From positions 10,666,001-10,730,000 of the forward strand of contig CM119372.1 in NCBI GenBank assembly GCA_051294905.1: a stretch of DNA of 64,000 nucleotides, written 5' to 3'. Both the position numbers and the translations under genes were made by a program. Below, piece by piece: positions 1-64,000 of the stretch. The stretch comes from Botryllus schlosseri. Its lineage: Eukaryota. The number at the start of each line of letters is the position of its first letter. Position 1 is the first letter of the stretch. The notes beneath the pieces are model-generated. The model had not been told where the DNA came from, did no database searches, and saw only the letters and a program-made list of their open reading frames with translations.

Positions 1-13
1 CTACATTACCCAG

Positions 14-3000
14 GTTTTGACGTCGCAAAAACTGGCGATGCCAGAATCGGATTTGTTGGATTTCCTTCTGTTGGAAAATCAACCCTGTTGAGTAATCTTG
101 CAGGGGTGTACAGTGAAGTGGGTGCGTATGAATTCACCACTCTAACAACGGTGCCGGGAGTGGTCAGGTATAAAGGTAAGGTGATATTAGATTTCATAAT
201 GTGATTCTAAGAAGCTGCGAAAATCAAATAATGTTTTGCCGACCTAAGAAGCTCTACGGTGAGTACGGAAATTCGAGTCGTGGTTTTGAATCTGTGACTT
301 ACTTGCCATCTGCAGCATCCCTGTATTTTGCATGTGAATTTGATCGCCTAGCGTAGGGATTATAAGTAACTGAATCATTTCCAGGTGCGAAGATACAATT
401 ACTGGACTTGCCGGGTATCATTGAAGGCGCTAAAGATGGAAAAGGTCGAGGAAAGCAAGTTATTGCAGGTAATTTTTCAGTTTACCGCGGCAACATACGG
501 TACGGTGATATTTCTTGGATCCATCTAGAAAAGGAAGTGCTTCACTGATTTGATTTTGGATCATTTATCCATAGACTATATACCTCCAAATTTCACTCAG
601 ACTACTGACTGTGATTCTGATTGAACAGACCCTTTCAACAGCAAAATGTAGCAAATTATGTTACAGTCCAAAACTTCATGATTCCATCGAGATATGTTCC
701 GCGCTAATAGGAGCATGTTGATTGCAGAAAAGTTATTGTTGTCGAATTGTTGTTGTTATTGTTGTCAATTTTCAATTTGCCATACCTGGCTGATCCCGCC
801 TCATAATATATGCATAATCCCATGGCAGAGTCAAATTTGACTGCATGTATGGAACTCCTGACCTTGGCAACGCATGGAACTCAATTTGAGAGTTCCTGTT
901 TGGTTATTATCGTACGTTTCTTGTTGTATTTCCCAGTCGCTCGGACTTGCGGCTTGATCTTCATCGTTTTGGACGTTTTGAAACCGCTTGGAGATAAGAG
1001 ATTGATTGAACACGAGTTGGAAGGTTTCGGTATCCGGCTCAATAAGAATCCTCCAAATATCCATTTCCGGAAGAAGGACAAAGGAGGAATCAACTTGCAA
1101 TGTTTGGTAATGTGACCCGTTTCATGCTATCTTCCGGCGATGCGATGTGTCCGAACTTAACCCGTTTGCTATGATGGAATTATTGTCTATGTTTTCACTT
1201 TTAGCAAATGTAATGCATATATTTGCTTCGTACCTACCTATGAATACTCATCAGATGCTTATCTTTTCTGCCGTCATATCAATTTTTAATCGATCTCTGT
1301 TCCCGCCAACCCCAATGTCATTTTTTGCACAAAGTAGACTGATAATATTGCATGCCTAAATCAGCCGCTTTTGTATTGATCTTTCTAGGTTCCTCAGAGT
1401 GAGCTGGACTCTGCACTCGTAAAAAGCATATTGTCGGAATACAAGATTCACAACGCCGACATTATTCTAAGGGAAGACGCCACTTCCGATGACCTTATCG
1501 ACGTCGTGGAGGGGAATCGTGTTTATATCCCGTGTATATACATATTGAACAAAATAGACCAGGTTTGATTTGTTTATGCTGAGCTGGCGCTTTCAGTTTC
1601 AAGTACCCAAAGAATGTCCAGTATGAGCAATGAGCATTCAGAAATTTTGATTCCAACCAGATTCATCCCTTGTGCCCAGTCGCGTCCTATTACTAAACAT
1701 TTTGTCCATTGTTTACTGTGATGAGTTCGTTCTCAGATCTCCGTCGAGGAACTGGATATTATTTACAAAATACCGCACTGCATACCGATATCCGCTCATC
1801 ACAAGTGGAATTTTGACGACCTCCTCGAAATGATGTGGACTTATCTTCATTTGGTGAGAATGTAAGGAATCTGTTCCAACTGGTTTGAAATGCTTGATTA
1901 GCTGTTTCATTTTTATGCAATATAGTTGCGCAGGGGAAACATATGCTATTTAGGGATCAGTAGTAGAGCTAGTTTTTATTATAATCATATTATTTTCGAC
2001 CTTGACGTATGAAGGCTGAGAAAGATAATTATATTACTTTTAGTGTCATGAGCAAGTTGGTACCAGCTGCTGATCTGCATTTCATTGTTGTGAAACATGT
2101 GTCTTTGTGACATGGGAATGTCAGATGTTACATATCATCGTAACAGCAATGACTGATGTGAACTTCGCCATTAACAAATTCAGTATCATTCTTCTTTTCA
2201 ATATCGAAATAGAATACCACTTACCAGGGTTTTAATGACACGAGTCACGATTTTCTGATGACTCGACTTGACTCGGGTCCTTTTCTCAAAATACGGAAAT
2301 GACTCGACTCGAGTCAATCTGTGCATTGACTGGACTTGGACTCGAGTCATTGCGCATGACTCGAACCAAGTCATATGACTCGAGACTCTGACGACCAGGA
2401 CCGACATTTCATTGTTATTTAAAAGAATAGTAACGTAACCACCCTATCGGTATTTCGTCTATTGGTACTAGTACATGAAAATGCGATCAGAAACTGCTAA
2501 AAGTGAGGAAAATTAGTATCTCATAATGCGAACGATTTGATATCACCAAACACAGTTATAAAAGTGGGTTTAACAAGACTTTACTTAAAACTGAGCAGTC
2601 AAAACAATGACTTGGACTCGGACTCGAGTCAAAATACAATTACTCGGACTTTGATCGATAACTTGGACTCGGACTTGACTCTGCGGCGAATTGAAAATGA
2701 CTCGACTTGACTGGAGTCAAAACTATAAAAATGAGATTGACTTGTGACTCACGGCCTTGTGAATTGGTTACAACCCTGTGGAATCCTCCCTAGGTGTATA
2801 TATAAGACGATGTTGCAACGTGCGCACTGCTCATTTGTAGTTATTTCATGTTTTTCCAAATTGAATTAATGACTATCTGTTTCAAAATCCAGATATACCA
2901 AGCCGAAAGGTCAGCTTCCTGATTACGAAACGCCGATCGTATTATCACGGTCCAGTCGCAGTATTGAGGACCTCTGTGTGAAGATTCACAAGACTCTGGT

Positions 3001-4005
3001 GAAGGAATTTAAATAGTGAGTGCATCAGTATGTCGGCGAATATCTCGTTCTCGCTGTTATGACTGCTGCTCAATCGTTTAGGGTCGGCTTGGCTCCGGGT
3101 ACCACTCGAGTGAATCTAAGAGAATTTTTGAAAATATAATTGAATAGCATTATAACGTCAAATAATATGAAAATAGGGTAAGGCGATGGTTTGCGGAAGT
3201 GATACACGTGACACCAATTCTTGAAAACTGCATTTTCGTAAAGTGAAATCGGAAAATCATAGTTTTCGGTTGCCAAATAAGAATTATTTTTGAATGATTT
3301 TGAACTGGTACGATTGTCTTTTGTCTTTTTTGTTTCATTATTGACATTAGCCCTTTTCCCTACATGGGTTACCACGCCAGACCAGTGATTAGCATTATAG
3401 TTTGGCTGAAGTTTATTCTATTGTAACCAAATACTTGATTTGATTTTGCTTGTCACCGGCTTGATTATAGTAGGCCCGGGGGTACACTCGCCGATGCGAT
3501 TCAAACTTGGCCTACAGATTGTGAGGTATGGCATCTGTCCAGGGATGATTGTGCTTTGTAGTCCTTGTATCGAAATCTGTACTGTATCGCTTCATAATGA
3601 GTGATCGGAAACTTGGCTATACGTTACGACCTCGTGCTGAACTTCAGAATCACTCTGTTGCTTGATGCTGCTCAGTCCTGTTGTGACGACATGAATCGGT
3701 TGGGTTAGAATTCTGGTCAGTTGGAAATGATTTCACGGAAATGATGTCGTGACAATTGAGGGCGCAAAAATGTCGCACTTCTGTGTTATTGCGAATTGTG
3801 ATGCTTTCGCGTGCAACCAGTGTTCATTCGAAATTTCATTCTAGCGCACTCGTCTGGGGCACTTCGGTCAAGCACAACCCGCAAAAAGTCGGAAAAGATC
3901 ACGTGCTGAATGACGAAGACGTTGTGCAGATCCTGAAAAAGTGGGTGGAATTTGTCGTTTTTCTACTTGTTTTTTTACATGAGTGTCTCCTTTTTCAGGG
4001 TCTAG
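14..4005 (+). CDS. DRG1: Developmentally regulated GTP-binding protein 1 (OBG family GTPase with TGS domain); 5' exons lie before the window
   Basis: Exons 14-175, 385-468, 937-1106, 1389-1562, 1737-1861, 2893-3015, 3845-3940, 3999-4005, all GT-AG and phase-consistent. Translation includes [11 protein letters not shown] (G1), YEFTTL (G2), [16 protein letters not shown] (G3), NKID (G4), ISA (G5), IYTKPKG and [37 protein letters not shown] at ~4129. Confidence 0.96.
2225..2778. mobile_element. MITE with CAGGGTT termini and many GACTC/GAGTC subterminal motifs (DRG1 intron)
   Basis: cagggttttaa...tacaaccctg termini; repeated gactcgacttgactcg. Confidence 0.75.
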
Positions 4006-4919
4006 CGCCCGTTACACTTCATCGTTCATGAGCCTGCTTGTTATGCCTTTGCTGAAATTTATCGCCTCACGTTGTGGCGCCGCTTTTGACTTTTATTTGC
4101 CCATGGGCTAACTCGCGTGCCTTTGAGTAATAAAGCTTTCAGATATGTCGTTTCTGTCTGTTCTCGGAGTCCCGGTTTAGGCGTTGTTGAGATTTGTTCG
4201 GTGAATCTGTTGTCGCTTTGTTACAGGCTGGCTCTAGCTCCGTCAGTCTGTGGGAGAAGTCGGTCACAATTTAAATATTGCATTAAACAGTACGTTCATA
4301 TTGTTGAATTTATTCCACTGGAAGCTTTTCGACTGGCTCTCTTCAGCAGTGAACGCCAGTAAATGAGGTTAACCAAGTTTGAAATATAGGAAAAATTTTG
4401 TCGTTGTGACGTAATAATGACAAGTACACAACGACAAAATACGGAGTTGTTGTAAAGGATACGGTGTAAACACTTGGCGCGAATAGTAAACGTTAATAAA
4501 AAATATGGTGTACCGTGAAATTGCCATATTGTGTAGCTTTATTCCCGGAAATTGAAGGCATTACTACGCTTGCCTATACTTCAACATGTATGTTATCCAG
4601 ACAAATGAACTGATATTAATTAAAACTCAAAGTATATGATACTGGGAATTACTCAACTTTCATGAAAATTAAATGTTGATACTCCGTGAAAACTGCCCCA
4701 AAATTTCTCAGGCTATCTTCCTGATTGAAAGATTGAACTACTTCTACTTGACAAATTGAAAATAGCGAAAAGTAAGTAAGTAGATCACAACATATTACGA
4801 AGTAGAAGTATCGAAAATCAGATCTACTTGAGTAATTACCAGAAGTAGAGGAAAACTACTTGAGTACTTCGAAAAAGTAGAAGTAGCCTACCTCGTCACT
4901 GACCACCTCTGGTTATTAC

Positions 4920-5343
4920 TAGGGCAAGGTTTTGCAACTTTTTTTACAGCTTCCTAAATACTCGTAAGATACGTAGAATGTTGTTTTAAGCTATTTGAAG
5001 CAATCTTATAGTGCAACTTTTGTCCATTTTTTTTCATGCAACTTTTTCGATTTTTCATGAAAGTATTTTTGGTTTTGGTGAAATAAACGGCCAAATTCGA
5101 CTGAAATACCGTAAATCAGCACTGAAGTAACGCTCTTAGGGGTATTTCGGGAGCTGAGCCGGAAAGTTGACCTATATTTTAGTCAGTCAATAGAGAACGC
5201 GGATGGAAAACTGCATTTCGGGAGTAGAACTGGGAAGTTGACCTCTTTTTAGTCAACCCAGCAAAATGTGGTCTTTTAGTGCAACTTCTGTCAAAAATAA
5301 ATGCAACTTTCCGCGTATTTAACTGCAACAAAAACTAGCCCTA
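4920..5343. mobile_element. hAT-type MITE
   Basis: TAGGGC...GCCCTA termini, exact 8-bp TSD GTTATTAC (4912-4919, 5344-5351), TGCAAC subterminal repeats. Confidence 0.85.
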
Positions 5344-5635
5344 GTTATTACTCTGTCTATAGTCCTAAGTAGTACATGAAAATGGACTGTTTTTAGCCAA
5401 CAAGACAGGATTTCCGAAAATATTATGCAATCAGCAGTTTTTTAGACAGGTGGTCTATCTTTTGTGATTTGTATAGTGTCCCCCTTTCCGGATCCAAAAA
5501 TATCGTAACCCTTAATTACAAGTAGCGGGAAATTAGATCTACTTGAGTAAGCAACCAAGTAGCGGAAAAATTACTTGAGTACATCAAAAAAGTAGAAGTA
5601 CTTCGTTACCGACCACCTCTGCGTACTTGTGCTTG

Positions 5636-6242
5636 TGAGCTTGTGTTTCGATGTGCAATCGCGTCGCTGAGAAACGATGCGCTGTTGATACTTCTACTTT
5701 CTATATAGGCGCTTCGATAGAAGCGAGCACACATTACCAGCCTTTGCTTGACTCGTGTGCTCACACTTAACCAAAGCGACTATACAAATTACCGACACCT
5801 GCCATCGACTGCGCAACGTCTCTCTGGTGCCTAGCACAACAAGCGAGCTAAGCCAATCGGATAATCCGACATATCCAATGTAGCCTATATAGCTACCTAC
5901 ACGGAAAGCTCTCTATAAGTTGAAGGAGAATGTGCGAAAATTCGTAGGGCCCTAATGCATTCTGTCACCCAGTTCTACCCTTACAAGTTACAAGCCAAGG
6001 AAAGGCTGGTGAAGTGGTGATGTGTGCTCGCTTCTACCGAAGCGCCTACAGCAAGTAACAAGAACACCGCAACGTTTCTCTACGAAGCGATTGCACAGGC
6101 CTAGGCCAAGCGGGTGTTTGATTTCGAAGACTACTTCAAGTCGTTTCGACACCTCACTATCTTTCATGGCATCGCAGTCTCGGGATGTATTGAAATGATA
6201 AATTTTTTAACAATAAATTGAATTGAATTGAAACACAAGCTT
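5636..6242. mobile_element. Long-TIR foldback/MITE interrupted by a LINE tail
   Basis: tgtgcaatcgc...taggcgcttcgatagaagcgagcacacattaccagccttt (5653-5745) is mirrored at ~6001-6097; agcttgtgtttc is mirrored at ~6230-6241 after the LINE fragment. Confidence 0.7.
6098..6230 (+). mobile_element. LINE 3' UTR fragment with (TGAAT)n tail
   Basis: Resembles 30960-31095 (gcctaggc...tttcgacacct...tatctttcat...atcgcagtct...aataaa, then tandem tail). Related minus-strand pieces at ~6900-7605 and ~55700-55785. Confidence 0.75.
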
Positions 6243-6519
6243 ATTACCATCGCCGACGCCAGCTTAGCACTCTCACAGCGCAGTCGCTCCTTTGCACCTG
6301 ACAACAGGTCTCGTTTGACTAGACAGCATTGTTGTGTCACACTGCCAATATCCATAACAATGAAACATTCGAGGCTAATTGTGGGGGTTCCAGGGCCATG
6401 AGCGAAATAAAATTTATATTTTCCTAATCAATACAGCGTCAGCTTTCGATTGATACCCGTTTTATCAAATTTAATGATCGGCAGGCCGGTCAAAAATTAC
6501 CGTCAAATTGCCTTTAGTC

Positions 6520-7988
6520 CAGGGGTGGCCAACCTTTTCGGCCACAGAGCTACACGAGTTTTACGAACCATTGCGCGGGCCATTTGAATGTGGATGACCT
6601 GTTTGTAGTCGTCCAATAGGGGCGAACCGGATTAGGTAACGGTGAAAACATTACTTTTATATAGGCCTACTATACAAAAACATTAGGAATATGTCATTAA
6701 AGCTCAGTGTATAGGCCTACCGATGGGCTCATTTAGCAAGTACTGTATTATTGGGCGACCTGGACATATCAATGTGAAAGATCTCGGCGTCAATCATTAT
6801 ATGCAAATATTTCATCCCCGACGATCTTTCTACGAGTGTAGACACGAATTCTCATGTTGGACGACACGTTCTCCCATAATTGGGAATACAGTGCATAGTT
6901 CGGTTTATTGGCAATTTTTATCAGTTCACTACACTATAAAAATGCGATATAATGAAAAGATAGGAAGGTGTCGAAACGACTTGGAGACAGAGATGAGCGG
7001 ATTTGAAATTTCTATGTCCTAATCCAATCCAAATCCTAACCTTCAAATCCAAATCCAAATCCTAATCCATAACTTTTTCATATTCAAGTCCATGTCCAAT
7101 CCTAATCCGATTCCAACTGGAAATTCAGAAAAAATACTAATTTATGCAATGGAGGGATTGGAAAATTTTCTTTCACAACCAATGATTCACTTGATTCAAG
7201 ATAACTTAGTAACCATAAGCACATTATTAACTGGTCTCACTAAAGTTTGTCGCCATTCGCCACACGACATTTCAATCTCCCAGAAAATAGGAAAATCCAG
7301 TCCAAATCCTAATCCGTTCAGAAAAAAATTTATAATCCAAATCCAATCCAAATCCGACAAAATGTCTCAAATCCTATTTTTTCAAAACCTAATCCTAATC
7401 CATGCTCGTCTCTGCTTGGAGAATACTTTGGAATCAGACACCCACCTTGGCCTAGGCGATGTAAAGAGGAGGCATGTGCAGTGTGCACTGAATGAAAAAT
7501 ATAAAAAGATAGTATAGAAAAAGCAAGCGACAAACTGGGGTGGCATGTCACGGAAGGCGAAATCAACAGGTCAGGTCGTGATCCGGTAACCTTGAGGGCG
7601 GACTCCATTCTATACATTGGGGGTCTTTTAAATTTTCAGGAGGGAGTACCGATACTGAAAGCAAGAAATCGCATGACAATGAATCGCGCGAAGTGCTACG
7701 AAAAATATCTAGTCAAATAAATTTGCAATAAAATATTCTAATTTATGGTCATACACGAAGATCTACAAAAATGTAACTGGCCCCTGATGGCTACGCTAAT
7801 CCGACGGAACTGATATTTCAGTTATCAATATCCTGTATTTCGCGTTCATGCTAATCACATTTTGGTTGGCCTTGCAATTTCACCATAAATTACATGGATA
7901 ATTTATTTTTTGATAATAAAGCTAATTTCGAGAATTACCTCTCGGGCCACTCAAAACCTTCTCGCGGGCCCCGGGTTGGCCGCCCCTG
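6520..7988. mobile_element. hAT (Charlie/Buster-like) MITE with nested LINE 3' UTR and nested MITE
   Basis: CAGGGGTGGCCAACC...GGTTGGCCGCCCCTG termini; same family at 14779-15664, 31433-32039, 62170-63082. Confidence 0.85.
6988..7414. mobile_element. hAT-type MITE with AATCC repeats
   Basis: CAGAGATGAGC...GCTCGTCTCTG, exact TSD CTTGGAGA (6980-6987, 7415-7422); a related copy at 15993-16363. Confidence 0.9.
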
Positions 7989-7996
7989 CTTTATAG

Positions 7997-8365
7997 TAGG
8001 CTTACCATATTTTGGAAATCTAAAAAGAGGACACTTTTTCAGAAAGTTCAGACATGCAAAACCGGAGAAGAATTTTCAAAAACCGGTACATTTTTCCCAC
8101 TTCGTTATCGGTTGACTAAAAAAAAATGGTCATCTTTTCGCTCAGAGCTAAAATCACCGTTTTTCACTCCGAAATACCCGCCGGAGCTTAACTTCTGTGC
8201 TAATTTGCGGCATATCACTCGCAATTTCCTCTAAATCTGACCTAAATTTTCAAAAAAGAGGACAAAATCTCAAAAAAGAGGACAAAAGGGCGTCCTCCGA
8301 GGACACTTTCAAAAAAGTCAAAAAAGAGGACAAATCCTCTTAAAAGAGGACGTATGGTAAGCCTA
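7997..8365. mobile_element. hAT-type MITE with AAAAGAGGAC repeats
   Basis: TIR TAGGCTTACCATA, exact TSD CTTTATAG; second copy at 52396-52753. Confidence 0.9.
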
Positions 8366-11228
8366 CTTTATAGTCAAATGAAAAGTGTAACGTACACCAG
8401 TCGCAGTGAGCCGTGAGATTTGCTTGTGTCCACGCCATACAGGGCACTATGATATGACAACCTTATGAGTATGGCGTTCATGCTCGCTAACGGACATTGT
8501 CGGACAACGGTGGGTGGCAGATCTCTCTAGTGTTTGTATAGCTCACAGAGCATTATGGGTGTAGTGGCCAGTGCGTATATCTTGTGAAATTTGTTTTTGG
8601 CTTCACTTGGATTGATGTTCAGTCGTTTAAAGTATCTCTGCTATAATGTATTTTGACCACCTTGCCGCACCTGGATTCTTCCTCGAGATTCCATGGGTAG
8701 CTACTAGCTACGCCACTGCATATATGGTACAAAACGGAGTTGACGTCCAACTTTGACCACAAAATAGGAAAGGCATATATGGCCTGAATGTACATTGTAC
8801 ATGTACACCATCAATGGTGTTTGGGCACGTTTCGGACAGTAGACTAATTGAATGCACAAAATATATTTTAAAGGGTTCACCAAGCAAACTTCGTTTCCGA
8901 CAGTGGCATGTATAATTTCAAAATTCACATCAAATGCTTAACTTTCTTTGTTATCATGCGATTGACATCTTTTATGATTAATATTGCTGAATGTTGCTCT
9001 CCTGCGTCTCCAATAGCTTCCGTCAAATCAAAGCATAGTAATTCCCAGGAAGTCGTCGCTGTGAATCACTCACTTTCCAAGCTGTTTCGATGTTATGTTT
9101 CATTCATCCATTTGACGCGCATAAAGGTTCGCCAGCGCTTACGTTAGGCACGACTTCGTATATTCGCTGGTTCAACTTTCTTGGTACGTGGTAATAGCAC
9201 CAGTATATTCTAGACAGTTTTATATTATGGCGGCGCCGAGTCACGCTGAGCCTTGTAGTAACTGAAGATAAAGGTAGGCATATGCCTAATCACAGAAACA
9301 ATGTATTGTCAATTGCGTTACGTAGGATGGATTCTGGATTCTGTACGTTTAGCATCAGCAGCTAGCGGTCTATCTTTTCTGTTATCAGCACCTGGTATAC
9401 AAAACCTTTGCAATAACAGACAAACATAATTAGAGGTATTGATCAGGTCTTCACCGAATTGCAATGACGTATCGTACTAGCAGCGGTGACGTCAGTTCTC
9501 GTTTTGATCCTGACTATCTATTTCCTAAATAGCAGTGAGATTGCTTTCAGTGACGCGTCGTAATTATGAAATAGTCGTCCTCCAAGTATAGCAGTTTCTA
9601 TATGTGCGATGAATACGGCAGACTTACATGATGCCATACGGCACTACATTCTTTATCTTGCACTGTATAAATTTAGGACTCAACGTTTTCCGCGATGTCT
9701 GCCTTGCAATCTTAGGCTGCTGATTGTGTGAGTTAAATGATGATAGACCGTCGTAAAGTTTACATCATCAAACTGACGAAATATATCTTATCCATGTTTA
9801 GCTAACGTTGGGCTGAGTGAAACATTTATTGCTTCTCGTTATACAGCGCCATTGCGCTTTGTGTACCATGCGACATTGAATTAGATGGCATATCGTACTC
9901 TTCTTATACGTCGGTTGACTCGCGTGAGTAGAAGTGAAAGTAATATCCATGCCTGTTTACCCTAGTATTCAAGTCGACTAATTTTCATCAGCATTTGAAC
10001 AAGAGCAACGGAAAGAGTCGAACGACATTGGCACTGAGACTGTCCGTGATTCGCTCACAGGGATCATTACTTAATGCGGTATCGGGGCTTGTGCTAGAGC
10101 GGCGTGCGTATAGCGACACGGATCGGTATTTCCTATTACCATAGCAGGACAAAATAGTAAGCAAGACAGAAAAAGTATCTGCAAAAACCAGTACGAATAG
10201 TTTTTGGTCATAAATGTGGCTTCACATATTTCTTAAACTACACGTGTTGTGTATGTGCATTTGTTTGGTCTACCTATAACATATCACCAAATGCTGATCG
10301 AATCAGGTAATATAGCCAACGTCTATGCAAGCTGTGCTAAGTGTATGAACGAATGTCTCGAATATTCCTCAAATTAGTTGACTTACGAAGTCATTACTCG
10401 TTACATCCCCGTGCAGGACAGAGAAGAGAGATGTCCCGAATGTATGGGAGTTGAGATGTGTCATTATCCGTTTTAGGAGTATATTGAGATTCAAACAAAA
10501 ACATGCCCTGCTGCTTTTGGAGCTTGTAAAGCAACATTTCAGTTTGAAGGAGACGGTTGCGGTAAACTCGCCGTATGCAGCTTACTTCCTTCTATAATTC
10601 AGTTGAAATGCGTTGGAGGCTCTAAGACACAGAAGCGCGTGTTATTGTATTATCAAATGCATGTCCCTGACTTTAAGGAAGTAATGCACCACGGTAAGAT
10701 GTGTTGACTTCAAATACTCTTTAGCGGCGCATATAGCTGGCTAGGCTGTAAGTGTAAGTGTAAGTGTTAGTTGAAGAACAGAACAGTACAGAAACAATGT
10801 AGACTTATCTATAGCTTTAGGGGTGATTGCTTGCTGCATCTGAAGCTGCTCTGAGCAAATTTACCACGTTCACCGGTCAGTTCGCGCTATGTTTACTGAT
10901 GGTTACTAGCATTTCGCGTATGTGTACGTAACGCACGTACAGTACACTCGATAGCAAGAGGCTAAATAACGTTCACCAACTGTCTGCAGCTTGGCTAATA
11001 TATTGTTTGTCGAGCTATCTGAAGGTGCGCTGATTGTATATTTATACATTACCACACGATCCACGCACGTCAGTATCTTTCGATTTCACTTTACTAGGGG
11101 GAATATATGTAGGTTGTGCATATTATAGGGTCGTTTGGTGGTAGACTGCTTTGAGAATATTTCCGCATCTACATATGTTATTGGGTTGAGGATCTCGTTA
11201 ACATTATTGTGACTTGTCCATCGTCCAA

Positions 11229-14200
11229 TGGACATGGGGGTGATTACTTCATGAATGTAATCGGTTGCGATTACGATTACGATTACAGCAAAATCAGGAA
11301 GTAGTCGATTACGATTACGATTACATTGGAAAAGTAATCACGATTACTCACGATTACATTTATTTTGCATTTTAGAAGTTATATTGGAAGGCAATATATG
11401 GATTGTGCTGAAAAGGCCTAATGAGATAACAAACCGCCTTTAAAACAGATGCGTAATTTGCTTGTACGTCATAATGTACCAATTGCCCATTTTTATAGAG
11501 GACGATTTATCGCACCCAACCAATTGCATTCTTGCCAGGTCCATGACTGCCGCACCCCAAATACGGTTGGGAGCGAGTTCGGAGGGGACTCAAGAGTATT
11601 TCGTAAACCAACATAAATTATAGAGTATTCTCGAAAGATTTAATTAATTTGAAAATTCTCTCTAGATAATTTATAGTAGGCATGCATTAAAACAAATGGT
11701 TGTTTAAAACACTGTGTGACCCCTCAAAATAGTCGGTTCAACCGTTATAGCACAGATATTTCGTCAAAGGAGCTATATTTACCCTATATTTTCAATTGTC
11801 CATGTCAATCCACATTGGTGAAGTCAAGGCTTGAAAAAAATTACAAAAAACATACAAACATGTTTTAAACAAGGGTATGTTGTAAGCATGCTGGCTTTGA
11901 ATTTATTTTTGTTTTAAATGCAACCCTAAGTTATAGCAATAGGCATTTAGGTTCCAGTCAATACCGAGCCACGACACACCAAAAGACATATGCAATTTCG
12001 ACCAACACGCGACTTCACGAAGTGTGCTACTAAAGAAAGACCTTGGCCGACACTTAGGGTATGTGTCCATTGTCAATAGCCGCGCTGGGTGGGCGTGACT
12101 AATAGTCCAGTCCTTCCAATCCGAACCCACTATGCAAATGCCACCCGGACACCCATAGAGCATTAAAGACATGACAATTTGTGTGTGTGTCTCACGAAAG
12201 TTTTTCTTTTAGTCTGCTACGTTAGGGATACAACAATATCTTTTGATTATATAACATACCGGAAATCACGAATTAACAACATACACCAAAAGTAATTATA
12301 ACAAGATAACAGACGTTATAATTATGAATTACGTGCCCCCAGCTCTACAGGTAAATCTGACCATCGGGGGCAGAGAGAGAGAGAGAGAGAGAGAGGAATA
12401 CAAATTAATAATAATGTAATGCGATTACCAATGTTATTGATGAAAGTCAGTCTTCAACTTGAAATTATCACCATATGGAGGCCAAAGACGAACGTTTGGA
12501 CTGGGGGACGAATAGCTGTTTTGGTCCTGATTCTAGCTAGAACCCACGCTAACATGATATATAAGGCCATGGCTATGGCGACAGGTCCCAATGTTGAGTA
12601 AAAAATTATGAAATAACGATTAGCGCGTGTTTCAAGTAGAGTCATATGAGAATAAGATGAAGAGAACATAAAATTCTGCCTTCAACTTAATACAGATAAT
12701 GTACTGCAAGCTGCCGCTACGAGAAACGGCAAAACGGCTCTGTTGTGATATATATCAGCAACTGTTGATTTTTCTTGCTTCGTTGTGGAAACCGTAATGT
12801 TATATTTGACGAGTACAAAATTTCAAATCTCTGTCCGGTGTACGTACGTACTACATAGGCCTACTGCTCGCCAAGCAGCAACGGCCAAACTGCGTTTGCA
12901 TAACCAAAGATCAATACACAAGTTACTTGGTAAAGTGGTGACTAATTATCCTGCTCCGGGGTACTGGCGTGTGGAACGGGTTGATAACCTGATATACAGC
13001 ACGGCGGGTGTTCTTACAATCGCGCGAATGTACGTGACGTACATCGAATATCTATTTACTGTGGATACTTCTTACGCAATGACTAGCAAAGCTAATAGGC
13101 TGCTTCTGACGTAATAATGAGCAATGGCATTTAAAAATCAGACGTTTATGTTATCATGAACCTGGTATAATACATCTTCCTTGTTCACGAATGTTCAGTT
13201 TATGTCAGGGGTCACCAACACGCGGCCCGCGGGCCGCATGCGGCCCACGAGGTCATATTTTGCGGCCCGCGACTTGATTTGAGATTTTGAAAGAAAGCTA
13301 AGAAAACGATTTTGAAATGCTGAAGTTTACAACAGTTTCAACGTATTGTTGTTGTTGTTGTTGTTTCAAAATAAGCTATTTTCCTGTGCCCAGCATATCA
13401 CTATTCGTCACTAGCTAAAACGGCTTTGGCGATGGAAACAGCATTGCAACGAGGGAGAATAATCAGCTGATATGAATGGGCTGGGCATATTGCCTTAACG
13501 TGCAATGGCCAAACACTGCCAAGACTGAGACGCTTGGAGAACGGCATATAGTGCAGTGGTGTGCACCTCTAGTAGCGTGAAATCATCTGAAAGGGGCGCG
13601 GAGCTGCGATGAATTGAAAATTTTTCCGCGCTCGGCGCGAGTTACATGACATTCATATTTTGTGTGTAACCCGGAATTCTTATTGTAGAATTCTCTCATC
13701 AACAGTCATAACTTTCCATGCCATCAAACTATCCTTTGGGGTTGCTAGCATTCTGGTTGCATTTTGTGATATGACGATACGGGGAGAGCGAAATTTTTCA
13801 ATATCATAAAGAGGGGCGTGTCTAAAAAAGTTTGAGAAACACTGGCGTAGGGCTTCCCCACAAGATCGAGCTTTACGTGGAGGTGGTCTTTCAGCTAGTA
13901 ACGTATCTCGCTAGCCCTAATATCGATTCCTTAGTCGCTGAAAAGCGTTTTCATGTATCGTGCACAGCTCAGAGTTCAAAATAAAATGAAATTGATGATA
14001 AAATTTTTTTGTTGTATTTGTATTCCTTTGATAGAATATTACTTCTTTTGCCTATGTTAGGTAGTACGGCGTTGTACTGACGTAGAGTTTTAAAACGCGG
14101 TTGCCTGGTTTATATCGATATTGAATTCATGCGGCCCGCGGCCGCTACGAAATGTGAAAAGTGGCCCGCGACCCGTTTTGAGTTGGCGACCCCTGGTTTA

Positions 14201-14393
14201 TGTCATAGTCCTTGTACCAATAAAAAATAATCGTTCTTTCACAAAGAAATCGATTAGATATGGGAAGTAGTCGATTACGATTACGATTACTTCGGAATTT
14301 TTTCGAATGTAATCGATTGCGATTACGATTACTTGAAAATGCTGTAATCATGGTAATCGATTACGATTACTAATCGCGATTATCCCATGTCTG
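11229..14393. mobile_element. 3.2-kb compound non-autonomous element with (CGATTA)n subterminal arrays and nested MITEs
   Basis: GACATGGG...CCCATGTCTG termini, imperfect TSD TCGTCCAA/TTGTCCAT, GATTAC arrays at 11260-11357 and 14250-14382; contains 11677-11928, 13206-14195 and a (GA)n run at ~12372-12395. Confidence 0.75.
13206..14195. mobile_element. hAT-type MITE (GGCCCGC subterminal motifs) with a further element at ~13554-13844
   Basis: CAGGGGTCACCAAC...GTTGGCGACCCCTG, exact TSD GTTTATGT. Confidence 0.88.
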
Positions 14394-14778
14394 TTGTCCA
14401 TCTTGTTTCACGTAGATGTGGAACTATCAAGATCGATTTTATAATAGGTCTACGTTACCGGCCGATTTGTTTAATTGTTGTTTGACTTTGACTCATCAAA
14501 TCCTATCTTATATTAATCCAAAACATTCTCTATATCAACAAATATGAATTGGTTTTCTTTTGTATTCTGTATACATCTAAATATCTACTTGCGTATGCGT
14601 TGTATTTTTGGTGTGTATTTTTATGCGTGAGAAATTCGACTCTCCACTTTGCATACTCTGTCCGAGTGTATATGGTGGACATTGTAAGTTGTACAATATA
14701 CATGTACAATATGCGTATATACATTTCTGGATATGAACAGATTAAACATGTTTCCCTCTCATGTTTTTTTGTCTAAAT

Positions 14779-15664
14779 CAGAGGTGGCCAGCCCGTGGCC
14801 CAAGAAAAGGTTTCGAGTGGCCCGCGCGGTAATTATCGAAATTAGCTATAAAAAACGGCAAAATTTGGGATGATGGTGACTAAAAAAGCAACAGTTTTTA
14901 CGCATTATCGTGGCCCGGGGCGACGAAATGGGTCATGCCCCCCAGATATTCGTAAATCTTTGTAAATGAAAATAAAGTGTAGTATCTCGCGACAGACCAT
15001 TTTTTGCACTACGAGCGATTATGTCGTCTCTACATATCTTCCTTTTAGTATAATCCTCCCGATAAATGATAAGATGCTCCTACTATATACAGAATTGAGC
15101 CTAACTGTATTCGCAATTATTTGAGAAACGAATATTCACTGTATCACCACAATCCGGTAGAATACTTCAGTCTAGTGGTGTCCAGCACGCGGGACCGGCA
15201 TTTCGGCGCCAGCCATCTCCGAGCGAGGACACACCACGATATATAAAATGTCGGAAAACATGCCACTCCGCGAGTGAACTCCCAGAATAATCGTCAAAAT
15301 GGTCGACGCGTGTTAGCCGAAACCTCTCCAGACGCCGAATACTCCTGTCATTACAATCTGAGCCCCGCAGTACACATGTTACCCGCTATACATGCAATAT
15401 ATGCAAGTCCCGATATTATTGACTGAATTCATTCGTTAACTTTGAAATATTTTCACACTTCGTGCTAATAGAACACAAATCAACACTGATTTTTCGTGCT
15501 ATTATTGTCAGCGATTTTGGCGCTAAGTAACACACGTCTTCGCGATCACAGTTACCTAATCTAGCTCGAAACAAAAGATCATCAATAGTCAATACTCAAG
15601 TGACCCGCGCAATGATTTGGAAAACCACATGTGGCCCTTTGGCCAGAAAGGTTGCCCACCCCTG
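14779..15664. mobile_element. hAT-type MITE (family of 6520-7988)
   Basis: CAGAGGTGGCCAGCC...GGTTGCCCACCCCTG; flanks GTCTAAAT/GTCTACTT. Confidence 0.8.
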
Positions 15665-15823
15665 GTCTACTTTAACTAATCAACAAATATCTTCTCTAAT
15701 TTATAACAATTCTGCAGATATTGCATATCATAGCCAATTTTTCATTATTTAACTGACGCTAGCGCCGTTATTAGGCTTAAATACATTCTCTTCGTCATAT
15801 CTACTTGTGTTCATCCATCTATG

Positions 15824-16494
15824 TCAGGGGTTCTTGAACTTTTGGATCGCGGACCCCTACAAGACAAGTTATGTGGATGGTTGCGCCTACACCTGGAAAT
15901 TTCAAAAGCCGACGACTGGGAGGTCATCGCATCAAGTTCAACTCTATTTAGGCTTTTCCATGCCTAAAACAAGATAGCTAATTACTAGACTACAGCGATG
16001 AGCGGATTTGAAATTTATATGTCCTAATCCAGTCCTAATCCTAGTCCTATCCAGAAATTTTGTATATTCCAATCCTAATCCGATATAAACTTGGAATTCC
16101 TCTGAGAAAGCCTACATCTTATGCCTATAATTATGTAAAAAGAAATAAAACGCATAATGAGTGCCAAACTACATGATGTAACTCTGGTAGGACGAAAAAA
16201 TTTGTCGACATTTGCCACAGGACATCAATCTCCCCGAAAATCGGTAAATCCAATCCTAATCCTGATCCATTAAAAAATATCAAATCCTAATCCAATCCTA
16301 ATCCGACAAAATTTCACAAATCCGGTTTTTCCAAATCCTAATTCTAATCCATGCTCATTTCTGCTGGACAAGGAAGTCTCAGTCCCACTCACGACGTCAT
16401 TCTCGAAGGATGATCTGGTTTTGTAGTTTCTTGATGACGTATTCCCCTTTCACTGACCCTTAAGAGGTCCGTGGACCCAAGTTTAAGAACCCCA
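15824..16494. mobile_element. hAT-type MITE with nested AATCC-repeat MITE (15993-16363)
   Basis: CAGGGGTTCTTGAACTT...AAGTTTAAGAACCCC termini, CGGACCC motifs. Confidence 0.75.
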
Positions 16495-17161
16495 ATCTAA
16501 ATCTTTATAAATATATCTGCACGTATCACGGGGGCATACCCACATGCTTTCTTAATTTATTATTCTCACTGCATTGATATTTCCATCTCCTGAGAGTCAA
16601 TATACTCATGTGACCCTGACGACGACACGATCGTACCGTTGATTGCTGGTACATATCAGACTCGACGAGTATAAAATATGAATCTGCCTTCGACCGCAAC
16701 CAAATTAGAATAGGAGGATTCCACTTTACACCCGGGCCAGGGTAGCTCTTCTCGGTGCTGTATCGAATAATATCACAGTGGCGTGAAGTTCTATTGCCGT
16801 GTAAGTTGGTAACCTGCGAGTCTATGTACTGTATTTGATATCTTCGTGTAATGAACAGCTGGTTAGACTTCCGCGTCCTGGTTATACTTGACCTGTTCAT
16901 GACTAGCAAGCAGGCATGTCCGATGTCCACAGAACATGATGAGTGTCTTGGGAGAAAACAATGACTATTACCGTGACCAGCAGTTGCGTCGCGCAAACGT
17001 TGTATTGATATCTTTTGGAATCGCAATGCTGCAATGTGTCAACAGGAAGCTTTCTGTTTCGTAGATCGGCTCACCTCCTTCTAGGATATGGATTGATCGG
17101 CTGTTTAGTATTAAGAGTTCGGGGTATTATGTGGGAGCGGCTTTTGTGAGGGCTACCAGAA

Positions 17162-20100
17162 ATGCCTGCTGCCGTAGTTGATTCGCGAACGGTGGGACGA
17201 ACCATCGCTTATCCTACAGAGATTAAAACAGCGCCGAAAAGGAAGCGGTGAGTGTATTACTCAGTATGTCGGGCTAACCAGGTATATGCAAACAATGTTT
17301 TTGAGATGATGGTCACTACTACGTTATTTTGGGCAGTAAAACTTTATCGACAGAGCTTTATACGGAGTAGCGTGTGGAAGAGGTTATATTCAAGCTCGCG
17401 TGATATTTTTCAATTCCTCGAAATACGCCTATACTAGTACAAATATTCGACTTTGTCACAATATCTTGATCTGTGTTCACTATCCATTAAATCTATGATA
17501 TCACAGCATCTTTAAAAACATTCGTCTTCTCCCCACGTTTTTATCCAGATCTCCCTAATTTTCCTGTGGCTACGCCTACGCCGGGGTGTCAAACATACGG
17601 CCCGCCAGACGATTTCATCCGGCCCGCGCAGTACTTCCGAGTAGATTGAAAAATTCTTATATTAAGATGTTTTGCCAGAAATGCTTTCATTAAATATGAC
17701 CTCAAGACAGCAAATGTCGAGCATGTTCAATTGTTCATTTTGATAGGCCACATTATAGCCACGTGACTACGACGTTGCGGTTTCACTCTAGCTAGAACTC
17801 AAGTCGGTGACATTGACGTCCAATTTTGAGAGGGCAAAAAGTGCACACTGACTCCAGAGTTTTATGGAAAATGGACCTAAAAGGAGCTACTCACAGAAGC
17901 GGAAATGCAAATGCGGAACGATTTATGCAGTTTACATGGAAATATATTCGTTACACAAATATATAGTTCAAGCATCTATGGTCGCACTGCTGTTTCACTT
18001 CCGAACCAATAGGTGTTTCGACTTTCTAGAATAAAACCTATATAATCCATCCATGTATTTAGAGATGTACGGATCATGGTTTTTGTGGGGTTACGGATCC
18101 AATCCTGCTTGATAAAATGACCCAATCCTGATCTTGTTTCCATCGTTCATGCTTAAATTCGTATCCTAAATAATCCTCCTCCGATCTGAACGCATCCATT
18201 GGCCCATTTGTCGATATTTTTCAAATTATACCTCGACAATGCATTGGAGTTTGTTATCAAGGATTCTTCGAATTTGTGGTGCAATGCAAAAACTAGCGGG
18301 TACAAGTTCACGCAACACATTGATGTAAACAATCAGAAATACACTTTCATAAACTAGAAATTTAGAATCCCTTCCTGATCCGGACCCGGCACTCAAGCTT
18401 AATGTGAATCCGGATCCAATCCTGTTCATGAAAAACATGCCAAATTCCTGTCCGGTTAGAATTCATAATCTTGATCTCGTACATCTCTAGAATATATGCC
18501 CAACCAAGTATTCAAGTGAAAAGCAATAGCTTGAAGTAGCATTTTGGAATCAGTTGACTATGGTCCGGCCCGCGAGCGATTTGAAGACTTGAATCCGTCC
18601 CGCGACAAAATTTGAGTTTGACACCTCTGGCCTATGCAATACTGCATAGTATTATATTATGCATTATGCATTATGCATATTAGGGCATCCGAATTGGGAT
18701 AGGGGTAAGGGAAAGGCAGGGTTTTCTTGGATTATTTTGTAATGACGCGCTATTATGACACTCGTTGTTTTGCATACAAGCCATGATATATATCTACTTG
18801 CAGCAGTTTTGGTGTGTGCTTGTAAAGCATTACTTGTGCTATACATAATTGCTATTTACTTTTGATCAATGCCGGCAACTATAGTTTGACAAATATACTG
18901 CTGCGGTGTACCAAGATAAACGCGAGTATGGCGTGTTACACATTGAATCGCTGCAGTCCGATAGTCCTATGCCAAGTATTGCCGTGCTATTCATGTCAAA
19001 TTTGCGTTCAGATGTTACTCCACATCACATGGACACCCGAACTCAAAAAAACTAAAAATTGCGGACGATTCGCTGCGTCCACAAAACTTTGGACCATTTG
19101 TAATTTACCCGCTGGAGAATATCGACGAATCTTCCAGGGGCGCATTTGTGTTGGTAGAAGGAGAGAAGCAATTGGAAACAGACAAATGCGATCCACGGAT
19201 GGCTGGAGACTCCAAGTACACAGTTCTGCGCCGTGCTTCCAATCCGCATTCGAAGGGAAATGAGCGGTGCCCGACGGAATTTCGTTATGGCAAAGTCTTT
19301 TCAAAATTATCAGTCAGGTATAATATGTGTGATATAAACCTCAGACGGCAGCGCATATCTACTGAAATACGAATCCTTTTTGTAAGTGCATGCGGACAGG
19401 ACTGAAACAGCAATTCGCCGCCCCCCTACATGTTTGTCTTATGCCCCCATAGGGTGATGGTGATAAACACAACTTCTGGGGGCTTCGCCTCCAAGACCCC
19501 CAACAGGCTGTGTATTTTTGCCGCTATTATCAGCGAGATTTGTTGTACTGTTTATTGAGGCAGATTTTTACGCGTAGACCCGCGAAGCGCGAAAATTTTC
19601 TATAATTCCTGATTGAATCGGTCAATATGACCGGGAGTTGCATATATATTGCTATAAATTTTTATCTTCTTACTGCTCACGTAATCAGATTTACCGGTAG
19701 AGCTGAGTAAGGTGTCTTGAAAAATGTAGCCGCCGTAAATAAAAAATAAACAGCTTCGGGTGGACCCGTTGAAGTAATGACTTCGTTACATGATGTTATT
19801 TCGGTTCTCCTGTCTGATATGTCAGAAGATATCAAAATCGCCCAAACGTACTAATCGAACAGACGGACACGATTTCAAATTGGTATTTCTTTACCGGCAA
19901 ATAATTTTTCCCTGCGGGATGGCATTTGTCTTGTGGGTTTCAGATTGCCAGGACAAGAACATTCGGCGCCAGCCATTTAGCGCACATGAACAATTAAACA
20001 AGAAACATATATCTATTGTATATATATGTATATATCGAAGTTTTCGGTCAGCATAAGGGCTGTTATTTTCGGCCAGAGTTTTCTCGCTGCCGATCATTCT

Positions 20101-23100
20101 GGCACAATTCTCTGAGTATCATGTTAAATGGCCTAAAACCTCATATGTCTTGGTGCGTGGTGGCACGGTAATGGCCGACGCCGAAATGCTCATTTCTATA
20201 AATTATGCGTATTTTTCTTGGGAAAGGGTATCCAATAACCGAGACAATTAGCAATATGAATTCGCGCGCAGCGCGAGAAAATTTGAAAAAGTTGCATACA
20301 TTTTCAAAAAAATTACTCTATAAATAATTTGTGTTAATTCACGACATAATTGTGGGCCCTCTTCGAGCTCGACCCCTAATGTGGGGGTTTGGGGTGCGGC
20401 AGTTACGGTCCTGCATGCGGATGCCACAGCCACATAACAAAATGGGCTTCAATCGATATTAATATCAAGGGGTAGAGGTGTAATGTAGATGATGTTCCAA
20501 ATAACTTCGAGGCCGAAATGGTGTATTAACTCATTTGAGGTGTACGCCTGCAAAACGACTGTATACCTGCACAACAAATTAATCGAAAATACTGCGTCTA
20601 GGGTTGCATTTAAAACAAATGGTGGTTTAAGACACTTTGTTTAAAGCATGTTTTAAACAGCGTTTTAAACAAATGCTTTTAAAAATACTGTTTTTTTAAA
20701 GTTGTATAATTATGCCATAATTGTGTAAATACTTTCCAAAAACATGTTGTATTAACCTACGGACGACGATTACCACCCGGTATAGCCGAAGTATACGATA
20801 TGGGATGGTTGAACCCTCGAAATAGTCTGTTCAACAGCTATAGTATACGTAGACATAGATCATTGGTACGGAATGAATGTTCTGACGATGATGACCGCCG
20901 ACCGTAAAAATGCTGCATAACGATGTAGTCCTGGTTAAAGATATTCTTGGTCCATATATGACAGGGGTTGGAAGCATATTTCGTCAAAGGAGCTATATTT
21001 ACCCTATATTTTCAATTGTGAATATCAATCCACTATGACGTCTTAATTATTACGCGTGAGGCGTGACGTCAAGGCTTAGAATAAAACAACAACAAAAAAA
21101 CAATATAAAACATGTTTTAAACAAGGGCCTTGTTCAAAACGGCGGCCGGTCAATACCTAGAATGCTATTACCGAGAAGGACAATAGTAAGGATGGACATT
21201 ACCGAGAATGGACACCACCGAGAATGGACTTGGACATTGCCGAGAATGCAATATATGCAGTTCAGGCATGTTATGCATATGAACAGGTCGTGTGTGTGCA
21301 TCACAGCGTTGCCACATTCGATATCGATTCTCAGGTATAAATTTCTCGACAACGTCCGTTACATTATGCTAGATTCTTGGCATTGGCCATTCTCGGTAAT
21401 GTCCATTCTCGGTAATGTCCGTTCTCGGTAATGTCCATTCTTGGTAATGTCCGTTCTCGGTAATGTCCACTCTCGGGTATGTCCTTTCTCGGTAATAGCA
21501 TTCTCAGTAATGTCCATCTCGGTAATAGCATTCTCGGTAATAGTATGGAACATGTTTGTTTTAAATGGATTTTTGTTTTAAACACGACCCTAACTGCCTC
21601 CCGCTAGATGTCAATAGAGAATGCCATTACGATTGAGGTAGTGACTGCATGCTATTCCTAATTGTAAAGGTTGTAAAACGCTTGTAAAGGTTGCGGTTAT
21701 TGATCAGTTTGACTTGGAAATTTATTCGTGATCGACCACAATGCCACACAGTCATTAGACAAAACAGACAACCATCAACCTAGTGTAGGATTTCCCTTCC
21801 ACAATGTGGCGCTAGCGATCAACACGCAGCTGCTATATGCTATGCAAATCCAGGCTTATTCCAAAAACATGGATATTCGAATTTTTATGTCTGACGCAGA
21901 GGTGGTCAGTAACGAAGTACTTCTACTTTTTTTGAAGTACTCAAGTAGTTTTCCTCTACTTCTGGTACTTATCCAAGTAGATATTTTTTGGCTACTTCTA
22001 CTTCTACTTCGCAATATTTTGTGAACTACTTACTTAATTTTCGCTATTTTCAGTTTGTCAAGTAGAAGTGGTTTAATCCCCAATAAGAAAGATAGCCTAA
22101 GGAATTTCGGGGCTGTTTTCACGTACTACCAACATTTAATTTTCATAAAAGTCATGTAGTAGCCTACCTGGAATTTTCGTTGCGCTTCGCGCATAGTAGA
22201 TATGGAGTGACAAATATGTTTTAACGAAAGTATCGCTGAATATAATTAGATACCGGGTTGCGTGGTTCGTTCGCACCGCGCTTATATCAAATATTTCATC
22301 ACAGTAATTATCCCCCCTAACCTTTGAAAAATACCGTTCCGCAATCTAGCAATTACCTAATATACCTAGCAGCCCATGATGTGTCGTAATTCGAAAAAGT
22401 GGAATTTGACTCTTTTTTAACGTTAGACCTGTTTCAGCAGACCACCATTGAAACTTTCTACACCAAAAACATGAAATATATTTTCCGCTTTTTAGAAGTA
22501 GTATTTGTATTTTTCTTTCAATTATAAGTTGAGTTCTAATTATAGTTTCAGTTCTTTTGCCTGGAGAACATGGATGTTGAAGTATAAAAGCAAGTGTAGT
22601 AATGCCTTTCATTTTCCGAAAATAAAGCTATACACTACATGGCATCTTTACGATCTGACATATTTTTAATTAACGTATACTAATCGCACAAAGTGTTAAA
22701 GCCGTATCCGATAAAACTTCTCCGTATTGCTCTTTGACTGGACTACGGGCCTTATAATATGGGGGAGCCCGCCATGCCGTGATATTCTCTAAAACGGGGT
22801 GTTCGAGTAAACGATGGATTAGTATCGCATTTCCATATCAATACTATCATTTACATCCCATGATGTGGACGACTGCTTATTCTGTCAAAAATTTACACCT
22901 CCTGGGATACATTATATGAATCAAGCTCTCTACACCTTCCGCACAGCTTGATTTGCAGCTTTTGACAGTCCATACGAACGAATTACGATCGTTTTCTCAA
23001 CTACTTACTTACTTGAGTAGATTTAAAGTCAGTCAATTCTACTTCTACTTCAAGTAGTTTTAGGTTGCTCATGTAAGAAGTACTTCCACTCGTACTTGAG

Positions 23101-25627
23101 TAGATTTTTCCGTCGCTACTTCTACTTCTACTTGAGTAGTTTTCTTGACTACTTTGACCACCTCTGTGTCTGACTGTATATGGCTATACATAGAATTAAA
23201 GAAGGATTTTAGTGAAATTATAGATCTTAAATGCTCTTGCCATTCTTACTTGGCATGTAAAACTCAACATTCGATTCCCCCCGAATTTCAGGGATGACTA
23301 CATTCAATATTTTCAAACCAGGGCCCTGTTTCGCATTTTAGAGCTTCGGCATCACGGACGCGTTATATAGCAAAAATTGTATATCTGGGCATAGGGTTGC
23401 ATTGAAAACGGACGGGGTTTTAAATCACTTTGTTTCAAACAAGTTTTAAACGATGTTTTAAACAAATGCCTTTTAATTTTTTTTCAGACGTTCTCTAATT
23501 ATGCCATAATTGTGTAAATACGTCCGAAAAACCATGTCGTGTGAGCCTACGGACGATTTGCGTCCAAAAAATTGACATATGCCATGTGGGGTGGCTGGAA
23601 TCCTCAAAATCTTCGTCGGTTCAACAGATTTTGCAGGTAGATGTAGATCATTGGTACGGAATGGGTGTTCTGATGATGATGACAGCCGACGGTAAAAATG
23701 CTACATAACGATGTAGTCCTGGTTAAATATATTTTTGTTCTGCTTATGACAGTGATCGGAAGCCATTTTCGTCGAAGGAGCCATATTTATTTACCCTACA
23801 TTTTCAATTGTCAATGTCAATCCACTGTGACGTCACGATTAAATATCAGTAACGTAATGGCTAAACAAAAATAAAACAATAAAAAACATGTTTTTAAATA
23901 AGGCTCCTGTTTTAAATTGATTTTTGTTTTAAATGCAACCCTATCTGGACTCCTGTTTCATACAAAAATACCCTACGCACACAAGCGGTGCTACAGAGAG
24001 CGGAAAATCCCTAATGAGTTTGTGGAAGAAGATGTTGCTATAGACCAAATTCCATTTCATCGTGCCAACAAACGTTGGCGCAAGATACAATGTATAACGA
24101 ACTACCAAATTCATGCAGTGTCATCCCATGCACGGGCTTCAGAGGCAACATTTCTCGGCTGCCACAAGTATACCGTAAACAACGTTTATGAGTTTGTTGC
24201 TAAAGATTTTCTATAGTCTTATTAGGTTAAGTATGCTCCCGCATATAAAGAAAGCAATTCCATTAATGTAGCCTGCCGACAGCAAGTCGACTAAACCACT
24301 CTCCCTTTCAACAATAGAGACAACGCTCCGGCCGAAAAAGACAAACTTCAGCCAACCGAAAAAGAAAGCCCGTCTAAAATCACTGACGACGAAAAGGCAA
24401 TCGCGCGTTCCGCGTCACAACACTCGCCGACTCAATCGAGACCAGCCGAACAATGCGAGACTGGGCGCAGGGAGGAAGCCCCAAATCAGCTTACATATTT
24501 AAATCAATTGTCCGGCAGCGCAAACGCGGACTCAGCGCAACGCAACAATAACAACACCAAAGCAAGCGACGGGTTGCAACGCGACGAACAAGTTACTCAG
24601 CACCTGACAAGCCAATCGCATAATGTACGCGCTGGGATTATTACCAGCGTATCGCTCGATACACGAACTGCTACGGACGAGGGTTTGTTACGAATCCACA
24701 AAATTCCGGAAGGAATTCACGGTGACACTGTCGGCAAAAAATCAAACACTGTAACCACATCACCTGCAAATTCATATCAGCATCAAAGAAAGCAGAGCAA
24801 CGAGCACGTAGCCTATCACAAAACGAACATGTCCACCGCACAAGTGTTGAAACTGCTGCGACAGTTCAACATGACGCTCAAAGCCGTACCCGCAGACAGC
24901 GACATCGCGAGAAGCATACGCGGCGCGACGCGCGCGAAAACTGCTGCGCCCGCGACTGATGAAGATTCACGGATACATACCAGTCACCTCAAAACGTACA
25001 GTAGGAGTACCGCGGTCGGAACGTTCCGCAAGTGGAGACTGGACGATGCGACGCAGTCGAAAACGCACAGAACCTTGCCGCTTAAATGTCGCGAAACAAC
25101 GAACTCGAACTTAACAGCACGACGATTCGGCGAGCGGGTGTCGCGCGAAAATCGCTGTCGCGCGAAAAAACGCGCCCATTCCTCAGACGATGTCATCGAC
25201 TTATCCACAGCTTTCCACGACTTGGAAAACCGGGACAAGGCGGCCAAGGAGACAATGGAAATCTTTGCTGGTTGCAGCGCAGATTTTGAGGTCGGCCACT
25301 GTTCGCCGAATTTAAACGAAGACCCTTTACTCACCTCGGCTGCCTTCACCTGCGCCACAGAAGATGATCATGGCGACAGGTTTTTGTCGCAAATACACTC
25401 CGCGGACATTGATTCCGCGCGGAGCCCTTCTGCAGCAGTTGATGTCGACAGAGACCTGTTGCAGGAAAGCCTAAAACGCGATGCGCACGTGACGGGCAGT
25501 TCTGCCCCTTTGATCAAATCAACGCAAGAGCCCCCCGAAAGCAACCGGATTAACACCACTGTCGAACACCGAATCGACCAACGCGCTATGGACATCAGTG
25601 ATGCACCGCACGACGAACAGATCAACG
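17162..25627 (+). CDS. Three putative 5' coding exons of the ETS gene (17162-17247, 19012-19317, 24318-25627); low-complexity N-terminal extension
   Basis: ATG 17162 to a GTGAGT donor (phase 2); exon 19012-19317 is open, phase 2/2; the 1310-nt exon 24318-25627 is open with a GTGAGT donor in phase 1, matching the phase-1 acceptor at 39579. No domain recognised; linkage to the ETS exons is inferred from phase only. Confidence 0.6.
17580..18629. mobile_element. hAT-type MITE with nested GGATC-motif MITE (18060-18489)
   Basis: GGGGTGTCAAAC...GTTTGACACCTCTG; inner TAGAGATGTACG...CGTACATCTCTA; the inner family recurs at ~47713-49431. Confidence 0.8.
20599..21592. mobile_element. hAT-type MITE, TAGGGTTGCATTTAAAAC family, with a nested foldback element
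   Basis: TSD ACTGCGTC/ACTGCCTC; other copies at 11677-11928, 23392-23943, 59493-59916, ~59467-60375, 63372-63848. Confidence 0.85.
21141..21550. repeat. Foldback-like element of 15-bp tandem units (GGACATTACCGAGAA) in inverted orientation
   Basis: Units at 21160-21250 are mirrored by ~10 TTCTCGGTAATGTCC units at 21390-21543. Confidence 0.8.
21897..23166. mobile_element. MITE with CAGAGGTGGTCA TIRs and TACTT/AAGTA motifs
   Basis: cagaggtggtcagta...tactttgaccacctctg. Partial or diverged copies at ~4430-4911, 5520-5621, 29270-29775, 43320-43875, 46045-46525, 49540-49990, 57836-58290. Confidence 0.85.
23392..23943. mobile_element. hAT-type MITE, TAGGGTTGCATT family
   Basis: tagggttgcattgaaaac...gttttaaatgcaacccta. 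Confidence 0.85.
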
Positions 25628-28600
25628 GTGAGTACAACGCATGTTTTTGCGATCGGGTGACTTGTGGATTTCTCCGGGAATTTTTATGACTTTCGTGGTT
25701 TCCCGTTGTGCTGCGTGACTTAAATCGCGTGCGTACAACGCCGGTGACTTCGCGGCGGCTCTATTGTTGCGTCTATTGTTGTGTGATGGGATCTCGGCGA
25801 TCGGAAAGTCATAATGAGATCGCGATTTGCCGTTTCGCTGTTTTCAGCTTCCGATTTCGTTCTGTTGCTATTTGAAGCTTAGGTGTACGTTGTATTCGAT
25901 GTCTATAGTCCGGCGTAGTTAAAATGATCCAAGACGGTCGTCAATTGTCAAGCTCCTGAACGTGACCTGTAACATGTGGTGTAAATTACAGTTACAAAAT
26001 CCGAGTTTGACGTTGTAGAAATCCTGGATCCAAATCCGTTCAAATTCGTCCAGTCCTAATCCGGGCTCATATAGGATGAGTCTGTCCGTCTATCTGTTCT
26101 CAGAAAGGAGGAGCAATGGTCATGGTTTGGGATTGGATTCGATCAAAATAACTACGTTTGAAGATTTTGTGCCTGTTAAGCTTGACTGGGATTTAAAAGT
26201 TTTAATTATTCGCAAGTTTCATTCTATACTTATGTAAAGTTTTCAGTCGTTACCGGACATGGACTTGAATTTTTGCATGTTACGAACTGGTTTCTTGATT
26301 TGGACTTTGATTTGGATTTTAATCTCAAGCACGGAGCACGGATTTGATAATATTAATTCTTCGCATCTCCGATTAGTTAATCCAGTTATATATGGATAGG
26401 TCGGAGTTAAATCATATGATAGTCAGCGACTCGGAGATGCAAATTTCATTTTGCGAGTATTTGATGATTGCTGCCATTGCTGGTGAGTCATAGTTGGTTA
26501 TTCCAGGTTCCTGGTGGCTTTGCCAACATTTCATGATTTCAAACAGGCACAGTCGCTCAGGACATACAATAATACATACAAATATGACCAATGCTGGTAT
26601 GTTTTATGCAGCAATACTATTTTTCGTTCTTCGACAATGATTATGATAAGGAAGACTACCTGCAGTGCAGTACAAAACATTGCATTTCCGATACCCCGTT
26701 CTCGAAACGAATCTGATAGGTTTTACGTAACAAATCGCACGCAACTGCCATATGCCTCAGTTCGCAATTCGTTCACACACGACTTGCATTAAGGCGGGAT
26801 AGGAGGTAAAATGTGTCCAAGCGACTGGTGTATGGTTACATCATAAAGTGGCTCAGGGGAGTACCCACTACCCATAACTATATGGACTGAAGATGTCGCG
26901 CATATAGCCTGTGCTATTTTAGTACTGCGAAGAGTCAGTAACGTTGCCCAGTACCAGAGACGAAACATCAATTAGGCCGGTAAAAAGTACTTTCCTCAAT
27001 AATCGACTAAGTTCCATGAAATTTGACAGCAGCCTATTTATAAAGTAGAATTTCAACTGTTGAGTCAATGCCGCTGGCTTCATCATTGCTAGGCACATAA
27101 TAGCCCGTTATCATTCGTCACCATTTTTCTGTTCATTTCAGTGATGACTGTGTAGTTAGTTACCTTGGTAACCAGACAGTTTAAGCACTAGCCATTTCGG
27201 ACAATTTTTTACTTAGTCCAAGTCATTTCGGACAGACGTTTCGGACATCGCCATTGGACTTTTGTAATTTCGGACAAGTCATTTCGAACTTAGGCCTACA
27301 TTACTGATATTAATTTGTAATGCGATCGCCGTCACGGGTATGTGTGACCAGTGGGTGAGGGTGCTGAGGTGTTGACCTTTTTTTAGTAGTCAGATTACTA
27401 GATTTAGAGGTGAGTCTCGGAGCATTTTCAAATCGTAAATTTGATCGCGACCATCAAGCTGGGAACCACTGGTCTATCGAGTCATCGGTCAGCGATATGA
27501 CCCCGTATTGTACACACATTACATACTAGCTAGCTTCATTTTAACATATGACGGTGGGTTAAGGATGGTGTTAGGTAGGGTTCGGGTTCGGGGTTAGGTT
27601 TAGGGAGCCAGAGTTAGAACAGTGCTTATGAACCGTTTGGACCTCAGGCCACCCTCTGAAAAGGTAAAATAGTTCGAGGCACCCGAACACTACGAGTACC
27701 ATATGGCTGTGGAGAGTACAGTAGTGTAGTGTTACGTCGCGCTGCTGCAACACCAACTGGCTGCGGTTACGAGTCCGACACAGGTCGACTCCAGAACCCC
27801 TTTTTAAGTGTTGGCTGTGTGTTTATCTAGGCTTCATCAAGATCAAGATCAATCACTTCTATACGTCTGGCATTAGGTTGCGGCGATATCAGATTGAGAG
27901 ACCGTACTTGGTTATGTCGCATTGTAAATTGTGTGTCTTGAGCGGACTCAGAATATGGATTCATTCATTTTTGCTATATGTCGACCTTGCTTACCATATT
28001 CTCTCGCGGGACCCCTGAGCAGTTCAATTGGTGCATGCCCCGACACAACGGCGGAGAACTATTGAGTTAGAAGGTTGGGCGTTGGGGTACGGGGAAACGT
28101 TTACCATGAAAAAGACAGAAACTACGATGTAACATCTATCAAACAAGCACCTCGTATCAAAATATCTCACGTATTATCAGCAGCACCCTGCGATTTCGCC
28201 CTTGTTATTGCGAAAACAAACCGATTGTTCTCTGTGAATCGAACCGATGAAATTGGTCGACGGAATCCAGCGGGTTCAAGTTTTCGAATATTGATACTGA
28301 GCCGCTGTGAAATCGAACTCAGCGTGTTCCGTATATGAATGTCACCGTCATAGCTCAGCGAGTGATCGAATTGATTGTTCACGCATCTATACACTGATTT
28401 TGGTGTGAAACTCAACAGTCGATAAATAATCGGGATGGGATTTTGCGTATTGCTGAAAGCGTATAACATCTGACCGAAAGTTTTAATCGTATATGCCGAT
28501 GCAGAGGTTCATGTCTGGTAACGGATTTGTTTCTACTTATGTATTTTCTGAGAGTCAAGCAACCCTACTTAGGCCGCTAACTCAAGCGTTTTTCGTGCTG

Positions 28601-30139
28601 GGCTACTGCATCTTCTGCTCGAACTATTTTTAAAGATGAAATATTGCCTTCATCATTTGAAATTATGTTGGAGTATACTTTATGGACAGATTTGCTTAAT
28701 TTTATAAGTATCCGTCGAACGGCGTACTTTTAGACATGTAGTTTTGGCCTGCATTGGAACGGGTTACTTTTGCTTGGTGTTTCACATTGCTTCTACCAGG
28801 GGTGCTAGCGAAGTGGTTATACTTATTCGGAGCACTCGAGTAGGTTTTGCCTATACTTGTACTTCTTACTCGAATGGTCATGTTCTATATTACTTCCACT
28901 AATACTCGAACAGTGTCATTGACAAAACTATTGTAAGGTTACCGGTTTCCGAATTACTTTCAAAGCTTTTCCCGAATCATGTCCATAGTGCGATGCCGCT
29001 GAATATAAGTTTGCACATAGCTGCTTTGCGGGACCGAAACCAGGAGCGCGACTCGTGATTATCGTAAATATCTTTAAGTAACTCGCCCAAAGTCACGTTT
29101 GCCTTGAACAGTCACAGAGAAACTGAGTGCGCGCCTTGTCTGGAAATGTCAATCTATTTTCCATTTCGATCACGCAGCAACGGTGAATCGCGACAGGACA
29201 TAAGTCATAGATTTACAGGTTTACACCATTACACACGAGTGCGTTTGATCCAGGTATTCAGTTATGCATAGAGGTGGTCACTCTGGTTAGTCACGAAGTA
29301 CTTCTACTTTTCAGAGTACTCAAGTAGGTTTGGCCTACCTGTACTACTCACTCAAGTGGTAATGATTTTCGACTACTTCAACTGTGGATTATACCACTAC
29401 GCTATCTCGCCAGAGATGTAGTTCTTAGCAAGTAAAAAGTAGTTTGTATCCATTGTACGAGTAGAATTGTCATGACAACTGGGAGAAAGAGCCCATGTAT
29501 CACGGTAACTGATATGATTGTCGAATATTACACCAATTTGCAGTGACATTAGTCATTTTAGGTTGGTCGCAAAAATGCACTTTGCAATTTTGAAAGTAGA
29601 AACATCCGATCAACGCCAACGCGCGACCAAATCTACTTTTTGAAACTACTTAGTTGGGTTACTTTTTGACCTTCATTTTCGACTTCCATTTGGAGTAGTT
29701 TTAAGATGTTTGAAAGTCGCTACTTCTGATAGAGTGGACATCTGCAGCGTTACTTCAACTTCTAATTGAGTGACAACGACGCCTGCGATACTTATCGAAG
29801 GAACCGGTACCAAACATGACAACATTGATAATATCTACTTATGCATTCCCTAATGAAAATTCAATTTCATCCAAAACTCTCGTGGCTAAGTGATTTTCTG
29901 TACTCTGCTCCATGTTGTGAGTTTACGTGGGGAATTTAGTCTCTCTGGTATTTCGCTAAATAGGCTATGTAAAAGGATAGCAGCTGTAATTCGTTGTATT
30001 GACATTCTTGGTGTCATTTTACTACAATGGACAATGGCCTATATTCTTTATTATGAATTCGTATCTGCTGACCTATACCATGGTGCCCTTGCAGGCTTTT
30101 TAAGACTCCGCTTACTTACGCGGTCGTGGTCGTGGTCGT

Positions 30140-31095
30140 GAACTCCTGTGATAACCTAACCGTTCGTTGACATCGCTGGTCAACCAATTTCCAACACTAA
30201 AAATGCCAAATACCTTGGTGTTTTACTGGATTCGGACATGTCCTGGAAGAGTCACATACAATCACTCAAACCACAACTATCGAAGGTATGTGGTCTATTT
30301 CGCCGCCTTAGCTACACTCTGCCAGTCAGCGTGCTGTTGATACTCTTCAACACTCTATTCCTATCAAAGTTACGATACAGAATTCTTTGTTGGGGTGCTG
30401 CTTGCAAGAATACAACTGACCCACTGCAAAAACTTCAACATCGGATCATCCGTATCATCGCCAAAGCCCCACGGGGGCCTGGATGTGCAACTGATAAATC
30501 GCTTCTCAAAAGATTTGGTGTTCTACACTTAGAAGATATGAGGACGCTAGAAATTGCCAAGTTTATGTATCAGTTCCATTGCGGTCAATGTCCCTTAAAT
30601 TTTAACGACTACTTCACCTCGGAGACAAAAGCGCACAAGTATACAGCACACGCGCGTCATCGAAGAACAACTACCATATGATCAGGACTGAATACAAGAA
30701 AACGCATTGCTCTATCAAGTATGCCGGACCCCAATTGTGGAACAGCATCTCGCCGGCTATCCGACAGTCGTCGAGCATGTCCGCATTCAAGTCGAAATAC
30801 AAGCAATTTCTTCTAAATCAATACTAGCCAGTCTTCAGGATTACCGGACCACGACCTAACATCGACCTCGCCCTCCGCCCCATGCCACCTCATTTTGTCG
30901 CTTGCGTCTTATATTCTCGGCATTACTTTTCATTCAGTGTGCATGCCTCTTATTTACTTCGCCTAGGCTAAGGTGGGTGTCTGATCTTAATGGCTACTCC
31001 AATTTGTTTCGACACCTTCCTATCTTTTCATTGTATCGCAGTCTTGTGATGTTTTTGAAACGATGAAAATATTAATAAACCTGATTGATTGATTG
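30140..31095 (+). mobile_element. 5'-truncated CR1/L2-group LINE 3' end, frameshifted
   Basis: KYLGVLLDSDMSWKSHI...LFNTLFLSKLRY...LEIAKFMY, then SIKYAGPQLWNSI in another frame; 3' UTR with AATAAA and a (GATT)n tail at 31074-31095. Confidence 0.9.
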
Positions 31096-31432
31096 ACGCG
31101 GATCAGAATTTAGAAGGATTGCCAAGTACCCGAGACGGTAGCACACTTCCTACTAAAATGTAGGAAGTACGATCGACATCGAAAACATTTGCAGGACAGG
31201 GCGCGGTATCTCAACATATCAATGGAAATCGTACCGTTGCTATCTAGCCCTTATACCAGTACACCAATAATTGAATTTGTCATGTTATCTGGTAGAGAAA
31301 TTGGGACAGCCTATATAAACCATAGAATAGAACTTTCGAAATTGAAATGGCATGGTGCGAAATACCATCCACAGTCATACCCACAATTTCCAATGATACA
31401 TAAATAGGCTACAACGTGAGGAGGGCTTAGAT

Positions 31433-32039
31433 CAGGGACGGTCAACCCGTGGCCAGAGAAGGTTTTGAATGGTCCGCGGGGTAATTATCGAAATTAGTTG
31501 TATTATCTAAAAATAAATTACCAAATCCAAATAATCTAAATTTGATTAGCCTGACCGCGAAATTTGGGATTTTGATGACCAAAATGTCTGTTCCGATTCA
31601 TTGGTGTTGCCCGGGGCCAGCCACATTTTTCATAGATTGTCGTATATGGCCAACCATAAAGTACAATATTTCGCATATTAGCCGAAATCTTCGATATTTA
31701 TATTTCCAAGCGACGGAAATCTTGTCCTTGCCAAATGAGCCCAGCGGTATGCAGATGCGACCCGGAATATATGCAAGTAACATTGTTATCGACCGAATTC
31801 ATTCATTAACTTTAAAAATATTTCGCGCTGCGCGCGGCTAGGTCTTGGGTGCACACCGAGACTTCATATCATAATTGTTATTGATTTTGATGCGAATTAA
31901 TATAAGTATTGTTTTCACCGTTACCTAATCCGGTTCGCTCCTATCGGAAGACTAAAAAAGGTCATCAACATTCAAGTGGCCCGCGCAATGGTTCGCAAAT
32001 CTCATGTGGCTCGTTGGCGGAAAAGGTTGACTATCTCTG
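31433..32039. mobile_element. hAT-type MITE inserted in a SINE
   Basis: Exact TSD GCTTAGAT (31425-31432, 32040-32047); the flanks continue the tRNA-SINE sequence. Confidence 0.85.
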
Positions 32040-34879
32040 GCTTAGATAAACCTCCAACACATGGGAAGGAATTCTGGAATCGAACTCGGTCGGACTCGAA
32101 CTCGCAACCTATTGGCGTTGCGGCTGTGGATGCTGCAATTTGTAGAACAGACAGAATTGAGAGAATCGTTTTATCGCAGTGAAATAGGATTTCATATTTG
32201 TGACGTCACCGACACTATGCCGTCACAGTGGTAGATAATTTCTGAGGGTCAGAGCACCTATATAATCCCACGTAGTACTCAAATGACATATATATCACAC
32301 CGGAAATAAGCACAGCAATGCCGATATAGTTTTTCTTTCTTCTGATTGTCACCTCTTTTGAATCAAGTGTCCAGTTGACCACCAGCGACTTTCTGAAGAT
32401 ATTAAGTGGGTAGTCGCGAAACTTCTTGAATTGCATCTTTGTTTGTTTGTTTGTTTATTCCATATATGACAGTGGTGCTTATCGGCTATTAAGGTCATGT
32501 GCTCCACGACAATGATTTGGTAATGTTCTGTACCTTTGCAATCGTAATCTTCCGGCCGACTTCCACACTCGTGCGCTTCCAACATCAGTCTCTATCGTTT
32601 TGCTTGCGCCCAGAACTTTATCGTTGCTGCCGACTTTCTTGGCTCGGCTTACCATCAATCTGGTCTTTTTGAAACACTGCTATGGCAGTGGGGTTAGCGA
32701 TGAGGAGCATCTAGTCTAGCACTACTTTGAATTGCGTTATGCAATGTTATGGTTTATACACACTGCATGAAGGACTGTTAGTTTATTTGTCATATTAACG
32801 CAATTGGCGCTTATCAACACTTGGATCATTCGCGCCCACACAGTAATTTCATAAATTCGTGTCGGTTGAGGTCTTTTTCCGCTTTCTTGCTTACTTTTTC
32901 TGGTCTCTGTCGCCATCTTTCTTGAGTTCGGCTCTCTTCCTTCTGGGCTTTTCAAGACGCTGCATTTACAGCCGGATCGGCGACGAGGATCCCAGATAAA
33001 CCGCTGACACATATAAACATGTCAGAGCTGAGACTGGAACCAGCAACCGTTGGTGTCAGGCAGGGCCGGGCATAATGATTAGAGTACTCGAATCTGAATC
33101 AAGTATTAATTGTAATGATTCGAGTCGAGTAGTAAAAGACGATTTTTCGAGTACCGGAATTATACGCTCCTCGCAACTGGAAGTTAATTTATCAACGAGA
33201 ATTATAGTTTCAACCGCAATTTTCATTGTTGAAGCCTTAAAACCTTGATTGGTCGTATCGTAGGATACGAAACATAGTACAAAGCTACGAACGTTACCGG
33301 AACTAGCATATTTCCGAAGTCATGTTCGTCACCCAACATTGTCACCAAGTGCAATAAAATCGTTACGGTCGAAAAATACCAAATATCTTTATTGTGAAGG
33401 ACAATAGGCATTATATTCTTTGTGGTGGCATAAAAGGTACATAATTGAACTTTCACATATTACGTTTTGGTATGACATCATAATGAGTGATATTCGATTA
33501 CTCGGCTCGACGCATATTACGTGATTCAGAATCGAATCCCTCAGGTACTCGGGGGAAGCGGGTGGCGCAGTTGGTTAAACACTGCAGTCACGACACCAAT
33601 GGTTTATCTGGGCTCCTCATCGCCGATTACGCTGCAGATGCAGCGCCTTGAAAAAGCCCAGAGGAAGAGAGAGAGCCGAACTCTAGAAAGATGGCAGCCA
33701 AAGATCATGTTGAAGGAACGAAAGCAAAAGACAACTGACGTTAATGAAATTCATGTACTGGGCGCAAATGACCGTGTAGGCGATAAGCACCAACGATGTC
33801 ATGAAACAAAACAAACTCATATACTCGATTTTGCCCAGCCCTAGTGTCGGGACGGTGTCGCTTTGCACACTATGCGCCACTCGCTTACCAAAGACTGTTA
33901 GTATATGCATCTGTTATGTACAATACACAACCGGCCCGATGCGAAAGACGCTATTTGCTCATAGTTTCTGTCGGTCCTAGTAAAAGCAATCCGCGCCGGT
34001 CCGTTACATGATCTCAGTTCCGAGCAACCAACCCTTGATATTCGAGTAATCGACTATTTGGCAGAGGTATCACCAAAATCGCCATGTCACTCAATTGTAT
34101 ACGTGTAGAAATTTTTTAACATGACAAGTGTTCCAAACAATGCCGGATCATGTTCGCTTCCGCTGCTCCACGCTTTCTCATATTCATCCAGTCTGCATGT
34201 TGGCATTTCTGAATAGAGATAGCGTAGTAGCGGATGCGTTTCGCGTTTACGATGTGCGCTTCCAGTCGAAGCATTGTGGTTGGTGTCCGCATCGTCAGAT
34301 CTTTCCACGATAATCGTGGGCGCATGCGTTATCAAGATGAAACAATAGCGCAATAACTCCAGCACGCATATCTGCGGTTTGTGTTGTGTGGTTGCCGCTA
34401 CAATGCCTCTTATCGAAATAACTTGAACGATCTGTGACGTTTCAATTATTCTGAGTGGAAAATACGAGAATGACCCCCACCGCTATCAGTTAACTGGCAG
34501 TTTTGTCCTGAATCTGCATTGCGAGCCGGTCATCCTGGCATTCTGGCAAATTTAATTCCGGTAGTCTTGTTTGGTTATTCACTTCGCAAGCGGTACTGTA
34601 ACGAAAATCGCGTATTTCGCCGATTTCCACCGTAACGTATAAGGTGCAAATCGGGCAATGTTTTGCTTTCACGCCTATTCCAATGGGTGAAATCGAGTCT
34701 AATACACCAATTCTTATGGAGATATGTATATATATGCAAATGCATATATCTCAGGGGCGGAGTTCTGTTTTCGTATTTTGCATCAAGAAAGCGCAACACT
34801 GTGGAACACCTGAACGGAACCCACTTTACCCCTGGGATGTCTCTAATAATTGATAGATTTAAACCGTGTTCGCCTATTA

Positions 34880-35474
34880 CATGGGCGGGCATTATATGGA
34901 CCGCCGGCCGGATCCGGCCCGCGACGGGATTTTGAGCGGCCCGCAGAGATTTTTTACCCTGAAAGTGAAATTATAATCTGAAAGTATTGACAAATCTTAT
35001 GCGTCACAGAATTAATCCAATTTGCCAACCTGAGAAAGCGGTCATGAAGCTACTTACGTTCTGTTCGGGTCTACAATACACACATCTGCGAGCGAAAATT
35101 TTCGACCATGAACAATATGAACATTTACAAGACAAGGCTACATTCCAGTATAATTGATGTTCACGTGCAGTCTTTACTAAGCGTTTTTACATCCGACATG
35201 CAGCCAGAGTTGAACCTGTTGACCTGATTTGATCGACCTCGAATGTCTGATTGACTTCAATTAGTTCAACAGCTATTGAAGTACATTAGGTTAATATATC
35301 CATTAAATACTGTTTTTTGTCTCTATGCTTTAACTAAAAGTTTACATTAAATACGATTTACTCCTTGTATATGTGGATAAATACGAGATTAATGTATCAA
35401 TTATGTAATCCAGCCCGCGAAATACTTTATTTTCCCATATCATGCCCACCGACCTGAGAAGTTGCCAGCCACTG
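34880..35474. mobile_element. hAT-type MITE (GGCCCGC motifs)
   Basis: catgggcgggca...ttgccagccactg; its 5' part recurs at ~36158-36430. Confidence 0.7.
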
Positions 35475-35696
35475 ACCTATTAGAATGGGCGTGATGGCAG
35501 AAGAAAGTGCAGATGGCTTGATTTGCAACCTACATTTTGGTGGAAATATGTTTTCTTCGTTTGACTGAAATAAAGCGAGAAAGATTTAATATATACTGAT
35601 TAAACAAAAGAATTCGAAAACAAAGTATTACAGCTTTGGACTCTGCTACACGTCTCGGTCTTATATCATCACCTCAGTGTGCGACAAGCTCTAGGA

Positions 35697-37181
35697 CAGT
35701 GGTTCTCAACCTTTTTGGCTTCGCGGACCCCTTTTGACCGTCACGGACTCTCGCGGACCCCCTCAAGTTTTAGTTCAATTTTAGCTCTATTATGGTGCAA
35801 CCTTCATACCTGTCTTGTGCAAATATGAACTGTAGGCTTGTGATAAACAGAAAAATAATGACTTTTCTTGAAAATATCATCATACTATTTATGTAGAAAT
35901 TGGTAGACTTCGATTATTTCAAAGCTAATTTTGCTGCTGTATTTCTTGAAGTACGTGGTCGTGTCTTGAAAATCCGCGTCTTCGTTTTGATATGAACGAG
36001 GAGTGCCGAAAACCATTTCCGGAAAGATAGATGGATGCATAACGCATAATGCATAACGCATAACGCTTCCGACGATACTTTCGGTGTGATCGCAACATTT
36101 ATGGCACCAAAATGAAGAAACATCTATTTTATGAACATACCACGTCCAGCATCTAGCGCAGGGACGGGCAACATCACAGACCGCGGGCCGGATTCAGCCC
36201 GCGACGGCATTTTGATCGGCCCGCAGAAAGTTTCTACCGTCAAAGTTAAATCCTAATCTAAAAGTATAGACAAATTTTATGTGCCAAAGAATGGATCCAA
36301 GTTTTCCCAACCGAGAAAGACTTTCATGGAACTACTTTTTCTGTTCTGGTTTACATGTATATTAACGAGAAAACATTTTCGACCATGAAAAATTGAACAT
36401 TAACAAGACAAGGCTGCATACCAATATAACTGGTGATATAAATTTCAGGGTTGAAGCGTAATGCTTTGATAGCAACGAAACACTCCTTGTTCTTCAAAAA
36501 ACCCGCCTTGTCGATAGGGCATCCGCAATAAGAACGCGCCAAATCTGATAGCCGAGCTTTAAGAGCAGGTATATCATTGTCCGATTTATGACGGATGTCA
36601 GCCGAAAATATTCAGGTTCATTTCAATATGAATATACTTATTGAAGTTCTGTACCTCCTAAAAGCTGTTCAAATAGTGGTTATGTATATCACAGGATAAA
36701 ATGGATTTTGTGGCGAGGTTTCAATACCTGCATTGGGACAAATTAAGGATATACTTCGGAAATTTTTATTTCAAACGACTGTACTCTAATTTGATGAGAC
36801 TAACAACTTCAAATCGAGAAGGTTTTGCAGACATTACGAAGTCACCCTGATTGACGTTACAATCTCCATATTTTTATTTTGTCCACAAACCACTACAAAA
36901 CGTCTCCAAACAGCAATATGTTTGTATCAGCAGGTTAATGGAAAATGGGCAATGAAAATGAATTTCCGCACTACGATAGTTCATGTCAGACGATTATTAT
37001 GATGATATGAGTCATGAGGTTTTAGCAGTTGTGATACGAAACTGCCTCATGCTTTCTCAAATTAAAAAATAAAATAAAAATTAGAATATCAACAATACTA
37101 AAAATTTAGAGGTCTCGCGGACCCCCTGAAATTGCTTCGCGGACCCCTAGGGGTCCGCGGACCCCCGGTTGAGAAGCGCTG
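35697..37181 (-). mobile_element. Non-autonomous hAT (Charlie/Buster-like) element with transposase C-terminal remnant and captured fragments
   Basis: CAGTGGTTCTCAACC...GGTTGAGAAGCGCTG, exact TSD CTCTAGGA, CGCGGACCC repeats. Minus-strand FSALLVHIKTKTR...KTRPR (~35940-36030) resembles the hAT dimerisation motif. Confidence 0.85.
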
Positions 37182-39578
37182 CTCTAGGAGGAGAATTCCT
37201 GTTTACTATCTGACCTGACTTGATCGACGATGAGATATTGATTTCGCATTTCGGAAGTAAAAACTGTCAATCACATCGGTGACGGGGGATCGAGTGTATT
37301 GCGATCCTGAATTACTGGGTCAAAGTTCGCAATGGGCAGTTCCACTTGTAAATCTATTTTTTCGTACTTTGTTTTAGGATGGGATAGGGCAGTGATGTTT
37401 GTGACTTGAAATGATAAATGAAAGTGAAAATGTCATTGGGGTTAGTAGACAGAATTCCACGCAAATGCGGTCAAATTTTGCCGGAGTGGAGTAACCGCAA
37501 TTCAGAGTTAATAGATCCTTAACTACCATGAGATCCAATAAGTTGTATGCTTCCATCTCCACATGAACTACCTTCTGTTTTTGTAACGAAATTTGATCAT
37601 ATATATCAGTGGTTCTTGATCTTTACACACTTGGCGAATCTTCACGCTAATGACAAGCCTCCCGCGAACCCCAAATTTTTAGTATGAGTCAGAAAAACAA
37701 AAATCCACTACAACACAAATCTAATACATTACTATAAAATTCTGGCGCATAGGAAAACTATACATCAACAGCATTGTTAAAGGAACAAAACCGTAAGAAG
37801 ATGATTTTCACACAGAGCAAAACGTGTATATATAATGAATATTTGCTGCAAGCTAGCGTGACTTCTGCTGAATGAGTCTGCTTTGTGTCTTGACCTATAC
37901 ATCGAACCCATGGGATTGGCTCAGCGAATCAATGGAGTAGGTTTGAACCCCGGTTAAAATAACCTGGATTGATAGATTCATTCATTACGCCACATCAGTG
38001 AAGATCCGTGACCCCCAGTTCCAGTGCACAGTCACCACATGGCATATTGATAAGTTCGGGGCACAACCACACTATCTGCCTGCGGGTAATTCGGGCGGCT
38101 ACCCTGACCACATCATAAATTTCTCGATTTTGGTATTGGACGGAGTTGGAGTAATCTGTACAATTGAATGTGACAGATCGTCGATCAGATCAGCATTCTG
38201 AGTGGAATTTTCGCGCTGTCTGGCGGGAAATTTTATGTTATTCTAATTGTGTTCGCATGCAATTGTTTTATACATGGTGGTGAGAGCGTGTTCCTATTAC
38301 GCGCGTCACGTTTCTATTTGCCTTTGCGCTCTGTGCTGAGTAAGATCATTCATTAGACTGTTGAATGTCGCTGGATTGCGAACAGTTAGCATTGTTACAA
38401 ATGAATCATGATTTGCTCTCGATACGTTATGTTACATTAGAGACCATTCTGTTTAACAGCTCTATAATAACTCTGCAGCGTTTATCATATTCCTGAAAGT
38501 CTTGGAAAAATACTTGCCATTACTGCGTCATACTGTCCACACGTCGACTTGAATTACACCGGAGTCAGAGGTCGATATTATTACACCGCTACATATAAGC
38601 ATATCGGGGAACAAAAAGAGATCATACATTCTGCATCTCCACATCGACTTATATTGTGTGGAGGTCAGGTTTCGACGTCCATAATTAAGTTCGATGGCAT
38701 TGCGCTTGCCGTGATTAATATTGGTAGATTGGCGCTACAATGTTGGTTTCTCGCCGATTCAAACCGACCGCTTATTCATGACATCAATGACAGAAGTAAT
38801 ACGCTTTGTGATTTATAAATCCTGAATTAGCATATTCATTATGGATTCCAGCATAGCGTATGGTCAGGTCAAGACACCGGAGACAATGCATGACACACGG
38901 ATTCTAACTACAAGCAATTTCACACTGATGGATCAAAATAGGAAACTGGTTATTCCATTATAGACCGTCGAAAAAAGTCGATAATGCGCGTGTTATAAGC
39001 TATGTAGCAACAGTTGGTTGTGTATTTGATGGTAGTTGCGATTCATAACGCAGACCGATACTTCGGTGATATTTCTAAACGGCATATGCATTTATATATA
39101 GTCGAATTTACCTTCTTGGTGAGTCAATTCTATGAGATGCGTATAGGTCCGTTGCGAGGACTGTATTGTTATAGTCCTCGTACAACGATGCGCCGCCTAC
39201 ACTTGAAAAATATTGTCATCTCGCTGTGACCAAGCCGTTGCTTCAGTGTGGATGGGCACCTGAGTAGGAGAACATCCTATTCTTGATGTCTGCCGTGTAG
39301 ATGGGTCGCACATGGTGGGATTGTATGCGCAAATTATAGACATGCAAAGATGGTTATGATGCAATTTAATAAAATGTTGTTTCGATAGTAGGTAGTTCGT
39401 AGGTATCGTACGGTGTTCTTGATTGTATGCGGTAACTGTTTGTAGCACAGTCGAGATATTGTAGAATATATATGTTTTCTTGATTATACTGGAGAATTGT
39501 ATATATAAGGCTTCCAATTCAAAATGTAAAGGTGAATATAATGAATTTTCTAAAATTTTCAATTTAACATAATTTTAG

Positions 39579-42500
39579 ATCGTACAAATTTACTCGGTGC
39601 GACATCTCAGTCAGCGCAGACGTGGAATCCAAGCGAGGTAAGTCATCGCTGATTAGTGTTGTACTGTTCGCACAACTTAAATCGATGCAGACGCAATTGT
39701 GCTTGTGTCCCGCGAAGGGAAGTGAAATTTTATAGAAACGTTATGTTTCCATCACAAAGTATCTGGTGTATGCTCGATCGAGTTATTGTTTATAGTATTT
39801 TAGATATTTCCGGCGCGATCCCGCGAAGCGATTAACCGCCGATAACGAGTTCTCAGAGATATGCTCGCCTTTTCAGGTTTTGTCGTGGCTGTCGTCAACG
39901 ATCCAACAATACCCGGTGCCATCAGATTCAATCCCGCTTTCCAAAACCATTGCCTCGCCGAGGAGAAATCTCCGCGCTCTCACCCAAGACATTTTTTCTC
40001 GCGTCCGTGACGCCGACGGATTACTCACAATAACGTTGCATAAATTGAAGCAAGTTTGCCCCGACGATTCATTGGCGCGCTATCTTTTCAAACGCGTACA
40101 GGCCCTGTCGATTCCGCACCAGGAAAAAGGCTACGGTATGCACGGAGTGGGGCAATGCGCGGTCACTGCGCCGCCTTCGGTGAATACGAGCCCTATGGAA
40201 CAGTTCGAAGAGTCAGTGAACATAGACGGTAAGCGTACGACTCTATACCCGCGTACATAGGCTGGTTACAAGGTTGACGAAGAGTCAGGTTATGCGACTA
40301 AGCCACCGTTTATAGTAATTATGGGACAGGCAGGCATGTACCGTACGTACGTCGTACATGATGTACGTAACGTACTTGTGTGTATCGGCAAATAATCGCG
40401 TTAAAAATACAGATCAGGCAGAGACGATAAGAAATACATGCCCCGTTCTGTAAGTAGTCTACATTTTTGACAATTACACAGGACCGTCTCCTACTGTGGC
40501 GTCGCAATCATTTTAACGTCACAATGTATCTGTTTTACATAGTTCTTCTATTCTATACTATACTATGTTACCAGAGAGAGCGAGGTCAACCATGAAATTA
40601 ATGATATGCATTATATAAGTGCAGTTGAATGAAATAGAGTAGATAAACACGGGAGCCTTTACGTAGCAGTATCATCAAAGCCGAAACGCCCAGGCCAGAA
40701 TCATCTTGCCAACTGGAGTCGATCCACTTGAAGCTAATAAATGAATAAATTAACAATTGATGAAATAACGAAAATATCAGAAATACAATTGTTGATCGTG
40801 ACACAACATCATGGAAGGTAAATAGAAAGACCAATGAAAGGTCTATGATGGCTATTCGACCTTGGAAAATATAATTTTGCGATAGTTTGAGAGTATAGAG
40901 CAGACTTGGACAACTAGAAAATTTTCAGCTTTTCCAAATTACATTAAAAATAGATTACTGGCATTTCGCTGTAATTTAGTGACATTATACAACTAGAATT
41001 GTATAGCTGTCCAAGTCTGGTATAGAGTCAAAACATTGTTTTCTAAAGTCTAAAGAATGTACACACGCAAGGCATTTTATATACATTAAGCAAACTAATT
41101 TGATAACCGCTATATATATTCTGGTAGACTGACGTCATGTTTGCCGGCGTGTGACGGGATACTAAATATTTCCAGATCTCTTCGGCGGCGACATCGTCTA
41201 CGGATCGTCGGAATTCTCCGAATATTTCGACTCGCAAGCCGGGTCGTATCTGAAATACCTAGGCGGAAACGACTACCTTCACGCGTCCGTCGGGACGCGC
41301 AGCTACGACTATCCGCCCGCGAGCCTCGACTTGAAATCGTCGAGCCAAGGAGAAGAGCACGGTGCTATGCGAATCGCGCAGCATTTCAGACGCGACGCGT
41401 CCGGGTTCGGAGCGCACGTTTTAAACGGAAGCGCTTACGACGTTTCGTACTCTGGAAAATCATCGTCGAATTGCTCGCCGAGCGGGATATACGGAGACGA
41501 TACTGCAGGCGGAGATTGGTCTATTGCTAACTTTCAAACCACCTGCCACTCATACCAGCCGCCCGTGTCCCCGAGTACATTCTACAACATACCCGCAGCA
41601 AATTCGTCGGGCAAACATCACGTTAGAGAAGCTAGAGACAACGGACAGAATCATACTTCCCGGTGCCTTGACGTTGTACTGTCTTGCCGCGAAACTTCAG
41701 ACAACGACAGCGGGATATACAGCCCGGAGCTACACTCGCCCCATAAAGCGTCCGCGGGGCACATGCCACCTTCGCGAAATCCTTACAAATACTCTGAAAG
41801 CAGCTGGGGCGCGCGGGGATTACTGTCTTGTAAGAAATCGCCCGGTCACTACAACGGAAAAGCCGGTTGGGCTGTTAAAAGCGAGAGCGTCGCGGCGGCT
41901 AATTGGGTGAGTTTTATGCTATCCTGTACTTGTGTCTCGTGTTTGATTGTCGCTTTATGCGTAGAACTGCTCGTCCGAGCGATGGTGCGATGAAAAATGT
42001 GACCGCTCGTCTACATCGTCAAGCGCAGCAGCTGTTGGTGAGTGTATTGTTGTATGTATCCTCTTTATTATGCTGAATGGTCCGGTCACTTCCGATTGTA
42101 CGTCTTGTTGCATAGACAGACGCATGCCTCGTCCGTGTAAAGAATGTGACTGGGACTTGACCACATAGTTCATTCATTCGTTAATATTTTTCATCTGTTC
42201 TATACGCCGTAAGACTGCGATGCATTGTAAAGATAGCAAAGTGTCGAAGAGACTCGGATAAGTCTGTCAATACCAAACTAACATCATAATGTATCGCTAG
42301 CGCCGTGTATAGAGATAATGATAATGCGGACACTGCTGGCCAATTATAACTATCCCCGGATCCTCGACGTTTTGGATTTGGGTCAGAGTAGATACCTCAA
42401 TGTATTTTTCATTTGGCGAATCACTATGAGCTTCACTTTGGACGGAATCTTTTCGAGTATAATAATTCTGGGTCTCCCGTCGAGATATGAAGCGTCAACA

Positions 42501-45500
42501 TGAGCTCGTCGCATATTTTGAGTTGGTCTGACGCGTACGGTTATGAGTGTCGGGCGGATAATGTCACCTGTTTCAATATCACGCTCTAGCAGTCGAATAT
42601 ATTGATATATATCTTGTGAATCGAGATTTTTTAGAAAACTATGTGCTTTTGTGAAGTATGGCACCGGTTTTAACGTCCATTTAATCTTCCATTACCAGAG
42701 TCGAAGCTGTTAAACATGGACGAATGCAAGCCTTATTCGACTTACGAGTTAACCAACGTCATCAGACAAATGTCCCCTACTGCAACATACACCGCGCCGC
42801 ATTCTCCAAGCAATGACAATTCCCATTTCGAATGCGGCGACCGTCAAAGCCGAACAGGCGAATCTTTCGGATCCGGTGCCCAAAACCGGAACGTCACCAC
42901 GATTTACCCGCCGTTTCTGCTGCAGATGCAACGCGCCGCGTCGGTGAACGACTCCGGCAGAGACGATTCGGTGATCTCGCACACGCCGGTTTCGAACGTG
43001 TTTCAAGACAGCGTGACTGGAATTAACGGTAAAAACTGTTTTGATTATGTGCGAACATGGTCGACGTACACTAGTAGGTGGTAGGCAACTGTTATTCTTG
43101 CCGTGCGAAACACAACAGCTCTGCTGCCACACCGGAACTACGCGAATGGTGGTGTTAAATTAAGCCAGCAGATGACACATGAAACGTCAACACGAGTTGG
43201 CTAACTGGATGTTACAGTGTGGGTGACTATGTCTGGTACATAAATTATTATAAACCTTGTATAGGTTTGGTTCGCAGTGAATATATAACGGGAGCAGTAT
43301 ATGGTCAAAGTTATCAGAATTGCTTCCCAAGTAGAAGTAGAAGTAACGCTGTATGAATCGACATCCAACAAGTAGAAGTAGAAATTTCCAATACATGTCA
43401 AAACTGATTCCAAGTTGAAGTGGGAAAAGAAGGGTATGAAAATAACTCAAGTAAGTAGTTTCAAGAAGTTAATTTGGTCGAGGTGTTGCATATACGTTTA
43501 GCGGTGAATCTGATGTGGCTACTTAGGAATTTGAAAGGTGTATTTTCGCGACTAACGCAAAATGATTGATGGCAACACACACACACATGTAGGATTTTCG
43601 GAGATATATTAAGTGACCATGATACAGGTGCTATTTCGCGAGGTTCTTATCACGATTTCACTCATAAAAGTGGCGCAAACTTATCCCGAAATTACTTTAT
43701 ACTTTTCAAAGTCCGAAAGGTAAAAAGTAGGTAAGTCGGTAGTGGATAGTTTTGTGCAAAATCTGTGCAAGAAAAAGCGGAAGTAGTCAAAACCATACCA
43801 CTTGAGTAAGTTGTGCAAGTAGACAAAACCTGCTTGAGTACTCACAAAAAGTAGACGTACTTCGTTGCTGACCAGTTGTAGTTGAAATAACGGCATTGGT
43901 AACTGTCTAACTAGCACTGTTAACCAACTTTTTCCTTCTACATGGCATTGTATTCAACATTCCTGCTTATGTCGCAATGGTACATGTGAACAACAGTGCT
44001 GTTGTGTGTTTTTAGGCGAAGTGAATCCCGCATTGTCGCATTACGACGACCATGACAATATTGCTGAACATTCGGCATCCGGTGGGACACGTAACAGACA
44101 GATGTCTAGTCGCAGACACACCACGGACACCTCAGATTCATTCATGGACTCTTTAGAGTTGAAGATACGAAGAACATCGGGTATGTAAAAAAAGTGCATT
44201 AGTCGCTGTATCGCAATATATCCCTAACATATTTTCTATAGGCAGCTGAATAAAGCAACTGCTTAAATCCACGCTTCAAACACGTTGAATGATACCGAAA
44301 CAGTCAATTATGCATATATGCAATACTCATGCTGCTGTATGCGAATTAAATTCATGCAAACGCGATAAAATCTGTGTGCGCGTGTGTATAGAATGATAAA
44401 CCCTATCCCATGAGTTTAACGAGCGGATGTGGATTGTCAAACGCCTAAAACACAGTCTAGCCTGTACTCACAAAGACTTGCCTCAATCATGCCGTTTCGA
44501 TTGTCAACCGCACAAGGAAAATTTCGTCTTACCCACAATTCGCGGACCCGCATTCAAAATTTGAATTAAATCAACGCAAGTTACACTCTACAAATCTGTA
44601 CCACACAATCAGAATCGGACGTGATATCGTCACGGTCATTCGCTACAGTGTGATGTTCTTTCAGTGATTCATTTAGACGCTCTATTGTCTCAATGAGAAA
44701 GATGGTTAATGTCGATATCAACTTTGCATTGGGTTGACTGATTTTGAATGCAAGCTCGTATCGTAGCCTAATTTACATCGATGGCTCAGAATACTGCATT
44801 GTGTTTTACTCCATTCGACTTGATAGCAAACCCAATGTGTGCGCTAACAATGACTGCATCCCGCTTCCGAATCGGTTTTGACTTCGCAAATTGACTTTCT
44901 ATGTGACTGAGAGCCGTTTCCACAAGGCCTTTCGAAGAGTTCTATTGAATTCATAGCGATAACTATCTGCGAACCTATTTCCGACGACTGTCGATTTCGC
45001 ATTACAACATCAGATATCCAACAATCCATATCCCCTCTCATTTGCATTCATGCTGAAACGTCGTTGCCAGAATAACAGTGTACTTTGGTTATCTCCATAA
45101 TTTCGATACACGCATAAACCGCATCCTAGTGTATTGTGTATATAGCTGCATAGATAATGCGTATATTGCGGAACGCCGTGTTAGCAATCCCTCACAAATA
45201 AGAATTGCATGATGTGCTTATATTTTGTGCCAGGGCATCACTGTATGAAAATACTAGCAGTAGAATTTTCACAATGCTCCAAATTACGAAGCGACTGTGG
45301 CAACAGCATATAGGGTACCTATCGAAAGAGCTCAATTTAAATGACTATGGGCCGGCACTACTGACTTTATATCATTAATTTCACTATACTGTATATCCTA
45401 TACCATGCAGTGGTCGATTAATGTATGACGTATGGAGTTGTACTATTATAACCCAGCCACATGATTAGTACCAAAATGAATCATGGTTATAACGTGGCCA

Positions 45501-48500
45501 ATAGCTTCGCGCAGATGAATGAATATATAGCTGTTGAATTAGATTCACGTATACTGCCAACACCTGAGTCACTGAACGTCTGTCCCACACCTGATATTAC
45601 TGGTTTGTTCGGATTCAAACGAATTCCGATATTTCGTGGAACCATTCGCGGCGTTTATATTAACGCCGAACTTTCAACGAAAAATGAGACACACCAGCAT
45701 ATATCGTTTACTTCCGCATTAATCTGACGTCATTTGTATGTATATGCATGCATATTCGGCGAACAATAGTAAGGGTATCGAGTCCTATAGATAACCCTCG
45801 CAAACGGCCGGAGTGCTGTGACAATGTCAATTGAACTGCGTGTTCCAGAAAACCCAATGAAACTCAACTACCATCACTGTTTCATGGCTCTCTTCTAGTG
45901 CCACTATCAGGATACTCCTTCCAACTCCGACATTCGAACACTAACCCCGTCCTGTTTTCAACATCACAATGTACCGCTGACATCGGTCCTGAGATTGCCG
46001 GCCCAAAATATATTTTTTTCCAGTTGCGAGTTATGGCGTTGAGTACAGGCGGTCAGTAACGAAGTACTTTTGTTTTCTGCGAGTACGCAATTTGGTTTTT
46101 CCTGTACTATAATTACTCAAGTGCTTATGTTTGTAGACCACTTGGAATTTTTCAGGCCAACTACTTATTTCCACATTTCGGAATTTGTAAAATAAAAAGT
46201 AGATTTTTGATGCGTTTACATCACTTTTACGAGCGAATTCGTCATGACAACTGGACGATGAAGATCCCGTGTCACCGTGAATGGATAAGTTTCGTAAATT
46301 ACACCCATTGTGTCATTGGTCGTTTTGTGATGGTCGCGAAGAGGAACTCTGTAATTTCTAAAGCTATGTCGGATTAACTGCTAAAAGTATGCGATCCCAC
46401 CTCCAAATCTACTTTTGAAACTACTCGAATATTTTCGGATCGTCAGTTTTTACTGTTACTGAAGTTTGTAATCTAGTAAAAATATACTCGGTTGCTTCTA
46501 TTGGTACTATACTTTGACTTCGACCACATCTGTAAGTTCAATCGCCCTCATTCAGGCAAAAGCGTGACGTTGTGGGAGTTCATAAGAGACACGCTGCTGG
46601 ATCCGAAATACTGTCCTCGCCTCATCAAATGGGAAGACCGCAAAGCCGGCATATTCCGATTCGTGCAGTCCGACGTGGTGGCGGGAATGTGGGGCGACAA
46701 GAAGAACAACCCGAAGATGACGTACGAGAAACTCAGCCGTGCGATGAGGTAAGCGGCGGGCGCTCGGAATCCGCCAGCGCGTACGAAACTCATTGTTCGA
46801 ATCCGTTTCGATGCGAAGGTACTACTACAACCGCGGCATTCTCGAGCGTGTGGACGGCCGTCGGCTGGTGTATAAATTCGGAAGGAACGCGCACGGCTGG
46901 CAGCAGAGCGAATTCCAGACGGAAGTGGTGAGTATAACGCCGTACTTCTATACTTTGACGAGTGCATCAAGCAGGTTTCGACTGATTGCGCTACTTGCTC
47001 TACTGCAGTGGTTCTCACCCGCCAGTGCCGGTCCGTCCGCCAGATGAAATAGAATTTTATATCTCGATTCCAAAACGCAAGAATTTGGGTGCTTGTCTAT
47101 TAAGTAGAGGTATATAAAACATCAGATTTATTTCGAAGTTTGGACCTTATCTTTTTTTATGGTGTCGCAATAGAGAGTTTATGGTCTACTTTGTTCGTGC
47201 GTTACATCGGTGCAAGTGTTAAAAAGTAGCCTACAACTATACAACTAAAGTTTCGGAAAGGTTATATGTGAAAGCTAAAAAAGTTAAATTCCTACAGTGA
47301 AATTTAGCGACACTTGTGTGTAATAGAGGTTATGGCAAATAGCACAGTCGTACTTCTTTCAAAGGATACGGAAACAATCACAATCAGGTTAGTGGTCTTT
47401 AGCAGTACTTAGCGAGCGTCATCTTGCAGAAACTTCGATAGAACCACTGATAAATATATAGTATCAAAAAGACATCATTAAATGAAGTTTCCAATATTAC
47501 ATTTAAGTTGCACGCATTTGTCGGTTCGCGAGGTCAAAAAGGTTGAGAAATGCTGCTCTAGTGAATATGTTCTTAACCACTTCTACTTGAACAGTTTTAA
47601 GTACTTACGTATTCATTTTGAGATTTTGAAAAGTAGAACGTAGTTTTGCGATGATTTTGCATCGCTTTTATGCGTGAAATCGTCACACGAAACGCGTCAA
47701 ACAGCCCTAACAGTAGAGATCATGTTTTTTTTTCAGGATCGATAAAATGGAATCCTGATCCAATACGCATCCTGTTTCCGACTCTAATGTTAAAATCCTG
47801 ATCCAAAAATATCCTGCACAAGATTGAGCATCCATTTGTCCCTTGTGGTCGATATTTCTTTTAATGTCACCTCGGCAATGCATTGAAGTTTGCTATTTGG
47901 GATTTTTCGATATAGTGGTGTAATTCTGAAGCCAAGTCCAAGATAGATAGATAGATCATTTATTAAATTCGTCTCACCAGGAAAATTTGAAACATTCAAA
48001 ATAATCGGTATGGACAGGGAAGGGACGATACGACCAAGAAGTCATCTAGTCAATCCCTTCCCTATAGAGCATACAAATTATAACTCACGAGACAGACGAA
48101 CACAATGATAAATTTCGAAAACACAAAAATAAAAGAGATCGGTATAAACGAACAACATACACATAAGAAAGCCATGTTCGAACAGCAACAACAACAGTGC
48201 ATCAATTACAGACCAATAGGTTGATTAGAAGGGTCCAGCAAATAGTCTATCAGTGATTTTTTAAAACCGTTGAAGCTTCGTTCACGAATTGTAATGGGTA
48301 CATTATTCCAGATGATAGGACCGGCTATCAAAAGAGATCGTTTGCAGAATTCCTTCCTTACTAAATTGTGGCGATAATTTGGTGCGGCTGAAAATCTGGT
48401 ATTGTGACTATGGGTGGATGTTGATAGTTGTAATTCATCCTCCAAACTAAAGGCAAGCTGTTTATTGTGAAAACGATACATGAATTTAGCTACTTCCAGA

Positions 48501-50578
48501 TATTTAATTTCTTCAACTCTCAATATTCTCCACTCCCGATATGACTTCCCAAGATTACATCGAAATGACCCCGTAAGGGCACGAATGGCGTTGTTTTGAA
48601 TCACCTGTATTGGATGCAAAGTACTTTTGTTGCAGAAGCCCCTACTCAAAATTCCATATTGCAAGTGACTGTGAACCATTGCAAAATACACTTCTCGGAG
48701 CACCGTCTTCGGAACTAGATGTCTAAGGCGCCGTAAGATGCCAACACCACGGGAGAGTTTAACCGCTAGCTTCTGGGTATGGTCCTTCCAGGATAGATCG
48801 CCATCAATGAATATGCCAAGATATTTTGCAACCCTAGAAGGGTTTATCGTCTTATCATTTACCATTACACTAACAGTGCGATATTCTTTAGTACTTAAGA
48901 CGTTACTAATGAATATAATCTGGGTTTTGGCAGCACTCAGCGTTAATTTATTACATATCATCCATTTGGGTACCAAAGTCATCTCCCTATTAAGCTTCGC
49001 ATTGAGCTCATCAACGTAATCTGACGAGGCGAAGAGGTGCGTGTCATCAGCAAATAGGGTGGTTTCCATCGATGTGGATTTAGCTAGGTCGTTGATATAT
49101 ATCAAGAACAATGTCGGACCAAGAACAGACCCTTGAGGGACACCGCATCGTATGGCGCCAGGCGACGAGTTGATGCCACCGATATCGACACATTGAGATC
49201 TATTGCTCAAGTAAGATCTGAAAAGGTCATTGGCGACACCCCTGATACCGCAGGCCGATAACTTGGCATGAAGGAAGTCCAAGTTCCTACAAAATATCGA
49301 AGTAAACAAACAGAAAGTCACTTTCATGCACTAGAAATTTACAATTCTGTCCTGATCCGAACCTGTTTGAGAAAAAACTTGCTGGATTCCTTCCCAGTTA
49401 GAATCCAAAATCCTGATCCCGTACGTCTCTCACAGCCGCTGCTGTAAATATATTCGAAGACTGTACCTATCTGTAGCGTCGTTAGTCATTTTTCGTAAGT
49501 CGCGAAGATACATCGTGCAATTTCGAAAGAAGCCGCCACGGATAAACTGCCAAAAGATTGCGAACCCTCCACCAAATCTACTTTTCGAAGCTTCGTACTC
49601 GAATAATTTCGTGACCTTTCATTTTGTACACTTGGAGTATAGTTTTGACACGTCTTGGACAACGCTACATTCCCTTGTAATCTGAGTTGAAAATATGGAC
49701 AGTCATGAAGCATTTCGCTTTTTCGAGGTGTACTTAAGTAGGTTTTGCATGCATTCACTACGTACTCAAGTGCTTCTATTTTTAAACTACTACCACTTAT
49801 GCTTAACAGTTTTCAGTTTTTATGTGGAACTAGACCTGGAATACGTACTTTTTTCGTACTCGAAATTCTCTACTTCTATCGTTACTTGAACAGGAATTTA
49901 CTTCCACTTCTCTTTCTATCATTTTGTACTTACGCTTGAAGTAATTTTGACATAAGGTATTTTGGAAGCCACTACTTCTTGTTGCACTTGGACGCGAATT
50001 TACGTTACGTTTACTCCCAGGATAAAACCGGCGCGCGGTACGCCTGTGACAGCGAGACCTGTAAAGAGGAAAGGGCGGCTGACCCGCAACCCGTCGAGAG
50101 GAAATCTCGCAAGTCCAAGCCCAGGATCCCCGTGAGCGTATGCGACGAAGTCGTACCGCCCACGAAGATATGTCGGATATCGTGCAGCTCATCGCCCACG
50201 TACTTCTCTATGGAAAGATCGACCGACAACACGCTCAATTCTGCGGGTTTCTGCGAGCAGACCGCGGCGGTAAACTTGGAAAAATCCTTCGCGGATATCA
50301 GTTCGGAAGAAATCAAGATACGAAGCCAGCCCGTCGCAGGCAGCCCGTCGCCGGCCGTGTCGGTTACGGAACAGCAGCCTTCTTGTATCGTGTATGTCGC
50401 TCGTCGCGATGTGATGAGCAGCGAGACGACGGACGAAAAAGACATTATGCTGCTGGAAAACGCGCGGGACCTGCCCTCGGCGTGGACGCAGGATACGCAG
50501 GACGCTTCCAGTTCGAAGCTGCCGAGTGCGGACGTGCTCTTAGGGAAACAGTATAAGATTGCTAATGCTGTGATGTGA
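39579..50578 (+). CDS. ESE-class ETS transcription factor (ELF3/ELF5/EHF-like), Pointed domain to stop codon
   Basis: Exons 39579-39637, 39877-40228, 41176-41906, 41965-42037, 42699-43028, 44016-44180, 46556-46748, 46819-46927, 50021-50578 splice in phase. ETS domain: [84 protein letters not shown]-like segment: [13 protein letters not shown]...LRALTQDIF...[11 protein letters not shown]. Confidence 0.9.
46556..46927 (+). CDS. ETS DNA-binding domain exons (46556-46748, 46819-46927)
   Basis: LWEF, KWED, W...[15 protein letters not shown] and LVYKF motifs; the [15 protein letters not shown] string is characteristic of the ESE subfamily. A 70-nt intron splits AM-R-YY. Confidence 0.97.
47943..49283 (-). 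mobile_element. 5'-truncated CR1/L2-group LINE (reverse transcriptase C-terminal part, 3' UTR, (ATCT)n tail)
   Basis: ORF 48206-49327(-) contains [33 protein letters not shown] and GPIIWN. AATAAA and an ATCT tandem tail at 47941-47964; AAGTCCAAG duplicated at 47934-47942 and 49275-49283. Confidence 0.93.
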
Positions 50579-50629
50579 GCGGTGCGCCAAGTCTTGATGC
50601 TTGTTCTAGCCGGATTGATGCCTGCGTTG

Positions 50630-51064
50630 CAGGGCTGTGGAGTCAGTTGACTTAAACGGAAAATTTAAAAACGACTCCTTACATTTTCTTCGCACCACTC
50701 TGACTCCAACATTCCTGTAGATCTACTCCGAAAATTATGATTCAATACATTATACTAAGTATGGTTCACATTTGAACCAACCTATTATTTTGAATTTAAA
50801 TGAAAATTTTGCTCACTGAAAGAAGTTCATTTTTTGACGGTTCGCTTACATGAAAAACGTGATAACTTTTTTAGCTTCATTATATTTTAGTAGCATTTGG
50901 TTCGATTTTAAAGTAGCCCGAGTCGCAGTCAGAGCATTTTGACAAGCTCCGACTCCAGACAGTATGTTTTCCCCACAACTCCGGCTCCAAAATATGTTGG
51001 AAAATATATGTGACTCTGACTCCATCAAGATAAAATTTAACCTAACTCGGACTCCCCAGCCCTG
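50630..51064. mobile_element. MITE with GACTCC motifs just 3' of the ETS stop codon
   Basis: CAGGGCTGTGGAGTC...GACTCCCCAGCCCTG termini. Confidence 0.8.
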
Positions 51065-52395
51065 GTGGGGTGGAATATTTTAGATTGCTGTTTCGGTCTA
51101 TCTCTTAGTTAGCAAGGTATAGGCGTTTTCGTAACAGCATTGGGATTTTTTGCACTGGGAATTCAATTGCACTGGGCGCTCTTACTGTGCAATCGTAGCG
51201 TCGAGGCGAGTTTCATATTTTTCCATTCTAATCTATATTTGGTGTCGAAAGTTTGATGGTTGTGGTATTTCTTGATACTTCCTACTTCCGAATTCCTGTA
51301 TTTGAGATTTAAATTTTTTCATCACACGTGACTATTGATATGAGAATATGCAGAACATGATTTGTAGAAACTGTTTCAAAGCTCTAATGCATCGTCTCGG
51401 GAGAACTACTGAGGGGTTGTAGCAGGGATATCCAGTCTGGATGCCCCTGGGTTGTAGGTTCTCCTAATGTGCGGTAAGTATAAGATGTGGATTACTATTA
51501 CGAAATACCAGCTAAATGGCCTACCTATGGACGTGGCCAGTGTCATCGAAAACATCCTCTTATTCGCAAATCATTTTACTGTGACATAGTGACGACATAC
51601 GTTTACATCACGTCATAATAGATTGGTAATGTCATATCATGTTTAAAAATAGATGCCCCGCCCACATTTTCACCCTGGCTACACCTTTTGGCTTGTAGAT
51701 AAGGAAAGGTGTTAAAAATGACTTTTGCTCTCGAATTCTACTGGTATTTACGGTGGGCACAACTATGATAAATAATTAAAGAATTGGTCACCGTAAATAC
51801 TATTTTATTCAAATCCAAAATTTTTCGACGGCAATAACTCCGTTTCCATTGGTTGGAATTGAGCCAAATTTAGTGAGCATCGTTTCTATAGTCAACCTAA
51901 CAACGTCATGGAGTGAACAGAAAAGTTTGTATTTTTATTTATTCGTTTTTAGATAATCAATCGAAAAACTTTCCTCTCCTATAGCAATGCGGCTACTGGT
52001 TGGAATTGAACCTAACTTGGTATGTAGGCTTCAATTAGGTAACCTAACAATTTTATCAAGTAGCCAGTAAAATTTGAGAGAAAAGCTATTTTTTGAACAC
52101 CCCTAATATATGGCTATTATAGGTCGTTATGACTGCAACTCTCACCCCAATTGCCTGGGTCTTCCGGGCTAAACATTATTGGCATTGATACCAAAACATT
52201 CATGTTCGCATTTTTTTGCAATTGAGACTTATTATTGGTAGCCTATAACGAATGTAAAATTTATCAATCGTAATAATCGTCGGATTATATATTTTCTCCC
52301 CCTTAAGAGTCACGACACGCAAGGTACAACGAGATACACAACATGCAACGCGATTAATCGCCCTCAAAATGCGCGGTCGCATATTTGCTATGTAT

Positions 52396-52753
52396 TAGGG
52401 TTACCGTATTTGGAAAATCTGAAAAGAGGACACTTTTTCAAAATTTTCAAACTTGCAAAACCGGAGGAAAATCCTGAAAAAATGGTCAATTTTCTCGCTC
52501 AGTGCCCAAAATAAGTTTTCCTTTCACATTGCTAGGTGGTTGACTAAAAAAGGTCAACTTTCCGGATCAGCTCCCGAAATACCCACAAGAGCGTTACTTC
52601 GGTTCTCATTTACAGTATTTCAGTCGAACTGGACCCTAAATTTGACCAAAATTCTCAAAAAAAGAGGACAAAATCTCAAAAAAGAGGACATTTGGGCGTC
52701 CTCCGAGGACACTTTCAAAAAAGTCAAAAAAAAGAGGACGTATGGTAACCCTA
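52396..52753. mobile_element. hAT-type MITE (family of 7997-8365)
   Basis: TAGGGTTACCGTA...TATGGTAACCCTA, AAAAGAGGAC repeats. Confidence 0.85.
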
Positions 52754-53638
52754 CTATATGAGTTTCACGTAGCCTGCGTACACGTACGTGCAGACTGAGC
52801 AAGGAAAGAGTGCATTAATGATTAACATCACGTCACATGGCACAAACACATGCGATATAGTCTGGATACTGTAGAAGCTGTCCTCGTTCGGTGTCCAATT
52901 TTGACGACAAATTGCTAGGCTTGTTTTGAGGTCTCGTCATTTTTGCGTCTTGAGCTTGACTGGCATGGCCACATTGACGATATTTGTGCCACTGTATGCG
53001 GTTACGTGTATTGCACGTGCACACATTACTTACTACATTACATTGCTTTCAACAAGATGCAATCAATATTGGTCAATATTTTCGATATCAGATGGGTGGC
53101 AGACGGAAGATGTGCCCATCGCCAACTATTAGCCAGGCTATTGAAAAGAGGGAACATTAAATAAAGGTAACCCATGTAGCTGGCAGTGCTAAAAGTCAGA
53201 AAAATGGAATCCACAAGGTTTCGACTTGCTACAATTAGGCCTACTCGACATCATATTTTGACAGCAGCTGTACTTATTATGTACATATTATGTACATATT
53301 CATGATTCCTGAGATTTTGCGCCTACAGGCCTCAATTGTGTACAAACGTACAAACGCATTTGCGCGGTCCATTCATTACTCCCCTCAGCTAGAGCTAAAG
53401 AGCTGTAAACGGAGAGACTAATGAACCGCGAAAATACGTATTTTCATCATCACAGAAGTTTTAGCTCAACCTGAATGTAATCGCACTAGCTGTGTCGGCC
53501 TTCGGATCGCGCCTTACTTTTCATGGAATACATTATATTAACAGGCGTGAATGGATTTTATTGTAAGAATGCCGAACGTCCAGTCGTAAGAAACTTATGT
53601 AGTTAGGATAAAGTAATTTTATCCATACGGTTGATACC

Positions 53639-56600
53639 ATGCCTAAAACAGCTAAGAAAGACGGTGGCTGGGGTTGGGTGGTCGTGGGTGGCGGTTGCGT
53701 GATATACCTGATTGTTTTTGGACTGTTGAGGTAAGTTGATTATTTCATTTTGATAAACCAGTCTCGCCTTTTAATTGGTAGTCTAGCTGAACTCGAGTGG
53801 CAACTGGTAACCATACTCCATCCATGTGTGTGAGACCGCAATCACATGTTCAAAACCATTGTTTGTTCATTGTGACGCGACGATTTCTTATAAAATAAAC
53901 TTCAACGAACAACACATTCATATTCGCAATTTATTCACTATAAGCTTTTCAACTGACCTCGTCGGTAATGGCAGTCAGTATAATCAGAGATTGCAATTCG
54001 AAATGTAAAGATGAAATAGGTAGTGTGACGTAAGAATGGTATAACAACAACAACGACAGATTTCACAAAACGAGAGCGTTAAGCAAAAATGCAATTAGTG
54101 CAATACAAATAAGCTATAATATATAACCGTGTATTTCATTAGTGTTGCGTCTCTGGCTATATATTATAGCTTATTTGTATTGCACTAATTGCATTTTTGC
54201 TTAACGCTCTCGTTTTGTGAAATCTCTCGTTGTTGTTGTTATACCATTCTTACGTCAAACTACCTATTTCATCTTTACATTTCGAATTGCAATCTCCGTA
54301 TTATACTGACGGCCACTACCGACGAGGGTCAGTTGAAAGGCTTATAGTGAATAAATTGCGAATATGAATGTGTTGTTCGTTGCAATATTCAAATTCTGTA
54401 CCACAAGGAACCTATTTAGAATAAACTTCGTGCGTTAGCAAATATCTATCGATTGTTGTGGTTTTAAGTAGCATGCATGTCTGTCATAGGAAATAGCACG
54501 GAAGGTATACCTATGAAGATCGTCTTCGACACTCATTTGTTACATCAAACGTACTATTGACCCGCAACACAAGCTAGCATTTAGCAAGGACATTCGCATC
54601 CTTTTTGATGTCGCTGCAGTTCTCAATATTACGAAATCAGCGCGTATGAGTGCTATTCTCCGACTTCAATACTCAGTGATTCATCTATCGCATTTGCTCG
54701 TCGCCGTGCCACATGTAAGAAATGGCGTTGCCAATGAACATTTGTTCTCTCGGGCAAACAACACCCAGGTTATATCGTTGATTTTAATGCTGTAGCTCTG
54801 TATCGTGCGTTCTGACTGAACTTCTTGCAAATAACCCTGGTAATATAGACAACAGTATGTCTTCGCGACATTGTTATAGAATAAGAACAAGTGAACATCG
54901 CACTGCTCATCTCCTACAAATTTGATGTTGCAGTGAGACCTGGCGATAAATTACAAATGATGCGATCGGTATCGATCACAAAAATCTCATTACATCCTCA
55001 ATTTGACCATCTCACCTGCAGAATACCGACGTGTTTGATAGAAATACCGTGGTCTGTTTACTATATCGTATGCTCTCGTATATAGCATCTTGGCAAACAT
55101 TTCTCTGGGGACGAGACCCAGCACTGGACTTACTCACTCAACTCAATAACGCAAGGGCTCGATCTGAATTCTTGTCTGTAGGATGAGACAGAAACTTTCA
55201 CTGTACTGTAGTGGCGACTATGGCTTCACAATGGTTAGGTAAAGGTTAAGTGTTTGACCCATGCTTGGTAAAACCCAAGACTTGCTTGTAGAATGGTATC
55301 CATGACTTCCCCGTTGGGTGCTTGGCAGGTGCCAGTCCGAGAAAGCGTACAGACGGGAAGGAATGGTGCTAAATAGACTAGTTTTCGGTTCGTTATCACC
55401 TCAAAGCACCGTGATGACGCGGACGAAAATAAACCGTGTTCTTTAATTGACATCGATCAATGCGCATTGTAATAACAAACATTAGGTCGCGGTTTTATCA
55501 ACTGCACTGCATTAAGAAGTACATTGTTCGCATGAAATGAGGTAAGTATTATGAATTTTGAGGAGCAAACATAATTTTAAACATAGGCTTATCTCGAAAT
55601 TTACGATATCATTTGGGTGCCGCGAGTATTAATAAGTTTTGGCAGGGCGCTGCGAACAAAAAATAGTTTAGGAACCGCTGGCCCATCCGGTTGGCGACAA
55701 TTCAATTCAATTTGTTGCTAAAAATTTTATCATTTCAATACACCACAAGACTGCAATACAATGTAAGATAGGAAGGTGTCGAAACACAGCCACGACACAG
55801 TCCATCATTATAGATTATAATATAGATTACTGACTTGTGTGTTGTAGTTGAACGGCTATTATCCATTCATAACTCGATAACTATACGTTGAGTTTGTTTC
55901 CCTACTTTTATAGCCTTAGCATATCCAGTTATCCGCCTGCTTGCCTGTCTACACTTCGCCGGTCCGATTTAATATATTGCCGCAGGGTAGCTGTTGTATA
56001 CCCTGTTAAGTGTAGGTATATCAAATCTTGACATGTCATACCACCACGAAACATGGTAACGTGCCTTTGCGACAGGCGACGTTGTATAGCTGGAACATTC
56101 GGTTTCGACTGGCGAAGAGTATGCATAATATATTTTGTGTTACATATGTGCTGTTGTGCTATAGTGCCGTAAAATACGACTATGCAGTATACATGCTCTC
56201 GGTTGTCGCAAAATGGATCGTTGGTAAAAACGCTGTTTGCCAGACCTCAGCAGCTTTTAAAACAAGTTCCTTTCGTTACTGCGAAAAGAAATGCTCCTAT
56301 AAATTCCCATCAAACACTATGCATAGAGCAGTAGAATCGGTGTATTGGGAATTATCGTAACATAACATACATGCGTGCATTGCAACTTATCTTGTTGAAG
56401 TTCATTAGCGAAATGGATTAACATTCCAAGTAAAATCCTAACTAACCATTACTGGTTGCGGCACACCTATCACGCATGGCGTATCGGATCTCGGTAATTT
56501 AATTCTCACCGCATCAAATACTGGTTGGTCGTTCATTACTTTCCAAACTAGATTCGATTTAGCACCTGAATATATGAAGACAGAACTGTGAAAATGTCTT

Positions 56601-59600
56601 TCTGGGATGATACCCGCGGATGCATGAGATAATGCAGTGTGGTGATGAAGAGAACGCAATACGTATGCGATTCCGCCAAGTCATGCAGAACTAGGCTGGT
56701 GATCATTTGTAATCTGGGAGACGGCAGAATATTTTAGAATAAAAACGCTGGCGTGTAACATTGGAAATTTACAATATCCGCGTGTCATTACTTGGTGGAA
56801 CGGAACCATGGCTGAAATTGGTATTCCAGCGATGGTCACTGTTAAACTCGTAAACTGTTAAACATTCCATAATCGACCGCCAATTTTCAAACGACGCGAA
56901 TAAATTAGTTCGCTTTCACCTTCCGAAAGGGCCGCCGATCGCCGCGGGTGTCAAGAATATGTTATAGTTGCTACACGGTGCATAACCATTGGTGCTATAT
57001 ATGCCGCTCACGATGATGCCTCACTTAAACGATCCCAGCATGCCTCGGTTACTCTTATTATAGGTCTTACGATATGTTTCTCCCCAATAATATATCACAC
57101 ACGAACTCGGCTGGCACTAAATTCCATATACTTATTTTGTAACAACGCTGCCGCGCTTAATTTCCGTCTGTCACGATTGGGAATGTCTTCATAAGATACA
57201 TTCCGCTCCTGTAATCCTGGCACTTTGGCCGGTTACGAACTTATTACCGTCAACCCTCGGGACTTTGATTTTTCGCACCGAGTCCTAAACAGCACAAATT
57301 CAATACTGGAGAGGGATTGGTTTTCAATATGGGACATGCCACATGCGTCACGATTTCAATTTGACGTCACAATCTTCGGGAGCGAGAATTCATAAAGCTG
57401 AATACTACGAGTTCCGCTCCCGCAGTGTGATTTCGTCAGCCATAAAATTCGGTATTGACTATATGGGTACGTTGATAACAATTCATTGTATTTTATGGTA
57501 TTAGTATTATTATAAATTACATATACTAGATTTAAATACTTACCCAAGTCGTCGGGTATGTGGCGAGATAGCGCAGTGATATAATCCGCGGCTACAACTC
57601 CAATGGGTGCGGGTTCGAGTCCGACCGAGTCCGACTTCCGATACTAAGTGCTGGAGGTTTAGCTAGGCTCCTCCTCGCCACCTCATCCGCTTCAGCAGTG
57701 TCTTATAAAAGCCTAGAGGTGGGTCGTGCTATAAGTTGGCAGTTACGGAAAATAAGAAAAATATCGGCCTGGTGTAAATGACCATGACCATAGTAGTCGA
57801 CAAACACCATGAATACCCCAAAGCAAACAAATTCGTCAGGTGCGGATGTATTTTTTGACTTCAACTTCCACTTCTACTGAACAGTCCTTTTAGTAAAAAC
57901 TATACTTCCATTTTAGACTTTATTAGTAGTCTAGGGATATCTTTCCATCACGTTTGTTGAGCGTAATTGTCAAAATGAATGGGCGAAATACCCCCTGTAT
58001 CACGGTAATTTGTAGTGACATTAGTAATTTTGCGTTAGTCGTTAAGATGCATCCTGCAGTTTCGAAACTATAGCCACCTTCGATCGGCTATAAGTGTACA
58101 TACGACGTCTAGAGACCAAATCTACGCTTTGAAACTACCTACCTGAGTACTATTGAAATACTTATTTTCTTCTTTCACTTAAATTAGTTTTGACATGTCT
58201 TGGAAATTGATACTTCGATTTGTAATTGAGTGGAATTTACGGCGGTACTTCTACAACTTCTACCGGAGTACCAGCGATGCTTACTCCGTTCACCTGTAAT
58301 AATTAGTCGGCACCTTCCAAGTTGTTGTTGTTGTTGTAATTGTTGCGTCATCCGTCATCCATAGTTACTTGAGCGAATGGGGGCTGGATATTTATAAATA
58401 TAAGTATAGTATAGTATATAGCTGAGTCGGCGTTGCGTTCTTGAAAGATACATTGTTATCATCATTTTCAGATGCCAGAGCGTCCTCTTCGTGCACATCG
58501 TTAACGAATTCGACTCCGATTTCTCAACGGTAGCATGGGTGTCGTCGATTGCTACCGGAACATTTTCATTCGCAGGTATAGTGCAATCTTTACCGCACAG
58601 AGCCGATACTGCATTATGCGACTTCGTACATTAGATTTCGGGGGTTCTAAGCGCGCTGGCACACGCGGCAAATTATCTACGAACGCTACGACGATATGTG
58701 TCATTATAAGTAAAACTTGACATCACTCCATCACTACCTTTCTCCAACTATCGTAAGGTCATTCTTTGCCGTCTAGTATAGTATATGCTATTTGAAATTA
58801 TACTATGTACCGAATTCTGTTATTCTTTTTCAGGAGTTTTTGCTGCTCCGCTTATCGATAAGTTTGGACATCGTCCGACAGCAATGGCTGGTGGCTTGAT
58901 CGCCGCAATTGGCTACATCGGAGCTTTTTTGGCACCCAATCTCATCGTTTTGATCGTAACCGCCGGGTGTATAACAGGTTGTTTAATCAAAATCATATTA
59001 CGACCGTTTAGATCGTACGAAATAAAGTACGGTGCGTGCATAGGCCCGATGAGGGAAGTTGGCACAATTCGTTAATCGACTCATACGCGATTGTTGGACC
59101 GTTTGACTCCCGACAGTTTACATTGCATGCCCGATTATGGCGCCGACATATCGCTTTGCGTCTATTACAGTCAATGTCGCACTTGAAACAAATGGTTTGT
59201 TTGCGGTATTCATGGTGTGTGTCGACTGCTATGGTCATTTACACCAGGCCACTTTCTTAATTTTTATTCCGTAACTGCCGACCTGAAGCACGGCCCACTA
59301 GGCTGTTATAAGACACCGCTTACACGGATGATATGGCGAGGAGGAGCCTAGATACAGCTTGAACACTTTGGCTGGAATTCTTGAGTCGACCTCGGTCGGA
59401 CTCGAACCCACAACCCACTGGTGTTGTAGCTGTGGATTATACCCCTATACGCTATCTCGCCACTTGAGAATTTTTTTCAAACGGTGTATAATTAGGGTTG
59501 TATTTAAAACAAAAATCAAAACAAAACAAAAAGGCCCTAATTTAAAACATGTTTTTATTTTTTATTTTAGCCATGACATCACGAATAATCATTAGTGACG

Positions 59601-61205
59601 TCATAATGGATTGACGTTGACGATTGAAAATATAGGGTAAATATAGCTCCTTTGACGAAATATATGTACTATAAATATTGAACCGACTATTTTGAGGGTT
59701 ACAACCATCACATATCGACATGCGTCAGCTAAATCGGGTGGTAATTGTCCGTGGGCTCATACAACATGTCTTTTGGAAAGTATTTACACACATATGGCAT
59801 AATTTTACAATTAAAAAAAAAAAACATTTTTTTAAAAGGCTTTTGTTTAAAACACTGTTTAAGACATGTTTTAAACAAAGTGTTTTAAAACACCGTTTGT
59901 TGTAAATGCAACCCTATGTATAATAATGCCATAATTATTTACATACTTTCGAAAAAAACATGTAGTATGAGCCTATGGACAATTTGCACCCAATATCATC
60001 GATGCAGACGATGTGGAGTGGCTGGAACCCTCAAATCGCTGTCGATTCAACAGCTATAGCATGTAGATAAGCTATAGATCATTGTACGGAATGGCCGTTC
60101 ACTGTTCAGATGATGATGACCGCCGACCGTAAATAAGCTACTTAACGATGTAGTCTCGGTTTAAGATATTTTGGTCTGTTTATGACAGTGGTCGGAAGCC
60201 ATTTTCGTCGAAGGAGCCATATTCTCCCTATATTTTCAATTGCCAATGTCAATCCGCCACGACGTCACACTTAAAGATTCGTGACGTCTTGGGTAAAAAA
60301 ATACAAAAAAACAACAACAAAATCATGTTTTTAGCCTTGGTTTTTAAGTTCATTTTTGTTTTAAATGCAACCCATAGTTACAGTACTATAACTGACAATA
60401 GTATTAATACTGGGATTTTCGTACTAATATAATCGGTTCATCTTTGAATTTTGGAAGGTGTCGGGATGAGTGTCGCGTTCGTGGCCACGCCTGTCATAAT
60501 TGGACATTATTTCGAAAAGCGAAGGTCGCTGGCGATCAACATCGCCAGCATAGGTAAGTGCTGAAGAAAATCAACTTTCGTATTCTCCCGAAACCGACGC
60601 CAAAACGTGTCTTGTTCGATAATACGATTCGCCCAAGTCCAGTTCAAGTCGATGTTTTCGCAAAATGTTTCGACATATTTTATCACTCGCGACTGAGTTC
60701 TTTGAGGTGCCGTTTGCGAAAACTGTGCTTCCCCTCGATAGTTATGTCGCAATTGAAACGTCACTTTATCTATTCTACAACTTTACAACCGCCGTATACA
60801 TACAGTCATCCACCTTGATTTCAAGTGTGACGTTACAGTCACCTGTGGGTATGACCAATGAAAACGATTAAATTCCGATTGTTCTAATTTCAACTGGCGT
60901 GTAGTGATGTACTCGGCGAGGTCAAGACGAGACACCAAACTTACATCCGGTATTTATGCCGCTGTCTCTAATCAGGGGCTTCATTGGGAACGCTGTCTAT
61001 ATGCCCCCTCAACGAATGGCTCACCGAGTCTTACGGACTGCAAGGGTACTTCCTGATATTTTCCGGGGTGCTGCTAAACGTCTGCGTAGCCGGCATGCTT
61101 ATGAGGCCGCCGCCCAAGGATCAAGTCCCGGACGCCCCTCGAACCCGAGATTCAGAATTCGAACCGCCGGACGAAGAGAGCTCCCTTGTAGGGAAAAAGA
61201 ACCCG
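53639..61205 (+). CDS. SLC16 / monocarboxylate transporter family MFS protein, N-terminal half; continues beyond the window
   Basis: Exons 53639-53730, 58472-58575, 58834-58977, 60458-60553, 60976-61205, in phase. Motifs DGGWGWVV (SLC16 N-terminal signature), LIDKFGHR, HYFEKRRSLA, YGLQG..LI.SG..LN..VAG.LMRP. Confidence 0.93.
53903..54382. repeat. Long palindrome (~225-bp arms, ~25-nt spacer); probable inverted Penelope-like pLTR with hammerhead-like motif
   Basis: 53903-54128 is a near-perfect reverse complement of 54154-54382; hammerhead-like motif at 54314-54349(+) and 53936-53970(-), followed by AATAAA. Confidence 0.85.
54314..54349 (+). ncRNA. Degenerate minimal type I hammerhead ribozyme motif
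   Basis: cacta-CCGACGA-gggtcagtt-GAAA-ggct-TA-tagtg: perfect 5-bp stem I, core with U4>C, weak G-U stem II. The other arm has the palindromic AAGCTT stem III. Confidence 0.5.
57560..57831 (+). mobile_element. tRNA-derived SINE
   Basis: 5' head GGCGAGATAGCGCAGTG (A box) and GGTTCGAGTCC (B box), then a non-tRNA body and an (AAAC)-like tail; further copies at 59196-59463(-), ~31415-32130(-, interrupted) and ~29384-29411(-). Confidence 0.85.
59196..59463 (-). mobile_element. tRNA-derived SINE, second copy (inverted)
   Basis: Reverse complement of 57560-57831 throughout (ggactcgaaccc, cgctatctcgccac, atggtcatttacaccaggcc). Confidence 0.85.
59493..59916. mobile_element. hAT-type MITE inserted into a copy of its own family
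   Basis: TAGGGTTG...CAACCCTA, exact TSD TGTATAAT; the host copy runs ~59467-60375 in the opposite orientation. Confidence 0.85.
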
Positions 61206-61599
61206 GTAAGTCGAGATCGCGGTAATTCCGATTATCCGGAATAGGAATCAAGTATCGTGATGAATGCGACTTTGAGTATCCGATACAGCCAGGCGAGCGA
61301 ATGGCGCCGTTAAACTGGAAGATTAAATATTTAGGCAGACGCCATAGTTTGGTTGAAGTCACAGCAAAGTAATCGAAATTATGCAATAATTTCAATTCAA
61401 GGTCTATACTGGACGTACGTTGACATCGTCTCGTTGTTCTCATTGTTTGTCTCCTGGTGCATTTTCTAGAGCTTTTATCGAGTGATTTGTCAACGGCGCT
61501 GTTAAATGATAACATCGTGACGTCGCCTTTTATTACCAGAGTGTTTCTACTTCATTATGATATTTTTAAATTTTTTCATACGTGTACAACGTCATTGAC

Positions 61600-61915
61600 C
61601 ATGGTGCCGGTTGCCCGACATATGAGCATGCGGCACATTGAAAAGCAACAGTTTGGCTTGTGCCACTTCAGCATGTGACTTCATAACGCCAAAACTAACC
61701 CTAACCCCTAACATAACACTGGAACTAGCCTTTATTTATATCTTAATACCTAACCCCAACCATAACCGTAACACAATCCTAAATTCAACCCTAACCAACA
61801 CATAACCCGTAATTTAACCCACATGCTCATGTGTCGCATGCCCAATTGCCCAATTGCTGCATGTCGAAGCGTCGCGTGCTATAATGTCGCATGCTATAAT
61901 GTCCACGGACCCATG
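61600..61915. repeat. Element with an internal degenerate (CCCTAA)n tract between short inverted repeats
   Basis: ctaaccctaacccctaac... at 61695-61820; gacatatgagcatg (61617-61630) is mirrored by catgctcatgtgtc (61822-61835). Confidence 0.6.
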
Positions 61916-62553
61916 TTCCCAAAGGCCGTCAGGAGATAAGCGCCGAATCTTTTTTTTTCAAATAAATAAACAACAACATTGTGAAGTAATCAATTTAGTT
62001 AGATCCCGACCGATATCAGATTTTTCTGCCGATACCTATCTTGCTTAAGTGCGTTTTCAAAACTCCAATGCATTTATTTGTAAAGCTTTCCAGCCATTAC
62101 CATGCTTGGGCAATGGGCATGAAATAAACTAGAGAGGCTGCGTCTGGACACTTGTATGCTATATAAGACACGGGCGGCCAACCCGTGGCCCGCGAGAAGG
62201 TTTTGTGTGGCCCCCGAGGTAATTCCGGAAATTAGTTATAATATCAGGTAGAATTGCAAGGCCAACCAAAATTTGATTAGCCTGACCGCGAAATGTGATG
62301 ATGACTAAAACATCAGTTCCGACACATTGGCGCTACCAGGGGCCAGCCACATTTATCGCAGATCTCGCTTGTGCGCTGGCAGCGAGATCGTCGGCGATGA
62401 AACATCTGCCACAAATAATTGAAGCATGTTCGCCTCTAAACCTTCGATATTGCTATGTCTAAACGCCGGAAAATCCTGTCCTCGCCGAACGAGGCCAGTG
62501 GTATACAGAGGCGACTCCCCCAATATATGCAAGTAACATATTTATTGATTAAC

Positions 62554-62773
62554 GTAAGACCTTGATAGTTTCCACACCCTATTTCACGTCCACTTGTATG
62601 ATTATAACTTTATTATAGTTACACGAGCTTTCGGAGCTCTACTCCTTCATCATGTGATAAGGTGCTTTATCACCGGATGTAGGAGCAGAGCTCCGGAAGC
62701 TCGTGTAACTATAATAAAGTTATAATCATACAAGTGGACGTTAAATAGGGTGTGGAAGCTATCAAGGTCTTAC
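62554..62773. repeat. Palindrome (~107-bp arms); probable inverted Penelope-like pLTR with hammerhead-like motif
   Basis: gtaagaccttgatag...ctatcaaggtcttac arms; hammerhead-like motif at 62667-62708(+) and 62619-62660(-); flanked by an ATATTTATTGAT direct repeat (62538-62549, 62810-62821). Confidence 0.85.
62619..62660 (-). ncRNA. Degenerate minimal type I hammerhead ribozyme motif
   Basis: Minus strand reads ttatcac-ATGATGA-a-ggag tagag ctcc-GAAA-gc-TC-gtgtaa: one mismatch (C3>A) from the CUGAUGA core, with stem II, GAAA, a palindromic stem III, a UC cleavage site and stem I. Confidence 0.65.
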
Positions 62774-63371
62774 TTTTATATATACCGACTGCTATCGGCA
62801 CAACAACGTATATTTATTGATGGAATTCATTCATTATCTTTGAAAACATTTCGCGATTCGCGCGACCAGAACATGAATGCGCACTGCATGGTTCCACACT
62901 GAGTTTTCATGACATAATTGTTATCAATTTTAAATCGTAGTAATATAAGTCTTGTTTCAACGTGACCTAATTCTGTTCGCTCCAATCGGACGACTAAAAA
63001 AGGGTCATCAACATTCAAGTGGCCCGCGCAATCGTTTGTAAATCTCATCTGGCCCTTTGGCCGAAAAGGTTGACCACCCCTGATATAAGACATCTATGAA
63101 TATTCCCAGTCTAACAGTCGCACGTTATATTTTCTGTGACTGCCTACTACCATGTGGTGACGTCACGTATTTACCGATACATTGCCGATAATTCCTTCAA
63201 AATCTGATATCGACGCGATATTATCGGCGAACCGATAAAAATAATCTGTCGTGCTTTCATTTTAGTAGGTCAATTACCACCTTATGGTTGAAGTTATCGT
63301 GATTTGTAGTCTGGTACAGCCGTTGCATCCGATTCATTATCGCTGCTTATAAGAATTCCTAGCCATATATC

Positions 63372-63848
63372 TAGGGTTGCATTTAAAACAAACAGTGTTT
63401 TAAACAATTGCCGTTTTATAAAAAAACAAAATTGTGTTTGCGTTTTTTTCAAACGTTGTATATTTATGTCATAATTGTGTAAATACTTTCGAAATAACAT
63501 GCAATATGAGCCGACGGACGATTTGCAATATTATACGATGTGGAGTGGCTGGAACCCTCGAAATCGCCGTCGGTTCAGCAGTTATAGCAAATAGATATCC
63601 GTCATTGGCACGGAATGGGTGTTTTGATGATGATGACCACCTACCGTAAAAATGCTGCATAACGCTGTAGTCCTGCATGACTAAAGATATTTTGGTCGAA
63701 GGGGCCATATTTTTCCTATATTTTCTATGGCAATCCACCGTGACGTCACACTTAAACATTCGTGACGCCATGGCCGAAAAAAACACAATAAAAATCAAGT
63801 TTTAAACATGTTTGTTTTAAATCGATTTTTGTTTTAAACGCAACCCTA
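63372..63848. mobile_element. hAT-type MITE, TAGGGTTGCATT family
   Basis: tagggttgcatttaaaac...gttttaaacgcaacccta. Confidence 0.85.
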
Positions 63849-64000
63849 CACATTACGATTCTGTACGGCATTTACATCCAACAGGCACAGCATACCATTT
63901 GTAAATATACGTACAGATCAAATATTGAATTGACGACACCATAGTATATTTTTTACGGGTACTATGATATCATGTTGTCATTATCCCGTCTGTCGAACTA

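What the first reader, a model, noticed from the sequence alone, without database searches (positions are those of the whole stretch)
62550..62809. Palindromic insertion whose two arms each carry a minimal hammerhead-ribozyme motif plus AATAAA (Penelope-like inverted pLTR)
Seen: ~107-bp arms fold back almost perfectly and sit inside a hAT MITE, bounded by a 12-bp direct repeat ATATTTATTGAT. The + arm reads ttatcac-CGGATGT-a-ggagc aga gctcc-GGAA-gc-TC-gtgtaa-ctat-AATAAA; the - arm reads ttatcac-ATGATGA-a-ggag tagag ctcc-GAAA-gc-TC-gtgtaa. The arms are mutated at different core positions, so combining them restores an exact CUGAUGA/GAAA/UC type I hammerhead with a tiny palindromic stem III. Known: such minimal hammerheads occur in Penelope-like element pLTRs and in retrozymes, cleave as dimers, and Penelope insertions often have inverted pLTR pieces. 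Inference: this is a footprint of a ribozyme-bearing retroelement family in an SLC16 intron; both local copies are probably inactive.
Basis: partly seen in the sequence, partly recalled or inferred. Interest (0 to 1): 0.72.

Follow-up and report, generated by a model that had tools for sequence, protein, structure and literature searches.

The report
Head-to-head Penelope retroelement stub with hammerheads
This small mirror-image insertion is the leftover end of a Penelope-like jumping gene that landed inside another transposon in a gene's intron; it carries two damaged copies of the small self-cutting RNA that such elements are already known to carry, so it is an ordinary example of a described kind.

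Summary
Observation confirmed. Two 107-110-nt arms sit head to head, followed by a one-sided 33-36-nt tail, between 12-bp direct repeats. A paralogous MITE lacks the insert and holds the repeat once. Each arm carries a minimal type I hammerhead with the described Penelope traits; a descriptor finds it once in the window and never in 30 shuffles. Arm plus tail is a multi-copy family with GAAA intact, and other copies show inverted joints. A marine-metagenome element carries an intact look-alike, matches the arm beyond the search motif and lies downstream of a GIY-YIG frame. This is the published anatomy of a 5'-truncated Penelope-like insertion with inverted pLTR and tail. Both local ribozymes are broken and buried in the long hairpin. 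Not shown: this family's own ORF (no genome held), family letters at core positions 3, 4 and 9, and self-cleavage. The scan noted the same kind of stub before on other DNA (e1-7858806, e1-7856734). Ordinary; low interest.

The parts
62169..63082 (+). Host MITE (hAT-type by its ends and 8-bp duplication at 62161-62168 and 63083-63090; label recalled), interrupted by the insertion
   Evidence: paralogues in the window at 31433-32039 and elsewhere
62538..62549 (+). Left copy of the 12-bp target-site duplication (A/T-rich)
   Evidence: D19; single copy (8 of 12 letters alike) in the empty paralogue
62551..62660 (-). Inverted pLTR fragment (left arm), no tail
   Evidence: 3-nt extension from family letter G at 62774
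62618..62660 (-). Minimal hammerhead of the left arm; one core change (position 3, C to A, at 62653) and a U-G pair in helix II; antisense to the host gene
62661..62666 (.). Head-to-head junction; family likeness of the direct arm starts at 62663-62664
   Evidence: tables 5 and 8
62667..62776 (+). Direct pLTR fragment (right arm)
62667..62709 (+). Minimal hammerhead of the right arm: helix I 62671-73/62703-05, core 62674-80, extra A 62681, helix II 62682-86/62690-94, 62695-98 box, palindromic GC, predicted cut between 62702 and 62703; three core changes (62675, 62680, 62696); sense to the host gene
   Evidence: family A at 62696
62713..62718 (+). AATAAA hexamer 10 nt after the predicted cut (mirrored in the left arm; also follows the relative's hammerhead)
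62777..62809 (+). One-sided 33-nt tail (36 nt if counted from 62774), A/C-rich end with a small hairpin; part of the family
   Evidence: depth through 62809; likeness to the relative and fold
62810..62821 (+). Right copy of the 12-bp target-site duplication
   Evidence: D19
60972..61205 (+). Stop-free stretch holding the last SLC16/MCT exon seen upstream of the insertion (donor GT at 61206)

Best explanation
The 260 bp between the duplications are a very short, 5'-truncated insertion of an endonuclease-bearing Penelope-like element (PLE). Steps: (1, inferred from PMC11167929) an element-encoded GIY-YIG/RT protein cut A/T-rich DNA inside the MITE and began reverse transcription in the A/C-rich tail of the pLTR RNA. 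(2, shown in the DNA) one copy runs from the tail end back through the whole hammerhead to 62663-62667. Because it spans the predicted cut site, the template was uncleaved or re-ligated RNA (inferred). (3, shown in the DNA; mechanism inferred) a second, inverted copy without the tail was joined head to head, and repair left a 12-bp duplication. (4, inferred) later point changes broke the core in both arms. In the active parent the motif is a minimal type I hammerhead that would need a dimer or the element's protein to cut. At this locus it is a dead passenger: in any read-through RNA the arms pair with each other instead.
For: Empty paralogue with a single target copy; 4 RNA reads of MITE copies run from the left flank straight into 62810 (table 7). 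Tail of 33-36 nt on one side only, against the published 30-40 bp, and duplications of 8-10 bp in rotifer PLEs. Arm and tail form one multi-copy family: summed contig depth 5,179-6,381 over 62681-62720 in X1 against 5-23 for listed single records; A at 62696 in 5648.7 of 5669.6 depth (38 contigs) in X1 and 17166.9 of 17459.8 (33 contigs) in X7; 4 opposite-strand joints in other copies. All four published traits of PLE hammerheads present: extra base between 9 and 10.1, G10.1-C11.1, palindromic 15.2-16.2, long helix II with short helix I. Intact relative L001/L002: helix I strands, loop length and AATAAA were not forced by the pattern; the 91 nt after AATAAA align too, 1 of 3000 shuffles and 0 of 1510 window tiles scoring as high; GIY-YIG-like frame upstream on the same strand (Atlas 0.97, PF01541 in 23-34% of cluster members) and an RT piece on the opposite strand (RVT_1 E 1.5e-5, below Pfam's cut-off). 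Helix I and II pair probabilities are 0.00 in the full insertion on both strands.
Against: No ORF of this very family was seen: no genome is held and tblastn of the relative's EN and RT pieces against the window finds nothing. The read lay shows no row for 62674, 62675 or 62680, and its tally by kind of change leaves no room for a G>T or T>A row there. I read this as an end filter (every row resting on contigs alone has 31 or more letters to the end; these places have at most 18), but a family with right-arm letters is not excluded. L001 and L002 are one element from another, unnamed organism; the EN frame ends about 750 nt before the hammerhead with rearranged sequence between, and Pfam does not hit that frame. 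2 of the 3 metagenome hits are this element; the third (L003) shares only the motif. All three frames of arm plus tail have stops, unlike PLEs whose pLTR and tail hold the ORF start. Rfam has no hammerhead hit, but it also misses the intact relative.
Confidence: 0.86

Rival explanations
1. The family is a dedicated non-autonomous, pLTR-only unit of about 147 nt with a fixed 5' end 10-11 nt upstream of the hammerhead core, moved in trans by a PLE. The stub is then a complete element, not a random truncation.
For: 3 of 4 opposite-strand joints in other copies fall at 62663-62664, where the direct arm of this copy also starts, and two long pieces end there (tables 5 and 8). A similar family of small palindromes was noted in a shark (e1-7858806, unchecked note).
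Against: The reference laid began at 62661, so likeness further upstream could not be seen. A fixed junction at the pLTR start is also described for autonomous PLEs. Depth falls from tail to hammerhead in X7, as expected for ordinary 5' truncation. Each joint rests on one contig.
Confidence: 0.2
2. It is a piece of a non-LTR retrozyme (tandem 150-450-nt repeats with type I hammerheads, copied through circular RNA).
For: Type I hammerhead in a short ORF-less repeat; a preprint argues that retrozymes derive from PLE pLTRs (abstract and introduction).
Against: No tandem array at the locus; none of the 9 joints listed goes back head to tail (contigs can drop such forms); the motif is of the minimal PLE type, whereas retrozymes carry canonical motifs; tail and inverted copy are PLE marks.
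Confidence: 0.05
3. It is a palindromic DNA-transposon MITE or foldback element, and the ribozyme look is incidental or captured.
For: Near-perfect inverted arms between direct repeats resemble a MITE.
Against: The inverted repeat does not reach the right duplication (33-36-nt tail); other copies have unequal arms; descriptor hit absent from 30 shuffles; likeness to a GIY-YIG-linked pLTR over arm and tail.
Confidence: 0.04

Closest known systems
Endonuclease-bearing Penelope-like elements with inverted 5'-truncated pLTR and tail (Arkhipova et al. 2013, PMC3846280, passages and Discussion read; Craig et al. 2021, PMC8557442, passages read)
   Same: Head-to-head inverted pLTR, optional 30-40-bp tail at one end, short duplication (8-10 bp in the rotifer), insertion into other repeats, A/T-rich target.
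   Different: Here nothing but pLTR is left (no ORF), the arms are nearly equal, the duplication is 12 bp, and no ORF start is recognisable in pLTR plus tail.
Minimal hammerheads of metazoan PLEs, variant with a small palindromic helix III (Cervera and De la Pena 2014, PMC4209133, parts 1-2 of 4 read: abstract, results, discussion; supplements not read)
   Same: Type I, extra base after A9, G10.1-C11.1, short helix I, 2-nt palindrome in place of helix III; most motifs lie alone in truncated copies, and pairs on opposite strands 100-700 bp apart are described.
   Different: Helix II is 5 bp (6-8 in the examples quoted); the two motifs are only about 20 nt apart; both are mutated in the core.
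PAc (Poseidon of Anolis) in vitro system (Frangieh et al. 2024, PMC11167929, parts 1-2 of 4 read: main text)
   Same: ATT-containing target, A/C-rich tail end with a small hairpin, inserted DNA spans the uncut hammerhead, no read ends piled at the cut site (table 6, on very few reads).
   Different: In PAc the ORF starts at helix II; here an ATG in the core would meet a stop shared by both arms after 23 codons. The clade of this family was not determined.
Non-LTR retrozymes (Cervera and De la Pena 2020, PMC7229834, passages read; Li et al. 2026 preprint 10.64898/2026.07.22.740005, part 1 of 5 read)
   Same: Short, ORF-less, type I hammerhead, multi-copy.
   Different: Retrozymes are head-to-tail arrays with canonical motifs; this is head-to-head, with a minimal motif and a tail.

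Membership tests
Penelope-like element (EN+) insertion | Inverted 5'-truncated pLTR joined head to head | tested here: met
   other copies show 4 opposite-strand joints
Penelope-like element (EN+) insertion | One-sided 30-40-bp tail that belongs to the element | tested here: met
   33-36 nt, family depth runs through 62809; aligns with the relative
Penelope-like element (EN+) insertion | Short target-site duplication at an A/T-rich site | tested here: met
   12 bp; empty paralogue
Penelope-like element (EN+) insertion | Hammerhead motif in the pLTR | tested here: met
   degenerate in both arms
Penelope-like element (EN+) insertion | Same family encodes a PLE-type RT and GIY-YIG endonuclease | tested here: inconclusive
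   Not in the window; no genome; shown only for a homologous pLTR in another organism
Minimal type I hammerhead of PLEs | Intact core boxes in the family consensus | tested here: inconclusive
   A13 confirmed in 99.6% and 98.3% of depth; positions 3, 4, 9 not reported; each is intact in one arm
Minimal type I hammerhead of PLEs | Extra base between 9 and 10.1, G10.1-C11.1 pair, palindromic 15.2-16.2 | tested here: met
   (traits)
Minimal type I hammerhead of PLEs | Self-cleavage as dimer or with protein help | not testable with these tools
   needs a bench assay; the palindromic stretch can form a 4-bp self-duplex of about -4 kcal/mol
Non-LTR retrozyme | Head-to-tail tandem units, each with a hammerhead | tested here: not met
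   no backward joint among 9 joints listed (contigs show presence, not absence)
Non-LTR retrozyme | Abundant linear and circular RNA of unit length | tested here: inconclusive
   25 and 97 reads laid in two RNA runs read at 6% and 3%, most on the MITE part; none 99% alike
MITE / foldback DNA transposon | Inverted repeats reach both ends next to the duplication | tested here: not met
   tail of 33-36 nt separates the right arm from the duplication

The most novel reading that the evidence does not exclude
The family is a pLTR-only, non-autonomous Penelope parasite with a fixed start just upstream of helix I, whose mirror arm is rebuilt at each insertion, and whose ribozyme core is broken more often than chance: 4 of 8 arm-to-arm differences fall in 11 core bases of 110 (P 0.003; 0.023 within the 36 nt nearest the centre; one locus, test chosen after seeing it), three of them in the arm that is sense to the host gene. 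If this held genome-wide, the paired arms would be a natural internal control for selection against, or error-prone copying of, PLE hammerheads, a direct handle on the open question whether these ribozymes cut in vivo.
Probability: 0.1. Interest if true: 0.5.

Novelty: new member of a known kind. Interest (0 to 1): 0.14.

Why it matters
Little by itself: it adds one more family to the known PLEs with minimal hammerheads and is a clean teaching example of the inverted-pLTR-plus-tail footprint with a verifiable empty site. Its only wider use is as a data point on PLE insertion mechanics: the inserted DNA spans the uncut ribozyme, and the head-to-head junction recurs at one position. Paired arms from many such stubs could test whether catalytic bases are lost faster than neighbours.

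Tried and rejected
Own genome: none held, so no genome-wide consensus and no search for the family's ORF. Rfam at E up to 10: 14 matches, none a hammerhead; the top ones are miRNA hairpin models far below their gathering scores, artefacts of the palindrome. Rfam on L001-L003: 0 matches, so the blank is uninformative. Other copies of the arm in the window: none by blastn or by a covariance model built from both arms and the relative (the four training sequences match by construction, best other window match E 2.3). Exact arm pattern in metagenomes: 0. Gapped hammerhead pattern: 3 loci in metagenomes, 0 in viral contigs, 0 in prokaryote genomes. L003 holds the motif but no other likeness and fails the descriptor; not used as support. 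PDB search with the L001 RT piece gave only chance matches. Sequencing runs: no RNA holder listed; the two RNA runs laid gave too few reads on the arm to test ends or strand. Earlier findings by sequence for the arm and for the second palindrome: none; near this place: none. Clustering of arm differences in the second palindrome, as a replicate of the core-enrichment idea: not significant (scan statistic 0.076). Selection against cutting of the host pre-mRNA as the cause of three core changes was considered and thought weak: one change would suffice and the long hairpin already hides the motif. Four literature searches listed no paper on this particular family, but the organism was not identified and repeat libraries and supplements were not searched, so this is no claim that it is unpublished.

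Full report
OBSERVATION. Arms at 62554-62660 (minus strand) and 62667-62773 (plus strand) are 107 nt long with 7 mismatches around a 6-nt centre; the region folds at -179.7 kcal/mol, z -24.2, with 0 of 100 shuffles as good. A 12-bp direct repeat lies at 62538-62549 and 62810-62821. The surrounding element, 62169-63082, has short inverted ends and an 8-bp duplication; calling it a hAT MITE rests on recalled knowledge. Exons upstream match MFS_1 weakly and monocarboxylate transporters 1 and 2 (E 5e-08; E 0.0013) on the plus strand. The last exon seen ends at a GT donor at 61206; the C-terminal half was not found in the window, so the intron is inferred. The organism was not identified.

IT IS A REAL INSERTION. 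A paralogue of the MITE at 31433-32039 aligns on both sides and lacks the insert, with one copy of the target, 8 of 12 letters alike. In run X23 four reads pass from the left MITE flank directly into 62810 (table 7). The 12-bp repeat is therefore a target-site duplication. With the family letter G at 62774 (3875 of 4016.5 depth in X1) the arms extend to 62551 and 62776, which leaves a 33-nt tail.

THE MOTIF. Both arms show helix I, a seven-base box, one extra A, a 5-bp helix II closed by G-C, a four-base box, a palindromic GC and UC. Cervera and De la Pena list these traits for PLE hammerheads, including the variant with a small palindromic helix III, pairs of motifs on opposite strands and low activity even as dimers (parts 1-2 of 4 read, supplements not read, and their consensus tables may hold this family). 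A descriptor written from these traits finds 0 exact hits and 1 hit with one mismatch (left arm) in the window, and 0 hits in each of 30 resampled windows; the right arm needs three mismatches. Rfam reports no hammerhead here, but it also misses the intact relative described below.

THE FAMILY. No genome is held, so I laid 4 of the 24 runs listed on 62661-62960 at 85% likeness. X1 may be the sample behind the assembly; X7 is another sample and study. Summed contig depth over the hammerhead is 5,179-6,381 in X1 and 13,234-18,279 in X7, against 5-23 and 33-102 for the single records listed. The tool warns that this is no copy number, but it shows a repeat family that includes the tail. At 62696 the family has A in 5648.7 of 5669.6 (38 contigs) and 17166.9 of 17459.8 (33 contigs), so GAAA is intact. 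Against my reading, no row is given for 62674, 62675 or 62680, and the tally by kind of change leaves no hidden G>T or T>A row. Every row that rests on contigs alone has 31 or more letters to the end of the piece, and these places have at most 18, so an end filter is the likely cause; the family letters there stay untested. Both arms share letters where most of the family differs (62725, 62755), so they come from one template or subfamily. Four opposite-strand joints, one contig each, occur in other copies (62663/62712, 62664/62726, 62664/62767, 62708/62777); none of the 9 joints listed goes back head to tail. RNA runs gave 25 and 97 reads, most on the MITE part, none 99% alike, and no sharp ends.

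A RELATIVE WITH PROTEIN. A gapped hammerhead pattern found 3 metagenome loci. L001 and L002 are one element (677 nt at 99.6%) with an intact hammerhead matching the right arm in 31 of 36 letters. The core letters were forced by the pattern; the helix I strands, the loop length, the C at the position of 62686 and the AATAAA were not. The 91 nt after AATAAA, wholly outside the pattern, also align with L002: 1 of 3000 dinucleotide shuffles and 0 of 1510 window tiles score as high. L002 carries a 177-aa frame upstream on the same strand that the Atlas places with GIY-YIG clusters (0.97; PF01541 in 23-34% of members; no Pfam hit). L001 carries an RT piece on the opposite strand (RVT_1 E 1.5e-5, under the curated cut-off; eukaryotic clusters at 0.95); that its motifs are PLE-like is my recall. 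The endonuclease frame ends about 750 nt before the hammerhead, with an inverted piece between. So arm plus tail is homologous to a pLTR beside a GIY-YIG frame, but in another organism. L003 shares only the motif and was not used.

MECHANISM. Craig et al. describe an inverted 5'-truncated copy at the 5' end and a 30-40-bp tail at one end as typical of PLEs (passages). Arkhipova et al. show such inserts with 8-10-bp duplications and read the head-to-head junction as self-priming. Frangieh et al. show in vitro that the PLE protein cuts both strands at ATT-rich DNA, starts reverse transcription at two sites that bound the tail in an A/C-rich stem-loop, uses uncleaved RNA, and that the hammerhead cuts only with protein. 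The locus fits: the target holds ATT, the tail ends A/C-rich after a small hairpin, and both arms span the predicted cut site at 62702/62703. Shown here: duplication, arms, tail, family, homology. Inferred: the enzyme, the order of synthesis and any ribozyme activity of the parent. One difference from PAc and the rotifer elements: all three frames of arm plus tail have stops.

LOCAL ACTIVITY. The left arm has C3 changed, the right arm U4, A9 and A13. Folded alone, the left arm loses helix I (pair probability 0.02); in the whole insertion helices I and II have probability 0.00 on both strands because the arms pair with each other. Both copies are very likely inactive; this was not assayed.

ONE ODDITY. 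Four of 8 arm differences hit the 11 core bases of 110 (P 0.003; 0.023 among the 36 nt next to the centre). This is one locus and an after-the-fact test, and nearness to the hairpin tip is a confound. The second palindrome of the window did not replicate it convincingly (0.076). I keep it only as the novel case.

RIVALS. Retrozyme: no tandem array, no backward joints, minimal rather than canonical motif. MITE or foldback: the inverted repeat stops a tail short of the duplication and other copies have unequal arms. A dedicated pLTR-only element remains open, since 3 of 4 joints start at 62663-62664.

EARLIER NOTES. The scan holds unchecked notes of a 4.2-kb head-to-head PLE with duplication and one-sided tail in this genome (e1-7856734), of another PLE hammerhead in this genome (e1-7786987), and of 200-bp palindromic PLE stubs in a shark (e1-7858806). 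They agree with the reading I had stated before looking and are not counted as evidence.

VERDICT. A real, correctly read, ordinary 5'-truncated Penelope-like insertion with two dead minimal hammerheads: a new member of a known kind, interest 0.14.

Noticed in passing
window 53894-54429: A second head-to-head insertion with the same anatomy but unrelated sequence: arms of about 228 nt (92% over the palindrome), 10-bp direct repeat at 53894-53903 and 54420-54429, one-sided 37-nt tail at 54383-54419, and a GAAA-like box followed by AATAAA near the outer ends. Probably another PLE stub; no hammerhead matched the descriptor even with 3 mismatches or the model.
   Followed up: partly
window 62673-62677 and 62692-62696: The two right-arm changes at 62675 and 62696 together make a 5-bp inverted repeat that could compete with helix II; read from the sequence, may be chance.
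   Followed up: no
window 62731-62760 and 62781-62800: Family depth rises two- to threefold from 62731 in both DNA runs and peaks again in the tail in X7: many shorter copies or related subfamilies share these parts.
   Followed up: no
L001 102-449 (-), L002 1-109 and 983-1091: The metagenome element is internally rearranged: RT piece on the opposite strand and a 109-nt inverted copy of the sequence upstream of the endonuclease frame.
   Followed up: partly
L003 794-826 (-): A similar hammerhead-like motif with a longer loop in another metagenome contig, with no recognisable PLE frame.
   Followed up: no
window 48206-49330 (-) and 30160-30681 (+): LINE-type reverse transcriptase remnants (RVT_1 E 2.5e-13 for the first; the second is judged by eye).
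   Followed up: no
window 31433-32039, 7731-7995 with 6515-6710, 14774-14851 with 15396-15665: Further copies of the host MITE; two appear split by other insertions.
   Followed up: no
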